This document shows positions 1 through 64,000 of a stretch of 64,000 nt of DNA, piece after piece. This DNA comes from Cyanobacteria bacterium auto_48_18 (GTDB taxonomy: Bacteria; Cyanobacteriota; Vampirovibrionia; Obscuribacterales; Obscuribacteraceae): NCBI GenBank assembly GCA_036170915.1, contig JAVHQC010000030.1, positions 1-64,000 on the forward strand, read 5' to 3'. Under the pieces are notes generated by a model that made no database searches, was not told the DNA's origin, and saw only the letters and a program-made list of their open reading frames with translations. The translations under genes were made by a program, and so were the position numbers. Position 1 is the first letter of the stretch. Each line of letters begins with the position of its first letter.

Positions 1-38
1 CAGAGACGATCTTAGCTAATTAATAAATCGGTCCAGAG

Positions 39-434
39 TTGCGGGTCCACCACAGAGTACCCCATTTGCAAGTAGAGGCTGATCGCAATCGCCTGCGGCA
101 GATATTGCTCAATTTGTTATCTAATGCCATCAAATTTTCTTTCGCTGATGGCACAGTGACCATCGTCGCCGATGTCGACAACAACAAAAATAGCTGGTCA
201 TGTTCTATCAGTGACGAAGGCAAAGGACTTTCGCAATTGGCTAAGGACGAGTTGTTTCAAGCATATTCCGCCAGTGAGGCGTCGACTATCGCCCTTAAAG
301 GGTCAGGCCTGGGGTTATTTGTCTGTCGGTGGTTTACAGAAGCTCATGGTGGAGTGCTGGAAGCATATTCAAACGCAAACTCCAGCTCGGGACAGGGCAC
401 CACTTTTAAACTGACTATGCCTCGAAAGCATTAG
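39..434 (+). pseudogene. Isolated HATPase_c domain of a histidine kinase (fragment)
   Basis: N box (QILLNLLSNAIKF), G1 (DEGKG) and G2 (GSGLGL) present. No HisKA domain. All three + frames have stops within nt 13-26, so it does not continue upstream in frame. Confidence 0.6.
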
Positions 435-2826
435 CCTTGAGATAATTTTGCAGACGAGTAAACTCATATTCTAGCCTGGTTGTATACATCAGACACTTCT
501 TCCAGTCACCCTTACTTCCGGCAATTTCAAATTGCTCACAGACATCGCTCATGGCATTCGCACGCAATGTATAGCAAAGCCCTTTCAGGCCATGCGCGGC
601 TTCGAGCAATTGCGGGCTATTTTCTTGCACAATAGATTCATTAATAATGGCGGAATGCAGTGGAACTTCAAGCAGAAACATTTTCACCAGACGCTCTGTA
701 TGCGTGTCATAGTGCTGCTTTAAATGGTCCAGATCTATAGGTAAGTCGCGATTTTGCAATTGCTGCTGGGTCGTTACTTGAACTACGGCCTTTTTGTTTA
801 AAGGCAGCCATTTTTCGAGCATCTTTCGCAATGGGGAAAAGTCAATCGGTTTACTGATGTAGTCATCCATCCCTGCAACTAAACAAATTTCGCGGTCGCC
901 CTGCATGGCGCTGGCAGTCATGGCGACTATTGGTATATGCTTGCCTGTCGATTTCTCCATGTTTCGAATGGCTGCAGCAGCTGTCAACCCATCCATTTCA
1001 GGCATCTGGCAATCCATCAAAATCAAATCATACTGATTTTCAGCCAGAGCAGAAAGAACTTCGATACCATTGCTTACAATGTTGCAGTTGAAACCCAAAT
1101 TATCGAGATAAAGCTGAGCCACTTGCTGGTTGATCGTATGATCTTCAGCAACCAGGATCAATTCTCTGCGAGCAACCTTCGTTCCTGAGCCAGGGTTTGG
1201 GGATGCATCGCTTGCTGTCTGGCCAATAAATGGATATTTACCGCAGGTTACTTGCAGAAGACAATCGAGGAGCTGCGACTGCCTAACCGGCTTAGTCACA
1301 TAGCCCTTGAAACCCAACTCTAGAGCTTGAGTACCTAAACCAGGTGTATCAAAAGCAGTGAGTAAAATCAAATTGGTTGAGGCAATAGCCGGGTCTTTAA
1401 AAATCTCACGTGCCATATCGATGCCAGTTTTATTGGGCATCACAAGATCTACAATCACGACCTGATAAGAATCGCCCTCAATATAAGCTTGTCTGAGACG
1501 CTGGAGACCCTCGTCAACGTCGCTAACTGAGCCATTACGCATACCCCAAGAAGTAACGTAATTGTGAACAATTTCTCGAGCATTAGGTTCATCGTCGACG
1601 ATCAGAACTTTTACGCCCTCAAGTTCAGTTTTTGTGTTGATTAATGGCAAATGAATACTAAATTCAAGGGGGACGTTAAACCAGAATGTTGAGCCTGAAC
1701 CTTTGACACTCTCCACACCAATGGTGCCGTTCATCAACTCAACTAAATTTTTGGAAATACTCAAACCCAATCCGCTGCCGCCAAATTTTCGACTAATAGA
1801 TCCATCTGCTTGCACAAATGCCTTGAAAAGTTTTTCTATCTCGGTGGCAGACATTCCCATGCCGTTGTCGGTAACAGAAAAGCGGATATTGGCCACATTG
1901 TTATGTACTGAGCACAATACAGCTCGAACCACAATTTCACCGCTATCGCTGAATTTGATAGCGTTGCCGACTAAATTGATAAGAATCTGCCTGAGTCTTT
2001 CGCGATCGCCAAAAAGTATCGAAGGTATTTTAGGATCGATATAACTCATGATCGAAAGCTTCTTCTGTCGCGCCACAGAAGCCAGGATCTCACAGGCGTT
2101 TTCGATTATTTGTACAGGATCAAAATCAAGGCATTCAAGCACAATTTTGCCGGCCTCGATTTTACTGAAGTCTAAAATATCATTGATAATAGTCAACAAG
2201 GCATTGCTGGCTACTTTGATGGTTTCGGCATAGTGCCTTTGGTCAGGCGTTAGAGAAGTAGTGAGCATGACATTGCACATGCCGATGATGCCGTTCATCG
2301 GAGTACGAATTTCATGCGACATATTGGCTACGAATTCTGATTTAGAGCGTGATGCGGCTTGCGCTTGATCACGGGCGTTTGCAAGTTCGGTGTTGAGAAT
2401 TTCAAGTTCTTGCTGCGAGCGCAAAATTTTGTCATTGGCTTCTTTAGTGCTCGTCATATCTTTGGTTACTTTGCCAAAGCCGCGCAGATTACCTGATGAA
2501 TCTCTCAGTGCCATGACCAGAACGTTGGCATAAAATTTCGAACCATCTTTGCGAACTCGCCAGCCTAGTCCTTCAAAGCGTCCTAACTTTTCCGCAGTTG
2601 CTAACACTTCAGCTGGTTTATTGTCCGCTTGATCTTCATCAGGATAAAAACATGAGAAATGTTTACCGATAATCTCTTCGTGATCGTATCCCTTGATTCG
2701 CTGCGCCCCTTCATTCCAGCTGACGATGTTTCCAGCTGGATCGAGCAGAACGATGGCATAGTCAGGCACACTTGAAACAAGCAAGTGCAGTAGATCTTCA
2801 TGTTCTTGTTGCGAAATGGCAGGCAT
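415..2826 (-). CDS. Cytoplasmic hybrid histidine kinase (PAS-HisKA-HATPase-REC-REC-Hpt)
   Basis: PAS (SWNEGAQRIKGY), H box MSHEIRTPMNG, N/G boxes, two receivers (VDLVMP, MDCQMP), Hpt AHGLKG. Confidence 0.93.
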   Translation of the reverse strand: MPAISQQEHEDLLHLLVSSVPDYAIVLLDPAGNIVSWNEGAQRIKGYDHEEIIGKHFSCFYPDEDQADNKPAEVLATAEKLGRFEGLGWRVRKDGSKFYANVLVMALRDSSGNLRGFGKVTKDMTSTKEANDKILRSQQELEILNTELANARDQAQAASRSKSEFVANMSHEIRTPMNGIIGMCNVMLTTSLTPDQRHYAETIKVASNALLTIINDILDFSKIEAGKIVLECLDFDPVQIIENACEILASVARQKKLSIMSYIDPKIPSILFGDRERLRQILINLVGNAIKFSDSGEIVVRAVLCSVHNNVANIRFSVTDNGMGMSATEIEKLFKAFVQADGSISRKFGGSGLGLSISKNLVELMNGTIGVESVKGSGSTFWFNVPLEFSIHLPLINTKTELEGVKVLIVDDEPNAREIVHNYVTSWGMRNGSVSDVDEGLQRLRQAYIEGDSYQVVIVDLVMPNKTGIDMAREIFKDPAIASTNLILLTAFDTPGLGTQALELGFKGYVTKPVRQSQLLDCLLQVTCGKYPFIGQTASDASPNPGSGTKVARRELILVAEDHTINQQVAQLYLDNLGFNCNIVSNGIEVLSALAENQYDLILMDCQMPEMDGLTAAAAIRNMEKSTGKHIPIVAMTASAMQGDREICLVAGMDDYISKPIDFSPLRKMLEKWLPLNKKAVVQVTTQQQLQNRDLPIDLDHLKQHYDTHTERLVKMFLLEVPLHSAIINESIVQENSPQLLEAAHGLKGLCYTLRANAMSDVCEQFEIAGSKGDWKKCLMYTTRLEYEFTRLQNYLKANAFEA

Positions 2827-3008
2827 AAAATATCAGTTCAGTGCGCGAGGTCAGGAGTAATGTGTAAAGACTTATTATGCTCTATATCGACATTTTTATT
2901 AGGCAACAGTATATCATTTTTAAACATATGCGACCCTTGAAGCTGGCTTTCAGTCTGCAGGCGGCTCTTTAGAGCGCTGACCTTTTGACCAAAAGGCGGG
3001 CAACAATA

Positions 3009-4832
3009 TTAAGCACAAGGCATAGTAAAGTGAAAAACGCTGCCGTGCGGCTGGTTACTACTCACCCAGATTTTACCGCTATGCAGATGCACAATTTCTT
3101 TGCATATTGCCAGGCCAAGGCCCGAACCGCCTTTGTCACGATCGATATCACCGGCTTGCTGAAAACGCTCAAAAATAGTCGCCACCATATCTGGTGCGAT
3201 GCCGCTGCCTTGATCAATCACCATCAGTTCGACAAAACTGTTGCCACTATCGGCCTGTTTCTGCCGGGAGCATTGCATAACAACTTCACTTCCTGACGGT
3301 GAAAATTTTATAGCGTTCGAAACTAGATTAACAATTACCCTGATGATTTTGTCTCGATCGCAGTTGACCACCAGATTGCTGGCTTCAACTTTAATTTTGA
3401 TACCGCTTTCAGCGGCCCAGTCTGAGACACTAAGTGCAACATCGTCAAACAGTTCTTGCACCACCACGGGTTCCTGATTGAGAGACATGGTGCCCGACTT
3501 TATTTTTTCAATATCTAGCAAATCATTAATCAAGTTGATCATGCGCAAACTATTGCGCTCAGCTGACTTAACCAGACGCACGCCACGATCGTTCAAATCG
3601 CCGAGCATGCCGTCACCAGCCATTTCTATCATGCCTCGAATAGTGGTCAAAGGTGATCTTAAATCATGTGTCAGCATAGCCACCAGCTCTTGCCTGGCTC
3701 GCTCCAGTTCTTTGCGATCGGTCATATCGTGAACGACAAAAAACAACGAACGCTCGACTTCGGACCAGTGCCCTGACCAGAGTGTATCAACCACGGTGCC
3801 GTTTTCTTTGCAAATGCGAAATTCTCTTTCGCGCTCGCCTTTGTTTTCGCGCAAGCTGGTGGTCCACGCAAGCATTTCAGCACGGTCTTCTAACGCAATC
3901 ACATCAATCAGTCTTGAGCCCAGAAGTTCTTCCGGCGAAAGGCCTAGTAAGCGCACAGTGGCCGGGTTTGCTGTACTGAAGCGGCCGTCCTTATCAATGG
4001 CGCAGATGGTATCGAGAGCGTTGTCCACAACGGCTCTCTCTTTGCGATTGGCCATTTCCATGGCACGAGCCATCTGGCGAAAGACAGTGTCAACCTGCGC
4101 GATTTCGTCGTTACCTTTTAGTGGCGCCCGCAGTGGCATGCCGCTAGCCATAAACATGGCGTTGTCACGCAAAATTTTCAATCGGCCGGTCACGTCTTTA
4201 AGCAAAAAGATTGCCAGTACCAGGCTTAAAATCACGTTAATGGCGGCTGCCAGTGTAGCTACACGCAGGGCTTGCTCCCGGTTGATGGCCTGCTCTAAAG
4301 GTGCGCTTTCTGTCCAGTCACGCCTACAAAGAGTGTCAATTTCCTGGTTTTGTTCGGCCAGCTCCTTGAATATTACCTGCAGCCTTCTTACGGCAATCGC
4401 TTCATCGGCTATGGTGACAGTTTTCTGGCCACGATTGATTGCTTGTCGCACGCCTTCAAGAATTGACTCTGCCTCGACCAAAATTGACCGCGAGGCGCGC
4501 AAGCGCTTGTTAATTTCGGGCTTGTCCACAGTCAAGGCTTCCAGGGCCACATACTGAGCTATAAGTTTGTCCATCCAGTCTTTATAGCCCTGGTCAAAAT
4601 TGCCGGTCTCGTTCCATTGTTTCTTTGTGCGGCTCGAGATAATGTGCCAGAGCGTAAAGAGGTCGGCAGAAACGCGGCTTATGCCTTCGGCTACTTTCTT
4701 AGAGTGAATAGCTACAGCAGACTCAGCTTCAGCCTGTCTTTGCAGACTAATCAAGGCCGTAACAAAAGCCAGCTCGAAGCAAAGAGGAATCGAGACCAGT
4801 ATTAAACCTTTGGCTGCCAGTGAAAGCCGCAT
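3009..4832 (-). CDS. Membrane sensor histidine kinase (2TM-HAMP-PAS-HisKA-HATPase)
   Basis: Two hydrophobic segments, HAMP (GNDEIAQV), THDLRSPL, NLVSNAIKF, GSGLGL. Divergent from a response regulator. Confidence 0.93.
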   Translation of the reverse strand: MRLSLAAKGLILVSIPLCFELAFVTALISLQRQAEAESAVAIHSKKVAEGISRVSADLFTLWHIISSRTKKQWNETGNFDQGYKDWMDKLIAQYVALEALTVDKPEINKRLRASRSILVEAESILEGVRQAINRGQKTVTIADEAIAVRRLQVIFKELAEQNQEIDTLCRRDWTESAPLEQAINREQALRVATLAAAINVILSLVLAIFLLKDVTGRLKILRDNAMFMASGMPLRAPLKGNDEIAQVDTVFRQMARAMEMANRKERAVVDNALDTICAIDKDGRFSTANPATVRLLGLSPEELLGSRLIDVIALEDRAEMLAWTTSLRENKGEREREFRICKENGTVVDTLWSGHWSEVERSLFFVVHDMTDRKELERARQELVAMLTHDLRSPLTTIRGMIEMAGDGMLGDLNDRGVRLVKSAERNSLRMINLINDLLDIEKIKSGTMSLNQEPVVVQELFDDVALSVSDWAAESGIKIKVEASNLVVNCDRDKIIRVIVNLVSNAIKFSPSGSEVVMQCSRQKQADSGNSFVELMVIDQGSGIAPDMVATIFERFQQAGDIDRDKGGSGLGLAICKEIVHLHSGKIWVSSNQPHGSVFHFTMPCA

Positions 4833-4956
4833 AACCCTATCCTAACTCAGTCGCCAGAGGTCTCAGACGATCTCCCATATTGCCATCCCCGCATTGCGCG
4901 CCCTTGAAACCCATTCTCGTGTGGGATATTCTTAGAACAAAATTATAGGATGGGAA

Positions 4957-5652
4957 ATGCCGACAATTCTTTTCGTGGAAGACGACATCGACTTGACCGA
5001 AATGGTCAATGAATGGCTCACGGCTGAAGGTTATACCCTTGAAGTCGCCTATGACGGTGATGAGGGCTGGGAGACGTTAAAACAGCAAGATTATGACGTC
5101 ATCATTTTAGACTGGCAGTTACCTGGTCTTTCTGGTGCCGAAATCTGCCGCCGTTATCGTGACGGCGGAGGCGTTGCACCGGTAGTAATGCTCACCGGTC
5201 GAGCCGAAATCGCCGACAAAGAAGAAGGCTTCGGTATTGGTGTCGACGACTACGTCACCAAGCCTTTTAATTTAAAGGAACTTTCAGCCAGACTGCGGGC
5301 GCTTTTACGCAGACCCCACACTGGGGTAAAAAATGTTTTGACTCACGGCAATCTTGAGCTCGATCTGGTTAAACGCAAAATCACCAGGGGTGGTGCCATC
5401 ATGCAACTCCTGCCTCAAGAATTTGATTTGCTTGAATACTTTATGCGCCGTCCAGATGACAGCATTGCTGCCGACATACTTCTGCAGCGAATTTCCAGTG
5501 TCAAAAATCAGGCCGACGCCGTAAAACTAAATAATTCTATTAAACAAATTAATCAGAAGCTTTGTCTGGCCGATGACGAGCAGCCTGTGATTGAATTTGG
5601 CGAAGAAACAGGCTACGGGCTGAGAAAGCAAAGTAAAAGTAGCGATCAATAA
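4957..5652 (+). CDS. OmpR-family response regulator
   Basis: VEDD, LDWQLP, DDYVTKPF receiver motifs. C-terminal winged helix is divergent. Confidence 0.9.
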   Translation: MPTILFVEDDIDLTEMVNEWLTAEGYTLEVAYDGDEGWETLKQQDYDVIILDWQLPGLSGAEICRRYRDGGGVAPVVMLTGRAEIADKEEGFGIGVDDYVTKPFNLKELSARLRALLRRPHTGVKNVLTHGNLELDLVKRKITRGGAIMQLLPQEFDLLEYFMRRPDDSIAADILLQRISSVKNQADAVKLNNSIKQINQKLCLADDEQPVIEFGEETGYGLRKQSKSSDQ

Positions 5653-5683
5653 GAAAGTCGTGGCTTTCTGGTATTCTTTAAAG

Positions 5684-6121
5684 ATGCCAGAGCATAAACA
5701 CGTCTCAACCATTAGCCCCAACGCCAAAATGACTAAGGGCGCCAGAAAAGTACTCGAGTACCTTGAGCGCGCTCATGATATGACCAGCGCGCAAGATATT
5801 CACGGCTTGATGCGCACTGAAGATCCCAAAGCTCCTGGCCTAACTACGGTCTACCGCTCACTTGAGTCTCTGGTTGGGCAAGGTCTCGTTCAAGCGGTGC
5901 AACTGGGCGATGGCGAGCGCCGCTACGAACTGGTACGGCCTGGGGAGCATCATCATCACCTGGTGTGTGAAGCCTGTCGCACAAGCTTACACCTTGACGA
6001 ATGCCTCATAGAACAATTCGAAGACAGCATCAGAAGCAATTATGGTTTTCAAATAAAAGGGCATGTGCTTGAGATTTTCGGTCTCTGTCAGGATTGTAAC
6101 CTGAAGCAACGCAAGCGCTGA
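5684..6121 (+). CDS. Fur/Zur-family transcriptional repressor
   Basis: GLTTVYRSL, HHHHLVCEAC and C-terminal CQDC. Start at ATG 5684 (alternative GTG 5660). Confidence 0.92.
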   Translation: MPEHKHVSTISPNAKMTKGARKVLEYLERAHDMTSAQDIHGLMRTEDPKAPGLTTVYRSLESLVGQGLVQAVQLGDGERRYELVRPGEHHHHLVCEACRTSLHLDECLIEQFEDSIRSNYGFQIKGHVLEIFGLCQDCNLKQRKR

Positions 6122-6124
6122 ACC

Positions 6125-6652
6125 ATGGCTGAGTTAAAGAACACTGCCGAAAATAGCCAGGAGAAAACCATTCTCTCGCTGGATAATCTCGGCATTTTTG
6201 CCTCTGTATTGTGCCTGATTCATTGTCTGGCCATGCCCTTTATCGTGGCCGCTATTCCATTTATAGGAATGAAATGGCAGTGGTTGCAGAGTGAAGCCAC
6301 AGAAAACATATTGATTGCGCTGATTATCGGTTTTGCCGTGTTTGCCATCATTCCTGGCTATTACGCCCATAAAAAGCCAGTGGCCCTGGCCGGTCTGGTG
6401 AGCGGCTTGTCTCTAGTGGGAGCAGTTGCACTTTTGCGGGGTCAATTTCCTGCCAATCTTGAACTGCCTCTAATTTCAGTAGGCAATTTACTATTAGTCG
6501 GAACACATCTGCTCAATCGCAAACTCACTCACGGTAGTTTCATTGCTCATAAAAACTGTTCCTCAGACGCCCACCCGCAGGGCGCCAGTGCTTGCGCTCA
6601 CGGCCGAGAGAATACTGCTGAGCCGAACCCATCAAACATTGACCAGCATTAA
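6125..6652 (+). CDS. MerC-domain membrane protein
   Basis: LDNLGIFASVLCLIHCLAMP signature, four TM segments, His/Cys-containing tail. Confidence 0.8.
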   Translation: MAELKNTAENSQEKTILSLDNLGIFASVLCLIHCLAMPFIVAAIPFIGMKWQWLQSEATENILIALIIGFAVFAIIPGYYAHKKPVALAGLVSGLSLVGAVALLRGQFPANLELPLISVGNLLLVGTHLLNRKLTHGSFIAHKNCSSDAHPQGASACAHGRENTAEPNPSNIDQH

Positions 6653-6723
6653 CATTGGCCTTAACCTTACCTTAGTGCACTTGGAAAGATACTGACATCA
6701 GCATTACAGAGCTGGAGTTCGCA

Positions 6724-6861
6724 ATGGCAGCCCTTTTATTTTACTCAATCGTGATTACCGGCGCGGCCGTCTTTTTGCTCGCCGCCGCTCATGACGAGGT
6801 CACAGCCGTGGTGAGAATGTTTGTTGATATGTTCACCAGAATTCGCCACTGGGCCGACTAG
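6724..6861 (+). CDS. Small 45-aa single-TM protein (not in ORF track)
   Basis: GGAG at 6714-6717, ATG 6724, MAALLFYSIVITGAAVFLLAAAHDEV...HWAD, TAG 6859-6861. Confidence 0.5.
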   Translation: MAALLFYSIVITGAAVFLLAAAHDEVTAVVRMFVDMFTRIRHWAD

Positions 6862-6974
6862 CATTGGCATCGTATTTAGTGGCAAACAAAGTTAACGCTA
6901 CGGGCATGCTGGGTTTCTCAATCTGACCCGCCTCACCAAGCACGGTTGAAGAATTTCGCCAAACCGGCGAAACT

Positions 6975-7787
6975 ATGACAATGAACATTGATTCTTATGT
7001 AGTCGGTTTTTCATTAATCGCCGCAGTTTCGTTGTTGTCGGTGCTCGGTTTGCTTTTTGTGCGCCGCACTTTCCACCTCGAAAAATTGAAAAGCTGCCAT
7101 GAAGTAGGCGGTTATCTGCTTTCGGTAGTCGGCACCATGTATGCCGTGTTGCTTGGTCTAATCGTGGTGGACGCCATGACTAAATTTCAAACTGCGCGCA
7201 CTATCGTTGAACAAGAGGCTAACTCTTTAGCTGATGTCTTTCTCTTAAGTGGCAGTTTCCCTGAAAAGAAAGGCAACAAAATCCGCATTCTCTGCAATTC
7301 ATATGTCAAACAGGTATTAGAAGACGAGTGGCCGGCCATGGAAAAAGGTGGTGTCAGTCTGCCAGCTCGGCGCGCGGTGATTGAGTTGATGAAAGAAGTG
7401 ATGGACTTCGAACCGGTAACTGAGAATCAAAAGGCGATCTATCCCATAGCCGTACAAGAGGCCTGCCAGGTCTGGGATTTTCGCCGAGCGCGCACCAACA
7501 TGGCTCAGCATGGCATTCCGGTGGTGGAATGGTCAGTGCTTGTGATTGGGGCCCTAGTGACAATCATCTTTACTTATTTCTTCGGCCTAGAAAGCGCCGG
7601 AGCCCAAATGGCAATGACCAGTATGGTATCGCTGCTGATATCACTAAACATGTATCTGGTGGTGCTTTTCGGCTCACCATTCTCAGGCGATCTTATAGTC
7701 AGCTCAGACGCTTTCAGAGTTGATCAAAAGATTTTTGATAATCAGCTAGGATTCAAGCCAGAAGCGACTGATTCTAAGATTCAATAA
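6975..7787 (+). CDS. DUF4239-like (bestrophin-like) membrane protein
   Basis: VVGTMYAVLLGLIVV...EANSL...EWPAM...PFSG pattern. Confidence 0.75.
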   Translation: MTMNIDSYVVGFSLIAAVSLLSVLGLLFVRRTFHLEKLKSCHEVGGYLLSVVGTMYAVLLGLIVVDAMTKFQTARTIVEQEANSLADVFLLSGSFPEKKGNKIRILCNSYVKQVLEDEWPAMEKGGVSLPARRAVIELMKEVMDFEPVTENQKAIYPIAVQEACQVWDFRRARTNMAQHGIPVVEWSVLVIGALVTIIFTYFFGLESAGAQMAMTSMVSLLISLNMYLVVLFGSPFSGDLIVSSDAFRVDQKIFDNQLGFKPEATDSKIQ

Positions 7788-7802
7788 ATAGTTTCGGGAG
7801 AC

Positions 7803-8165
7803 TTAGTGATGATTAGTCCAGCTTACTGGCGAACACTTCTGGAAAAACACGCCAACATGATTGTCGAAGTCTCTGAAAAATTCTTTCCAGATCAACCATC
7901 TTTCTTTCTGGCGTAATCTGTTAACCATTTTCATACGTGAGCAGCCGTCTTCGCGTTCTTCGTTTTTAAAAACACGGGCAGCATTGCGGCCGGCTAGAGT
8001 GTCGTCTCTCATCAAAGAGCGGTAGCCTGCAGAAAGTGTCACCACATCTTGCTTTATCTCAGCGGTATCACGACGTGCAGCCAACTTGGTTGAAATCAAG
8101 GAGCTTTTGCCGGCATTGGTGCCCACCACAGGATCAGATGCACGCAAGATCGTCGGAGATGCCAT
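7803..8165 (-). CDS. Hypothetical protein
   Basis: 120-aa ORF with an AGAGG RBS upstream. Fills the gap between genes. Confidence 0.5.
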   Translation of the reverse strand: MASPTILRASDPVVGTNAGKSSLISTKLAARRDTAEIKQDVVTLSAGYRSLMRDDTLAGRNAARVFKNEEREDGCSRMKMVNRLRQKERWLIWKEFFRDFDNHVGVFFQKCSPVSWTNHH

Positions 8166-8421
8166 TTTTTGCTATTCCTCTATCAGTTTTGCTATCGATC
8201 AGTGTAACGCTCACGGATAGCCACTTTTCAGCTCAGTTATTATCCCTGACAAGTGCCGATAAGACAATACGCAAGCACCAATAATCGGTATTCAAGATGC
8301 TGCCAGCAACGTTCTCATTTGCCCACAATAAATTGTCCGCCGCCACCTGGCCGAGCTTTCAGGCACCACTGGTAACACCGAGAGCAAGTCAAGATTTAAT
8401 TTACGTGGGCTGAAAATATAT

Positions 8422-10548
8422 TCAGTCGGCAGCCGCTGTGGCAGCAGGCTTTCGTCTGATCTCAAAAAGCAGCACTGCCAGGTAAATGAGCACTGCGATC
8501 CAGGCCAGAGCTTTGATGCCGAACGCCATAGAGGCATACTCAATGGTAACCCCTAAAAGCCCTCCCATCATGTTGAAAGCCAGTGCGCGACTGGGCGCCA
8601 GCGACTGTTTGAAAATGGTGGAAAAGACCGTGCCAGCGAACAATAGCGGACAGAGGAAAATAGCTGTACCCACGGCCATCGCCAGAGTGGTATTCATACT
8701 GTTGAGACTATTGACATCAACCAGATTGGATAACAAAACTGTCACCATTGTCAAGCCCACAAGTATGGTTACCGACTTAGTTGGCAAGCGTGCAGCCAAG
8801 ACGTTGCCAAGTAATATTGCCACCATCACGCCACCAATGACGATACTGTTTACCGTCCACGTGGCACCACATAACAGCGACATAGCCGACATGCCTCTAA
8901 CTTCCAAAAGCATGAAACCCATACCAAGAAAGAACATTTGCCAGTTGAGAGCTGAGGCGCTTCCTTCCATCACCAGCTTCGAAACAGGCAAAAGGCTTAG
9001 TAGAAGCACGGCTATGATGGGCAGGAAATAAACTAGAGGAATGCCACGTTCTGGCAAAAACAAAAACGGCCAGTCATCAGTAATTTCAGGGACTGTACTG
9101 TTCAGATTAACCACGCGAGGCGGATGAGAAAAATTCAGAGCAGAAGCGTCTTTGATTGTGGGGCCAGCCACTAAAAATCCGGTAGGCATGGAAGACACCC
9201 AGTGATAACCCACTGGCGCAGTTTTAGTGGCCAGATAAAGGTCTTTGCTGTGCCTGTCAAATAGCCAATCAGGATGGCAAATAAAACAGACAGCAATGTA
9301 ACCGTCGGGTTTCAAAAGCTTGGCAGCATCTTTGTATGCGTCTACTGTGAAAATAAAATTGTCCGTACGCAACGACGACAGTGACGAAAAGGCAGTGTGA
9401 CTGTCTAGCATGGCATAGACGATGATATCGTATTTGGTGCGGCAATTTTGCAGGTAGGTTCGGGCATCCATGATATGCACTGACACCTTAGGCGAGTCAT
9501 ATGGATGTTCAGGGTGTAGTTCTTTACCAAGATCATAAATACAACGATCAAGCTCCACCGCATCGATATGAGAGGCCCCGCACCTAAGCGCCGCCGCCAC
9601 GTCACTGCCGCTGCCGGAGCCCAAAATCAGAACATTAGGATGCTCTTTATTGACCACGCGAAACGATCTTTCATAAAAATCAAGCATGATTTTCTTTTTT
9701 TCTTCGCTTACTTGAGCGAGCATTTCAGGGCCGCAATTGAGCATGCTCTGAAAGCTGTCGTAATTGATAAATATGTCATAGCCTACATCAAGAGTCTTAC
9801 TGCCCTCCTGCATTCTGGCTTTACTGACATCGATACGATAGTAAGGTGACCATACGGTTTTAACGTAGCCGTCATGAAAGAGCATCTTCGCCATATATGG
9901 TGCCAGATAACATGAATAAGCAATGCCCAAAACAATGAGAAAAACTGGCGAGATACGCCGGTCCACAAGCAAATAAAGCACGCCCGCTACCACCAGCCAG
10001 ACCCCTGGATCAAGTGCAAAATTGCTGAGCACACTGAATAAAACAATGCCTGCCAGAGCTCCGGCCACGTTAATTGAATAGGCCGTGAGCGGTTTTAGTT
10101 TGTCGAAGAGTTGGCCGGTTTGCTGACCCAGGCCCACAAAAATTGAAGCCGATAGAGCAAACACTGCAACCATAATTGCCAGATTAATCACGGTGCGCCC
10201 CATGCCGTGATCCTGAAAACCATAGTCACCAAAAAACATCACTTTAGATGTATCGAAGATGGTCATGTGCGTCAAATTGAGAGCTATGGCCACAATCACA
10301 AGGCCTGCAAAATAAAGCAAACTAATGCTCGACCACTTCATGAAATCGATTTTTCGATCGGTCCACAAAAAACCCAGACCAAGTCCGAGAAATGCAGCCA
10401 TCAAAGGCAAATTTTTGAAGTAAGCAAAGACACGAATTTCGGCAGAGAGCCAGCGAATGACGAGCATTTCGCAGAAGAGAGACAGCAAACTAATGAGAAA
10501 AAGCCGCCAAATTACTTGCTTCTGCACTGATTTTTGATCGGCCGTCAT
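8422..10548 (-). CDS. Membrane-embedded spermidine-synthase-like SAM-dependent transferase
   Basis: N- and C-terminal TM bundles flank WSPYYRI, VLILGSGSGSDV, AVELD, DARTYL, TDDWPF. Confidence 0.8.
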   Translation of the reverse strand: MTADQKSVQKQVIWRLFLISLLSLFCEMLVIRWLSAEIRVFAYFKNLPLMAAFLGLGLGFLWTDRKIDFMKWSSISLLYFAGLVIVAIALNLTHMTIFDTSKVMFFGDYGFQDHGMGRTVINLAIMVAVFALSASIFVGLGQQTGQLFDKLKPLTAYSINVAGALAGIVLFSVLSNFALDPGVWLVVAGVLYLLVDRRISPVFLIVLGIAYSCYLAPYMAKMLFHDGYVKTVWSPYYRIDVSKARMQEGSKTLDVGYDIFINYDSFQSMLNCGPEMLAQVSEEKKKIMLDFYERSFRVVNKEHPNVLILGSGSGSDVAAALRCGASHIDAVELDRCIYDLGKELHPEHPYDSPKVSVHIMDARTYLQNCRTKYDIIVYAMLDSHTAFSSLSSLRTDNFIFTVDAYKDAAKLLKPDGYIAVCFICHPDWLFDRHSKDLYLATKTAPVGYHWVSSMPTGFLVAGPTIKDASALNFSHPPRVVNLNSTVPEITDDWPFLFLPERGIPLVYFLPIIAVLLLSLLPVSKLVMEGSASALNWQMFFLGMGFMLLEVRGMSAMSLLCGATWTVNSIVIGGVMVAILLGNVLAARLPTKSVTILVGLTMVTVLLSNLVDVNSLNSMNTTLAMAVGTAIFLCPLLFAGTVFSTIFKQSLAPSRALAFNMMGGLLGVTIEYASMAFGIKALAWIAVLIYLAVLLFEIRRKPAATAAAD

Positions 10549-10685
10549 GCCAGCTCCGCTTAAGTCGTGAATTAGCTTTACAGTAAACCACAGTCAACCG
10601 CTAGCGAGATCTACAAATGTGCCTGCAAATCCACGCGGGTAACTTATTTGAGTGCTAAAAGGGGCAGAGTGGGTAGAATTGGAGT

Positions 10686-12221
10686 ATGGCATCCGGCGAA
10701 GAACAAAAGAAAAAAGTAGATGAGGAGAGTGATCTCTTCGCACAACTGCCTGGATATACGCCTTTTGCAGGCAATAATCCAGGTGAATCTACAGCAGCGC
10801 AACAATATCAGCCGCAAAGCGGCCCAATATTTGCTCAGCCACATCCTCCTGGTCAGCCACAGCCTTCAGGCCAGTCGTCTGGTCAGCCGTCGGCACCGAT
10901 CAATCCGTCGCATCCGCCCCAACCGGCCGGGCCTCCGACTCAAAACCCGTGGTTTCCTACTCAGCCAGAAGCGACACAACCGCCAGCAGCTTACCCTGTC
11001 AATGCTGGTTATGTTGGTCCAAGCCAACCGCTAGCACCAAACGGCATTGTCTTACCCCAATTGCGGCCGCAAGATGACCCAAACTCAAGCGAGTATATCC
11101 CTCGCACACCTGTACTGAACGCTCCCGCGCCTAATCCACACAGCCCCTGGACTCCTGTTCCTGAGCCGAAATGGGAACTCTTTGTTGAAGAAAATCGCAA
11201 TCAACCTCAGCCGCCGGTAGCGCCGCCACAAACCAAGCCTTTACCAGCTGGTGGCAGTCAGGCTAATCCAATCCGTTTTAATGCTTTGCCCATAGTTACC
11301 GGTCAAAACTATCAAGACTCTAATTATGAACAGCCGGTCTGGCCTGGGGCACCACAAGCGAATGGCAACCATACGGCACAGCAACAGAACGGTTCAGCCC
11401 AGAGCCAGTTTGCTCCAGCACAGCAGGGCGCTTATTTGTCGTCAACTGAGGCTGAACAACAGGCACAAGCAATTTATCAAGCACAGCTCGGACAGCCGGG
11501 AGTAAGCAGCCCACTTGATATAAATCAAAATCAAAATCAAAACCCAAATCAAACCAACCAGCAGCAATGGCCTAATGCCAAGCCTCAACCAAGAGTTAGT
11601 AATTTTGAAGGGGCCAGTGGCAAACCAAAATGGCGCAATAAACTTCTCAGTGATGCAGGTAATGCACAGCAAGAGGAGTTGCCACCACAAAGCCTGGGTT
11701 TGAGCTTCAGCAAGAATGACATTCTTGGTATTGCCACCTACAACTTAAATGTCACCAAAGATATTCTCACTAATCCACAGGGCTATTTCCAGACTCTGCC
11801 TCTCACAGGTGGGTTCGGAGAGCCGCTGCTCTACACCGTATTTACTTGTATTCTCAGTTCGATTATGTGTGCTATCGGCAAGCTCAACCCGTTGATGTTT
11901 TTCTGGGCTTTTATTGTCAGCTTCATTTCAGTCACCGTGGGAGCGGTTATTGTTGATCAAGCTTTCCGGCGCATGGGTGGCAAAGGCGATCTGGAAGGAA
12001 CATTCAGAGTGCTGGCATTCAGCAAAGCTACATTTGTGTTTGCCTGGATTACTCTAGGGCCCCTTTCGCTGGGTATGATGCTGGCCACCATGATTACGGG
12101 CTACATGAACTATATTGGGCTGAGTCGAGTGCATGGGCTCTCGCCAAAAAATACAGCAATTATTATTGCGTTGATGAGCGTACTCAGCCTGCTCTTCCGC
12201 TGGACCTGTCCCGGAGTTTAA
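10686..12221 (+). CDS. YIP1-family membrane protein with long Pro/Gln-rich N-terminus
   Basis: About 340 aa of low-complexity P/Q sequence, then ILTNPQGYF and about 5 TM segments. Confidence 0.7.
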   Translation: MASGEEQKKKVDEESDLFAQLPGYTPFAGNNPGESTAAQQYQPQSGPIFAQPHPPGQPQPSGQSSGQPSAPINPSHPPQPAGPPTQNPWFPTQPEATQPPAAYPVNAGYVGPSQPLAPNGIVLPQLRPQDDPNSSEYIPRTPVLNAPAPNPHSPWTPVPEPKWELFVEENRNQPQPPVAPPQTKPLPAGGSQANPIRFNALPIVTGQNYQDSNYEQPVWPGAPQANGNHTAQQQNGSAQSQFAPAQQGAYLSSTEAEQQAQAIYQAQLGQPGVSSPLDINQNQNQNPNQTNQQQWPNAKPQPRVSNFEGASGKPKWRNKLLSDAGNAQQEELPPQSLGLSFSKNDILGIATYNLNVTKDILTNPQGYFQTLPLTGGFGEPLLYTVFTCILSSIMCAIGKLNPLMFFWAFIVSFISVTVGAVIVDQAFRRMGGKGDLEGTFRVLAFSKATFVFAWITLGPLSLGMMLATMITGYMNYIGLSRVHGLSPKNTAIIIALMSVLSLLFRWTCPGV

Positions 12222-13144
12222 AGCTGGCAGGCGTCAAGCTGACAGGCGTCGTAAATAGCAAATTCAGGTTTGAGTTTAAAGCCGCTCTGGGCAATGGTAC
12301 CCATGCCCCGCCATTCTCTTTCGGCGGGTTCGAAAACTTCGTAAATTAAGGCCCTGGCTTCAGAATTTCCGGCGCGATTGACAGCACGGCGGTATTGATT
12401 TTCAACCCCTACTTTTCCTGATTCCAGCATAGACAGGCACTTTTGAATGCCTTCTAAAACATCTACCGGTTCAAAGCCTGTCACCACCACTGGTATCTGA
12501 TGCTGACGGCTCAAAACTTCATATTGCTCATAACCTGTGAGCGCACAGTTCTGTCCGGGACCTAGAAGACCGTGAATCTGGTTATCAGGGCGGCTGAAAA
12601 TCGATGCACAAACTGGTGGCACCATGGCATGATAAGAAAGCAGCATAAAGTTTTGCACACCAAGCCTGCGAGCCTGCCATACAGCTAGAGCGTCCATTTG
12701 CGCAGCGCTTTCGAGACCAACGTTAAAGAAAACTACCTGCTTGTGGGCATTGCTTCGGGCAACGGCAATGCAGTCCATGGCCGAATAAACCACACGCACA
12801 TCGAAGCCGCTGGCTTTGACTTCCAACAAATCACAAACAGATCCTTGAATGCGCAAAAGTTCTGCTGGTGCACAAAGAATTACATTTGCTTCTTTAGCTC
12901 TGGCAATAGCGCGATCAAAAACATGCACAGGCACTGATGCCACCGCACAGCCTGGTCCGTGCACGATATGCAAGTCATCGGGCAAACGCTTGAGTAAATT
13001 GTATTCCTGCAAAACCTGCGACTGATCAGCGCAGACTTCCATGATCGTCCACGAGCGAGTCATGCTTGCTGCAATTTTGCGAAGCAAACGTTCAAGCGTT
13101 TTTTGGTCGCGGTAGTTGTCTTCTGTGGGCAATACACTAAACAT
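12218..13144 (-). CDS. HypD-like protein, degenerate and C-terminally truncated
   Basis: IMEVC, HGPGC, VRVVYSAMD, VVTGFEPVD, VENQYRRAV, EWRGMG match HypD. Catalytic motifs are altered and the Fe-S domain is absent. Confidence 0.8.
   Translation of the reverse strand: MFSVLPTEDNYRDQKTLERLLRKIAASMTRSWTIMEVCADQSQVLQEYNLLKRLPDDLHIVHGPGCAVASVPVHVFDRAIARAKEANVILCAPAELLRIQGSVCDLLEVKASGFDVRVVYSAMDCIAVARSNAHKQVVFFNVGLESAAQMDALAVWQARRLGVQNFMLLSYHAMVPPVCASIFSRPDNQIHGLLGPGQNCALTGYEQYEVLSRQHQIPVVVTGFEPVDVLEGIQKCLSMLESGKVGVENQYRRAVNRAGNSEARALIYEVFEPAEREWRGMGTIAQSGFKLKPEFAIYDACQLDACQL
12221..12250. repeat. 15-bp tandem duplication at the hypD-like 3' end (DACQL x2)
   Basis: AAGCTGGCAGGCGTC / AAGCTGACAGGCGTC. 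Confidence 0.85.
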
Positions 13145-13230
13145 AGATGTAGATTACCCACAAAAACCTTAAGCCGGTAGAGATCTATAGGGTTGTAACG
13201 AGTAGTTGCAAGTATGCAACATATTGACAA

Positions 13231-14316
13231 CTAGTCGCGCGGTAGAGCCAGCTTGTTAGAAACCGGCGCCAGCCTGTTTAAGCCGTCTCTGTCGGTCATA
13301 ATTAGTAGCTTATCGCCCACAACCAGTGGAGTGCTTGGAGCAGGGTTCCAATCGGCCACACCTTCGCTTGATTCATGACAGAGAACAGTGACTTCATAGT
13401 TGTTACGCAAATAGTCCAGAGTCTGCCCGACGATAATGGTGTCTGGCTCAATTACCAGTTGCAGCGCATTGATAATGGTGCCACCAAATTCAAACGAATC
13501 GATTATATTGCCTGAAATTGCAGCCTGCGCAAATAGGCGAGCTGAGCGTGCTGATGAGCTGTACGCTCCTTCGATGCCCATAAATTTTTCCACTTTTTTG
13601 GCCAGCTTTTGATCAAACATGCGAATCACCACGCGAATTTTTGGATTGAGTTCGCGCGCAGTCATGGCTGCTTCAAGATTGGCCAGATCGTTATCGGTAA
13701 CGGCAATAATAGCTTTGGCTCTGGCTATTGAGGCTTGCTCCAGGATCTTACCGTCTCGCACATCACCGAAAAGCACGGGCACTTCGTAACCAGCCACTTC
13801 ACCGACAAAGCGAGCATCAGGATTGCTTTCAATTGCCACCACTGATTCGGAAAAGCGTTTTAAATGTTGCACCACTCGCACACCAACATTGCCTAAACCA
13901 CAGACAATCACATGCCCTTCCATTGTCTCGGCGATCATTTTCTGCCACTCCTTGGAATAACGTTTGTGCTGAAAAAGTAGATTACCGAGATGAACTACAC
14001 CTTCAGCAATGGTAACAAGACCTAAAATCGGCAGTAGAAAAAATAGTGGTGAGAGTTTGATGTCCTCCACGTATTGCAAAGGGCTTTCGAAGAAAATCAT
14101 CAGCAATGTGTAGTAGGCCGCTTGCAAAAAAGTCATGGCGGTGCCGCCAGGCAATAAGTGACGCGGATAATAGTTGTAAAAGAGAATTACCGAAGTGGAA
14201 AAGGCCACTGTCAGGCAAATCAAAAAGCCGCTGAATTCTCTTACCAGAACTCGCACCAGCAAAAGAATTTTGAGACTCTTTTTGCCGGCGCTGTTGTAAT
14301 TAGCCTTATTTTCCAC
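13231..14316 (-). CDS. Potassium channel/TrkA-family protein (TM + RCK_N + RCK_C)
   Basis: HVIVCGLGNVG Rossmann motif, VTDNDLANL, TrkA-C-like end. Confidence 0.85.
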   Translation of the reverse strand: MENKANYNSAGKKSLKILLLVRVLVREFSGFLICLTVAFSTSVILFYNYYPRHLLPGGTAMTFLQAAYYTLLMIFFESPLQYVEDIKLSPLFFLLPILGLVTIAEGVVHLGNLLFQHKRYSKEWQKMIAETMEGHVIVCGLGNVGVRVVQHLKRFSESVVAIESNPDARFVGEVAGYEVPVLFGDVRDGKILEQASIARAKAIIAVTDNDLANLEAAMTARELNPKIRVVIRMFDQKLAKKVEKFMGIEGAYSSSARSARLFAQAAISGNIIDSFEFGGTIINALQLVIEPDTIIVGQTLDYLRNNYEVTVLCHESSEGVADWNPAPSTPLVVGDKLLIMTDRDGLNRLAPVSNKLALPRD

Positions 14317-14434
14317 AAGTTCTCGCTGATTCGAGCCGACAGTATAACTTTTAAAAGAATAAGCGTAGATCTTGATTGTAAAGAAGGCACCATGTTACGA
14401 TCGGTAGAGCTAAGTAATTTGGAATGTTGGACTT

Positions 14435-15223
14435 ATGGCATCGAGCCTGACTGGCACCGTTTTTGATACCAAATTCAAAGACACAAAGACAAAGGTAGAA
14501 CAGTCGCTGAGGCGCGTTGCACTCAGTCTGTTTACAATTTTGGCTTTGCAGTGTTCAACAATGGCAGAGAGTTGCCAAGCGAAGCGTTTGAGCGACAAGT
14601 CTGAGACGGCCCCAGTAGAATTTACTCAGAACCTAGTGCATGACAAGCTCAGTCACAACAGCAACAATGTTCATGCCGTAATCGTTGAATGCGCGCCGCA
14701 AATCAATAATTTTGATATTGTCTCCCAAGGCTTGTGGCGCGGTGCTGCGCCTTCGCAGCAAGGTATGGCCGGTCTGGCCCAGAGCGGCGTCAAAACCATC
14801 GTCGATTTACGCATGGCGGGTCAAGGGGCTCAGCAAGAGTCGCAGCGTGCCAAACAACTGGGCATTAAATATTTTCACATTCCCCTTGGTTTCAAGGGTG
14901 TGTCATTGCCTAAAGTGGCCCAATTCCTAAGCATTGTGGACAATCCGGTCAACCAACCTGTCTTTGTCCATTGCCGCTACGGCGCTGACCGCACTGGAGC
15001 CCTTGTGGCTGTATTCCGTGTCTTACGTGAGCACTGGACTTTCGCCCAGGCCTATAGCGAAATGAAGAGCCATCACTTTAAGCCCTGGCTCGCAGGCCTC
15101 AAGCGCGTGGTAGCACGCGTAGAAGAAAGTCCTAAAGTGCAGAAAGAAGTGCAGAAAGAATTGAAGATGCTCACTGAAAGCGGCGAAAAACAGGTTGCCA
15201 GTAAATTAGCTAATCAAAGCTAA
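14435..15223 (+). CDS. Dual-specificity/tyrosine protein phosphatase
   Basis: PVFVHCRYGADRTG CX5R loop, GVKTIVDLR. Confidence 0.88.
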   Translation: MASSLTGTVFDTKFKDTKTKVEQSLRRVALSLFTILALQCSTMAESCQAKRLSDKSETAPVEFTQNLVHDKLSHNSNNVHAVIVECAPQINNFDIVSQGLWRGAAPSQQGMAGLAQSGVKTIVDLRMAGQGAQQESQRAKQLGIKYFHIPLGFKGVSLPKVAQFLSIVDNPVNQPVFVHCRYGADRTGALVAVFRVLREHWTFAQAYSEMKSHHFKPWLAGLKRVVARVEESPKVQKEVQKELKMLTESGEKQVASKLANQS

Positions 15224-15226
15224 TAA

Positions 15227-15580
15227 CTATTCTTTCGCTTTAATGTCGTTCCAAAGTGCCTGTTCGTCATAGCTTTCATCAGGATCGTTAGCCAGCGTGA
15301 ACTCTTTGATGTTGGCATTGCGCCGGTTGCGGTCTAAATTTTTCATGCCCGGATCGAGGTCGTACAACCGATAGAGCGGATCAAGGGAGGTTTTCATGAT
15401 TGATAAAATATTGCTGACTTCAGAGCCAATCAAATTAAATGCAGCCTTGGCCTGAGGTGTCGAAGCATGGGTGTCGATGTCATCAGCCAGACGCACCAGT
15501 CTGTCGGTTTCTTTGACAAGCTTGGTGAGCAATTGTAAGACCGATATGTCTCGCGTGTTGTTAGACGAGTCAGTAGACAT
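15227..15580 (-). CDS. Hypothetical protein
   Basis: 117-aa ORF with a GAGGG RBS. Confidence 0.65.
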   Translation of the reverse strand: MSTDSSNNTRDISVLQLLTKLVKETDRLVRLADDIDTHASTPQAKAAFNLIGSEVSNILSIMKTSLDPLYRLYDLDPGMKNLDRNRRNANIKEFTLANDPDESYDEQALWNDIKAKE

Positions 15581-15704
15581 AAATCCCTCAAGGTCGAGAT
15601 CTCTATTTAAGCATTCTGCAGCTGAATTAGTCTGACTGTTATGGCAGATAGTCTAAAATCACTACAGATTCTGGTCGAAGCTCCTCAAGTAATTTTCGGT
15701 ATCA

Positions 15705-16697
15705 ATGGCCCTCCTTGAAATTCAAAATCTCGCAACAGCGTTCCCCACCGAGGCCGGTATGGCTCGTGCTGTAGACGATGTCACACTTTCTGTGGACAAA
15801 GGCCAGGTACTTGGCATCGTTGGCGAATCTGGTTGCGGAAAATCGATCACGTCTCTTTCGATTTTGAGGCTGATTCCACCACCAGGAAAAATCGTTGGCG
15901 GACAAATTCGCCTTGATGGACAAAACTTGCTCGATCTAACTGAAGCGCAAATGCGATCAATACGCGGAAACCGTATCGCTTTAATTCCGCAAGATCCCAT
16001 GACTTCGCTGAACCCTGTTTATACAGTCGGTGCGCAAATTATGGAAGCCGTGGAGCTGCATCAAAAAGTCTCTCGGGCTGAAGCGCGCAAAAAAGCCATC
16101 GATGTACTAGATCGCGTGCGCATACCTGAAGCGCGCAGCAGAGTAGATGAGTATCCGCACCAGTTTTCTGGTGGCATGCGCCAGCGGGTGATGATTGCGA
16201 TGGCTCTGGCATGCGAGCCCGAGCTATTAATTGCCGACGAACCTACCACCGCCCTTGATGTCACCGTGCAAGCGCAAATTTTAGATTTGCTGCGCGAAAT
16301 TCAAAAAGATCAAGGTACGGCTATTGTCTTGATCACCCACGACCTTGGTGTGGTGGCCGAAATGTGTGACACCGTGGCCGTGATGTACGCAGGCTCTGTG
16401 GTGGAATATGCCACTGTGCAAGAACTTTTTCAACAACCAAAACATCCTTACACCATTGGCCTGATGAATTCACTGCCAAAACGTGATTCACAAAGACTTA
16501 TACCAATTGATGGTCAGCCGCCCAGTTTAATTAATTTGCCGCCGGGCTGCCGCTTCGCCAATCGTTGTTCCTGGCGTGTAGACATATGCGATCAATCAAT
16601 TCCACCATTAGAAGAAAAATCACCTGGTCATGATGCCCGTTGTTTTCTAGTTGAAAAGCTGCCAGAAGAACAATCGCTAATAAAGTCACCTAATTAG
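15705..16697 (+). CDS. oppD: Oligopeptide/dipeptide ABC ATP-binding subunit
   Basis: GESGCGKS, FSGGMRQR, LLIADEPTT, PKHPYT, Cys-rich tail. Confidence 0.92.
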   Translation: MALLEIQNLATAFPTEAGMARAVDDVTLSVDKGQVLGIVGESGCGKSITSLSILRLIPPPGKIVGGQIRLDGQNLLDLTEAQMRSIRGNRIALIPQDPMTSLNPVYTVGAQIMEAVELHQKVSRAEARKKAIDVLDRVRIPEARSRVDEYPHQFSGGMRQRVMIAMALACEPELLIADEPTTALDVTVQAQILDLLREIQKDQGTAIVLITHDLGVVAEMCDTVAVMYAGSVVEYATVQELFQQPKHPYTIGLMNSLPKRDSQRLIPIDGQPPSLINLPPGCRFANRCSWRVDICDQSIPPLEEKSPGHDARCFLVEKLPEEQSLIKSPN

Positions 16698-16711
16698 GAA
16701 ACAAGAACTTG

Positions 16712-18376
16712 ATGCTTAGCAATTTAAGAGTGCCTGATACCAAACAAATCAGATTGCTCGAATCTGAATGGATCAAGTCGGTTTCGGCTCTAGCAGACGG
16801 TCTCAATTGGGGACAAACCTTAATGGAAGTTGCCGGTCGCGGCGCGGCTCTGGCAGCCCTTTCGCTCTGGCACGAAAACCCTGGTCACATTGCTATCTTT
16901 TGCGGCAGTGGCAATAATGGTGGTGACGGCCTTGTTGTCGCTCGCTATTTAAGTTTGTGGGGAGTACCAGCCAGCTGTTTCTTACTGCTGCCTGAGAACT
17001 CGAGTGCGTCTTTACAGATGTCTACTAAAGAAGCAGAGGCAAATCGCAAAATTCTCGCTGCTCTCGATGTAGAAATCACTTTGCTGGAAGACAATGATCA
17101 AGTAGAAGAGATACTTGGCTCGATTATTAACAATTCAACAATGCTTGTAGACGCACTGTTTGGCACCGGTTTAAGCCGACCAGTAGCTGGCCTGGCAAAG
17201 CACGTTATCGAAGCTATTAATGCCAGCTCAAAACCTGTGCTTTCTATCGATTTACCATCAGGCATCAACTCTGATACCGGCCAGATAATGGGCGCAGCGG
17301 TTCGCGCTGACAAAACTGTGACATTTGGTTCTCTCAAGCCTGGTCATCTGTCCCACCCTGGTGCTGAGTATGCAGGCATCATGCATCTGGTTGATATTGG
17401 TCTGCCAGATTTTGGCAATTTGCCTGATCATTTAAGCCATGTAGATAGTACTCCCAAAATCTTTATCACCACCTGTGGTGCTGTGCAATCGGTTCTGCCC
17501 CTGCGACCAACTGATTCTAATAAGGGTACATTCGGCCGCGTACTAACTGTAGGCGGCTCCCTGGGCATGAGTGGTGCCGGAGTTCTATGCGCCACAAGCG
17601 CTCTAAGAGTCGGCGCCGGATTGGCTTACCTGGCCACACCAAGATCGTTGGCCGGTCACGTTATGGCCGAAGAAATTGTAGTTCGCCCACTCAGTGAAAC
17701 ATCAGCTCAATCAATCAGCAAAGAAGCTTTGAAAGAAGTGACCGACATGCTTGATCAAATATCTAGTGTGGTGGTGGGTCCAGGGCTTTCACAAAACCCC
17801 GACACAGTAAGCTTTGTACTCGATTTACTTGACCTGATTAATAAGCCTTGCGTAATTGATGCAGATGGTTTGAACGCCCTCGCCGCCAATGTCAAATCAA
17901 TGCCTCGGCCGGCAACCAATTTTGTCATCACTCCCCATCCGAAAGAACTGAGCCGCATTACCGGAAAAAGCGTGGAAGAGCTGCTTTCAGACCGTGTGGG
18001 CGCGGTACTTGCCGCTGCCCGCGAGTTGCAATGCACTGTCGTCTTCAAAGGGGCATACAGCCTGGTGGCCAATCCGGAGGGCACCATTTTTATCAATCCT
18101 ACCGGAAACTCCGGCATGGCTACAGCCGGATGCGGAGATGTGCTTTCTGGCATTATTGGTGGTCTAATGGCTCAAGGTCTCAATCCATTTGATGCTGCTT
18201 GCGCTGGAGTTTATATTCACGGTAAGGCGGCAGATCTGGTGGCACAAAATATCGGACAGGCCGGTATCATTGCCGGTGACATTCGCTCAGCCATTCCCCT
18301 GGCTCTGGTCAATATTGCTGCCGGAGAAATTAGCAGTCTGGAAGAGCAGCTCTCTCAATCGGTTTTGTCTTCGTAA
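16712..18376 (+). CDS. nnr: Bifunctional NAD(P)H-hydrate epimerase/dehydratase
   Basis: GSGNNGGDG, DALFGTG, DLPSG, SNKGTFG, TPHPKE, ATAGCGDVL. Confidence 0.93.
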   Translation: MLSNLRVPDTKQIRLLESEWIKSVSALADGLNWGQTLMEVAGRGAALAALSLWHENPGHIAIFCGSGNNGGDGLVVARYLSLWGVPASCFLLLPENSSASLQMSTKEAEANRKILAALDVEITLLEDNDQVEEILGSIINNSTMLVDALFGTGLSRPVAGLAKHVIEAINASSKPVLSIDLPSGINSDTGQIMGAAVRADKTVTFGSLKPGHLSHPGAEYAGIMHLVDIGLPDFGNLPDHLSHVDSTPKIFITTCGAVQSVLPLRPTDSNKGTFGRVLTVGGSLGMSGAGVLCATSALRVGAGLAYLATPRSLAGHVMAEEIVVRPLSETSAQSISKEALKEVTDMLDQISSVVVGPGLSQNPDTVSFVLDLLDLINKPCVIDADGLNALAANVKSMPRPATNFVITPHPKELSRITGKSVEELLSDRVGAVLAAARELQCTVVFKGAYSLVANPEGTIFINPTGNSGMATAGCGDVLSGIIGGLMAQGLNPFDAACAGVYIHGKAADLVAQNIGQAGIIAGDIRSAIPLALVNIAAGEISSLEEQLSQSVLSS

Positions 18377-18378
18377 TA

Positions 18379-19581
18379 ATGGTAACTGTGAAATTTGCTC
18401 TCTACTTAGCTTTATCTGCTTGTTGCCTGGCAGCCTGTGGGCCCGTAGAAGAACGGCATGAGCGGTCAAAGCACGACAAGCCCCGTGAGCGTCTTTCTTC
18501 GGTAAGCTACGTTGCGTTTATGGACAGCTTGCATAAAAAAATCAAACCCTTCTGGTTACCGAAGACAAGCAGCGGTAAAAACGGCGCGGTAATGTTTAGC
18601 CTCAATCGTCGCGGTGATCTCAGTGACTTGAAAATTTCCAGAAGCTCTGGTGATCAAGATTTTGACAAAGATATGCTGGCTACCATTAATTTAGCAGTAC
18701 CTATGCCGACTTTGCCCGTGGGTGCACCACATACAGTGCCTGTGGAATTTACTTTCAATCATGACGTCTATCTATATCTAATGAAAGGCGCACCGGCCGA
18801 GATTAAGCAAGCCATAGAAAAAATCGACAGAAGCCTGGCGGCAGCTAAGGCTGAGACGCAGGGTGGGCTTTATTTTGAACGCGGCAAACTATGGCTGCAA
18901 ATTGACGAGAAAGAAAAAGCATTAGCTGATTTTTCGAAAGCGATAGCATCAGGTAAAAGCGATGTAGAAATATTGACAGCCAGAGCTAAAGCTAATCATG
19001 CCCTTGGTTATTACCAAGAATGCTTGAACGATTGCGCTCAGATTTTAAAATTAGATTCGCGCAATAGCGACATTTATGTGCTCCAGTCTGACGCTTATTT
19101 GAATTCTGGCAAAATTACTGAAGCTTTTGCAGCGGCTAATCAGGCAATCATCATTGCGCCACAGCAGCCTGACGGTTACACAGCGCGCGCCTACGCTTAC
19201 AATTTATCTGGTGATTACAAAAAGGCAATTGCCGATTGCAATCTAGCCCTCGACCGAGATAAACAGTGCACCGCCGCGTACGCCTATCGTGGCGATGCGG
19301 AAGAAGAACTAAAAATGTACGAGCGAGCTTTGAGCGATTATGACAAAACTATTGAGCTCAGCCCGCTAGATGCCGGAGCTTTGCTGCGCCGAGCAGAGCT
19401 GCAAAATCAAATTGGCCACTTTCATAAAGCTATCATTGATTGCACTGATGCCATCAGACTAGACCCTGACAATGGTGAAGCTTATTTTTATCGCTCTTAT
19501 GCCAATAGTCAGCTCTCTCTAGCCGCTCAGGCAAAAAACGATCAAGACAAAGCCGAATCACTGGGTTTTATCGGCCAGTAA
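18379..19581 (+). CDS. Lipoprotein with TonB/TolA C-terminal domain and TPR repeats
   Basis: LAAC lipobox, SSGDQDFD TonB-C-like motif, multiple TPRs. Confidence 0.8.
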   Translation: MVTVKFALYLALSACCLAACGPVEERHERSKHDKPRERLSSVSYVAFMDSLHKKIKPFWLPKTSSGKNGAVMFSLNRRGDLSDLKISRSSGDQDFDKDMLATINLAVPMPTLPVGAPHTVPVEFTFNHDVYLYLMKGAPAEIKQAIEKIDRSLAAAKAETQGGLYFERGKLWLQIDEKEKALADFSKAIASGKSDVEILTARAKANHALGYYQECLNDCAQILKLDSRNSDIYVLQSDAYLNSGKITEAFAAANQAIIIAPQQPDGYTARAYAYNLSGDYKKAIADCNLALDRDKQCTAAYAYRGDAEEELKMYERALSDYDKTIELSPLDAGALLRRAELQNQIGHFHKAIIDCTDAIRLDPDNGEAYFYRSYANSQLSLAAQAKNDQDKAESLGFIGQ

Positions 19582-20548
19582 AAGCTGACTCCAAATAACG
19601 CAGGGTGCCTTTTGCCGTATCAAATGAAGCTCTGAGCCCGAGGGGCACAATAGCGCAGTCAGAACTTTGGCCAAAGGGAAGATTAAAGCAGGTGGGCAAA
19701 TTAATTTCGCTCACCCGGTCGGCTACCAGTTCTTCAAACGAAAGCATATTAGCGCTTTGCCTGGTGCCGCAATTTTCAAAACGCCCCAGACCAAGAGCAG
19801 CTACGGTGGCCAGTTTGTTTGATATATAAAGCGTGGTGAACCAGCGGTCAAGAATATCGTTTCGCTCATTGCGATCTTCGAGCAGCAATATTGTTTCGCT
19901 CAGTTGCGGCTCAAATTTGGTGCCAAAGAGTGATACCAAAGCCGTAAGGTTGCCGGCCAGTACAGTGCCTTCCTTTACGCCTGCCACAGGCGCATAGCAA
20001 AAGTCTGCCACTACTTTGTCTTTTACTTGCAAGGGCGGAAATTGCGCAGCACCAAAATTTAAATTATTACTATCGAGTTCTTCGATTTCAGTGCCGGCAA
20101 AAAAATGGCCCATGCGCTCTACGGCTGCCTTACTTTCGATGCGATCTAGATTGTTGCCGTAAAAAGTAACTACCTGCGATGCTTGGTGCAAAGCAAATAG
20201 CAGATGGCTGTTATCATCAGCACCAAGCACAATTTTTGGATTTTTGGCAAAGGTACTGTAAGGCAAATTTGGTATCAAGTGCAGTGAGCCGTATCCGCCG
20301 GTAAGAAACCAGATAGCAGCAATGCTGTCATCTTCAATGGCAGAAACCAGATCGCAAAGCCGCGCTTCATCGCTGCCTGCCATGGGGCCGTGCACATCTA
20401 GAGCATGAGCGCCGACTACTGGTGTAAAGTTCATGGCTGAGACTATCGCTTCAGCCCGTTTTAGTGCCGAAGGCTTAGCCGGACGACTGGCTGGCGCCAG
20501 CAAGGCAATGCGATCTTTACTTTTTAAGGATGGCGGTTTTACTAACAC
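19568..20548 (-). CDS. S66 LD-carboxypeptidase paralogue, catalytic Ser and His lost
   Basis: GGYGS and LEDRNE retained. GADD replaces GxSD and FGQ replaces FGH. AGGAGG RBS before GTG 20548. Confidence 0.82.
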   Translation of the reverse strand: MLVKPPSLKSKDRIALLAPASRPAKPSALKRAEAIVSAMNFTPVVGAHALDVHGPMAGSDEARLCDLVSAIEDDSIAAIWFLTGGYGSLHLIPNLPYSTFAKNPKIVLGADDNSHLLFALHQASQVVTFYGNNLDRIESKAAVERMGHFFAGTEIEELDSNNLNFGAAQFPPLQVKDKVVADFCYAPVAGVKEGTVLAGNLTALVSLFGTKFEPQLSETILLLEDRNERNDILDRWFTTLYISNKLATVAALGLGRFENCGTRQSANMLSFEELVADRVSEINLPTCFNLPFGQSSDCAIVPLGLRASFDTAKGTLRYLESAFTGR

Positions 20549-21557
20549 ACGCGGCCTCCTCAATTTCGAATCTAACACTACCTGTAGTATCGAGACTGGC
20601 CATCACACCAAGTGGCAATGTGATTTTGTCGGCGGTATGACCAAATTTCAAACCAAAAATTACAGGAATGCCAAGCTTACCGAGACGCTCTTTGAGAATG
20701 GCTTCCACAGACATATTAAGGGGCAAAATATTACGCTTGCTACCACCTGGCCTGCAACCGCTGCAGTCACCAATGATGATACCGGCGGCCCGGTCAAATT
20801 TTCCTGCCAAAATTAACTGTGTGAGCATGCGATCAATGTTGTGAGGCTCCTCATCAACATCTTCAAGAAAAACAATCCGTCCTTCGGTTTCGATTTCATA
20901 GTCAGTGCCCATCAGACCACGTATCAGGGTCAGGCAGCCTCCAGTCAGACGACCGCGGCCCTTGCCGGCAGCAATAATCATGCGCCTGGGCGGATATTCT
21001 GAGCCCCACTGCTCAAGCGGAGGATCGCTAACTGGCCCCAGAGGCGAAATGCCCATGATTGCTTTTTTATAATAAGCATGGGTATAGGCGGTCTCAAACA
21101 TCAGCCCCACTGTGGGTCCATGAAAGGTAACCAGGTTCGACTTCTGGTGAATGGCTATGAGCAGTGCTGTGATGTCGCTGAAACCCACAACAATTTTGGG
21201 TTTGCGCTCAAACAGAGAAAAATCAAGCAGCGGCAACAAGCGCGTGGCACCGGCACCACCACGGAGGGGCAAAATTGCTGATACTTGATCATCGTCCCAG
21301 AGCGTTTGTAAATCTTCTGCCCGAGCTTGATCGTCACCGGCATAGCTACTGTAACTTTTGCCGACATGAGCACCAAGTTTAAATTTGATGCCCATTTTTT
21401 GCAGCCAATCAGTGGCAAATGACAAACTGCCGGCTTCGAATGATGGCGATGATGGCGCCACAATTCCAACCGTATCGCCTTTCTTGAGCGCGCTCGGTTT
21501 CGAGATGGTTCTTTGCGGTGGCTTCGACTCACCGTTAGTAGAAATGGCTGACCCCAA
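20517..21557 (-). CDS. ldcA: LD-carboxypeptidase (peptidase S66)
   Basis: RGGAG, GFSDIT, LEDVDE, FGH: intact Ser-Glu-His triad. Confidence 0.9.
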   Translation of the reverse strand: MGSAISTNGESKPPQRTISKPSALKKGDTVGIVAPSSPSFEAGSLSFATDWLQKMGIKFKLGAHVGKSYSSYAGDDQARAEDLQTLWDDDQVSAILPLRGGAGATRLLPLLDFSLFERKPKIVVGFSDITALLIAIHQKSNLVTFHGPTVGLMFETAYTHAYYKKAIMGISPLGPVSDPPLEQWGSEYPPRRMIIAAGKGRGRLTGGCLTLIRGLMGTDYEIETEGRIVFLEDVDEEPHNIDRMLTQLILAGKFDRAAGIIIGDCSGCRPGGSKRNILPLNMSVEAILKERLGKLGIPVIFGLKFGHTADKITLPLGVMASLDTTGSVRFEIEEAACVSKTAILKK

Positions 21558-21713
21558 TGTTAGGTTGCAAAGACTTTCTCGTTGCCCAATTATTTAAGCG
21601 AGATTAATTGTATACCATCTTCAATGTTTACCCTTCCTGAACAGAAGCGTATATGTGGTCACTTTCCTTGCTATATTTGTATGCGTAAATCCTGAGCGGT
21701 CTAAAGTCATACA

Positions 21714-22925
21714 TTGGTTCAAACCCAGATGTCACCAAGCTCCACAGGAGCGCTGGCAGGCAAATTCAACAGTGAACAAATAGGCTGGCTGGAAAAAGCC
21801 AAAGTTTTCGCGCGCGGCATCACCCAAGCAGAAGTGATTGCCAGCGACAAAGAAAACGTCTTTCGCCGTGACCTTTTTGAAAAAGCTTGTAGCCCTGAAT
21901 TTGGTTTAGGCTCCTTGCCTTTTCCCACCACATACGGTGGGTCCGGTGGAGATTATGTTAGCTTCAGTTTAGTTAACGAAGAATTTGGCCGTCGTTGCGT
22001 GCCGATTATGAGTTCTCTTGGTGTGCACGTGCTCAGCCAGGAGCCTATCTATCGCTTTGGTAATGACGAGCAAAAAAACAAATATTTAGTGGCCGCGTCC
22101 AGCGGAAAAATGCTCGCTGCTTTTGGCTTAACAGAGCCCAATGCCGGCTCTGACACTGCCGCTATTGAAACCAGCGCCAAAATTGATGCTGCAGGTAATT
22201 ATGTGCTCAACGGCACCAAAACTTTCATCACCTCTGGTGCCTCAGCTGATTTTTACATCGTCATGGCCAGATTGCTTGATGGCACAGATGGTGCCAAGCC
22301 CGAGTCTGGAAGAAAAAGTGGTCAAATCACTGCTTTTATTGTTGAGCGTAATTTTGCCGGTTTTGCCATTGGCCAAAAGTTCGACATGCTCGGTATGCGC
22401 GGATATTCAACTTGCGAAATTGTGTTCAACGATTGCCTCGTGCCGAAAGAAAATCTACTTGGTGCCCATGGTGAAGGTCGCAAAGTAGCCCTCTCCAGCC
22501 TGGCTAAAGGCAGAGTGACCATAGCCGCTCAGTGCGTCGGCTGGGCTCAAGGAGCTCTGGATGCTTGCCTGGAAAGCTTGCAAAGAAATTATCGCGACGG
22601 AGTAATTAGTGCCGATGCTGGTGGCATGGCGGCAAAATTGGGTGACCTGGCAGTGCAGACTGAAGCCGCCCGTGTACTGACTTTTCAGGCAGCACGTTTA
22701 ATTGATGCTAAAGAGCCCAGCGTTACGGTGGCGGCCATGGCTAAAACAATGGCATCAGACGTGGCAATGAAAGTGTCGACCGAAGCCATGAACATACTTG
22801 GAATGGATGGTCTCAACCCGGATCTGTTGATCGAACGAATTTTCAGAGATGCCAAAGCCGGGCAAATTTATGAAGGCACCAACCAGATACAACGCATGCT
22901 CATTGCCCGAGACCTCCTCAAGTAA
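21714..22925 (+). CDS. Acyl-CoA dehydrogenase
   Basis: FGLTEPNAGSD, LNGTKTFIT, RDAK, IYEGTNQIQR. Confidence 0.93.
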   Translation: MVQTQMSPSSTGALAGKFNSEQIGWLEKAKVFARGITQAEVIASDKENVFRRDLFEKACSPEFGLGSLPFPTTYGGSGGDYVSFSLVNEEFGRRCVPIMSSLGVHVLSQEPIYRFGNDEQKNKYLVAASSGKMLAAFGLTEPNAGSDTAAIETSAKIDAAGNYVLNGTKTFITSGASADFYIVMARLLDGTDGAKPESGRKSGQITAFIVERNFAGFAIGQKFDMLGMRGYSTCEIVFNDCLVPKENLLGAHGEGRKVALSSLAKGRVTIAAQCVGWAQGALDACLESLQRNYRDGVISADAGGMAAKLGDLAVQTEAARVLTFQAARLIDAKEPSVTVAAMAKTMASDVAMKVSTEAMNILGMDGLNPDLLIERIFRDAKAGQIYEGTNQIQRMLIARDLLK

Positions 22926-22933
22926 TTAAAAAA

Positions 22934-23620
22934 ATGCAAGATAACGACGACTTAGAATCATCAGAAAGCAGCACGGCAAGTCAAACTGCCGCGCCTGATC
23001 GTTCTAGTTATTCAACTCGCAGCTCAAGTGGCGACACCGCTAACGGTGCGCAGATAGAATTTGATCCCAACTCTCCGCTAAGTCGTCTTGGCATTGCTCC
23101 AGGAGAACTGCTTACCAACGCCATTCAACGTGTACGCATGGTAATTGGTTTTGTGGGATTGTTTTATACAATCCTGGTTGCAGTAACGGTGGTGCTGGCA
23201 ATTGTTTTGCTCTTGCCAGATTTATTTTGGGCCATGGACCGCAGTTCGCCTATATTAATGAATACGGCTCGAATCTTCATTGCCCTGGTGGCATTTGCAG
23301 CAGGCCTATGTGCTCTGGCGGTTGGCTTAATTCACGTGCGCATCAATGAATCTATGCAAGCAGACGAAATTATGATCGATGATATTCGTGATCAAATTCT
23401 CATTCAACTGCAAGCGGCAAAATATAACTTGGAAGAATTGACTGAGCGGTTCAAGCTTCCCAAAGAAGCGCCGGCAGCAGGGGCCCTTGAATATATGGAA
23501 ATTGCAAAAAGGATCGGGCCACTGGTCAGTTTGCTTCTTAATAAGGAGCGCAGCATTTTGACGCTTGGTGTCGAAGGGCTGAAGTTTTTCCAACTGGTCA
23601 AAAAAGTTCTCAACAAATAA
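22934..23620 (+). CDS. Hypothetical two-TM membrane protein
   Basis: Two hydrophobic helices, tightly packed in an operon. Confidence 0.7.
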   Translation: MQDNDDLESSESSTASQTAAPDRSSYSTRSSSGDTANGAQIEFDPNSPLSRLGIAPGELLTNAIQRVRMVIGFVGLFYTILVAVTVVLAIVLLLPDLFWAMDRSSPILMNTARIFIALVAFAAGLCALAVGLIHVRINESMQADEIMIDDIRDQILIQLQAAKYNLEELTERFKLPKEAPAAGALEYMEIAKRIGPLVSLLLNKERSILTLGVEGLKFFQLVKKVLNK

Positions 23621-23623
23621 GTA

Positions 23624-24613
23624 ATGCTGGAAGCTCAAATTCACGCCACTAATTTCGATTTTGAAGGCTACCTCGATGCGCGCCGCAAGCTTGTAGAAAG
23701 CAAGCTGGCTGAGTACCTGGTAGAGCAAGAGCCAGCCAGGCTCTGGCAAGCTATGCGTTATTCAGTTTTGTCTGGCGGCAAAAGACTTAGGGCCATGCTT
23801 ACCCTGGCAGCAGCAGAAGCTGTGACTGTAAACAATGCCACTACTGGTGCCACTGGTATTAGTGATACTACTGGCAATCTAAGTGAAGAGGCACTGCAGA
23901 TTGCTTTACCCTGTGCCTGCGCTATTGAAATGGTGCACGCCATGAGCCTTGTACACGACGATTTGCCCTGTCTGGACAATGACGATCTGCGGCGCGGCAA
24001 ACCCACCAATCACAAAGTTTACGGCGAAGCGCTGGCGCTTTTAGCAGGTGATGGTTTGCTCATGTTGGCCAATGAAGTATTGATTGAACACACGAGCAAG
24101 TCTGTCGCATCGGCAAATTTACTGGCCGTTGCTCTTGAGTTGAGTAAGGCCACAGGCCCATCAGGGATGGTTGGTGGCCAGGTAAAAGACATGGAGTTCA
24201 CCGGGGCCGCCGAGGATAAATTTGATATTGCTACAGTCGAGTCTATTCATGCCGGAAAAACAGGGGCGTTGATTCGCTTTGCCCTCTGGAGTGGTGGCAA
24301 ACTGATGAATGGCACTGATGAGCAGCTCGCTAGTCTTTATCGCTTTGGTGAAATTCTTGGTCTGGCTTTCCAAATAACAGATGATCTATTAGATGTAACC
24401 GGCGACGTTCAGACCCTGGGTAAAACTCCCGGCAAGGATGAAGCGACAAAAAAAGCTACATGGGTGCGGGCCATTGGTATTGATGGCGCCAGAGCCAAAC
24501 TGAGTGAGATGGAAGCAGAAGGCATAGCGCTGCTTGAGCGCAGCGCCCTTGACAACAAGGATGCCCCTGTTCTGAAAGCCTTACTCAAATATGCTATTCA
24601 TAGAAAAAAATAG
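23624..24613 (+). CDS. crtE: Polyprenyl (FPP/GGPP) synthase
   Basis: GGKRLR, HDDLPCLDNDDLRRGKPT, KTG, FQITDDLLD, GKTPGKD. Confidence 0.9.
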   Translation: MLEAQIHATNFDFEGYLDARRKLVESKLAEYLVEQEPARLWQAMRYSVLSGGKRLRAMLTLAAAEAVTVNNATTGATGISDTTGNLSEEALQIALPCACAIEMVHAMSLVHDDLPCLDNDDLRRGKPTNHKVYGEALALLAGDGLLMLANEVLIEHTSKSVASANLLAVALELSKATGPSGMVGGQVKDMEFTGAAEDKFDIATVESIHAGKTGALIRFALWSGGKLMNGTDEQLASLYRFGEILGLAFQITDDLLDVTGDVQTLGKTPGKDEATKKATWVRAIGIDGARAKLSEMEAEGIALLERSALDNKDAPVLKALLKYAIHRKK

Positions 24614-24624
24614 AGAAAACATCG

Positions 24625-25206
24625 ATGGAATTTTGTTTACCAGATCTGACCAATTTGATTACGCTTGCGCAGAGCAGCGTTGAGCAAGCTCAACAGATCA
24701 CCACGCAACCGGTCAACGTGCAAACCGCGGTGCAAAATATGGAAGGTCGCGGCTGGCAAGTCATTGCTGTAACCGTGATGTCCAGTACTTTTGCGCAAGT
24801 TTTAAAAGTGCTGACCAAACTATTCAAAACCGGCAAACTTGATTTGCGAATGATTGCCACCACTGGTGGCATGCCTTCATCGCACTCATGCTGCACCATG
24901 GGTATGGCTGTCTCTGTAGGCTTGATTGAAGGGTTTAACTCCGTCTCATTTGCTATCGCACTTTGCCTTGCTTTTATCGTCATGTACGACGCCGCAGGCG
25001 TGAGAAGAACGGTTGGCTTGCAAGCCAAGGTGCTCAATCAGATGATGGTTGAGCTATTTTCAGAGCACCCTAAGCTATCTACTGAGCGTATTAAAGAATT
25101 CCTCGGGCATACTCCGGTAGAAGTTTTTGTTGGCGCAATTCTTGGTTGCATCATCGCTTTACTCTTCAACAACCTGGCTATCCATCAACATTGGCATGTA
25201 CCTTAA
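24625..25206 (+). CDS. Divergent PAP2 family protein (DUF212)
   Basis: TGGMPSSHS, MYDAAGVRR, LGHTPVEV. Confidence 0.92.
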   Translation: MEFCLPDLTNLITLAQSSVEQAQQITTQPVNVQTAVQNMEGRGWQVIAVTVMSSTFAQVLKVLTKLFKTGKLDLRMIATTGGMPSSHSCCTMGMAVSVGLIEGFNSVSFAIALCLAFIVMYDAAGVRRTVGLQAKVLNQMMVELFSEHPKLSTERIKEFLGHTPVEVFVGAILGCIIALLFNNLAIHQHWHVP

Positions 25207-25618
25207 GCAGTTGTCATGAGCTTCTTCGTGCACTTGTTATGAAAAGATAGTAATACATGACTACTGCATCATTCTCGTAACTTTGCTCTATAATCAAGGT
25301 CTTGGAAAGGGTTGCCAGGACAAATCGAAGATTCACCCAGTAAGTAATACCGTGTGTTTTTGATAGAGTCCAAGTGCGAGGGCACGGCAAGAGCTTTCTT
25401 GATCGACTTAACGGTCGACAGCTTGATGGCATAAGCCGGAGAGCAGGAAACAATAAAAGAAGCGTTGGTAACTAGATGGCATTGGCCATCACATTCAAAA
25501 TCAAGACTAAGTCTTAAATTCGTACCAGAAGGGTCCAGTTCTTTCAGAAAAGGAGGAAAGGTAGAGAAACTAACCAGGCACTAAAAAGTAATTGGAAAGA
25601 ATCACTGCCATAAGCTAG

Positions 25619-26275
25619 ATGAACACAACGGTCCAGATAACACCAGCACCTGCCAAGACCACTTCGCCCAGGCGCTCGCGCTTTCCTGGCAAAGAGTCCG
25701 GTTCGGTTTCGTTCAACCTGACAGCCCTTGGCCGTCAGTTGCTTAAAGAACAAGCCGCATCCGCCAGCGTTTCGAATGGCGATTACGTAGAAATGCTTAT
25801 TCGTGAACGCGCTGGCTTGGCCCCCTTGAGATTACCCCCTCAAGCCAAACAGACAGGCCCTAAAGGTGGTGCCAAATCGTTCTTCTTTGGTAAGAACCGT
25901 GGAACCACAACAGCCGTTTGCGTAACCCCTATGGCACACCGTTTGCTCGACGAACAAGTCGCTGCATCACGTATGAGCCGTGGAGATTACATCGAATATC
26001 TCTTGCGCGAAAAAGCGGGTCTAATTGAAGAGACCTTCAGAGCTTATGCTGCTCAACAACAAGCCGCCGCTGCAGCAGCCGCTGCCGCTCCTGCTATTGC
26101 ACAAACAGCACAAGTGACTGCTCAACCACAAGTAAACTTCGCTCCTCCTGCCATACAGAACGTACAACCTGTGCCACCGGTACAAACAGTACAACCTGTG
26201 CAACAGCCAGTTGTTGAAGTGACATATGCTCAGCCTGTCATTACACCTGTGACCGACTGGAATTCTGGTAGCTAA
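25619..26275 (+). CDS. Protein with two tandem ribbon-helix-helix-like repeats and an A/Q/P/V-rich tail
   Basis: Internal repeat ...LLKEQAASASVSNGDYVEMLIRERAGL / ...LLDEQVAASRMSRGDYIEYLLREKAGL. Confidence 0.65.
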   Translation: MNTTVQITPAPAKTTSPRRSRFPGKESGSVSFNLTALGRQLLKEQAASASVSNGDYVEMLIRERAGLAPLRLPPQAKQTGPKGGAKSFFFGKNRGTTTAVCVTPMAHRLLDEQVAASRMSRGDYIEYLLREKAGLIEETFRAYAAQQQAAAAAAAAAPAIAQTAQVTAQPQVNFAPPAIQNVQPVPPVQTVQPVQQPVVEVTYAQPVITPVTDWNSGS

Positions 26276-26306
26276 TTTCTGGCCCTGCTAGAAGCTTCCT
26301 CCTTTC

Positions 26307-26335
26307 AATGGAGCCTCATTTCGAGGCTCCATTTT
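26307..26335 (+). terminator. Rho-independent terminator
   Basis: AATGGAGCCTC-atttc-GAGGCTCCATT followed by TT. Confidence 0.8.
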
Positions 26336-26347
26336 GCGTATGAGCTG

Positions 26348-26980
26348 TTAATTGCCAAACAATTCTTGTGCCCCAGACTCGGCTCCCTTGTCCATATTAA
26401 CGTCGGCAAAAGTGCCCACGGTTTTCAGACCCGCCGGAATAGCCAACCAGTCTTTAGGCGGAGTGACTATGCGGCACGACAGCGTCTGCATGGCTACAGT
26501 GACGTTATTGCGAAAACTGGTGTAGCGAAATTCAACCGGCAGCAGTGAACATGACGGCACTCCATAGATCTGCTCTAAAATCACACATGCCTTAGTAGGC
26601 AAATTAAGTTGAGCAGCGTGGTAAACCGCTGAACGTGGATATGAGAGGTTTATCAGCTTTTGCTTTAGCTGGACGACCTGCTGACGCACCCACTGGTCAG
26701 AAGTGGCATACCTTTCGCATTTAAATCCAGATAATTCACTTTGGCCTGTGCGTACTACCGGAGTTAACCATATGCCGGGAATCCCTATGACCGCCAGCGA
26801 GTGCCACTGTTCGTGCACTGGCCGAAAATTCACAGGGGCAGGCCGCCAGATCGCCCCAGACCTAGACGAAAAAGCAACTGCCCGCCAGACGGGCGCCTGG
26901 GCAACAAAGGTAATTCCTGAACGCTTGCAAGCGGCTCTAAGTCCAGTTTTATTGATTAATAGGTCAAATTCGCCAAGAAT
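26348..26980 (-). pseudogene. 3' part of host gene interrupted by the IS6-type transposon
   Basis: Joins in frame to 31318-31485 once the element and one TSD copy are removed (MHHKTL|ILGEFDL). Confidence 0.85.
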
Positions 26981-26988
26981 AAGCGTTT
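26981..26988. repeat. Left 8-bp target-site duplication AAGCGTTT
   Basis: Identical to 31318-31325 and abuts the IR. Confidence 0.95.
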
Positions 26989-27005
26989 GGCTCTGTTGCA
27001 AAAAT
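26989..27005 (+). repeat. Left terminal inverted repeat
   Basis: GGCTCTGTTGCAAAAAT, IS6/IS6100-type end. Confidence 0.95.
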
Positions 27006-27013
27006 CGACAGGC

Positions 27014-27042
27014 TTGACAGGGCTCTACACTTCGATTATTCT
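27014..27042 (+). promoter_or_regulatory. Sigma70 promoter of the ars operon (probably leaderless), with overlapping candidate ArsR operator
   Basis: TTGACA(27014)-17 nt-TATTCT(27037), 6 nt before the ATG. Imperfect dyad TTCGATTATTCTGGAA. Confidence 0.75.
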
Positions 27043-27048
27043 GGAAAT

Positions 27049-27348
27049 ATGAAAACGAACGATGCAGTTAAGGCCCTTGGAGCTTTGGCTCAAGAAGCCC
27101 GCCTGGAAATCTTCCGGTTATTGGTCCGCAAAGGTGCCGATGGAATGGCGGCCGGAGATCTGGCGGCGCATTTCTCGATGCCAGCGCCAACTATGTCCTT
27201 TCACTTGAAAGAGCTTAGCAATGCCGGTCTTATAGCTTCTCGGCGCGAAAGTCGCTCAATTATTTACGCGGCCAACTACGGTCATATGCAAGAGCTATTG
27301 GGCTTCTTGATGGAAAACTGTTGTGCCGACAATGGAGGTAAGTGTTAA
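27049..27348 (+). CDS. arsR: ArsR-family repressor (C-terminal CC type)
   Basis: ALAQEARLEIFRLL, TMSFHLKEL, LMENCC...C. Confidence 0.93.
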   Translation: MKTNDAVKALGALAQEARLEIFRLLVRKGADGMAAGDLAAHFSMPAPTMSFHLKELSNAGLIASRRESRSIIYAANYGHMQELLGFLMENCCADNGGKC

Positions 27349-27821
27349 TGAAAAGATTCCATGTACACGTTGCAGTGGCTGATTTAGCCCAGTCAATCAA
27401 GTTCTATTCCACTTTCTTTGATGTGCCGCCATCGGTCACCAAGGACGACTACGCAAAATGGATGCTCGACGATCCACGCATCAACTTTGCTATCTCAACT
27501 CGCGGTAGAGAGCCAGGGCTCGATCATTTGGGCATCCAGGTTGACGACAGCGACGCGCTCAAACTTATTTCAACCAGATTAAAAGCCGCAGAGCAGCCAA
27601 TTTTGGAACAAGAACAAACCACGTGCTGTTATGCCAAAGCCGATAAAGCCTGGGTTCATGACCCACAAGGTATCGCCTGGGAAAGCTTCTACACAACTGA
27701 TATTGCGACAACCTATGGTGAAGACGCTGATTTTACAACCGAGACAAACTCTGCCTGTTGCGCTCCAATGCCTGAAACGGTGCCAGTTAGCATCAGTTTC
27801 GGAAAGAAGGAATGTACCTAA
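27348..27821 (+). CDS. arsI: ArsI/CadI-family metalloenzyme (VOC fold; ArsI members are C-As lyases)
   Basis: MKRFHVHVAV, LDHLGIQV, CCYAKADKAWVHDPQGIAWESF. Confidence 0.88.
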   Translation: MKRFHVHVAVADLAQSIKFYSTFFDVPPSVTKDDYAKWMLDDPRINFAISTRGREPGLDHLGIQVDDSDALKLISTRLKAAEQPILEQEQTTCCYAKADKAWVHDPQGIAWESFYTTDIATTYGEDADFTTETNSACCAPMPETVPVSISFGKKECT

Positions 27822-28243
27822 TGAAAGTAATTTTTGCTTGCGTCCATAACGCCGGGCGCTCACAAATGGCCGCAGCATTTTTCAACAAGCACGCGGACAA
27901 ATCCAAGGCTCAAGCTGTTTCAGCCGGTACCCAACCCGGCGATAAGGTACATGATTGCGTTTTGCAAGCAATGAAAAAGGTCGACATTGATCTCTCGGGC
28001 GTCAAGCCGCAGCTCTTGACGGATGAACTGGCTGCCGGGGCAGATTTGCTGATAACCATGGGATGTGGCGAAGCCTGCCCTTACGTACCAGGGCTGAAAC
28101 GACAGGATTGGCCATTACCCGATCCAAAAGGCAAAGCTGATGACGAAGTCTGCGAAATTCGCGACGAAATCAGGGCGAGAGTCTTGAGGTTGTTAAACGA
28201 TCTCAATGCGCTTGATTGCTGCGACTTAGAGACCGCAAAATAA
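27821..28243 (+). CDS. arsC: Arsenate reductase (LMW-PTP fold)
   Basis: CVHNAGRSQMA, TMGCGEACP, DWPLPDP. Confidence 0.93.
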   Translation: MKVIFACVHNAGRSQMAAAFFNKHADKSKAQAVSAGTQPGDKVHDCVLQAMKKVDIDLSGVKPQLLTDELAAGADLLITMGCGEACPYVPGLKRQDWPLPDPKGKADDEVCEIRDEIRARVLRLLNDLNALDCCDLETAK

Positions 28244-29319
28244 TGACCGACACGATTATAAAATCAAGCGAACACACTGACAGCAAAATCGGTTTTTTTG
28301 AAAAGTGGCTTACTGTTTGGGTTTTTCTTTGCATTGGCATCGGCATTACTCTTGGTCAAATTGCTCCTGGGCCGTTCAAATTGATAGCCTCTCTCGAAAT
28401 CGCCCGGGTTAACGTACCTGTCGGCATTTTGATTTGGCTGATGATCATTCCGATGCTGCTGAAAATTGATTTTGGCGCATTACATCAGGTCAAACAGCAC
28501 TGGAAAGGGGTACTGGTCACACTATTTATAAACTGGTGCGTTAAGCCATTCTCGATGGCTTTGCTTGCTTACATATTCATCAAAGTTTTGTTTGTGCACT
28601 ACTTGCCTCAAGACCAAATTGATAGCTATGTGGCTGGGCTAATTCTTCTTGCAGCGGCACCCTGTACGGCTATGGTCTTCGTCTGGAGTAATTTGACGGA
28701 CGGAGATCCGTATTTCACTTTGACCCAAGTAGCAGTGAATGATTTGATCATGGTGTTCGCGTTTGCCCCGATAGTGGGGCTTTTGCTTGGTTTGTCATCG
28801 ATCAAAGTGCCATGGGACACGCTGCTAATCTCAGTCGGTCTGTACATAGTAGTTCCGGTAATTCTGGCTCAGGTAGCCAGATATCTACTTCTCAAACAAG
28901 GCCAAAAGACTTTTGATGCTGCGCTCAAAGCCTTGTCGCCGGTCTCATTATCGGCACTATTAGCTACTCTCGTGCTGCTGTTCGCTTTTCAAGGTGAAGC
29001 GATAATCAAACAACCTTTTGTTATAGCCCTGCTTGCTGTGCCGATTTTGATTCAAGTCTATTTCAATTCGGCTCTGGCGTATCTTTTGAATCGTCAGCTA
29101 AAAGTGGCTCACAACGCTGCTTGCCCGTCGGCTCTGATAGGTGCAAGCAACTTTTTTGAGCTTGCAGTAGCAACTGCCATAAGCTTATTTGGGCTTCACT
29201 CGGGTGCTGCTTTGGCTACGGTAGTGGGCGTTCTGATTGAAGTGCCAGTCATGCTATCCGTGGTCAAAATTGTCAATTCGACTAAAGGCTGGTATTCAAA
29301 AGGGTCAACACGTGCATGA
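28243..29319 (+). CDS. acr3: Acr3 arsenite efflux transporter
   Basis: LAAAPCTAMVFVWS, GASNFFELAVA, VGVLIEVPVML. Confidence 0.95.
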   Translation: MTDTIIKSSEHTDSKIGFFEKWLTVWVFLCIGIGITLGQIAPGPFKLIASLEIARVNVPVGILIWLMIIPMLLKIDFGALHQVKQHWKGVLVTLFINWCVKPFSMALLAYIFIKVLFVHYLPQDQIDSYVAGLILLAAAPCTAMVFVWSNLTDGDPYFTLTQVAVNDLIMVFAFAPIVGLLLGLSSIKVPWDTLLISVGLYIVVPVILAQVARYLLLKQGQKTFDAALKALSPVSLSALLATLVLLFAFQGEAIIKQPFVIALLAVPILIQVYFNSALAYLLNRQLKVAHNAACPSALIGASNFFELAVATAISLFGLHSGAALATVVGVLIEVPVMLSVVKIVNSTKGWYSKGSTRA

Positions 29320-29735
29320 TTACTGAAGACGATAAACAATTTCTGGAATCGTTTGAACAATGCTCATTGGGCGGGAAATGCTGGACGCATGCGGCGCACG
29401 TTCGCATCGGTTGGATAATTCTTGAAACGTCAAATAATTTTGACGAAGCCTTGACTCGTCTGAGGTCGGGCATTATGAAGTTCAACTCGACGCAAAACAG
29501 TATCGGCTATCACGAGACAATTACCGTAGCCTTTGCTCGAATCATCGCCTCCAGGCGCAATGCGGGCGGCACGTGGAAGATCTTTTCTGAAGTGCACACG
29601 GACTTGTTTCAAAAGAATTGCTTGGAAGAGTTTTATAGCGCCGAGTCTTTAAAATCGAACGAAGCTCGAAAAAATTTCATTGAGCCTGATCGAGCAAAGC
29701 TGCCGGACATTAGTCACCATCAAGCGATCAGGTAG
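29316..29735 (+). CDS. Hypothetical His-motif protein, last gene of the ars operon
   Basis: ATGA overlap with acr3. WTHAAHVR, YHETIT, FIEPD. Confidence 0.75.
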   Translation: MITEDDKQFLESFEQCSLGGKCWTHAAHVRIGWIILETSNNFDEALTRLRSGIMKFNSTQNSIGYHETITVAFARIIASRRNAGGTWKIFSEVHTDLFQKNCLEEFYSAESLKSNEARKNFIEPDRAKLPDISHHQAIR

Positions 29736-30459
29736 CTTGCCAATGTTGCGTGTAAATTCCAAACTGCCGATTGATCAAACATTTTTCGGCCGCAACGCCC
29801 GGTGAACAACTGCATGTATGCCAGGTGTTCAGCTGACCTTTGTGAAAAATGCGCATAAGCTCAAAACCTCTCAGGGTAGCGAATGCAGTCTTCATAGTTT
29901 TAAAACCGCGCACAGGATTCAGCAATCGCTTTAACTTGCCATGGTCCGATTCAAGTCGATTATTCAAATACTTCACTTGCGAATGTTCTAAGTCGTTCTC
30001 GCATTTTCCAGTCTTTTTCATACTTGCGATGGCGCAGCCATAAGCGTGGTGCTTGTCTGTGTTGATTTTGCTGGGCGGGTCATTGAGACCATTCAAAGCT
30101 TTGCACAAAAACTTTTTGGCCATTGCGGTATTTCGTGAGTGTGACAAATAGAAATCGACTGTGCGTCCGCGTCGGTCGATTGCGCGAAAGATGTACTTCA
30201 GTTTTCCTTTCACTTTGATACAAGTCTCGTCGACTCGCCAGGAAGAGTCGAAAGATTGCCGCCAATACCATCTCATGCGCTTTTCCATCTCGGGGGCATA
30301 CTTTTGCACCCACCGGTAAATTGTAGAATGGTGCACTTTGATGCCGCGTTCAGCCATCATCTCCGCTAAATCGCGATAACTGATACCGTACTTGCAGTAC
30401 CAGCGGACACATTGCAAAATGAATTCGCCTTCGAAGTGACGCCACTTAAAATCGCTCAT
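29728..30459 (-). CDS. tnpA: IS6-family DDE transposase
   Basis: FKWRHF...VRWY...SYRDL, WRVDET, INTDK, NNRLESDH. GAGGG RBS. Confidence 0.95.
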   Translation of the reverse strand: MSDFKWRHFEGEFILQCVRWYCKYGISYRDLAEMMAERGIKVHHSTIYRWVQKYAPEMEKRMRWYWRQSFDSSWRVDETCIKVKGKLKYIFRAIDRRGRTVDFYLSHSRNTAMAKKFLCKALNGLNDPPSKINTDKHHAYGCAIASMKKTGKCENDLEHSQVKYLNNRLESDHGKLKRLLNPVRGFKTMKTAFATLRGFELMRIFHKGQLNTWHTCSCSPGVAAEKCLINRQFGIYTQHWQAT

Positions 30460-30497
30460 CACAGCCCTCGATATGCTTTGGATATAGACTAAAATTA

Positions 30498-30609
30498 TTT
30501 CGCATAATGGTAGAAAGGCGAAATTAAAATGCCCAAAGGAATCGCGTTGGTTGCAAAAACAGTTAAAACCGAAGGCAGTTTCGCACCTAAAAACGGAAAG
30601 GCGAAATTA
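30498..30609. repeat. Repeated dyad sites between tnpA and the recombinase (candidate res/operator)
   Basis: TTTCGCA...GAAAGGCGAAATTA at 30498-30526 and 30579-30609. Confidence 0.6.
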
Positions 30610-31284
30610 GCGGCCGTTCAAAAGATAACCAAAGTTGCGCGGCAGCATCGACTGAGTTACGAGGAGTTCGTCTCAGTCTGCCAGCAGGTCAGACTTAAGT
30701 TGAAATTGACCAAGCAAAAAAAGCAGCGTCAATTGCCAGAAATTCTCTCAATGACTGAACTGAAGCAATTTTTTCGCGCAGTACAAAATTGCGAAGATTT
30801 GCAGCATGAGCTAATGCTCAAGCTTTTGCTTTACACCGCAATTCGAGTCAGCGAGCTGGTCAACATTCGAGTGAGTGATGTTGACTTGGACGCATGCAAG
30901 ATATTTATCAACCAGGGCAAGGGCAGCAAAGATCGCTATATTTTGTTTCCATCTGGCTTTCGATTGGCACTCCGAAGTCATCTGAGCGCGACAAGCGAAA
31001 ATATTTTTCTGTTCGAATCGAGGCTCAATCAGCCCTACACCACTCGACGCATTCAGCAGATAGTCAAAGACTATTGTGAGCGCTCTGGCTTAAAACGCAC
31101 TGTTCATCCGCATCTATTGAGGCATCAAATGCTGACATACCTAACTAGCCACGGCATATCAGACGCAAAGATTCAGCTCATTAGCGGTCATGAGAGCCGT
31201 AAAAGCTTGGAGGTTTACCAACATCTCTCATTGGAGTCCGTGGAAAAGGAATATCAGCAAGCGCTTCGGGCGTTCGATGTTTAG
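30529..31284 (+). CDS. Tyrosine recombinase (XerD-like; candidate resolvase)
   Basis: Catalytic R (AIRVSEL), K (GKGSKDR), HxxR (HLLRH), H (SGH) and Y (EVYQH) all intact. Confidence 0.93.
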   Translation: MPKGIALVAKTVKTEGSFAPKNGKAKLAAVQKITKVARQHRLSYEEFVSVCQQVRLKLKLTKQKKQRQLPEILSMTELKQFFRAVQNCEDLQHELMLKLLLYTAIRVSELVNIRVSDVDLDACKIFINQGKGSKDRYILFPSGFRLALRSHLSATSENIFLFESRLNQPYTTRRIQQIVKDYCERSGLKRTVHPHLLRHQMLTYLTSHGISDAKIQLISGHESRKSLEVYQHLSLESVEKEYQQALRAFDV

Positions 31285-31300
31285 CAAAATCTGCGAAAAT

Positions 31301-31317
31301 ATTTTTGCAACAGAGCC
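31301..31317 (-). repeat. Right terminal inverted repeat
   Basis: ATTTTTGCAACAGAGCC, the exact reverse complement of 26989-27005. Confidence 0.95.
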
Positions 31318-31325
31318 AAGCGTTT
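31318..31325. repeat. Right 8-bp target-site duplication AAGCGTTT
   Basis: Identical to 26981-26988. Confidence 0.95.
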
Positions 31326-31485
31326 TATGATGCATCGACCAGGCTTGCCCTGGCCCCAAAGTTTGTGAGTTGTAGACTTTTTCAGGTTGTCGCGACTGGC
31401 CAAGATTGCTTGGCGAGCAACCAGCCGGCCTGAAGCTCGACAAAACGACAAGAGCCGTCAACAATATGGTCGATTTTAAGCGCAC
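31318..31485 (-). pseudogene. 5' part (signal-peptide-bearing, 56 codons) of the interrupted host gene
   Basis: MRLKSTILLTALVVLSSFRPAG...MHHKTL ends exactly at the TSD. Confidence 0.85.
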
Positions 31486-31565
31486 AGCTTTTGCAACATC
31501 AATAAACTAACCAACCCACCAATCACTATCAACATGATCACTATTCCCCACATCTCGAGTATGTG

Positions 31566-31592
31566 GTCACACTTTGGTCACTGAATAGTCAC
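31566..31592 (+). promoter_or_regulatory. Candidate OmpR/PhoB-type binding box
   Basis: GTCAC at 31566, 31577 and 31588 (11-bp period). Confidence 0.5.
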
Positions 31593-31689
31593 CACTTGGT
31601 TTTTCTGCGCCGTTAAGGTTAATGCATGACCAACACCGAGACCGAGACCAATACCGAGACCACAATTTTCTAACAGGGGATAACATCAT

Positions 31690-32079
31690 ATGGAATTAGC
31701 AAAAGAGAAAGTCAGTGAAGTCAGTAAGAATGCTGCGGAAGACATGCAAAAGTATAAGGAAGCCGGACAACATTTATTTGACGATTCTTACCAGTCACTG
31801 ACCAAAAAAAATGGTGCGCCAGATACCTGCGGACCAAATGATGCAGGCAAACTCCTGGACCTTTTGAGAGACTCTAAAGCTATCTCCAAAGAACCTAAAG
31901 ATTTGGAATTTCCACCACTGTTTGGACAAGGGCCTAGAAACGAAGTGATTGGCGAGAGCCGTAAGGACAACCGCGCTACCACCAACGAAGCAAGCAAGAA
32001 TGAACAGAGTACTACCCCTGGGTATCAGCCAAAACAAGAACAAAGACTGCTGCCAAACGCTAAGAGCTTCAGCAATTAG
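31690..32079 (+). CDS. Hypothetical hydrophilic protein, tandem paralogue 1
   Basis: AGGGGA RBS. N- and C-termini shared with the next gene. Confidence 0.7.
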   Translation: MELAKEKVSEVSKNAAEDMQKYKEAGQHLFDDSYQSLTKKNGAPDTCGPNDAGKLLDLLRDSKAISKEPKDLEFPPLFGQGPRNEVIGESRKDNRATTNEASKNEQSTTPGYQPKQEQRLLPNAKSFSN

Positions 32080-32111
32080 ATCGCACATTTTCTACCAGGG
32101 GATAGCGGCAT

Positions 32112-32408
32112 ATGGAAATGGAAATAGAAAAAGAGAATGCCAGTGAAGTCGAGAAAAATACTGCGGATGAAAAGGAATATGGTCACGCAAGAAAACTATT
32201 TGACGATATTTACCAGTCACCGACTGATTTTCCACGAATATCGGCACCTGAGCCGACAATACGCGTGACATGTGACGCGCTTGGTAACGGCCTCAAAGAT
32301 CCTGGATTCGGCCTAACCTTCAAAAAGAACAGTCAGTTTCTCGACTTCGACCTGCCAGTAAAACCAGACCAAATCCAGCTGCCAAATTTCAAAGCTTTCA
32401 GCAATTAG
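32112..32408 (+). CDS. Hypothetical hydrophilic protein, tandem paralogue 2
   Basis: Same RBS context. LFDDIYQS and LPNFKAFSN match paralogue 1. Confidence 0.7.
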   Translation: MEMEIEKENASEVEKNTADEKEYGHARKLFDDIYQSPTDFPRISAPEPTIRVTCDALGNGLKDPGFGLTFKKNSQFLDFDLPVKPDQIQLPNFKAFSN

Positions 32409-33081
32409 ATCTAAGCCTGTAACCAACTTTTGGTATGTTTTCGATCAAAGATTGGCTATCTTCGTTACCGTCATCAATTTTTTTGCGAATGCGTTTGATG
32501 GCGGTGCGAAGCCCTTCAGGACTGGCGTCTGAGTCAGAGACCCAGACTCTGGAAATTAGTGCTTCAGCACTAAAAACTTGATCTTTATGTCGCATAAGAA
32601 ATTCTAAAAGGGCAAAGTCACGAGGCAAGAGGTGTAACTCATTGCCATTTCGCAGAACTCGATACTTCACTGAATCAAGCTCGATGTCGCCGACCTTGAG
32701 AACAGCAGAATTAATCAGAGCAGGTCGCCTCAACAAAGCTCTAATGCGCGCGCCTAACTCCTTAATATCAAACGGTTTAGTCAAATAATCATCAGCTCCC
32801 AGGTCCAGGCCTGTTTGCTTATCAGACGTAGCCGCTTTGCCGGTAAGCATAATTACGGGCGCAGCGCCTCCACCGTCGCGGTATTCTCGCAAGATTTCAA
32901 TGCCAGAACGGTTGGGTAAATCCCAGTCTAGAACCACCACATCATAGTTTGACAGCCGCAACAGATCTGCAGCAAAAGCACCATCATGGGCCACTTCGAC
33001 AGTAAATCGCTCGCTGGTGAGCCAACCTGACACCATATCGGCCAGGTCAATATCATCCTCAGCTATCAAAATTTTAGCCAT
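32398..33081 (-). CDS. OmpR-family response regulator
   Basis: AEDD, LDWDLP, GADDYLTKPF, IKRIRKKI, VGYRL. Confidence 0.93.
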   Translation of the reverse strand: MAKILIAEDDIDLADMVSGWLTSERFTVEVAHDGAFAADLLRLSNYDVVVLDWDLPNRSGIEILREYRDGGGAAPVIMLTGKAATSDKQTGLDLGADDYLTKPFDIKELGARIRALLRRPALINSAVLKVGDIELDSVKYRVLRNGNELHLLPRDFALLEFLMRHKDQVFSAEALISRVWVSDSDASPEGLRTAIKRIRKKIDDGNEDSQSLIENIPKVGYRLRSNC

Positions 33082-33167
33082 GCTCACAGCTTACTAGCAA
33101 GATACTGTTTAAACCAAAGGTAAATATAGCAAGTTTTACCACCCTTGCTGGTGGGGATAAACACTCT

Positions 33168-34988
33168 ATGCTCGGCTCAGTCACTCTCAGATCAAAAATA
33201 CTTATTCTCATTTCAGTTCCGCTGATTTTAGAACTTGCTCTTCTAGGAACAGTTGCATACCTGCAAAATCAAGCAGAAGATGAGGCAAAACGCGCCGAGT
33301 ACTCTCGGCGTATTGCTGATGAAGTGATTGATTTAACTCGTGACTTTGTTTCAGTGAAAGTCTATTTTGGCGAAGAAGATTCACTGGAGCCAAACCCAAA
33401 TTTGGGATTGGAATACAAAAAATTGGCAGACAGCATCGAGAGGCACTTTGAAAATTTGAAAGTACTGACTCGAGACAAACCTGAGCTTTCGAAGTCATTG
33501 AACAGTGCACTTGACTCACTGCGGCAAACTTAGCAGCTGCTCAAAGAAACTCGACGCCACTACCGCTCCTCACTGCACCACGGCGCGGTTGATCGACTGA
33601 CGCTCTGGGCGCAACTGCGCAAAGTTTCTATCAGACTATCAAACGAATTGCTCAATCTGGGCGACGCCGGTAAAGCTGTTGCCGATGCCAGTCCTGAAAA
33701 TCAAAGACGTTTTAGAGAACAAGTACAACTTGTCTTGATTTGTGGTGGAGTAGCAAACATTTTATTGACATTGCTGTTAGGAAATATACTGGCACGCAGC
33801 ATTGCCAATCGATTAATGACAGTGAACGATAACAGCGTTCGTCTGGCACTTGATAGACCTCTTAATCAACCAGTAGCAGGCAATGACGAAATCGCTCATC
33901 TCGACAAAGTCTTTCACAGAATGGCCGATCAATTGAGAGAAGCATCGCGCAGAGAAAAAGCCATTCTTGAAAATGCCAGCGATTGTATTTGCACTTTTGA
34001 TTCCGGACTGAAATTTATCACCGCCAATCCCTCATGTGAAGACTTTTTTGCTTTGACACCAGAGCAAATTATCTCTACATACTTGCTCGACTATCTCAGT
34101 CATGAAGATAATGAAAAAGCGATTGCATTTATAAACAAAATCAAGCAAGGCCTGACTCCAAACGCGCTACCCATAGCCATAAATCGAGCTGACGGAGAGG
34201 TCAGGGAAGTGCTCTGGTCAGCTCAACAAGCACCTCAGGAAGAGAAGCAAGACCAAGGCGAAATTTTCAGTATTTTTCACGATGTCACTGAGCTTCGTAC
34301 TGCCGAACGTTTAAAACAAGAGGTGGTGGCAATGGTAACGCACGACTTACGTACGCCACTAACCACGGTGCGAAACTATCTACAGTTTTTGAGCGACGGC
34401 CTCTATGGTGACCCAGGCGAGAAAGCCAGACAATATTTGCCGGGCGCGCAACGCAGCAGTGAACGCATGATGCGGCTTATAGGTGACCTTCTCGACATCG
34501 AAAAAATTAATTCGAACATGATGGATCTGAACAAGAGCAAAGTTTCAGTGCAAAAAGTCTTCGAAAATACCATTGAACAATCGGCGAGTTTTGCCTACGA
34601 GCTTGGTGTAAAACTAAAAATTGAGCCAGCGAATCTTTTTGTTGAGGCCGATCAAGAGATGCTGCTAAGAATTTTAGCCAACCTGGTATCAAACGCTATC
34701 AAGTTTTCACCCAAGGACGGCACTGTCACTCTATCAGCAAAGAGCACTGGCCAGGTCGTTACTCTGTCAGTTACAAATCAAGGACAAGGCCTGGCACCAG
34801 ATGAGCTCGAGCGGGTTTTCGACAGGTTTCATCAGGCTCCCAATCAAACAGCTCGAACGAGCGGTGGCTCAGGCCTTGGTCTAGCAATCTGCAAAGCGCT
34901 GGTTAGCCTTCATGGTGGAAAAATATGGGCCGAATCAAATCTGACTGAAGGTACCCAGTTTCATTTTGAAATGCCGGCAGCAGCTTGA
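33168..34988 (+). pseudogene. Membrane sensor histidine kinase with one in-frame TAG (33531-33533)
   Basis: ORFs 33168 and 33648 are in the same frame with no other stop between them. Read-through gives 606 aa, close to the 607-aa paralogue at 3009-4832. Confidence 0.85.
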
Positions 34989-35038
34989 TTTATTTGGATC
35001 TCACAACTATTTCACGTGTTTAGGAGTAAATTGATCCT

Positions 35039-35941
35039 ATGGCAATTCAAGAAGCACAGCGTCAGACTGATCAGGTTGAGAAACCTAAAGCCGCCCCGGA
35101 AGGTCAACTAGACTTCCCGGGCTACAAAATTGACGGTAAAGGCGGCACAGCTTTCGACGGCAATACTGCACAAGCCAACAAAGCCCACGAGAAGCTTGGT
35201 TTTCCCTCCACCGACGAAAATCTCAAGACTTTGCAGATGGCTCAGTTCCAGAGCAAAGACATCAAAGACGCTTTAGATAAGACTACGGCAGGCTCAGATC
35301 AGCCTAAACCCCGAGTGATGCTCGACGTCTTCAACTATGGCGCCTCGCCCGGATACGCTCAGGACGTGGCTAACGGTATTTCCAGCCTGCCTGAAAAAGT
35401 GGCGCAAGAATTGAAAGACAAAGGCATTCGCGTCAATGTATACAAAGACATCCACGCATACGACAGGGCCATGGGTACAAACAAAGCTGGTCAGAAAGTA
35501 TTCGGCAAAAGCACCAGTTTAGATGCCCCAGCGTTCTTCGACAGCGGTGCTAAACCACCACACATTGCCGTTTTCGAAAATTTAGGCGACGGCACTCCGG
35601 TTAAATCTTTTGCCAACACCGACCACGGTGGGCTTGCGCGCCACGAAGCCGGTCACGCCTATAGCTACCTGCGTGGTTTTGCCACCGTGAACGATCCAAA
35701 ATTCCAGGCCGCCATGGGCAAAGACGTGGACAATCTCACTCCCGCTCAGACCAAGCAATTGATGCAGGAAGTCAAACCAGGTGGGCCCATGGCCTATTAC
35801 CTGGGCCAGGCGAGTAAAGAAGAGTTCTATGCCGAAGCCTTCGCAGTCGCTACCGGTCGCGGCAGTGACAAACGGGCAGCCGCTCGCATTACACAGCTGT
35901 TTCCTAATACACTAAATTATTTGCGCGATTCGACAAAGTAA
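35039..35941 (+). CDS. Zinc metallopeptidase, anthrax lethal factor/Pro-Pro endopeptidase-like
   Basis: RHEAGH zincin motif, EEFYAEAF, FPNTLNYL. Confidence 0.7.
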   Translation: MAIQEAQRQTDQVEKPKAAPEGQLDFPGYKIDGKGGTAFDGNTAQANKAHEKLGFPSTDENLKTLQMAQFQSKDIKDALDKTTAGSDQPKPRVMLDVFNYGASPGYAQDVANGISSLPEKVAQELKDKGIRVNVYKDIHAYDRAMGTNKAGQKVFGKSTSLDAPAFFDSGAKPPHIAVFENLGDGTPVKSFANTDHGGLARHEAGHAYSYLRGFATVNDPKFQAAMGKDVDNLTPAQTKQLMQEVKPGGPMAYYLGQASKEEFYAEAFAVATGRGSDKRAAARITQLFPNTLNYLRDSTK

Positions 35942-36519
35942 TGCTGAAATCTTGCCAGGCTGCCTGGTCGACTCTGTATTTGAAACTAAAGCGTATACGT
36001 TTTAGTTTTTTAGCAATGCTTCTGGTATCGGTTTTGATGTCTATGCTGATAGTGGCATGGAGACCCGCTGAAGTGGCCCATGCTTCAGAACCTCACCGCT
36101 CGACGACAACAAGCATTACTCGTGAAGCCGACAAACCTCTCACTTTCGAAAAAGTGAAACAGCGGGCGGGGCATTCAAATCGCAGATACAAGGCTGTGGC
36201 TGCACCACGGCCAACATGGATGTGGAACCTCTGGGGAATGAATAAAAGCCAGCTTGAGCGGAAGTTTCCCACTCCTCAATTTAGCCATAATGCTGACTAT
36301 TCGCAAATTCGTTGGCGCGGCACTGACATTTCGTCGGTGCTGGATATTCAGTTCGTCAATGAGAAAGTTGACAAAATTCGCTATACAACACACTACGGTT
36401 ATCCTCGGCCTGGCACCAAGAGCAATGTGGAAATCAGCCCCTGGATGAGCAAGCCCGCGTCCCATGTGCGCGCAGTGCCATCCATTAAAGCCTTCAAAGA
36501 ACAACTCAAACAGCACTAA
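35941..36519 (+). CDS. Hypothetical exported/membrane-anchored protein coupled to the peptidase
   Basis: TAATG overlap, N-terminal hydrophobic helix, basic soluble domain. Confidence 0.65.
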   Translation: MLKSCQAAWSTLYLKLKRIRFSFLAMLLVSVLMSMLIVAWRPAEVAHASEPHRSTTTSITREADKPLTFEKVKQRAGHSNRRYKAVAAPRPTWMWNLWGMNKSQLERKFPTPQFSHNADYSQIRWRGTDISSVLDIQFVNEKVDKIRYTTHYGYPRPGTKSNVEISPWMSKPASHVRAVPSIKAFKEQLKQH

Positions 36520-36521
36520 TT

Positions 36522-38987
36522 TTATTGTCCTGAATTAGCCCCATGAGTGGCAATGGCACTAGCACCAGTGGCAGTGCGCGCTCTTTGTGCGGCGTAAGAG
36601 AGAATCGCTTCCACCTGACTCAAATAATTGGCGATATATTGAGCACGGAAACCACGCTGAATGAAAGCCTCGAGCCTGAGCCACTCTTTAACGGTTGAGT
36701 GCAGGGCAGTAACGTCTTTTAAGACACTATCAATTTCATCTGGTTTCGGATTTGACGGCAGGCCGTGCAATGCTTTTTGAACGGCATCAAGTTGATTGAC
36801 CACATCATTGGTGCTGGCGGTATCAGACATGATGCGTTTTTTGGGATCTTGCAAATAGCGATTTACCATGGTGGAAAAATCATCGAACAAAATGCGACTG
36901 GCTTTAACCGGATCAGCCTGTGGAGTCATCACCGTAGGCCGTCTATATGGGCCAACCTTGAGCATGTTGACCTTTTTGTCGTCCAGGTGAGCTACGGCAA
37001 ACATGGTGGTGCCGAGGGTACCAATCATACGAGAGGTATCAAGCTGCTCCACTAATCCGGCAGTGTCTAGTTGTCTAATTGACAAACCAGGATAGGAGAG
37101 CGCTTTGTCGGCGGTGGATTCTTTGACGAAACCGGCGGCGTCATTGAGTTCTTTGGCGGTGCCGACATAAGTCATCGGGTTGAGAGTATCAACCCAGCCG
37201 TTGGCCACCCAGACTTCCCATTCCTGCTGAATAGCATTCATGCGCATGCGTTTAGGCATGCCGTAAACAGCTGCTGATATGCGAATGCCTGGTTTTGCCG
37301 CGCGCAATTCTTCAGAAATTTCTTTGACGAAACTGCTGATGATATTGGCTTTCCAATGTATCCACATGGTTCTGGTTTCTTCGTCCATGCGATCGAGCGA
37401 CATGCCGGTTTCGCGCTCAAACTTCTGCCTGGAGAGCCAGTTAAAGCCTAGCTCAGAACCTTTATTGTTAAACGGATAACGAATGTAATCTAGTTGAATA
37501 CCATCAACGGGATAACGATTAACCACCTCTGATACCAGTTTTTTCACATAGTTGCGGCATTCAGGGTTGGACGGATCAATCCAGTATTCAAATTGTCTTG
37601 GGGGCAGAAGTGAGCCTGTCTGAGTCGCCAGTGCCCAGGCAAAATCGTGAGACGACAAAACCGGACCAGGATAGTCTGCTTCTTTGCCCACAATAGGATT
37701 ATGCTTGGCATTGCCTACGCTAAATGTCCAGAACCAGGCATGAAATTCCATGCCTCTCTTTTTAGCTTCAGAGAGAGCAGAACCCAACGGATCCCAGCCA
37801 CTGGTCTCAGGATTCTGCGTTGCCATTTTTGAGGGATACATGGTGAAGCCGGCATTATTGGTTTCGAAGTAAACCACATTGATACCGGCAGTTTTCAATT
37901 TATCGAATAGTTGAGACATACCTTTGGCACCACGGGTGGCGACAATGGTTCCTCTATCAAGCCAGACCGAACGCGCTTCCACAGGCCGAACCGGCATTGA
38001 TTGAGCGAAAGCCATGGCAAATTCCTGCCGGGCCTTCTGCAAATTTTCATCGGCTTCTAAAAATTTGCGATCGCTGTAAGCTTGTTGAAAAGCTTTGACG
38101 TGCGCAGTGGCGGCATCATAATCGCTTTGAATGGTTTTAAGCGGCACTGAAAATTCCGCTTGCTTAGCGGTTTTCATCGCTTCTTCAGTACGCTTGGCTA
38201 GATAATAAAGCTCGGCTGAAATAGTTTGATAATCAGCAAAGCTTATTTGCACTGCTGCTGCTTGAGTGATACCAGGCGACAACTCGTCTAAGGCCTGCGA
38301 AATTAGAGTGGCATTGCTTGAAACTTCGCCTTGCACCCCTGGTGCCCAACCCATAAAAATGACATTGCCGGCGCGAGCAATACCAACACCTTGCGTCTGC
38401 CCACCGGCGTCTTGCCACGAAGCAATGCTGGTACCGTTTGGTGAAAGAGCCAATTGCGAAACCACCGTAGCAATAGCAAATTCGGCAGTCACAGGATTAA
38501 GATTGGCAGAACGCCAGACCAACTTATTTACTTCTTTCAACGTCGCTTGCTTCGACGAGGCCACACCGGCCAGCGCCGAAAGAGAAACTGCACCAGCACC
38601 AGGCACACCAGCCCCATCAGTAATTAGAAGCTTACCGCCGCCGCGAGCAAAGTCAGTCAGGGCCGCAACTTCGGCAGCAGGCAAATCGACAAGTAGTGGC
38701 ACCACAATCACTTTGAAGCCAGATAGTTTTGCTACACCAGCATCAACATCGCTGTCACTCAATTCGTCAAATCGCACATTGGCACCATCAAGCGCCTTTT
38801 TGAAAATCTTGTAGTCTTCATCATAGGTGCCGATATGCTGATCTTGATAAACGGCACCATTACGTGCGCTTTTGAGCACCGCTACAGGAGACGCCGCCCA
38901 GGCCGGCACCATTGAGGTCAGTTGAATCAAAAACTGTAAGAAAGCCAGTGCCAACCAGGAGAGAGTCACAGTTTTCGATCTTGCCAT
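36522..38987 (-). CDS. GHL10 (DUF187)-type glycoside hydrolase-like protein
   Basis: Signal peptide, EARSVWLDRG, GINVVYFE, WDPL, HAWFW, YPVDGIQLDYIRYP. Confidence 0.85.
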   Translation of the reverse strand: MARSKTVTLSWLALAFLQFLIQLTSMVPAWAASPVAVLKSARNGAVYQDQHIGTYDEDYKIFKKALDGANVRFDELSDSDVDAGVAKLSGFKVIVVPLLVDLPAAEVAALTDFARGGGKLLITDGAGVPGAGAVSLSALAGVASSKQATLKEVNKLVWRSANLNPVTAEFAIATVVSQLALSPNGTSIASWQDAGGQTQGVGIARAGNVIFMGWAPGVQGEVSSNATLISQALDELSPGITQAAAVQISFADYQTISAELYYLAKRTEEAMKTAKQAEFSVPLKTIQSDYDAATAHVKAFQQAYSDRKFLEADENLQKARQEFAMAFAQSMPVRPVEARSVWLDRGTIVATRGAKGMSQLFDKLKTAGINVVYFETNNAGFTMYPSKMATQNPETSGWDPLGSALSEAKKRGMEFHAWFWTFSVGNAKHNPIVGKEADYPGPVLSSHDFAWALATQTGSLLPPRQFEYWIDPSNPECRNYVKKLVSEVVNRYPVDGIQLDYIRYPFNNKGSELGFNWLSRQKFERETGMSLDRMDEETRTMWIHWKANIISSFVKEISEELRAAKPGIRISAAVYGMPKRMRMNAIQQEWEVWVANGWVDTLNPMTYVGTAKELNDAAGFVKESTADKALSYPGLSIRQLDTAGLVEQLDTSRMIGTLGTTMFAVAHLDDKKVNMLKVGPYRRPTVMTPQADPVKASRILFDDFSTMVNRYLQDPKKRIMSDTASTNDVVNQLDAVQKALHGLPSNPKPDEIDSVLKDVTALHSTVKEWLRLEAFIQRGFRAQYIANYLSQVEAILSYAAQRARTATGASAIATHGANSGQ

Positions 38988-39081
38988 TGTGCTTCGCGGT
39001 CCTCAGAATTGAATGTTTAATCAGTGGTAGTAGTAGTAACAGTATTAATAGTAGTGAAAATTTTGATTTGAAAAAAAATAG

Positions 39082-39624
39082 TTAGTTGCTGTTATTGCGT
39101 GCTTTGGTCAATCGATCGAGATCCCGTTTAGTTTCTTTTTTAGCTATATTTTCTCGTTTGTCGTACAGCTTGCGTCCCTTAGCCAGTGCGAGATCTACCT
39201 TAACCAAATGACCTTTGAAATATAGTTTGAGCGGAATCAATGCCAGCCCTTTTTCTTGCATGTTTGATTTCAATTTGAGAATTTGTTTTTTATGCACCAG
39301 TAGTCGGCGCTTGCGCAGGGGCTCATGATTAAAGCGATTGCCAAAATCGTAAGGTGATATATGACAGTTATATAGGTAGAGATCGCCGTCTTCTACCTTA
39401 ACGAAAGCGTCGGCTAAATTAGCCTTGCCGGCTCGAATCGATTTGACTTCGGTGCCGACTAAGCTGATTCCGGCTTCGAGTGTGTCGATGATTTCGTAAT
39501 CGTGCCGCGCACGACGATTGTCGGCCACTGTTTTGAAAAATGGCTTATCGTCTTTTTTGTCTGCTTTTTTAGCTGTCTGCTTATTTGGCTGAGCAGATTT
39601 GGTGGGCTTATTGAGATTGGTCAT
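39082..39624 (-). CDS. smpB: SsrA-binding protein
   Basis: NRRARHDY, EAGISLVGTEVKSIR, RKRRLLVHK, GRKLYDKR. Confidence 0.97.
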   Translation of the reverse strand: MTNLNKPTKSAQPNKQTAKKADKKDDKPFFKTVADNRRARHDYEIIDTLEAGISLVGTEVKSIRAGKANLADAFVKVEDGDLYLYNCHISPYDFGNRFNHEPLRKRRLLVHKKQILKLKSNMQEKGLALIPLKLYFKGHLVKVDLALAKGRKLYDKRENIAKKETKRDLDRLTKARNNSN

Positions 39625-39788
39625 GGTGAGTAAGAGAAGTTTGCACGGCTCAGTATAGCCCGCGGCGCCTCAACATATCTAGTCAGACGGCACCACCACA
39701 CGATTCTAGAAGTCAGAGGGAAGCCAGCGCCGCAGGCCGCTTGGCAAGCGTGGTATCATCTTTAGTGAAGTCAGATTAACTAAGCCCC

Positions 39789-40883
39789 ATGATCAAAATT
39801 CAACCGCTATTTGCCACAGAATCGACTCAGGTACGCGCTCTCTTGCGCTACCAGGACGAACCTGTGCCATATGAGAGTTTTTGCGCCGAAGACCGCTATC
39901 TAATTACTGGTCTGACTTTCTGGCAGCACTGGCTGCCATGCCACTGGCATATTTCCCCATCTGTTTATGTAGCTAAAGAAGACGGTCTGGTGCTGGGAAT
40001 GATTTCGCTGCATCCCATTGGCAAATCGAAAAATTGCTGGCAGGTAGATCATCTGGTGGTGCATCCCAATCACCGCGGCCGCGGAATTGCCCAAGAGCTT
40101 TTGCGTTTTGCCTTCGCCTTGTTCGGCAGTCAGGGCATCAGTCATTTCGTAGCAGAAGCTTCCGATCAAAATTCAGGTGCGCTCAATCTTCTGGCTAGTT
40201 GCGGCTTCAGACGTTCTGCCCGCATTACCCACTATCAGGTGCCTTCAGATCTAAAGAGCGCCGACGATGACAGTATCGACAGCCTCGGCTCATCTGGCAC
40301 TTTCCGCCTGGCTGAACCAGAAGATCAAACCAGCCTCTATCAATTGCATCAAGACGTACTGCCTGCCGACATCAGATTGACATTTCAGTATGTGCCGGAA
40401 GATTTTTACATTTTCCCTTTAAAGGTTGAGAGTTTAGACAAACTGGCCAGAAGGCTAATAAGGCGTAAAAGTTGGTTTTGGGTTTCCTGTGATCCCGAGC
40501 GTAAAGTGATTACTTCATCGTGTAGGGTCACTGCTCACCGCGAAGGCGACTATCACCTGGAATTTGCTGTGCATCCAGGCTGGTCGCACACATCTAAAGA
40601 TCTGGTCAATTTCGTTCTGTCGATTATGCGCCGGGCCGGCATGAAGGGCATGGTGATTGCCAAAGCCTATGACTACCAGACTTCTGTGATTGAGGCTTTA
40701 GAAGAAGCAGGGCTGGAGCGGGCCGGACACTTCTCACTTTTAACGCGAGACCACTGGCTACGGGCTAAGACACCAGCTAAGAGACTTACTCTCGAGCGCA
40801 CGGTCAGTTTGAATCCGCTAGGCGGCAAACCGGCTATTAATCTGCCCATGGGCACTTTTGAGGCGCCCACCCTTAATAACTAG
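39789..40883 (+). CDS. GNAT-family acetyltransferase (two-domain)
   Basis: LVVHPNHRGRGIAQELL motif A, CGF. Confidence 0.82.
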   Translation: MIKIQPLFATESTQVRALLRYQDEPVPYESFCAEDRYLITGLTFWQHWLPCHWHISPSVYVAKEDGLVLGMISLHPIGKSKNCWQVDHLVVHPNHRGRGIAQELLRFAFALFGSQGISHFVAEASDQNSGALNLLASCGFRRSARITHYQVPSDLKSADDDSIDSLGSSGTFRLAEPEDQTSLYQLHQDVLPADIRLTFQYVPEDFYIFPLKVESLDKLARRLIRRKSWFWVSCDPERKVITSSCRVTAHREGDYHLEFAVHPGWSHTSKDLVNFVLSIMRRAGMKGMVIAKAYDYQTSVIEALEEAGLERAGHFSLLTRDHWLRAKTPAKRLTLERTVSLNPLGGKPAINLPMGTFEAPTLNN

Positions 40884-41140
40884 AAAAAACTTCCACAGCC
40901 GACTGTGGGGCGATGGCAGCTAGTTGTTATATGCGCTTAAGCTTTTGCGCCATTTTTCCCCTGATTTGTCTAAGAATTCGATCATTTGGCATTTGCTTTG
41001 TAAAGGATTTACGAAAGTCTTCAGTATCAGCCCTGCTCATCTGATAATCTGAAAACTTGCCGATACTTATGGCTGAGGGAAGCTTGCTTGCCCATGTCAT
41101 GTTGTCGGGTAATTTAGTCGTAGTTCTTAGGAGTGCAGTG

Positions 41141-41548
41141 GTGCCTACCATCAATCAGTTGATCAGACGCGAAAGAAGCAAGGTGACTTACAAAACCAAG
41201 TCTCCAGCGCTCAAATCTTGCCCTCAGAGAAGGGGCGTTTGCACCCAGGTGAAGACCACTACACCTAAAAAGCCAAACTCGGCTCTGCGCAAAATCGCCA
41301 GAGTACGTTTGACGAACGGCATTGAAATCACCGCCTACATTCCAGGCGTTGGCCACAACCTTCAAGAGCACTCAGTTGTGCTTGTTAGAGGCGGCCGGGT
41401 GAAGGATCTTCCAGGCGTTCGCTATCACATCGTCAGAGGCGCCCTCGACACAGCCGGCGTTAAAGACCGCAAGCAGAGCCGCTCTAAGTACGGCGCTAAG
41501 CGTCCTAAGCCAGGCGCTCCAGCAGCAGCTGCCGGTAAGAAAAAGTAA
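41141..41548 (+). CDS. rpsL: 30S ribosomal protein S12
   Basis: [42 protein letters not shown] start. Confidence 0.98.
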
Positions 41549-41576
41549 TCGCTTCTAATACATAGGAAAGTTAAGA

Positions 41577-42047
41577 ATGTCTCGCAGAAAGCAAGCAGAT
41601 AAAAGAATCACCGTAGCTGATCCTGTTTTCAACAGTCAGCAGGTTTCTCGCTTCGTCAACAGAATGATGCAACGCGGCAAGCGTAGTACCGCTCAGAGTC
41701 TCTTCTACGATGCTCTTCAAATTCTCAAAGATCGCACTAAGCAAGAGCCTCTTGATGTTTTCAACAAAGCCGTTAAGAACGTCACTCCATTAGTTGAAGT
41801 AAAAGCTCGTCGCGTAGGCGGCTCTACTTATCAGGTTCCTGTTGAAGTGAAGTCTTCTCGTGGTTTCGCTTTAGCCTCACAATGGCTGATTGCTAACAGC
41901 CGCAAGCGTCCAGGTCGTACATTTGCAGAGCGTTTGTCTGCTGAACTGGTTGATGCCAGCAACGGCACCGGCGCATCAGTGAAGAAACGGGATGAGACAC
42001 ACAAAATGGCTGAAGCCAACAAAGCTTTCGCTCATTACCGCTACTAA
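41577..42047 (+). CDS. rpsG: 30S ribosomal protein S7
   Basis: RRVGGSTYQVPVEV, HKMAEANKAFAHYR. Confidence 0.98.
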   Translation: MSRRKQADKRITVADPVFNSQQVSRFVNRMMQRGKRSTAQSLFYDALQILKDRTKQEPLDVFNKAVKNVTPLVEVKARRVGGSTYQVPVEVKSSRGFALASQWLIANSRKRPGRTFAERLSAELVDASNGTGASVKKRDETHKMAEANKAFAHYRY

Positions 42048-42088
42048 TTTTATTCAAAACCACTGTCGGTCGCAGTCTTATTGAATCG

Positions 42089-42122
42089 AAAACGCTTCGA
42101 CTTTCTCGGTCGAGGCGTTTTT
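42089..42122 (+). terminator. Terminator-like hairpin between rpsG and fusA
   Basis: AAAACGCTTCGAC-tttctcg-GTCGAGGCGTTTTT. Confidence 0.75.
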
Positions 42123-42365
42123 ATTCAGAGTGCTGAACCGTTAACGGTTGAGTGAAAAAGTAAAGTTTGTAACGAATGCACAGGCAATTCTGAAGATCTT
42201 TATGAAGGATATAAAGATGGCCGGACATCAGGTGGTAACCTAAATTTGGTCTTTCCAAGCAGTGGGCAGCGCTGATCGTCCACCATTTAAATAGAGAAAG
42301 ATTGTCAACACCATCAATTGAGCAGCGCAAGAAAGTACCCAGCTAGTTATATTTGGAAGGTTCAA

Positions 42366-44507
42366 ATGGATAGCGTTAAAGAAAGGAAGACAGGGCCCGT
42401 GGCAGGAAGACAAATTCAGCTTCAAGACGTCCGTAATATGGGTATTGCCGCTCACATCGATGCCGGTAAAACCACCACAACAGAACGGATTCTGTTTTAT
42501 TCCGGCTTGATCCACAGAATGGGTGAAGTGCATGAAGGCACATCATTCACCGACTGGATGGAACAAGAAAAAGAACGCGGCATCACCATTACCGCAGCTG
42601 CCATCACTTCACAGTGGAGAGGCAAGCGCATCAACTTAATCGACACCCCTGGACACGTTGACTTCACCGTTGAAGTTGAACGCTCCATGCGCGTGCTAGA
42701 CGGCGTTGTAATCGTGCTCTGCGCCGTTGGTGGCGTACAGCCCCAGACCAACACCGTTTGGAAGCAAGCTAACCGTTATGAAGTGCCCAGAATGATTCTG
42801 GTCAACAAAATGGATCGCACCGGCGCTGACTTCTACAAAGTGGTCAAACAAATCAAAGAACAGCTTCCCGGCATGTCTACCACCTGGGCCAATGCTCACC
42901 CAATTCAATTGCCAATCGGCGCTGAAGGCGAGTTCAAGGGCTTGGTTGACCTGGTCGAAATGAAAGCTCACATCTACGACGAAAAAGATCCTATGGGTCA
43001 GAAATTCAACATCGTCGACATTCCAGCCGACATGATGGAAGACGCTCAGAAATATCGCAAATGGCTCGAAGAGTCAGTTGTGGAAACTGACGACGCCCTG
43101 ATGGAAATCTACATGGAAACAGAAACTGTTGAAAACGAAGCTTTCAAAGTAGCTTTGCGCAAAGCAGTTTGCAACAACAAAGTTATTCCGATTCTTTGTG
43201 GTTCAGCTTTCAAAAACAAAGGCGTACAACAATTGCTCGACGCTGTTGTTGATTTGCTTCCTTCACCAGCTGACGTTTCTGCTATCAAAGGCACATTGCC
43301 TGACGGTACTGAAACCGAACGCGCTCCTGATGATGCCGCACCATTTTCAGCTCTGGCCTTCAAAGTGATGAACGATCCTTTCGTCGGCAAACTGACCTTC
43401 TTGCGCATCTATTCAGGCAAGCTCGCAGCAGGCTCTTATGTTCTTAATTCCACAAAAGGAAAAAGAGAGCGCATCAGCCGTCTGGTTCAATTGCAAGCAG
43501 ACAACCGCACAGACGTTGATGAAGCCTTTGCCGGCGACATTATTGCCGCTGTTGGCTTGAAAGACACCACCACTGGTGACACTCTTTCTGCTGAAAATTC
43601 TCCTGTAATTTTGGAATCAATGAACTTCCCAGATCCAGTGATCTCGGTTGCTATCGAACCAAAAACCAAAGGCGACTCCGACAAACTTGGTGTCTCGCTT
43701 GGCCGTTTGGCAGAAGAAGATCCAACCTTCAAAGTGCGTGTTGACCACGAAACTGGCCAGACAATCATTGCTGGTATGGGCGAACTGCACTTAGAAATCA
43801 TCGTTGACCGTCTGCTTCGTGAATTCAAAGTTGAAGCCAACGTTGGTAAGCCACAAGTGGCCTACCGCGAAACCATCAAGAAAAACGTCAAGTGCGAAGG
43901 CAAATTCATCCGTCAGTCTGGCGGTCGTGGTCAATATGGTCACGTAGTCTTCGAACTCGAACCTCTTGCTGCCGGCACCGGATTTGAATTCGTCAACAAG
44001 ATCGTTGGTGGTGTAGTTCCAAAAGAATACATTCCAGCAATTGAAGCTGGCGTAAGAGATACTCTGGTTGGTGGTGTACTGGCCGGTTACCCTGTAATCG
44101 ACGTTAAGTGCATTCTGGTCTTCGGTTCGTATCACGAAGTTGACTCGAACGAAATGGCCTTTAAGACTGCTGCTAGTATCGGCTTCAAAGAAGGCTTTAT
44201 GAAAGCCAATCCAATTCTGCAAGAGCCGATCATGAAAGTTGAAGTTGAAGTGCCTGAAGAATTCATGGGCGACGTAATTGGTGACATTTCATCGAGACGT
44301 GGCCGCATTGAAGGCATGGACACCATCGAATCACTATCAAAAGTGAAATCATCGGTGCCACTGTCTGAAATGTTTGGTTATGCTACCGACATCCGCAACA
44401 AAACCCGCGGACAAGGTACATTCACCATGGAATTCGCTCACTACGAAGAAGTGCCGAATGCTATTGCTGAAGCAGTAATCTCAACTAAGAAAGACGTTCG
44501 CCACTAA
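42366..44507 (+). CDS. fusA: Elongation factor G
   Basis: [43 protein letters not shown]. Start ATG 42366 (GTG 42399 possible). Confidence 0.97.
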
Positions 44508-44534
44508 ATTTGATTTAGTTAGTTCGACTTTAGA

Positions 44535-44568
44535 GCGGCCCCTGGGAAACCGGGGGCTGTCTTTTTTT
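44535..44568 (+). terminator. Rho-independent terminator after fusA
   Basis: GCGGCCCCTGG-gaaa-CCGGGGGCTGT then C and T7. Confidence 0.85.
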
Positions 44569-44700
44569 GAGGTGTCGAAATCGCAGAGAAATTTATGCAA
44601 AATTTCTCTATAAGATTAAAAAGGCATCTCTTCTAGAAAAGCGGTAAAATTCTCACAGTCTTGATTCCGCACCGCTTTGAAAGCCGCAAGGAGTTTCTCA

Positions 44701-45114
44701 ATGAAGTATCTGCACAGCGGGTACATCCTTTTCTGCCAGGGCGCAGACTATGAAGAAGACGGCCGAGTAGATGCACGCGGCCTGTTCGACCTTTTTGTTC
44801 TCAAAGAAGTGCCGAGCAAAATGAACTGCACCTGCGTTATCGGTTTCGGCACTCCTTATGAACGTCGACAATATAAAGGCATCGTCACCATTGAAGATCC
44901 TGATGGCAACGTCGTGCTCACCAAAGACTTCAACGCCAACGACCCGGGCGATATTTTCAAAGGTCATTACATCTTCCAGCCAGACGTCTCCCTGACAAAA
45001 GAAGGGGCGTGGTCTGCCAAAGTTTCATTGCTCAACTGGAAAGATGACACCATGTGGGACTGCGAGCGCAAATTCTTCGCCATGCTCGAAGGCGACGCAC
45101 CACCAGACCCGTAA
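44701..45114 (+). CDS. Hypothetical beta-rich protein
   Basis: AAGGAG RBS, ATG 44701, clean ORF. Confidence 0.7.
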   Translation: MKYLHSGYILFCQGADYEEDGRVDARGLFDLFVLKEVPSKMNCTCVIGFGTPYERRQYKGIVTIEDPDGNVVLTKDFNANDPGDIFKGHYIFQPDVSLTKEGAWSAKVSLLNWKDDTMWDCERKFFAMLEGDAPPDP

Positions 45115-45137
45115 GCTATTTTAGATCTGAAGGCAAA

Positions 45138-46397
45138 TTAGCAAAAATCGAGATTTTCGAAGTTCTTGCCCAGCACTTCGCGACTGTCAGCACCTAGCCA
45201 GCGGTCGACAATGGTGGCATATACGGTGCGGAAGTCGACAGTGTGTTTAAGATCGCCATGATCAAGATTGGTCAGCGATGGATATTCACCATAAAGCCCG
45301 CCCTTCACCCCTGTGCCTAGAACAAGACAGGGAGCCGCTGTACCGTGGTCAGTACCGCCGCCGTCATTCTCTGCAACTCGACGGCCAAACTCAGAAAAAA
45401 TTAGCACCAGCACTTTGTCATCACAGCCGTTCTGTTTAAGGTCTTCATGGAAGGCTCTGAGAGATTTGCCAAGGCCGTTCAACAAGTTAGTCTGAGTGCG
45501 CAATTCACCGGCATGAGTGTCAAAGCCGTCGTAACCAAGCGTATAAACTTTCGCGCCGATGCCACCACTTACCATTTGAGCGATAAACTTCAAACTCGAG
45601 CCTAATTTGCCGTCTGGATATTTAGCAGTTGTCTTATGATCTTTGACCAGATCAAACAGTTTCTCAGAAGCGCGATTGGCTTCTATGCCGCTTTTACGCA
45701 GCTTGCTAACAATAGGTCGACGATCTTCAAAGTCGTTGTAAATATCACCGAAGGCCTGCAACTGCAGAGCCCTATCTGCCTTGTAGAGCGGATCAACTTT
45801 AAATCTAAACGCCTGCACATCAGAAACGGAAGGCACTGTTATTTTGCGGGCAAGCAGCGATTTGGGCAAAAGCGGATCGACATTGACTGCCAACATACTG
45901 GCATTGGCAGGCGGCGCAGAGAGGCTTAGATGATCTAAATAGCGACCCAACCAACCGGTATCGCCGATGATATCAGGTTGAGCTGTTTGCCAAATTTCTA
46001 TTGAGCGAAAGTGCGAGCGGTTTGGTTCTGGATAGCCGACTCCTTGAATAACTGCGAGCTGCTGATCTTTATAAAACTGAGCAAACTCGCCAAGTGCAGG
46101 ATGAAAGCCAACATCAGAGTTAATTGGTAAGACATCAGTTTGCTTGATGGCAATCTTAGGCCGAGCATCATAATAAGCACCATTGCCATAAGGAATTATG
46201 GAGTTGATGCCGTCGTTTCCGCCGTTCAATTGAATTACTAAAATCGATCTTCCGGATAGTTTGGCCGCAACGGCAGGATCGATATTGGCGGCCACTCCAT
46301 CTAGCTGATAGCGTCCAAGCAAACCGAGAGCTGCCAGGCCGGCGAGAAAATCGCGACGACTGACGGAAGTTTTGCTGCTGTTCTCTTGCTTAGCCAT
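45138..46397 (-). CDS. DUF1501 protein (Tat signal)
   Basis: SRRDFL, LNGGNDG, PNRSHFRS, GFDTH, SEFGRR, GTDHG. Confidence 0.92.
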   Translation of the reverse strand: MAKQENSSKTSVSRRDFLAGLAALGLLGRYQLDGVAANIDPAVAAKLSGRSILVIQLNGGNDGINSIIPYGNGAYYDARPKIAIKQTDVLPINSDVGFHPALGEFAQFYKDQQLAVIQGVGYPEPNRSHFRSIEIWQTAQPDIIGDTGWLGRYLDHLSLSAPPANASMLAVNVDPLLPKSLLARKITVPSVSDVQAFRFKVDPLYKADRALQLQAFGDIYNDFEDRRPIVSKLRKSGIEANRASEKLFDLVKDHKTTAKYPDGKLGSSLKFIAQMVSGGIGAKVYTLGYDGFDTHAGELRTQTNLLNGLGKSLRAFHEDLKQNGCDDKVLVLIFSEFGRRVAENDGGGTDHGTAAPCLVLGTGVKGGLYGEYPSLTNLDHGDLKHTVDFRTVYATIVDRWLGADSREVLGKNFENLDFC

Positions 46398-46422
46398 TTC
46401 GCCTCAAAGGTCTTTATTTATA

Positions 46423-47817
46423 CTAGTTTAACTGATATGTAGGTAAGGTCATAATCAAATGTATAAGGCCACGCAGCCTGGCGTCTAAAACCTTGCCCGT
46501 AGGCAAACCGGTCAATTGCTTGCCGTCCATATCTGTAGACAAATACTCGATTAAACGCCTCCGAGCGGAAGGCGGCGCGTCGCCATCAACTAACAAACTG
46601 AGAAAATAATCTACTGTTTCGTCGGCAGTAGTTAAGCCTTGAGCTGCAGCGATGTCAGCTGGCGACGAATACTTTTCTAGATAATCAAACTTTTGCGAAA
46701 TTATGCGAGCGGCAAAATTAAAACGTTCCATCATTGTGTCTGAGGCAATCCAGTTGTGGCCGCCGTCCCAACCTTTCACAGATGGCGGATTGAATAGATT
46801 TTGCCCCATGGCCGCCATCAGTCGTGGCACTTCCGCATCAACTTTAAATATCTGAAAAGTCTTGAGCATGCCAACTACATATTCGCATGGGCTCTTGATC
46901 AATGAGTGATAACACTGCTCAGAGGTAAATATGGGCGAAGAAAAAATCGCTTTTAGCATAGCACCGATATTATGATCGCTGCTGTGATACACAGCTGCAA
47001 TGTCATCGACAAAAGATTTAGGCGGATTTTCCATGGCGAAAAAGTGCAAAAGTTTGCGCGCAAGATATCGACCTGTTGCTTTTTCATTGGCGAGAATGGT
47101 GACAATATCGCTGCCATCAAAATTACCGCTCTGGCCGAGAAATGTTTTCATTCCACTATCATGCTGACCGGTGTTAAAGTAGAAGCCATCAGGTTTTGCT
47201 TGCCAGCCGGTAAAGGCGCGGGCACCCTCTTTGATGTCTTGTTCAGAATAATTGCCTATGCCCATGGTGAATAGTTCCATCACTTCTCGCGCATAATTTT
47301 CATTTGGTCTTTTCTTGCGATTCTGTTGATTATCGAGCCACGTAATCATGGCCGGATCTTTCGACATGGCAAGAAGCAAATCATCGAAGCGGCCGAAAGC
47401 AAGTTTGCGCATGGTGCAATTTTGCACATACATGGCGTAAGAGTTGCGCACTTTATAGTCAGCGGTGGCGAAGTGTCCATGCCAGAAAAGCGTCATCTTT
47501 TCTTCAAGCGGGCGGGCCGTAAACATCATGCGAAAAAGCCACCAGCGTTTGATATCGTCTGGATTGGTGAAATCAAAAGATTGCTCAGCCAGCATTTTAT
47601 CAAGGGCGCTATTGCTAACAGCCGATGGGGTTGTTAGTTTTTCCAAAGCGTCGTGATAGCTCATCTCCGTATATGGTGCCAATTCTTCGGGTGTGAATCC
47701 AAAACCGGCACGCCCCATCAAATGCCTGAGATCTTTGTGCCAGCGCTTGCTTTTGGCTCCACCAACCGACTTAGAACCAGTTTTGCGTTTACTCTGCATA
47801 GGCTGGAACCTTGCCAC
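46423..47817 (-). CDS. DUF1800 protein
   Basis: EKMTLFWHGHFAT, PNENYAREVMELFTMG, PPSVKGW, PTYQL. Confidence 0.92.
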   Translation of the reverse strand: MARFQPMQSKRKTGSKSVGGAKSKRWHKDLRHLMGRAGFGFTPEELAPYTEMSYHDALEKLTTPSAVSNSALDKMLAEQSFDFTNPDDIKRWWLFRMMFTARPLEEKMTLFWHGHFATADYKVRNSYAMYVQNCTMRKLAFGRFDDLLLAMSKDPAMITWLDNQQNRKKRPNENYAREVMELFTMGIGNYSEQDIKEGARAFTGWQAKPDGFYFNTGQHDSGMKTFLGQSGNFDGSDIVTILANEKATGRYLARKLLHFFAMENPPKSFVDDIAAVYHSSDHNIGAMLKAIFSSPIFTSEQCYHSLIKSPCEYVVGMLKTFQIFKVDAEVPRLMAAMGQNLFNPPSVKGWDGGHNWIASDTMMERFNFAARIISQKFDYLEKYSSPADIAAAQGLTTADETVDYFLSLLVDGDAPPSARRRLIEYLSTDMDGKQLTGLPTGKVLDARLRGLIHLIMTLPTYQLN

Positions 47818-48355
47818 GCTTTAGCTGTTCGAGTTCTTGCAATTGCTCTGGTCTGATTACTCTTTGCAAAAGCACAGTGAAATGCTCTTGCTTGGTTTTT
47901 ATCTGTTGAATCAGTTCGAGAATGGCCGGGTCTTCCTCTTCTTTCGGCACTGGAGCGGCGGCAATCTCTGCTGTCAGTTTTGCCTTGAATGCTTTCCTTT
48001 TTTCGCTCAACTGCTCTCGTACAACTCTCACATCGCTGCGGTAAACATTGAAAAATTCACCGACGGCTTTTCGTTGCGTTGCATCAAGCGACGGTATCAA
48101 ACGCACTTGCTCTAAGCTTGGATTGGGATCAATCAAGATTTTGCCTATGGCATCGCTGGGCCCGGCTCTTTTGTCTACCGAAGGCAGTACGGCGGCGGCA
48201 GCGGTGGCACTGAAAAAATTGCCCACGGCAAATTCGCGCGGTGTTGAAATTGCGTCAGCCGCTTTTTTTGCCGCCTCAGCCGGTTCGGCAAGTGCAAATG
48301 CTAGAAGCAAGCACAGCACTGTCGCGACGAAATTTTTGCCAAATCTTTTCATCAT
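47789..48355 (-). CDS. Exported helical hypothetical protein (Spy/CpxP-like)
   Basis: Signal peptide ending AEA, LDATQR and IRPEQ motifs. Confidence 0.55.
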   Translation of the reverse strand: MMKRFGKNFVATVLCLLLAFALAEPAEAAKKAADAISTPREFAVGNFFSATAAAAVLPSVDKRAGPSDAIGKILIDPNPSLEQVRLIPSLDATQRKAVGEFFNVYRSDVRVVREQLSEKRKAFKAKLTAEIAAAPVPKEEEDPAILELIQQIKTKQEHFTVLLQRVIRPEQLQELEQLKRGKVPAYAE

Positions 48356-48541
48356 AGTATCGTGCCCACTTTGGCTAAAAACTATGGGGCCATGCCAGAT
48401 TATTGGCGCGGTGGTTGCAGTGGGGTATCACTTTTCGATTTCACATGGTTTACAGAAAAACTCGATGTTTTTCTGAAAGCAGGATTTTTGCGGTTTTAAG
48501 ATCCCGGCACGCCGTAACCGTAACCCATGACCATGAAACAA

Positions 48542-48985
48542 TCAGCGTTTGCCGATTTTGCGCGCCACAAATGTAGCAATCGAGCCCACTAGCACCAGCA
48601 ATCCGAATGCGACAACAGACATAAACGGCCGCACTGGTTGGACCGCATCGTTTGCAGAAAGTAATGACTGAAGGCAAACTAAAGCACAGGCCACAATATA
48701 GCTGATCGGAAAAGGCGACCATTTGCGATCGGCTAAGAATGTTACTAGAGCTGAGATCGGAACCCAGCTAATCATCCAACAAGAAGCGAAAATATCGAGA
48801 GGAAACGGTAATTCGAAATAGCCAATCAGTATCTCGCCCATTCCCAGCAATGCAGAAGCAAGCAAATACATATTAAAAAGCGGTGCTTGCTCACTTTCAA
48901 GAGTAAAACATTTGAGGCGATAGAGCAGCACGGCGAAGCAAACTAAGAGAGCCACTGCGCCAAAGATGATACTGAAAGTTTCCAA
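48542..48985 (-). CDS. Hypothetical multi-TM protein
   Basis: Hydrophobic 147 aa, AGAGG RBS before TTG. Confidence 0.6.
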   Translation of the reverse strand: METFSIIFGAVALLVCFAVLLYRLKCFTLESEQAPLFNMYLLASALLGMGEILIGYFELPFPLDIFASCWMISWVPISALVTFLADRKWSPFPISYIVACALVCLQSLLSANDAVQPVRPFMSVVAFGLLVLVGSIATFVARKIGKR

Positions 48986-48993
48986 CGCGACCT

Positions 48994-49437
48994 CTAGTGA
49001 TGTGCACTAATTTCGGTGCCAGCGGAGTAGGCTTTGCTTAGCCCTGAACTAATCGCTCCCGAAGTCAGCCCCATCGTCCAATACATAATTGCCCAAAGTA
49101 TAGGGAGATAAAAAATGTGACTTCTAAACAACGCACTTTTGACAAATAAAACAATAAAAAGCAAAACAGGAAGGTAGAGGAAAATAGTAGAAAGCGTTGG
49201 CATAGGGATGAATTGATCAGCCTGCAATCCACAAAATTTAAAGACAGCGGCAATGGCAAAGACAGTTAGGCCACAAAAATACAAATACCAATACGGAAAA
49301 GTCCACATTAAAAGTGCGAGAGCTAAAGGCAGAACCGGACTTTTGTCCTCGCCCTCTAAAAGCTCTCGATCTGGCGAATCTACATCTTGTGGCCCAGAAC
49401 TAAAATTTGCTTCGGCGCCACCATTTTTATTATCCAT
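48994..49437 (-). CDS. Hypothetical multi-TM protein
   Basis: Hydrophilic N-terminus then several TM segments. Confidence 0.6.
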   Translation of the reverse strand: MDNKNGGAEANFSSGPQDVDSPDRELLEGEDKSPVLPLALALLMWTFPYWYLYFCGLTVFAIAAVFKFCGLQADQFIPMPTLSTIFLYLPVLLFIVLFVKSALFRSHIFYLPILWAIMYWTMGLTSGAISSGLSKAYSAGTEISAHH

Positions 49438-49503
49438 GTTCGCGCCTTCAATCTCTCACCCGAGTATAGCAATGGCCGACTTGAACATTCGCCGAATACA
49501 AAC

Positions 49504-49538
49504 AAAAAAAGCCGCCTTCACAACTAAAAGAAAGCGGC
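49504..49538 (-). terminator. Terminator downstream of tRNA-Val
   Basis: Minus strand GCCGCTTTC...GAAGGCGGC then T7. Confidence 0.75.
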
Positions 49539-49559
49539 CTAATTCAAATTTTTAAAATT

Positions 49560-49631
49560 TGGGCGGTACAGGATTTGAACCTGTGACCCCTTCCATGTCA
49601 AGGAAGTGCTCTACCCCTGAGCCAACCGCCC
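49560..49631 (-). tRNA. tRNA-Val(GAC)
   Basis: GGGCGGT acceptor stem, CTTCC-TT-GAC-AT-GGAAG anticodon arm, GGTTCAAATCC T loop. CCA not encoded. Confidence 0.96.
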
Positions 49632-49755
49632 GCAGCATCGGAAGATTCCGAAGATGACTATTGTAACTCTAACCGGCCTCTGGCGAATAACAGAATCGCA
49701 AGAGGCATGAAAAGTTCGCAACAATAAGAAACGCTGACCATTTCTTTGAAAAGAA

Positions 49756-49827
<72 letters not shown>

Positions 49828-50032
49828 GTAAATTTGCCTGAATTTAGCCCTCAGACAAGACACATGCTATTTCGCAGGCGTGCTTTTGTCAATTCTAAAG
49901 CGCCACGACAAGCCTTTTAGTTGCGTGATAAAGCAAGGAGTGCCCATATATCTCTAGGGCCATGCGGTTATCATTAGCTTAACGTTTTGTCTTCCAGCAA
50001 ACAAATTGCTCTTACAAAGGTGACCGACCTGC

Positions 50033-51028
50033 ATGCAAATGGTATTGAGACGAGTCCTGGCGGCCATTCCCATGCTCTTCCTGATTTCACTGGTCAGCTT
50101 TGCCTTGATGCGAGCGTTGCCTGGCGATCCAGTTGATGTGATGCTTGGAGCGGCGCAAAAAGAGCTACCCTCTGAAGATTTAAAACTGCTGCGCCAAGAA
50201 TTCGGCCTTAATCAAAGCCCGGCCAAGCAATACCTGCTCTGGCTTTCCGGGTGGGTGAAAGCTGACAACGTAGCCTCAGCAAACGCGCTGGGTAGGTCTT
50301 ATCGCGACGGACGGCCGGTCAAAGAAGTTATTGTCGAGCGCATTCCGGCCACGCTGACTCTGGTGGGCATCGCGCTGGTCTTGTCTTTTGCCCTGGGATT
50401 AAGCATAGGCATTCTGGCTGCGTTTCTCAATTTGCAAGGCAATAAGCGGGCAGACTCAGCTCTTACAGCTGTTTTGTTGGCGATTTATTCGGCTCCAAAT
50501 TTCTGGCTGGCTTTCCTTGCCCTGGCTGCTTTAGCCAGTCAAGCGGGTTTGGCAATGGTGAAGCTGCCTATTTTAGGCTTGCATCCTCCGGGCGCTGTGC
50601 CTACCTTTGGGGCAGAAATAGAATATTTGCTTTTGCCGGCGATCATTCTTTCTACCCGTCGCATGGCTAAAGTAGCTTTGTATGTGCGCACTTTGGCACT
50701 GGACGAAATCGGCAAAGAATACGTGGTGACCGCCCTGGCAAAAGGTTTGTCACTGATATCAGTGATCACAAATCACGTTCTCAAGAACTGTTTAATTCCA
50801 GTGGTAAATTTGGCTGGCCTTTCGCTTCCGGCCTTGATAGGCGGCTCGGTATTGATAGAAACCATTTTTTGTGTGCCGGGCATGGGCAGGCTCATGGTCG
50901 AGTCCACTTTCGGCCGCAATTATCCGGTGCTCATGGGCCTCGTTATGCTTTACGGAGCCATTGTCATTCTTGCGAATTTACTTGCGGACGTGCTCAACAA
51001 AGTGATTGACCCGAGGCTGGAAAATTGA
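50033..51028 (+). CDS. oppB: Peptide ABC permease (OppB/DppB)
   Basis: PGDPV, RIPATLTL, YVVTALAKGL, IETIF...PGMG, YPVLMG. Confidence 0.9.
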   Translation: MQMVLRRVLAAIPMLFLISLVSFALMRALPGDPVDVMLGAAQKELPSEDLKLLRQEFGLNQSPAKQYLLWLSGWVKADNVASANALGRSYRDGRPVKEVIVERIPATLTLVGIALVLSFALGLSIGILAAFLNLQGNKRADSALTAVLLAIYSAPNFWLAFLALAALASQAGLAMVKLPILGLHPPGAVPTFGAEIEYLLLPAIILSTRRMAKVALYVRTLALDEIGKEYVVTALAKGLSLISVITNHVLKNCLIPVVNLAGLSLPALIGGSVLIETIFCVPGMGRLMVESTFGRNYPVLMGLVMLYGAIVILANLLADVLNKVIDPRLEN

Positions 51029-51942
51029 AAAAACAGCTCAACAAAAATGTCATCATCGGCTCAGTGGCGCTCGCCATACTATTTCTGACCGCTCTAACGC
51101 CGCTGATTTTGCCACTGGTCGGCATCGTCATAGAGCCGCCCATATCAAGTCTGCATCAGGTCAATCTGCCACCATCGTGGCAAAGCGATCATTTTTTAGG
51201 CACTGACGCGCTTGGCCATGACCTTCTCAAAATGATTGTCTTCGGTGCCATGGGCTCGCTTTCTGTAGGCCTTTGCTCGGCCTTTGTGGCGGTTATTCTG
51301 GGCAATATCTGGGGCTCTACAGCGGCACTGGCAGGAGGTTTTGTCGACAGTTTGATGATGCGTTTTGTGGACGCACTGCTGGCTGTACCCTCCATTATTC
51401 TTTTGCTGACATTGAGTTCGATTCTATCGGCCCCGGAGCTGATTGAAAAATTTCCCCCAATCTTGCTCAAAGGCCTGGGCGTCACCGCCTACACCGATGG
51501 GCTAATGCCTTATTTCATAGTCATACTTGCCATCACCGCCACCACCTGGCTCGAGTCGGCACGGGTTGCCAGAGCGCGGGTTTTGGCCATCAAAGAAGAA
51601 GACTTTTTTCTCGCTGCACGCGCCCTCGGCAGCTCGTTTAGCCAACTTTTAGGCAAACACTTACTGCCTGCGCTGGCTACTACAGCCGTTGTAGAAGCCA
51701 CCCTGCTGGTCAGCGACGCCATTATCATGGAATCTGGATTAAGCTTTCTCGGCCTCGGACTCGGCCCCTCAACTCCAAGCTGGGGCAGCATGCTCAAAGA
51801 AGCACAGGCCTGCTTAATTGCAGGCAATTGGTGGGCGGCGGTCATACCAGGTTTGCTAATTTGCTTCACTGTAATCAGCGTTCATCTTCTTGGCGAAGGG
51901 TTCTTAAGCTCAAAGCGGGCCAGAGGCAAAATCCCGGCTTGA
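51025..51942 (+). CDS. oppC: Peptide ABC permease (OppC/DppC)
   Basis: HFLGTDALG, MRFVD, AARALG, ESGLSFLGLG, PSWGSML. Confidence 0.9.
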   Translation: MKKQLNKNVIIGSVALAILFLTALTPLILPLVGIVIEPPISSLHQVNLPPSWQSDHFLGTDALGHDLLKMIVFGAMGSLSVGLCSAFVAVILGNIWGSTAALAGGFVDSLMMRFVDALLAVPSIILLLTLSSILSAPELIEKFPPILLKGLGVTAYTDGLMPYFIVILAITATTWLESARVARARVLAIKEEDFFLAARALGSSFSQLLGKHLLPALATTAVVEATLLVSDAIIMESGLSFLGLGLGPSTPSWGSMLKEAQACLIAGNWWAAVIPGLLICFTVISVHLLGEGFLSSKRARGKIPA

Positions 51943-52014
51943 CACTTCCCAATGGGCTAGAATATTGGCACGCTTTAGCAGCATTAACACTGACAATTAA
52001 ATTACGGATAGCCA

Positions 52015-52551
52015 ATGAAATTTATGCCCGATTCAAAAAGCAAAAGCTATGGCCATTTGTTACTTGCCGCCGTCATCGTCAGCAGTTTTTCACTAAGTGC
52101 CTGCGGAGACAGCAAGGAAGTAAGTTTCAACTCTGGTGGCATGACTCAGGTATCAAGAGCCGGTGCGGGTTCTGTACCGGACGACCTGAAAAAATTAGTT
52201 TACCCTGGTGCCACCGCCAGTGGTTCACAGTCGGCTAGCGAAAATGGTAAAGACTCAAACGATCATTCGCGCTATTTAAATTTGTCTACCAGCGATTCTA
52301 TTGAAAAAGTCGCCACCTGGTATGAGGCAGCACTGAAGCAAGAAGGTTGGAATATTGAGAAGAATGAGGCCATGGGAAATTTGGTCACACTGAGCGGCAC
52401 ACTTAAGGATGCCGAAGTTGCCATCAATATTGCCGACGACTCAGGTAAGACCTCAATCATTGTCAACCAGAGCACCTCACTTGGTGCCATACCCGACGAC
52501 GAAACTGTAGAAAACTTCAAACCTAACAAAGAGGTTCCACCCACTGACTAA
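52015..52551 (+). CDS. Lipoprotein, hypothetical
   Basis: LSAC lipobox, YPGA motif. Confidence 0.75.
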   Translation: MKFMPDSKSKSYGHLLLAAVIVSSFSLSACGDSKEVSFNSGGMTQVSRAGAGSVPDDLKKLVYPGATASGSQSASENGKDSNDHSRYLNLSTSDSIEKVATWYEAALKQEGWNIEKNEAMGNLVTLSGTLKDAEVAINIADDSGKTSIIVNQSTSLGAIPDDETVENFKPNKEVPPTD

Positions 52552-52582
52552 GGCTGCTGCAAAGTCAATTGAAGCAAAGCCA

Positions 52583-53227
52583 GTGGCTCTGGCTGAAGTT
52601 CTAACGTCTTCAATTACTGGCTTAGTTGCCGAGACGATCAAAAGCGAAGTGGGCGGAAATATCAAAATTTCTAAACCGCGCTTCGGCAGTTTCGTCAGAG
52701 TAGATTCGCCTGAAAACGAAATTTCTGTTTTTGCTATTGTGTTCAACGTCATCACCAACCCACCCGACAGTGTGCACAAACCAAGCGCTCTCGGCCTCAC
52801 TCGCGACCAACTGCGAGTGGAACAACCACATATTTTTGCCCTGCTCAAAACAGAAGTGCACGCTCAAATTGTGGGCTACTTAGATTGGCAGACAAAAGCA
52901 ATTTATCAACATTTGCCACCACAGCCACCTGAAGTGCACGATTTTCTCTACACTGCCACCACTGACGAAGTGATGAAACTATCGAGCGAATTTGAATTTT
53001 TGCGTTTGCTCAATGGTGTCACCAGTGTACCGGCCGATGAATTGATGGCGGCAAGCGTGCGTGAAGGCGCCCGTGCACGAGCTCATGGCGCACCGCCGGA
53101 GCAGGCCGAAGCCATCGCCACTGCTTATTTGATTGAAGCCGGACGAGCAATATCGCAGTTATTTAGATCAGACTACGAGCGCATGTTGAGCATCGTCAGA
53201 AAAATCAAACCGGCTAATGTTGGTTAG
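52583..53227 (+). CDS. HAS-barrel-type conserved protein
   Basis: PRFGSFV, ALGL...EQPHIFALLKT, YQHLPPQPPEVH. Confidence 0.7.
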   Translation: MALAEVLTSSITGLVAETIKSEVGGNIKISKPRFGSFVRVDSPENEISVFAIVFNVITNPPDSVHKPSALGLTRDQLRVEQPHIFALLKTEVHAQIVGYLDWQTKAIYQHLPPQPPEVHDFLYTATTDEVMKLSSEFEFLRLLNGVTSVPADELMAASVREGARARAHGAPPEQAEAIATAYLIEAGRAISQLFRSDYERMLSIVRKIKPANVG

Positions 53228-53240
53228 TTTTCAACTTGAA

Positions 53241-53822
53241 CTAATCACAAATCGCTAAATCTACATAAGGCCGCGACACAGATTTAATCACCGGCCCAGC
53301 TTTCTCTTTACCTTTATCTACTGCCTCAAAGCCCGCATCAATTTTTACCAGCGGTGCTTTCTTGTGCACATATCGAGTGGGCATCATAGCCTGTAATCCC
53401 GCTTCGGCCTCGAAGTTTTTCAACAGCTCAACGCGCTTCATGCCTGGTTTAATCGCAGTGCAATCTTTCATCAGGGCAATTAACCACTCTTCCTGAGCGC
53501 TGTACGGCTTAGGCCTGGTCGGAAAACTCAAATACATTGACGAAACAGTTTTAACCGCTGGCCCCAGAGTAACTTCAATACTGATCAGCTGGCAATTCTT
53601 CAATAAATATCTGTAAGGGCTTGGTTGGTCGCCGGCGTCTGGCGTATAGAGCTTGAGCAGTTCTGCCTGGGACGATCCTGGCACGATACCTCTACCCTCA
53701 GCCACAACTTTCTGCAGCCACTGCAAATTAGAACTTGAACTAGACGGATTTGCTTGCACTTTTATTGCCACCATCAAAACTGCTGATACCAGAAGTGCCA
53801 CCAGAAGAATTTTAGGTTTCAT
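53241..53822 (-). CDS. Exported protein with an internally duplicated domain
   Basis: Signal peptide, then two similar units of about 75 aa. Confidence 0.7.
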   Translation of the reverse strand: MKPKILLVALLVSAVLMVAIKVQANPSSSSSNLQWLQKVVAEGRGIVPGSSQAELLKLYTPDAGDQPSPYRYLLKNCQLISIEVTLGPAVKTVSSMYLSFPTRPKPYSAQEEWLIALMKDCTAIKPGMKRVELLKNFEAEAGLQAMMPTRYVHKKAPLVKIDAGFEAVDKGKEKAGPVIKSVSRPYVDLAICD

Positions 53823-53830
53823 CCAATCTC

Positions 53831-54715
53831 CTAAGCCAGCTCGGCACTATCGGCATACTTCATATAAACCCAGACAGCAAGCGAGACTATGATTATCAAT
53901 ACTGTGGATACGGCTGAACCAAAGGCCCAATCACGCACGGTTAAAAACTGATTTTGAATCAAATTTCCCATATACATATACTTGCCACCACCAAGCAAAT
54001 CAGGAGTGACGTAATCACCCAAAGATGGAATAAACACCATCAGCGATCCGGCCACGATACCACCACTGGTGAGGGGCAAAAGTATTTTAAAGAGGGTACG
54101 TAGTGGGCTGGCACCAAGATCTAGAGACGCCTCAATTAGCTTTATATCGACTTTTTCAATTGCCGTGTAAAGCGGCAAAATCATATACGGCAAATAGTTG
54201 TAAACCATTCCTAACCAGACGGCAAAAGGCGTATAGAGCAGAGGAGGCAGCTCATGGCCGAGCCCGCACGCTGCTGCCAGGTGAGCAAGTATGCCGGTGG
54301 GTCGCAAAATCGTAATCCAGGCATATATGCGCAAAAGTGACGAAGTCCACAGCGGCAGCACGATTAAAAGTATGAGCATGTTGCGCATGCTGCGTTTTGT
54401 GAAGAGCGCCAGCCACACCGCAAAAATATAACCGAGCACCAGAGTCGAGCTGGTCGTAAGCGTGGAAAGCACAAGCGATCGCAGCAGCGCCGACAGATAT
54501 GGGCCGTGAATAAAGCGCAAGTAATTGTCGAAACTAAAGCCTAAGACTACACGCCCAAGCTGATCCCGCCCACCAAAGCTGTAAACCCAGAGGATCACAA
54601 GAGGGACTAGCACGAAAAGCGCGAGATAGGTGCACGCGGGTGCCAAAAGCCAGAGTCTGGCGCCAGGTCTTTGAGAACTCTTAGAGATGTTCACTTTTGC
54701 TTCTCTAAACGGCAA
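53831..54715 (-). CDS. potB: Polyamine ABC permease
   Basis: LPLWTSSLLRIYAW, YLPYMILPLY, EASLDLGA, GNLIQNQF. Confidence 0.9.
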   Translation of the reverse strand: MPFREAKVNISKSSQRPGARLWLLAPACTYLALFVLVPLVILWVYSFGGRDQLGRVVLGFSFDNYLRFIHGPYLSALLRSLVLSTLTTSSTLVLGYIFAVWLALFTKRSMRNMLILLIVLPLWTSSLLRIYAWITILRPTGILAHLAAACGLGHELPPLLYTPFAVWLGMVYNYLPYMILPLYTAIEKVDIKLIEASLDLGASPLRTLFKILLPLTSGGIVAGSLMVFIPSLGDYVTPDLLGGGKYMYMGNLIQNQFLTVRDWAFGSAVSTVLIIIVSLAVWVYMKYADSAELA

Positions 54716-54808
54716 GATACACTATACCGTCTATGGCCGGCCCTATGTAGCAGAGCTGCCAAACAATCCCAAGCTACTGACTTCGACGCAAACTGAAAGA
54801 ACGCCACC

Positions 54809-55783
54809 ATGCTCAAGATCATATTTCTCGGCACACCACAATTTGCAGTTCCTACTCTGCAGAGCTTACTCGACAACGAAGAAAATCTCGGCCTCAAAGT
54901 CGTAGCAGCAGTTTGCCAGCCAGACAAACCCAAAGGTCGCGGCGGAAAAGTTGAAATGCCGCCGGTCAAAGTGCTCGCTCAAGCTCACAACATCGAAGTA
55001 CTGCAACCCAACGCCCTGGCACGGTCTCCTGAAACAGTCGAAAGAATGCGCGAGTTGGCTCCCGATCTGTTAGTCATGGTGGCATTCGGTCAAATTTTAA
55101 AGAAAAATGTCTTAGAGATGGCACCACTTGGTGTGATCAACGTGCACGGATCCCTGTTGCCGGCATTGCGCGGAGCTGCTCCAATAAACTGGGCGATTAT
55201 CAATGGCGATACCTTCACTGGTGTCACAACCATGTACACCGAAGCCGGTGTTGATACAGGGCCTATGCTACTCAAAGCTGAGATGACCATCACACCCGAC
55301 ATGACAGCAGTGGAGTTAGCGGAAGAAATGTCTCACGCAGGGGCAGAACTTCTGATTGCTACCATTGTTGCCTTGCAAAATAAAACACTCACGCCTGAGC
55401 GGCAAGACGATTCTCTGTCTACACTTGCTCCAATGCTTTCGCGCGCACTTTCAAAAATTGATTGGAAAAAATCTGCTCAAGAAATTCACAACCTTGTGCG
55501 AGGCCTTACACCATGGCCGTCTACCATTGCTGCGTTCAGAGACGGTGAGCTCAAAATTATAAAAACAAAGATGGCTAAAAGAGAAGATTTAGAATCAGCC
55601 GACAGTGCAAAAATGGCCGGCCAAATACTTAAAGAGCATGGCAAAATATTTGTTGCTTGCGGCAAAGAAAACAAATTTGAATTTTTGGAATTGATTGAAG
55701 TGCAGCCGGCCAACAAAGCAAAGCTGCCGGCCTCAGCCTGGATCAATGGTGTTAGATTGGAAACAGGTGAATGTCTTAAATGA
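54809..55783 (+). CDS. fmt: Methionyl-tRNA formyltransferase
   Basis: FLGTPQFA, QPDKPKGRG, NVHGSLLP...RGAAPI. Confidence 0.96.
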   Translation: MLKIIFLGTPQFAVPTLQSLLDNEENLGLKVVAAVCQPDKPKGRGGKVEMPPVKVLAQAHNIEVLQPNALARSPETVERMRELAPDLLVMVAFGQILKKNVLEMAPLGVINVHGSLLPALRGAAPINWAIINGDTFTGVTTMYTEAGVDTGPMLLKAEMTITPDMTAVELAEEMSHAGAELLIATIVALQNKTLTPERQDDSLSTLAPMLSRALSKIDWKKSAQEIHNLVRGLTPWPSTIAAFRDGELKIIKTKMAKREDLESADSAKMAGQILKEHGKIFVACGKENKFEFLELIEVQPANKAKLPASAWINGVRLETGECLK

Positions 55784-57276
55784 GTGCAGAAAACAGCGAG
55801 CCGAAAGAAGCACCGCGAAAGAAGAACGATTCACATCTGCGCAAACGAGGAGTGTCGTCTCGCAAACTCGCTGTAGAAGTCTTGATTAAAATTCAAGAGA
55901 AGGGCGCTTACACAAACATTGCCCTGGCCAATGCATTAGACGGCAGCAAATGGGACCTTTCTGAGCGCGACCGGGCCTTTGTTACTGCTCTTGTGCAAGG
56001 TGTTTTACGCAATGCCAACAACCTCGATAAAACTATCGGCACCATATCAAGCAAACCTGTCAATAAAATTCAACCACCACTTCTCAATTTGCTTCGCATT
56101 GCTATTTTCCAGCTTGAATCAATGCCAGATATTCCTCAAAGTGCAGTAGTCGACACGGCTGTAGAATTGGCCCGTGTTATTGGTCATGTGGGCCTTTCTA
56201 AATTCGTCAACGGCATTCTGCGCACCTATATTCGCAATGTAGAGAAAGGTCGAGTGGCGATTGTGGAACCGCTCAATTTAGCCACAATGCAAAACGATGA
56301 GATTGTCACCGCCCTTTCTGAACAACACTCGATGCCATCATGGCTGGTATCGCGCTGGCTCGCCAGATTCGGTGCAGAAGAAACCGCTAAAATTCTCAAA
56401 GCTTCAGATACACCGGCCAAACTGACTTTGCGCGTTAACGACATTGCTATGGAGACTGACGGCTATCAGCGCTTGCTGGCCGACAAAGGTGTAATTGCCG
56501 AGCGGTCGAAACTGGTGCCCACTTGCCTGACTATCACCGATCGAAAAAGTATCAAAGGCCCTGTGGAAAAATTACCTGGCTATGACGACGGTATCTTTTC
56601 CATTCAAGATGAAGCGGCAGCATTTGTCGGTCAGGTAATGGCGCCGCAATCAAGTGATGTGATTATTGACCTTTGTGCTGCTCCTGGCGGTAAGACTCTT
56701 AACTTGTCTGAAATGATGAACAACAAAGGTCGCATCGTCGCCATTGATAAACACGAAAAAAGACTCAACCTGGTTAAAGAAAATAGACTGCGTTTGGGCC
56801 TGACCAATATCGAAACTTACGCTGCCGACGGCACCACCTACGAGCATCCACCTGTAGACAAAGTGCTAGTTGACGCGCCATGTTCGGGCACAGGCGTAAT
56901 TAACAAACGCTCTGACATTCGTCTCAAGTTGAAAGAAAGCGATATTGCCGAAGTCAATGCCATTCAAAAGGCGCTGCTCACTAATGCCGCGAAACTGGTG
57001 AAGCCGGGCGGCATACTCGTTTATTCCACTTGTTCAATTGAACGTGAAGAAAACGAAGATATGGTGGCCTGGTTTCTTGAGCAATTTGAAGAATTTCAGG
57101 CCGAAGACATCACTCCGGCCTTCCAACCGGGCGTCTTAGCTGAGCTTGGTCTGGAAAAAGAAGCGTCTCAAGGTTATGCGCTCTTTTTACCGTCGCGGCA
57201 TGAATTTTCAGGATTCTTTGTAGCCAAATTGAGAAAACGTGCGGCTGTGGTTGAAGACGATACAGTTCAGGGTTGA
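55780..57276 (+). CDS. rsmB: 16S rRNA m5C967 methyltransferase
   Basis: NusB-like N-terminus, DLCAAPGGKT, DAPCSGTG, YSTCSI. Confidence 0.95.
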   Translation: MSAENSEPKEAPRKKNDSHLRKRGVSSRKLAVEVLIKIQEKGAYTNIALANALDGSKWDLSERDRAFVTALVQGVLRNANNLDKTIGTISSKPVNKIQPPLLNLLRIAIFQLESMPDIPQSAVVDTAVELARVIGHVGLSKFVNGILRTYIRNVEKGRVAIVEPLNLATMQNDEIVTALSEQHSMPSWLVSRWLARFGAEETAKILKASDTPAKLTLRVNDIAMETDGYQRLLADKGVIAERSKLVPTCLTITDRKSIKGPVEKLPGYDDGIFSIQDEAAAFVGQVMAPQSSDVIIDLCAAPGGKTLNLSEMMNNKGRIVAIDKHEKRLNLVKENRLRLGLTNIETYAADGTTYEHPPVDKVLVDAPCSGTGVINKRSDIRLKLKESDIAEVNAIQKALLTNAAKLVKPGGILVYSTCSIEREENEDMVAWFLEQFEEFQAEDITPAFQPGVLAELGLEKEASQGYALFLPSRHEFSGFFVAKLRKRAAVVEDDTVQG

Positions 57277-57476
57277 TTTCTGAAACGTGACAAGACTACA
57301 GGTTGCTCCATAACGATATCAGGCCCGTAAACTACCGTAACTTGCCACTAGCGCCTCAATTGTGTCCAAACAGTTCACTATTCGACTAGCCTTTCGGGCC
57401 GGCGGGTATCTACTTAGATAGAGCTCACACAGCCCAGGCAACAAAGTAAATGGTCCGATAATTATTGGAGAAAATC

Positions 57477-58325
57477 ATGGAAACAGGCCTTGGGTTTTTA
57501 CTTTTCGTACTTGGCTATTTGCTCACTTCAATCAAAATCGTCAAAGAATACGAGCGCTTCATTGTCTTTACCTTAGGTCGCGCTGATGGAGTCAGAGGCC
57601 CAGGCATGCAGCTCGTTTTTCCGCTGTTGCAAACTTCGCGCAAAGTCGACTTACGTATCATCACCATGTCGATTCCCATGCAAGAAATCATCACCAAAGA
57701 CAACGTCTCGGCCAAGACCGCGGCGGTATGCTTCTTTCAAGTTGTAGACCCATTCAAAGCCGTGACCAAAATCGAAGACCCATTTAACGCTACATCACAG
57801 GTTGCACAGACAACCTTACGCAGCGTGCTCGGCCAACACGAACTCGACGAATTGCTGACCGAAAGAGACGCCATTAACGCTAAATTGTCGGCCATTATCG
57901 ACAGACAAACTGAAGGTTGGGGCATCAAAGTCATATCTGTCGAAGTTAAAGACGTTGAAATTCCAGAAAGCATGAAACGCGCCATGGCCAGACAAGCCGA
58001 AGCTGAACGAGAAAGACGAGCCAAGATCGTGGCTGCAGAAGGCGAACATCAAGCTGCTGAAAAACTTGCTGAAGCCGCTCGCGTCATCGGTACAGTACCA
58101 GGGGCGATGCAACTGAGACAATTACAGACCATGGTGGAAGTATCAGCAGAGAAGAATTCCACTTTGATTTTCCCTGTGCCTATTGAGCTCATGCAATTTG
58201 TACAGGGTGCGGCCAAGCACTTTAACAAAGAAGAAGAAGCGCCACAAGATCCAGGCGCCACCATCAAAATAGAAGGCAAACCTGAACAAATTGCCGCCAG
58301 CAAACCCCACTCTCAAGAAAAATAA
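57477..58325 (+). CDS. SPFH/stomatin (slipin) family protein
   Basis: AQTTLRSVLG, RAMARQAEAERERRAK, AEGE. GGAG RBS. Confidence 0.93.
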   Translation: METGLGFLLFVLGYLLTSIKIVKEYERFIVFTLGRADGVRGPGMQLVFPLLQTSRKVDLRIITMSIPMQEIITKDNVSAKTAAVCFFQVVDPFKAVTKIEDPFNATSQVAQTTLRSVLGQHELDELLTERDAINAKLSAIIDRQTEGWGIKVISVEVKDVEIPESMKRAMARQAEAERERRAKIVAAEGEHQAAEKLAEAARVIGTVPGAMQLRQLQTMVEVSAEKNSTLIFPVPIELMQFVQGAAKHFNKEEEAPQDPGATIKIEGKPEQIAASKPHSQEK

Positions 58326-58338
58326 TGGCCTGCTCGAT

Positions 58339-58914
58339 ATGATAAGGAGAGCCACCATTATTATTTCTTTGCTCGTCGCTTTCATTTACGGTGGTAGCTG
58401 TTCTGCCGAACAAGAACCAAAAACCGCAGATGAATTTTTTCAGGTGGGGCTCGACCTTAAAGCACAGGGTTTGCCTGAGGCCTCACGCTCAGCACTTGAA
58501 CAGGCCATTGCTCTAGACAAAAATGGACCAATATCAAAAAAAGCAGCTGCCATCATACGCGGCAGGCTGCCAAAATTTACAGTATCAAACGCAGCCGAAC
58601 AAGAGAATGTAAAAGCGCACACCTTAATGGTCGCGGGCGATTATACAGGAGCAATCTCAGGATTCACCACGGCCATATCACGCTATCCTGAGTTTGAGTG
58701 GCCATACGGCAATCTGGGCTATGTTTATATTTTGCAGCGCCGTTATCCTGCAGCTATTCGCGTACTTAAAAAAGCGGTGGCAATAAATCCAAATTATGCC
58801 AGTGCCTGGGGCAACCTCGCTGAATGTTATCGCCTTACCGGTGACACTGCGCAGGCAGCAGAATGTCGCAAAAGAGCACTTCAAGCCTTACCAAAAAATT
58901 TAGAAAAATTATAA
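58339..58914 (+). CDS. Exported TPR protein
   Basis: Signal-like N-terminus, TPR units (PYGNLG, AWGNLA). Confidence 0.78.
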   Translation: MIRRATIIISLLVAFIYGGSCSAEQEPKTADEFFQVGLDLKAQGLPEASRSALEQAIALDKNGPISKKAAAIIRGRLPKFTVSNAAEQENVKAHTLMVAGDYTGAISGFTTAISRYPEFEWPYGNLGYVYILQRRYPAAIRVLKKAVAINPNYASAWGNLAECYRLTGDTAQAAECRKRALQALPKNLEKL

Positions 58915-58930
58915 GGCTAAGAGAAGATAG

Positions 58931-59503
58931 CTAGCGCTTGTCTTGATTTTTCAGTCTAAAAAATTCAGGCAAAGTCAGTTCTTTAGGTTTGGCTACTATC
59001 CAAGAAAGGCCCTCTGCCACAGCATTGAGCAAGGCATGTTCAGGATCTGCTGCCATTTCTTCTTCAAAAATCAATCGATATGGTGCAACATTTTCACCAT
59101 ACCAGAGAAAAACGCGAGCGCTACCGGCACCGTGGGCGATACCAAAATTGAGCATCAAGTGATCTAAATCTGGAGGGGCAGACACATCAAAATGCCTGGC
59201 ATAATCGGCAATCGAGTCAGGACCACCAGCAAAATCCAAACCAGCACGGTACTTACCGAACATTCCTGCTTCTTTAAAAGCTCTTCCACGAATGATTACC
59301 AGCTCAGATGCTCCACGCCGGTATGTCAACCAACCGCGCCAGTCTGAGGCGGCAAAATTGGCAAGCTGTAAGCCGATTTCGCGTTCAACCGCTTCTTTCA
59401 ATGTGTGACACTCAGGCGGCAGCTCGGCCAGCGTCGCAGCGCGCTGCGCTTCTTCTTTGGCTATTAATTCTGATTCTAGTTCTAAGAGCCTGATGTGGAG
59501 CAT
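58931..59503 (-). CDS. Hypothetical protein
   Basis: 190-aa ORF co-oriented and adjacent to the TauE gene. Confidence 0.65.
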   Translation of the reverse strand: MLHIRLLELESELIAKEEAQRAATLAELPPECHTLKEAVEREIGLQLANFAASDWRGWLTYRRGASELVIIRGRAFKEAGMFGKYRAGLDFAGGPDSIADYARHFDVSAPPDLDHLMLNFGIAHGAGSARVFLWYGENVAPYRLIFEEEMAADPEHALLNAVAEGLSWIVAKPKELTLPEFFRLKNQDKR

Positions 59504-59505
59504 AC

Positions 59506-60324
59506 TTATTTACCAAGCAAAATATTTAGTTCTTTGTAGGCCATGAAAGTCGCCATGAGCAACATTATGGCGCCAAATGCACTGCGCAAAGACGAATCTT
59601 TAAGCTTAATGGCCAGTTTACTGCCAATCATAGATCCCGGCACAGCGCCGCAAACCATAACCAGCACCAGCAAGAGCTGCACATGACCATAAACTGAGTG
59701 AGAAACTGTTCCTGGAATCGACAAACAGGTAACCACTAGTAGCGATGTGCCAAAGGCAGCCTTGACGCTCATATTGAAAGCGCTGAGTAATATAGGAATG
59801 AGAATAAAACCACCGCCAACTCCAAAAAAACCGGCCATTAGACCGGTTAAAAGCCCAACTGGGACAACCCGCCACCAGACCACACTGATTGTCTCTTGGG
59901 TTGGCGCGTTCGTGGTTTTTTCAGATTTTAGCTTTTGACTGTAGCCGGAGAGCAGATCTAAACCAGCCAAAGCAATCAAGGCCGAAAAACAAATCATCAA
60001 AATTTGACCATGCACATAAGTAGTTAAATGCGCACCAAGGACGATACCAAAAACGCCTGGTACTACCAGCGCCTTCACCATAGAAAAATTTACCAGCTTC
60101 TCTTTAATGTAATTGATTGAACCAGCCATAGAAGTTGGCACAATTAAAGCCAGAGTTGTACCCACCGCAATATGAGGATCAAGGTGCAAAAACAGACGCA
60201 GCATGGGCGTGCAAACAATGCCGCCGCCTACACCAAAAGTTCCTGACAGCAAGCCGGTCAGAACACCAATTAAAAGTGCCAGGGCAATGTTGCTCGGCGT
60301 AAAGGCTACGCTTAGCGTTTCCAC
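59506..60324 (-). CDS. TauE/SafE sulfite-exporter family protein
   Basis: Duplicated GxFGVGGG motifs, AVGTTL / AFGTSL. Confidence 0.9.
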   Translation of the reverse strand: METLSVAFTPSNIALALLIGVLTGLLSGTFGVGGGIVCTPMLRLFLHLDPHIAVGTTLALIVPTSMAGSINYIKEKLVNFSMVKALVVPGVFGIVLGAHLTTYVHGQILMICFSALIALAGLDLLSGYSQKLKSEKTTNAPTQETISVVWWRVVPVGLLTGLMAGFFGVGGGFILIPILLSAFNMSVKAAFGTSLLVVTCLSIPGTVSHSVYGHVQLLLVLVMVCGAVPGSMIGSKLAIKLKDSSLRSAFGAIMLLMATFMAYKELNILLGK

Positions 60325-60858
60325 TTACATGTATTGAGACAGCATTTTGCCCAGATCTGGATTCTCCACAATCATCTGGTCAAAATACGGATTTTTGGTC
60401 AGCTTTTTAGCAATAGAACGGTCACGCTTGATAGCGCGGTAGAGCCCTTCAGGATCAAAGGTGACCACACTAAGCGCCTTAGGATTTTTTGCTAAAACCT
60501 TAGCTGCTGAGCCCCATTTTGTAATGCGGCGACACGTGTAGTGATCGGCTTCAGCAATTTTGTCTAAATGCGGATGCGCTGCCAGCAATCGCGCCGATGC
60601 AGCGTGAGTACAGATTGCAGCCACCAGAGTAGGATCGGCTGCCACCATCTTATCGAGCCAGCGATATTTAGCCATCTTTTTTGCAGTTGATACGTCACTG
60701 CGAATGGTCTTCGCACTGACATTATATTCGAGGGGCGGACGCAAAGGCGCTTCTGTGGTAGTTGTCTGCGCAGAGGCGGCAGCCACATTGGTAATCAGCA
60801 GCGCACCCAGAGAGAACGCAACCAATAATTTGTTGTTCTGTACTTGACGGGAAGGCAT
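60325..60858 (-). CDS. Exported hypothetical protein with short helical repeats
   Basis: Signal peptide, recurring LDK...ADP / LAxxP units. Confidence 0.65.
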   Translation of the reverse strand: MPSRQVQNNKLLVAFSLGALLITNVAAASAQTTTTEAPLRPPLEYNVSAKTIRSDVSTAKKMAKYRWLDKMVAADPTLVAAICTHAASARLLAAHPHLDKIAEADHYTCRRITKWGSAAKVLAKNPKALSVVTFDPEGLYRAIKRDRSIAKKLTKNPYFDQMIVENPDLGKMLSQYM

Positions 60859-60970
60859 CTGCTAGTCTCAGTAATATATTGGTGATTGACGCGATTTTAT
60901 CACTATAAGCTCTGGCATCACAGTTACACGTCCAGCTTTCCCAAGCGGTGGCTAAAAGAGTAGAAAGTAT

Positions 60971-62818
60971 ATGCCTGACAATTCGAGCTCAAGTGGAGGA
61001 GACAAGTCGGCCGGTCAAGCGGGCGCCTTAGACGGGGCCGAAGTTAAACCAGATAAAGCTGGCGGCGATCAACTGCAAGCTGACTGGTCAGCCGCTAAAG
61101 CTGAAAAGCCGGGCCATGGATCGTCAAAAGAGCCTGGTAGTGAAAATTTTTCCAAGTCGGGCGTTAGCGGCGCGCTTGCGGGCAATCAGTCATCAGCCGC
61201 CATGGATATTATTAAAGAAAGTTCTAAAAGGTCTTATTTGAACCGTGACCGTGCCGCCGGTGATGGCAGCCTGAGTAGTACGGCCAATCAGGTCACCAGG
61301 TTGACACGCCACATTGAGCCCGCCGGTAAAACAGTAGCCGACAATAGCCGTGAATTTACAGTTATGAGTGCTGTGCTCAAAAGTGAAGCTCAGGCCTTCT
61401 CTCCCTTTGCATTGAAGCCCATGCTGGTGCCGGTCAAATCTGAATTTGCCCAGGCCAATAGTGATAAAAACTGCGAAAAATTCAAGAAAACAGAGCTTTT
61501 GGAATTACTCGAACTGACCGCTAAACCTAGTGACGACAGCTCAAGGCTCTCCAGAGCCGAAGCCCGAGGCCTGAGTGAGACGCGTGAGCGCCTGGCCAAT
61601 TGTGACAATGCCAAAGACGCTCTCTCAAATGCGCTTCATCTAGCCCGCCTCTACCAACATTTACGATATATTGAAGAGGCCAAACAGGCCACCCTATTTT
61701 CCCTTGGTATCGATCCCGACAATCTTTTAGGCAAACAGCTTTTGAAGGAATTAGAAAGAGTGCAAACCACAGACCTCGGCCTCAGTCAGGGCATTGCTCT
61801 AGATCCGTTATTTACCAAAAGTGCATTGCGCAATCGCATCATCAATTTAAGCGGTGGCAAGGTCATTGTTGTCGGCGACCTGCTCATCGATGAGCTGGTA
61901 GAAGGTCGTCCTGAGCGCATTTCTCGTGAAGCTCCTGTGTTGGTTTTAGAACATGTAGATACCGAATTAATTCCCGGTGGCGCGGCCAACACCGCCCACA
62001 ATATCACTGCCCTTGGTGGAAAGTGTCACGCCATAGGCGTTTGCGGCAAAGATGATTATGCTCCCAAATTGGCGGCAGTGCTAACTCGCTATGGCATAAC
62101 TCATGATCTGGTAGCCGATGAGAGCCGTCCAACAACAGTTAAGAGCCGCGTGATCTCTAAATCACACTCACTACTGCAACAACTCTTGCGCATCGATCGC
62201 ATTTCGCATGCAAAAATCAGCAGCGAAATTGAAAGCCAGCTGATAGAGAAAATTAGCGAAGCAAATGACAAACGCCCTTCTCATGCGGTTATTGTCTCTG
62301 ACTACAAAGCTGGTGTCATCACCGATGGTGTCATTGCCGCCGTTCGCAAATTAGCTGAAACACGCGAAACCATGGTTATAGTCGATGCTCAAAATAGCTT
62401 TGAAAGATTCGGCAACTGTACATTGATGACGCCCAATCAGCCTGATGCAGAAGCTGCCTCTGGTATCAAAATTACTTCAAAAGAGTCTCTCAAACAACTG
62501 GGCGAAATTCTACTAAATAAGTCTGGAGTAAAAGCGCTGCTGGTTACTCGCGGCGGAGACGGAATGGTTTTGTTTGAGCGGGGCAAACCGATGGTTGAAC
62601 TTCCTGCCTTCAACAGGTCTGAGGTATTCGATGTCACCGGTGCAGGCGACACGGTTGTTGCTACAATGGCTTTAGCTCTGACTTCCGGCGCAACAATGGT
62701 TGAAGCCATGGCCCTGGGCAATCTTGCCGCATCAATTGTGGTGCGCAAACCAGGTACTGAAGTGACTAGTCAGAAAGAAATGCTTGATCATCTTGAACAG
62801 CTGAATCTGCCTGATTAA
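60971..62818 (+). CDS. Heptose-7-phosphate kinase (HldE/RfaE domain I, PfkB fold) with long N-terminal extension
   Basis: VVGDLLIDE, RISREAPV, GGAANTA, SDYKAG, TPNQ, DVTGAGDTV. No adenylyltransferase domain. Confidence 0.88.
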   Translation: MPDNSSSSGGDKSAGQAGALDGAEVKPDKAGGDQLQADWSAAKAEKPGHGSSKEPGSENFSKSGVSGALAGNQSSAAMDIIKESSKRSYLNRDRAAGDGSLSSTANQVTRLTRHIEPAGKTVADNSREFTVMSAVLKSEAQAFSPFALKPMLVPVKSEFAQANSDKNCEKFKKTELLELLELTAKPSDDSSRLSRAEARGLSETRERLANCDNAKDALSNALHLARLYQHLRYIEEAKQATLFSLGIDPDNLLGKQLLKELERVQTTDLGLSQGIALDPLFTKSALRNRIINLSGGKVIVVGDLLIDELVEGRPERISREAPVLVLEHVDTELIPGGAANTAHNITALGGKCHAIGVCGKDDYAPKLAAVLTRYGITHDLVADESRPTTVKSRVISKSHSLLQQLLRIDRISHAKISSEIESQLIEKISEANDKRPSHAVIVSDYKAGVITDGVIAAVRKLAETRETMVIVDAQNSFERFGNCTLMTPNQPDAEAASGIKITSKESLKQLGEILLNKSGVKALLVTRGGDGMVLFERGKPMVELPAFNRSEVFDVTGAGDTVVATMALALTSGATMVEAMALGNLAASIVVRKPGTEVTSQKEMLDHLEQLNLPD

Positions 62819-62839
62819 TTAGCCACCTGATAGAAAGCA

Positions 62840-63166
62840 TTAGACGAGATTTTTATTCTCATAGTTCTGTCTTACACGAGCGTACACAAGATCGTGTGGG
62901 TCGTTGTACTGTGAGATTTTCTCGATGAAATCTTGCTGCACCGATGCAGGCAATCTGTCGAGACTGGTGGAGACATTGTCGGCTACTGCAAATGCGTGTG
63001 CCTTGATTTGCTCAACCATCATTTCATTTTCTTTCAGCATTTCAGCGAAGCGCTGTGCTTCGGGAGTCATTTTGTCGAACCTTTCTGTATGAAGCTCATT
63101 TTGAAAAGCACTGCTGGAATTAGATTCGATGCCTGCCAGTTCGCCTTTGTTTTGTTCAATCGCCAT
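62840..63166 (-). CDS. Hypothetical protein
   Basis: GAGG RBS before ATG 63166 (MAIEQNK...). Confidence 0.55.
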   Translation of the reverse strand: MAIEQNKGELAGIESNSSSAFQNELHTERFDKMTPEAQRFAEMLKENEMMVEQIKAHAFAVADNVSTSLDRLPASVQQDFIEKISQYNDPHDLVYARVRQNYENKNLV

Positions 63167-63304
63167 TTTAGGAATTCCTCTAATTTTGGGGTGTCGCCCT
63201 CGCGTGCTTATATCTATGTGTGTTAGAGAATTCTTCGACAAGGGTTTTCGTAGAAACCACATGGTTTGGCAAAAAAAATTTGCTGGTAATATGTCAAATC
63301 GTAT

Positions 63305-63625
63305 TTGCAGTCGCTTTTCAGGTTGTTTGATTTGACCGCTTTTTCCCCTGACATGTCAGCCCGCCAGCTGCTCAAAGTTGCAAACGACCATCACACGGGC
63401 GTTCTGGCCCTAACTGATGGCGAGCGTTGTGACCTGATTGAATTGCTTAAGGAAAAAGCTCGCGACGAGCTCGAGTTTGGCGAAGAAGTTTTGTTTGAGA
63501 AGGTTCGGCTGGTCAGGCGAGTAACCGGCGCGGTATCCATTTTCTTTGAAAAAGACGAACCGCCCAAAGCTCCTAAAGCCAAGGCCAAAGCTGAGGTCAA
63601 AGAAGAAGCTAAAGAAGAAGCTTAA
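63305..63625 (+). CDS. Hypothetical protein with K/A/E-rich tail
   Basis: ORF followed immediately by a terminator. Start uncertain. Confidence 0.6.
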   Translation: MQSLFRLFDLTAFSPDMSARQLLKVANDHHTGVLALTDGERCDLIELLKEKARDELEFGEEVLFEKVRLVRRVTGAVSIFFEKDEPPKAPKAKAKAEVKEEAKEEA

Positions 63626-63654
63626 CCAATCCTTGTATTATGGATTGGTTTTTT
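63624..63654 (+). terminator. Rho-independent terminator
   Basis: AACCAATCC-loop-GGATTGGTT then TTTT. Confidence 0.8.
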
Positions 63655-63712
63655 ACGCTAACTTAGTTGCTACAGACAAATGCGACTAGACAGAATGGGG
63701 CACAGGACAGTG

Positions 63713-64000
63713 ATGCAAGAGCAAGCGATATCCAAAAAAGGCAGATTGAATATACTCGACTACAGTCTGGTTGTGATCATGCTGCTGGCAATTGCTGGTT
63801 TTGGTCTGGCTAAAGCTGGTCATGCCGGCGTTAATCAGGTGATTAAAGGCACTCACAAAGTCAATATCGATGTTTATATCACCGGTCTTAAGACTAAAGA
63901 TCTCTCCCTATTTAAGGTAGGCGACAAAAGCTCAATTACCATCCGCAACCAGCCAGTGCAGCCGCCCATGACCATAGTTAAGGTCGATCACTGGCAAAAG
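63713..64000 (+). CDS. DUF4330-like protein (partial, runs off the window)
   Basis: MQEQAISKKGRLNILDY, TM segment, ...FKVGDKSSITIRNQP. No stop before the window end. Confidence 0.7.
   Translation, partial: MQEQAISKKGRLNILDYSLVVIMLLAIAGFGLAKAGHAGVNQVIKGTHKVNIDVYITGLKTKDLSLFKVGDKSSITIRNQPVQPPMTIVKVDHWQK

Follow-up and report, generated by a model that had tools for sequence, protein, structure and literature searches.

A candidate self-resolving IS6-type unit transposon combining a tyrosine recombinase with arsenic cargo

The 4329-bp element, its genes and its insertion

Within the window, the 64-kb stretch of DNA that was analysed, an element of 4329 bp and seven genes was delimited at positions 26989-31317. 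Its ends are perfect 17-bp inverted repeats (IRs) of the IS6 type, IRR at the transposase-distal end (26989-27005, plus strand) and IRL at the recombinase-side end (31301-31317, minus strand), and it is flanked by two copies of an 8-bp target site duplication (TSD), AAGCGTTT, at 26981-26988 and 31318-31325. Repeats and duplication had been given in a preliminary description of this DNA and were confirmed in the sequence. The first 14 bases of both IRs agree at 13 of 14 positions with the terminal inverted repeat (TIR) consensus of the IS6/IS26 family, GGTTCTGTTGCAAA, which is 14 bp long, begins with GG and is printed in the consulted excerpt of Harmer & Hall.

The transposase gene (29728-30462, minus strand) is intact and encodes a 244-residue IS6-family DDE protein (PF13610, E 5.8e-46; NF033587, 257 bits against a cutoff of 125) with the N-terminal helix-turn-helix region of IS6-type enzymes and, in its translation, the E-DH---K motif described for the family in the excerpted literature. 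Divergent from it, across 66 bp, an intact gene for a tyrosine recombinase of 251 residues (30529-31284, plus strand; PF00589, E 4e-33), proposed to be a cointegrate resolvase, ends 16 bp before the right IR. A single intact IS6 DDE transposase in the middle of the element, with no IR at its own ends, and an intact divergent recombinase next to the right IR are what the preliminary description had reported, and both readings held.

Five cargo genes, also recognised there, fill the left arm and are all encoded on the plus strand: arsR, an ArsR/SmtB metalloregulator (27049-27348; PF12840/PF01022, NF033788); arsI, an ArsI/CadI-family metalloenzyme (27348-27821; NF041414, 135 bits against a cutoff of 116); arsC, a low-molecular-weight phosphatase-type arsenate reductase (27821-28243; PF01451, E 1e-19), for which the arsenate reductase models scored below their own cutoffs; acr3, an arsenite efflux transporter (28243-29319; TIGR00832, 386 bits against a cutoff of 283); and a 139-residue open reading frame (29316-29735) to which no family was assigned. 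The last gave no match in Pfam or NCBIfam and only unnamed clusters in the Atlas; it travels with acr3, as a 64%-identical copy follows acr3 in locus L137. The arsR-arsI-arsC-acr3 cargo would confer arsenic resistance. RNA contigs of run X18 cover positions 27070-27898. A 5.3-kb stretch spanning the element was represented by near-identical DNA, over at least 55% of its sampled words, in 17 public runs from eight studies, the sources being drinking water, wastewater and groundwater.

Two genomes of the same genus (G435 and G425) retain the uninterrupted target, where AAGCGTTT stands only once, and all 4329 bp therefore represent a single insertion; together, the 8-bp TSD and the empty site show that the element moved as a unit. 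The exact IR 14-mer occurs twice in the window, at the two element ends, and the remaining eight of ten matches carry two to three mismatches, which is the level of shuffled sequence. A scan of the 4.9-Mb genome with the IR 17-mer returned, besides the element ends, no site with fewer than two mismatches, and the element is single-copy in this genome. Elsewhere, a run X2 contig of 16.8 kb contains precisely the stretch 26989-31317, and a contig of run X3 includes the left end, in both cases with a left flank unlike that of the window. Both the empty site and the further copies that the preliminary description had proposed to look for were thus found, the copies at loci L035, L036 and L137+L013 and in runs X2 and X3.

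According to the excerpted literature, cargo movement in the IS6 family usually involves two-copy structures, and the locus might on that ground be taken for an IS26-style pseudo-compound transposon in decay, or for an IS nested in another element, with outer IRs that are a chance match or a relic. However, a pseudo-compound transposon consists of two direct IS copies around its cargo, and this is contradicted by the single transposase gene and by the 14-mer scan, in which no IR-like sequence was found at the transposase's own ends and the sole internal match, with three mismatches, lies inside arsI. Perfect outer IRs, the TSD, the precise empty site, the recurrence of the layout with other cargo and the presence of one such element at three sites (see below) argue against it as well, and this explanation was given a very small probability.

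Recurrence of the transposase-recombinase core

Recurrent linkage of the two genes, named in the preliminary description as a check on its reading, was established at 11 further loci in 10 genomes of the same order, at two metagenome loci and in one element split over two contigs; by tblastn, 11 adjacent, divergent transposase-recombinase pairs were identified among 20 loci fetched from the host order. These pairs lie between copies of the same IR motif, accompany different cargo and retain 60-91% protein identity, an unchanging divergent arrangement and a conserved site. The transposases of L013, L014, L035 and L036 are 90-91% identical to that of the element, and positions 29744-31288 of the window share ~80% DNA identity with L035, L036 and L014, the homology ending at both stop codons. 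A cargo-free form of 1.7 kb holding just the two genes (L128, positions 1-1695) was matched from IR to IR in seven host-order genomes including its own, at 76-85% DNA identity across the other six, and some match to it was obtained in 42 of 107 host-order genomes.

L035 and L036 share 99.1% identity over 6424 bp, exactly from IR to IR, and have different perfect TSDs; a third copy of this 6.4-kb element, split over L137 and L013, has a matching TSD, which places one element at three sites, each with a duplication of its own. Perfect 8-bp TSDs were likewise found for L127 and L128. Among the complete cargo-free copies with readable flanks, a matching TSD was seen in one of seven (L128) and was missing from L129, L130, L131, L133, L135 and L136. 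The missing duplications could result from intramolecular events, from recombination between copies or from MAG misassembly, and the ratio of one in seven is by itself no support for tidy resolution.

Many integrative elements are mobilised by tyrosine recombinases, and movement of the element by excision and integration through its recombinase, instead of by the DDE transposase, was considered. The ends of the element are, however, IS6 IRs, the 8-bp duplications occur at unrelated, AT-rich targets, and the res-like site described below is internal rather than terminal, so that recombinase-driven movement was judged highly improbable.

The recombinase, its relatives and the res-like sites

The recombinase was aligned with XerA (5hxy) at E 4e-27, the alignment spanning the RVxEL, GKGxKDR, HxLRH, GH and Y segments, which we take to be the catalytic residues; a tyrosine recombinase fold with its catalytic residues is thus predicted. 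The N-terminal domain is short, the alignment starting at residue 34, opposite residue 100 of XerA. Recombinases of 20 metagenome loci (L037-L056) are 53-76% identical to it, and at 11 of these 20 the gene is divergent from a Tn3-family transposase (DUF4158 and/or DDE_Tnp_Tn3), while at L138 and L145 a recombinase of the same clade adjoins TniA-like and TniB genes. The nearest relatives from named sources are unnamed integrases beside Tn3 transposases on plasmids (36-44% identity), and on a Deinococcus plasmid a Tn3 transposase is followed by a relative with 38% identity. In a tree of 37 recombinases, the IS6-linked sequences share a clade of 21 members with Tn3- and Tni-linked recombinases (support 99/97).

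Two res-like sites, each made of inverted TTTCGC/GCGAAA half-sites, were recognised at the start of the recombinase gene. Site I (30498-30523), the proposed crossover site, lies in the 66-bp intergenic region with its half-sites 14 bp apart; site II (30579-30606), the proposed accessory site, has a spacing of 16 bp and occupies recombinase codons 17-26. The four half-sites, in two inverted pairs, would provide several putative recombinase-binding subsites. The inverted half-site pattern has three matches in the window against 0.05 expected, and both sites keep their register across IS6-, Tn3- and Tni-linked loci. Under the strict pattern all four half-sites are present in nine of 11 Tn3 rows and in five of 12 IS6 rows, the remaining seven IS6 rows keeping both half-sites of site II with a degenerate site I. 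Within site II, 27 of the 28 rows having Phe in register encode it by TTC, and the codon preceding Lys is always NCG, the residue varying between Ala, Thr and Pro. Such codon conservation points to a probable constraint on the DNA itself; as site II is inside coding sequence, its conservation partly reflects that of the protein.

Judged by sequence, recombinase and site are shown to be homologous to modules of Tn3-family and TniAB transposons, and the recombinase belongs to a clade that appears to serve cointegrate-forming transposons. What the preliminary description had offered as an analogy with Tn3 is accordingly homology, the nearest relatives of the recombinase being divergent from Tn3-family transposases and sharing the res-like site.

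The recombinase gene of L127 was recovered by tblastn in three pieces, yet the TSD of this copy is perfect; at L133 and L134 only part of the recombinase gene was matched. Copies with a damaged recombinase exist, and the protein is therefore dispensable for persistence. Persisting copies of this kind would fit a recombinase that is a mere passenger, a captured plasmid or Tn3 resolution cassette, with cointegrates resolved by host homologous recombination as for IS26. The same can be said of the recombinase relatives without an adjoining transposase (L050, L051, L053, L139 and L140), and of three transposases that have no neighbouring recombinase and yet fall inside the recombinase-linked transposase clade, one of which (L142) abuts a contig end. 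Against the passenger role stand the position of all 14 recombinase-linked transposases in one clade (support 94/98), the maintenance of the pair in sequence, geometry and site, and the cargo-free form, in which just these two genes are retained from IR to IR across genomes. It was therefore regarded as quite unlikely.

Cargo was found on either side of the conserved core. The arsenic genes lie on the transposase side in the window element and on the recombinase side in L127; Rrf2, ScdA/hemerythrin, globin and NorB-type nitric-oxide reductase genes lie on the recombinase side in L035, L036 and L137; and NicO, a CsoR-like repressor and a nickel-insertion protein are distributed over both sides in L014/L126. 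The window element and L127 have the IR-arsR junction in common, attached to opposite sides of the core. In contigs (not reads) of runs X2, X3 and X14, a near-identical arsenic arm passes into a diverged or unlike recombinase arm within ~20 bp of the res-like site. For X2, 40 of 195 differences were listed, and if these are the first by position, 11 fall at 28623-30367, none at 30368-30541 and 29 at 30542-30657. The X3 contig fits the window through 30528 and diverges beyond, and the fit of one X14 contig ends at 30518, its continuation being unlike the window. L036 is window-like over 30323-30442, a patch adjoining the site, and L035-like elsewhere. These changes of relatedness close to the site speak for the resolvase reading, but could alternatively stem from homologous recombination in the best-conserved stretch.

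The switches near site I, the L036 patch, the differing cargo on both sides of the core and the oppositely placed IR-arsR junction could mean that the recombinase mainly exchanges arms or cargo between related elements or site-bearing replicons, as a shuffling and capture device rather than a resolvase. However, the junctions between cargo and core lie at the stop codons of transposase and recombinase and not at the res-like site, exchange at res would be unable to carry an arm across the core from one gene's side to the other's, and the common context of the clade is three cointegrate-forming transposase families. Exchange at res is moreover a known by-product of resolvases in Tn3-family transposons. 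Arm exchange as the main role was considered unlikely, and resolution of cointegrates was retained as the preferred function.

Comparison with known transposons and proposed mechanism

Terminal repeats of ~38 bp and a 5-bp duplication are typical of the Tn3 family. Membership of this family was rejected for the element, as neither DUF4158 nor DDE_Tnp_Tn3 is present in any of its seven proteins, and Tn3-family ends were ruled out by its 17-bp IS6-type repeats and 8-bp duplication. The unnamed metagenome Tn3-family elements (L037, L039-L048) have a recombinase of the same clade (245-254 residues, 60-76% identical), the same divergent geometry and sites I and II, whereas their partner is a Tn3-family transposase, ~980-1040 residues long where complete (seven of 11 loci), and not an IS6 enzyme. 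Described elements of the Tn5053/Tn402 type (TniA, TniB, TniQ, TniR) are replicative transposons needing a resolvase, and theirs, TniR, is a serine recombinase; in L138 and L145 it is the present clade that is paired with TniA-like and TniB genes, in combination with a transposition machinery unlike that of the element. Tn4430, Tn5401 and TnBth4, Tn3-family members whose tyrosine resolvase is TnpI and whose recombination site is irs, were likened by layout, as replicative transposons with a single tyrosine recombinase gene and a multi-subsite site just upstream; in the excerpts consulted their genes are colinear, whereas those of the element are divergent, and irs has four TnpI-binding subsites, to which the four predicted half-sites may be compared. 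The element differs from all three in its IS6-type rather than Tn3-type transposase, its 17-bp ends and its 8-bp TSD.

IS26, IS6100 and IS257 are alike in transposase family (NF033587, PF13610), in TIR (13 of the 14 consensus positions) and in the 8-bp TSD, but are described in the excerpted sources as single-gene elements of 0.7-0.9 kb, whereas the element (4329 bp, seven genes) is neither short nor transposase-only and its minimal relatives have two genes in ~1695 bp. Its lineage adds the tyrosine recombinase, places a res-like site between the upstream IR and the transposase, and carries cargo inside a single IR pair. ISDsp3 is the only member of the IS6 family for which a passenger (a single hypothetical gene) is listed, and it too has an extra gene inside IS6-family ends, but the passage describing it gives no sign of a recombinase or of a recurrent family. 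In the excerpted part of the 2021 IS6 review, no resolvase is known in the family and resolution depends on recA; the resolvase-type gene argues that the element differs in this host-recombination half of IS6 cointegrate processing. No description of an IS6 transposase paired with a tyrosine recombinase was found in a search of the published literature. The expectation that no family of this design had been described was, in that literature and in the excerpted review statement, borne out.

The element is most probably an IS6/IS26-derived unit transposon that resolves its own cointegrates by means of its own tyrosine recombinase. The formation of cointegrates, their resolution and the functions of the two res-like sites are here inferred from kinship and context. 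The transposase would act on the two 14-17-bp IS6-type IRs and move the whole 4.3-kb unit by the copy-in route of the family, giving the 8-bp TSD and a donor-target cointegrate with two direct copies of the element. The recombinase would then recombine both copies at the res site where its own gene begins, with site I for crossover and site II as accessory, and the replicons would come apart independently of host RecA, in the manner of TnpR, TnpI or TnpS/T in Tn3-family transposons. Since site I lies between the divergent genes, binding of the recombinase there is likely to regulate the two as well. The initial proposal of IS6 chemistry in a Tn3-like divergent transposase/resolvase layout is supported by the recurrent linkage, the shared IRs, the further copies and the empty site.

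A broader reading, held to be somewhat probable, is that the small tyrosine-resolvase and res cassette forms a portable module that has passed between three unrelated cointegrate-forming DDE transposon families (Tn3, Tn5053-like TniAB and IS6). Its capture by IS6 would have given RecA-independent unit transposons that acquire metal- and nitric-oxide-resistance cargo on either arm and undergo arm swaps at res, an IS6-derived lineage widespread in one order of non-photosynthetic cyanobacterial relatives. One recombinase clade and site common to IS6, Tn3 and TniAB partners illustrates the modularity of transposons. Annotation pipelines would report such an element as "IS6 transposase + integrase" and overlook the unit. 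IS26 and related elements play a central part in spreading resistance genes, and their two-copy, host-recombination-dependent movement of cargo is attributed, in the excerpted literature, to the lack of a resolvase. The lineage described here offers a directly testable system for IS6 cointegrate processing and, if the resolution reading is true, a natural IS6 lineage with a Tn3-type resolution module and cargo between a single pair of ends, in which the no-resolvase limitation has been overcome in nature.

The element and its insertion as one unit

The 4329-bp element (window 26989-31317) was assessed by reading the sequence from 26800 to 31500 and by a repeat search, which bore out the preliminary description of its ends: perfect 17-bp inverted repeats (IRs) lie at 26989-27005 and 31301-31317, and the 8-bp target-site duplication (TSD) AAGCGTTT stands directly outside both. 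The first 14 bases of the IRs agree at 13 of 14 positions with the IS6/IS26 terminal-repeat consensus printed by Harmer & Hall (PMC6807381). The exact 14-mer occurs at just two places in the 64-kb window, which are the two IRs; the remaining eight matches carry 2-3 mismatches each, a number of matches equal to that in shuffles. Elsewhere in the genome (4.9 Mb, 39 contigs) the 17-mer was not found with fewer than two mismatches, nor was a second copy of the transposase or a close relative of the recombinase, and the element is single-copy there.

Called genes and domain matches agreed with the genes previously listed. Five cargo genes, arsR (27049-27348; PF12840/PF01022, NF033788), arsI (27348-27821; NF041414, score over cutoff), arsC of the LMW-phosphatase type (27821-28243; PF01451), acr3 (28243-29319; TIGR00832, score over cutoff) and a 139-aa ORF (29316-29735) without a Pfam or NCBIfam family and with Atlas matches to unnamed clusters only, are followed by an IS6 transposase on the minus strand (29728-30462; NF033587, 257 bits against a cutoff of 125) and a tyrosine recombinase on the plus strand (30529-31284; PF00589), the gene for which ends 16 bp from the right IR. 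As previously noted, the transposase gene has no adjoining IR-like sequence at its own ends (14-mer search). A nested canonical IS was considered and rejected, there being no IR relics beside the transposase and the sole internal 14-mer match, with three mismatches, lying inside arsI.

The empty site, a search for which in related strains had been proposed, was found in two genomes of the same genus (G435 and G425), in which the left flank is present at full length with 90-92% identity and meets the right flank with 8 bp of overlap; in the alignment, a single AAGCGTTT takes the place of the 4329-bp element. The window element is one insertion, the entire unit having entered the target with its IS6-type ends and produced an 8-bp TSD.

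Just right of the insertion, at 31665-32411, lies a tandem pair of diverged ~425-bp units, 75-89% identical, each encoding a small protein of 98-129 aa with a similar C-terminal motif at its end. To the left, a 218-aa ORF (25619-26275) contains two segments that are repeated internally and ends in a tail rich in Ala, Gln and Pro; it is 87-92% identical in DNA across the genus.

The element is not the short single-gene element of the IS6 family, and neither its transposase nor its ends are those of Tn3 elements; it combines modules of both kinds. Searches of the openly accessible full-text literature found no paper that pairs an IS6 transposase with a tyrosine recombinase; according to the 2021 IS6 review, the family has no known resolvase, and a single member is listed with a passenger gene (PMC7986276).

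A conserved two-gene core with variable cargo

Public genomes were scanned with the transposase (22 loci) and metagenomes with the recombinase (39 loci), and the window's seven proteins and the IR motif were mapped onto the loci of both scans. The recurrent linkage on which the preliminary description had staked its proposal was recovered, with variable cargo: the divergent pair is present in a MAG titled Cyanobacteriota (L014; transposase 90-91% and recombinase 85-86% identical to the window's), in metagenome loci L035 and L036 and in 11 loci of the host's order, Obscuribacterales (L126-L136), these being 11 of the 20 regions fetched from that order. Window 29744-31288 is ~80% identical in DNA to the cores of L014, L035 and L036, and homology ends at both stop codons. 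Of the order's 107 genomes, 29 matched the window core, and these belong to a single family; a phylum-wide sample of 401 genomes gave five weak matches only, all under 250 bases (four in the transposase gene, one in the intergenic/recombinase-start region), and none of the genomes searched outside the order yielded the core family.

Eight of the 11 order loci (L128-L133, L135, L136) represent a cargo-free form of 1691-1697 bp with the layout IR, transposase, recombinase, IR, in which the recombinase gene ends ~10 bp from the IR, as in the window. When L128 was used as query, its positions 1-1695 were matched in seven genomes, its own included, at 76-100% identity, and some match was obtained in 42 of 107 order genomes, with many of the matches at the end of a contig, where a repeat would be expected to lie. 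TSDs are perfect in the window, L035, L036, L127, L128 and L137+L013, and 7/8 in L126; they are absent from L129, L130, L131, L133, L135 and L136, that is, from six of the seven readable cargo-free copies, L132 being unreadable because it abuts a contig end.

The core is conserved and the cargo varies on both arms. L035 and L036 share 99.1% identity across 6424 bp, precisely from IR to IR, with perfect but different TSDs (CTTTTTTG and AAAATGAC, respectively), and carry on the recombinase side an Rrf2 regulator, a ScdA/hemerythrin protein, a globin and a NorB-type nitric-oxide reductase. A third copy of this nitric-oxide element is split over two contigs of one genome, L137 and L013 (a MAG titled Melainabacteria, the transposase at the contig end), with matching flanks CCAGATTT; the contigs break between the two core genes, and the sequence at the break is unlike that of other cores. 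In this single case (L013 993-1667) the element is inserted ~50 bp from a serine resolvase gene, which recalls res-site targeting, known for some transposons. The 8.9-kb element of L014/L126 has cargo on both arms, its recombinase side holding NicO and a CsoR-like repressor and its transposase side a nickel-insertion protein.

The 3.9-kb element of L127, whose recombinase gene was recovered as three tblastn pieces, carries an ars operon on the recombinase side, whereas the ars arm of the window element is on the transposase side. The IR-to-arsR junctions of the two (window 26989-27048 and L127 11658-11718) are homologous, and their cores, ~62% identical in protein, are inverted relative to the ars arm, a switch of sides that exchange at res cannot produce. 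An arsR-arsI-arsC-acr3-orf139 operon also occurs at L137 595-3834, close to the outer side of the nitric-oxide element's IR (3954), with an arsR promoter region homologous to that inside the window element; it may be a snapshot of cargo coming to adjoin an end.

Relatives of the recombinase and a res-like site

With the whole element as query, no PLSDB plasmid record covered at least 80% of it, and matches at 60-80% identity comprised ars genes and, presumably, IS26-type transposases. With the recombinase as query, the best plasmid matches were 36-46% identical, several beside Tn3-family transposases, so that a close relative is absent from PLSDB. Metagenome loci were scanned with Pfam for 102 of 122 called ORFs, the 20 omitted being distant from the recombinase in L056, L057, L059, L060 and L062. 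Among the 20 loci L037-L056, 11 (L037, L039-L048) have a recombinase of 245-254 aa, 53-76% identical to the window's, divergent from a Tn3-family transposase (DUF4158 and/or DDE_Tnp_Tn3) with a res-like site between; of the other nine, several lie on short contigs or carry the gene at a contig edge. The Tn3 family as catalogued in PMC7157771 has TnpI in only 3 of 190 members, all colinear, and the divergent Tn3-linked form would therefore itself be little described.

Two order genomes hold a further arrangement. In L138 the recombinase (8352-9095) is divergent from a TniA-like gene with a Mu-transposase C-terminal domain (9196-10917), accompanied by TniB (10838-11413), and in L145 TniA (5475-7112), TniB (7116-8030) and the recombinase (8093-8839) are colinear. 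Both recombinases belong to the same clade as the element's and have sites I and II (below). In Tn5053/Tn402-type elements a serine resolvase is normal at that place, and the recombinase beside TniA/TniB may be a second undescribed pairing. A Tn7-like system with a transposon-borne XerC-like recombinase was set aside as different, as it works with a dif-like site and host XerD and has no IS6 component (PMC11014353).

A DNA alignment at the recombinase start revealed two inverted TTTCGC/GCGAAA half-site pairs in fixed register. Site I (30498-30523, half-sites 14 bp apart) lies in non-coding intergenic DNA, and site II (30579-30606, half-sites 16 bp apart) lies inside recombinase codons 17-26, its start 81 bp downstream of that of site I. 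The half-site pattern has three matches in the window against 0.05 expected; the third (62202-62228), within an unrelated 615-aa ORF with no recombinase gene near, was rejected as a site and treated as chance despite that expectation. All four half-sites fit the strict pattern in 9 of the 11 rows linked to Tn3 and in 5 of the 12 linked to IS6; in the remaining seven IS6 rows both half-sites of site II are kept and site I is degenerate. Of the 28 rows with Phe in register at site II, 27 encode it by TTC and one by TTT, and the codon preceding the conserved Lys is always NCG while its residue varies between Ala, Thr and Pro, which argues that the DNA itself is constrained and not the protein alone; part of the conservation of site II is protein-level. 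A promoter scan of 30350-30650 gave two sigma-70-like matches on the plus strand, one ending just before site I and the other overlapping it, consistent with regulation at site I but too weak to use. The layout of half-sites resembles the irs of Tn4430, where four subsites bound by TnpI immediately precede tnpI (PMC7157771).

Putative cointegrate resolution and the history of the cassette

Tn3-family and TniAB transposons contain modules homologous to the recombinase and its site. What unites Tn3, Tn5053-type and IS6 elements is that they transpose replicatively by way of a cointegrate, and on this ground the shared cassette was read as a resolvase. By analogy with other IS6 members, in which cointegrate formation has been shown (PMC7986276), the transposase would make cointegrates, which the recombinase would resolve, putatively at site I. 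Counted against this reading are the six of seven cargo-free copies without a TSD, the persistence of copies with broken recombinase genes, the protein-level share in the conservation of site II and the N-terminal domain of the recombinase, which is short compared with that of XerA.

Public sequencing runs were also compared with the stretch 26500-31800, of which at least 55% of sampled words were present in 17 runs from 8 studies (including drinking water, wastewater and groundwater), one of which may be the source sample. Contigs from four runs (X2, X3, X14, X18) were examined, stretches without contig cover (X14 past 30518, X18 outside 27070-27898) being uninformative either way. One 16.8-kb contig of X2 spans exactly 26989-31317 with a left flank differing from the window's, and in X3 the left end again lies in a different flank. 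Among the 40 differences listed (of 195), X2 has 11 in 28623-30367, none in 30368-30541 and 29 in 30542-30657, and its total of 146 differences makes the right arm about as diverged as the recombinase of L035, a reading that presumes these 40 to be the first by position. The X3 contig agrees over 29294-30528 with five differences and diverges afterwards, one X14 contig stops at 30518 and another agrees only to 30518, then continues unlike the window. Among assembled loci, L036 is 93-100% identical to the window over 30323-30442 and L035-like elsewhere. A switch in relatedness at res classically marks exchange by a resolvase among related transposons; the alternative is homologous recombination in what is also the best-conserved stretch. 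RNA-library contigs of X18 are identical to the window over 27070-27898 (arsR, arsI and the first part of arsC), with DNA carry-over possible.

For phylogenetic analysis, a maximum-likelihood recombinase tree of 37 sequences was calculated with long N-terminal read-throughs trimmed, omitting L014 (an L126 duplicate), L036 (a near-copy of L035) and L127, L133 and L134 (matches under 200 residues). A 21-member clade (support 99/97) contains the window group of 4 rows (100/98), the cargo-free group of 7 rows and L145 (100/100), five Tn3-linked recombinases and L138, and a second clade outside it holds six Tn3-linked recombinases and L049; the IS6 label needs at least two changes on well-supported branches. 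The transposase tree (23 rows) omitted duplicates, contig-truncated sequences under 230 aa, L014 and L036. A single clade (94/98) unites all 14 recombinase-linked transposases; its sister consists of canonical single-gene IS copies from Nitrosomonas. The same clade takes in three transposases without an adjoining recombinase, one of which (L142) abuts a contig end; in L144 an IR lies 52 bp upstream of the transposase start, the canonical layout. L141 (1-1620 and 4881-6344) has a same-clade IS6 transposase inside a 487-aa open frame without an upstream recombinase, and Tn3-family transposase remnants ~4 kb away, and may be a rearranged or decayed copy.

In the simplest history, a canonical IS6 element gained a resolution cassette between its upstream IR and its transposase gene, and this cassette or its relatives also moved among Tn3 and TniAB elements.
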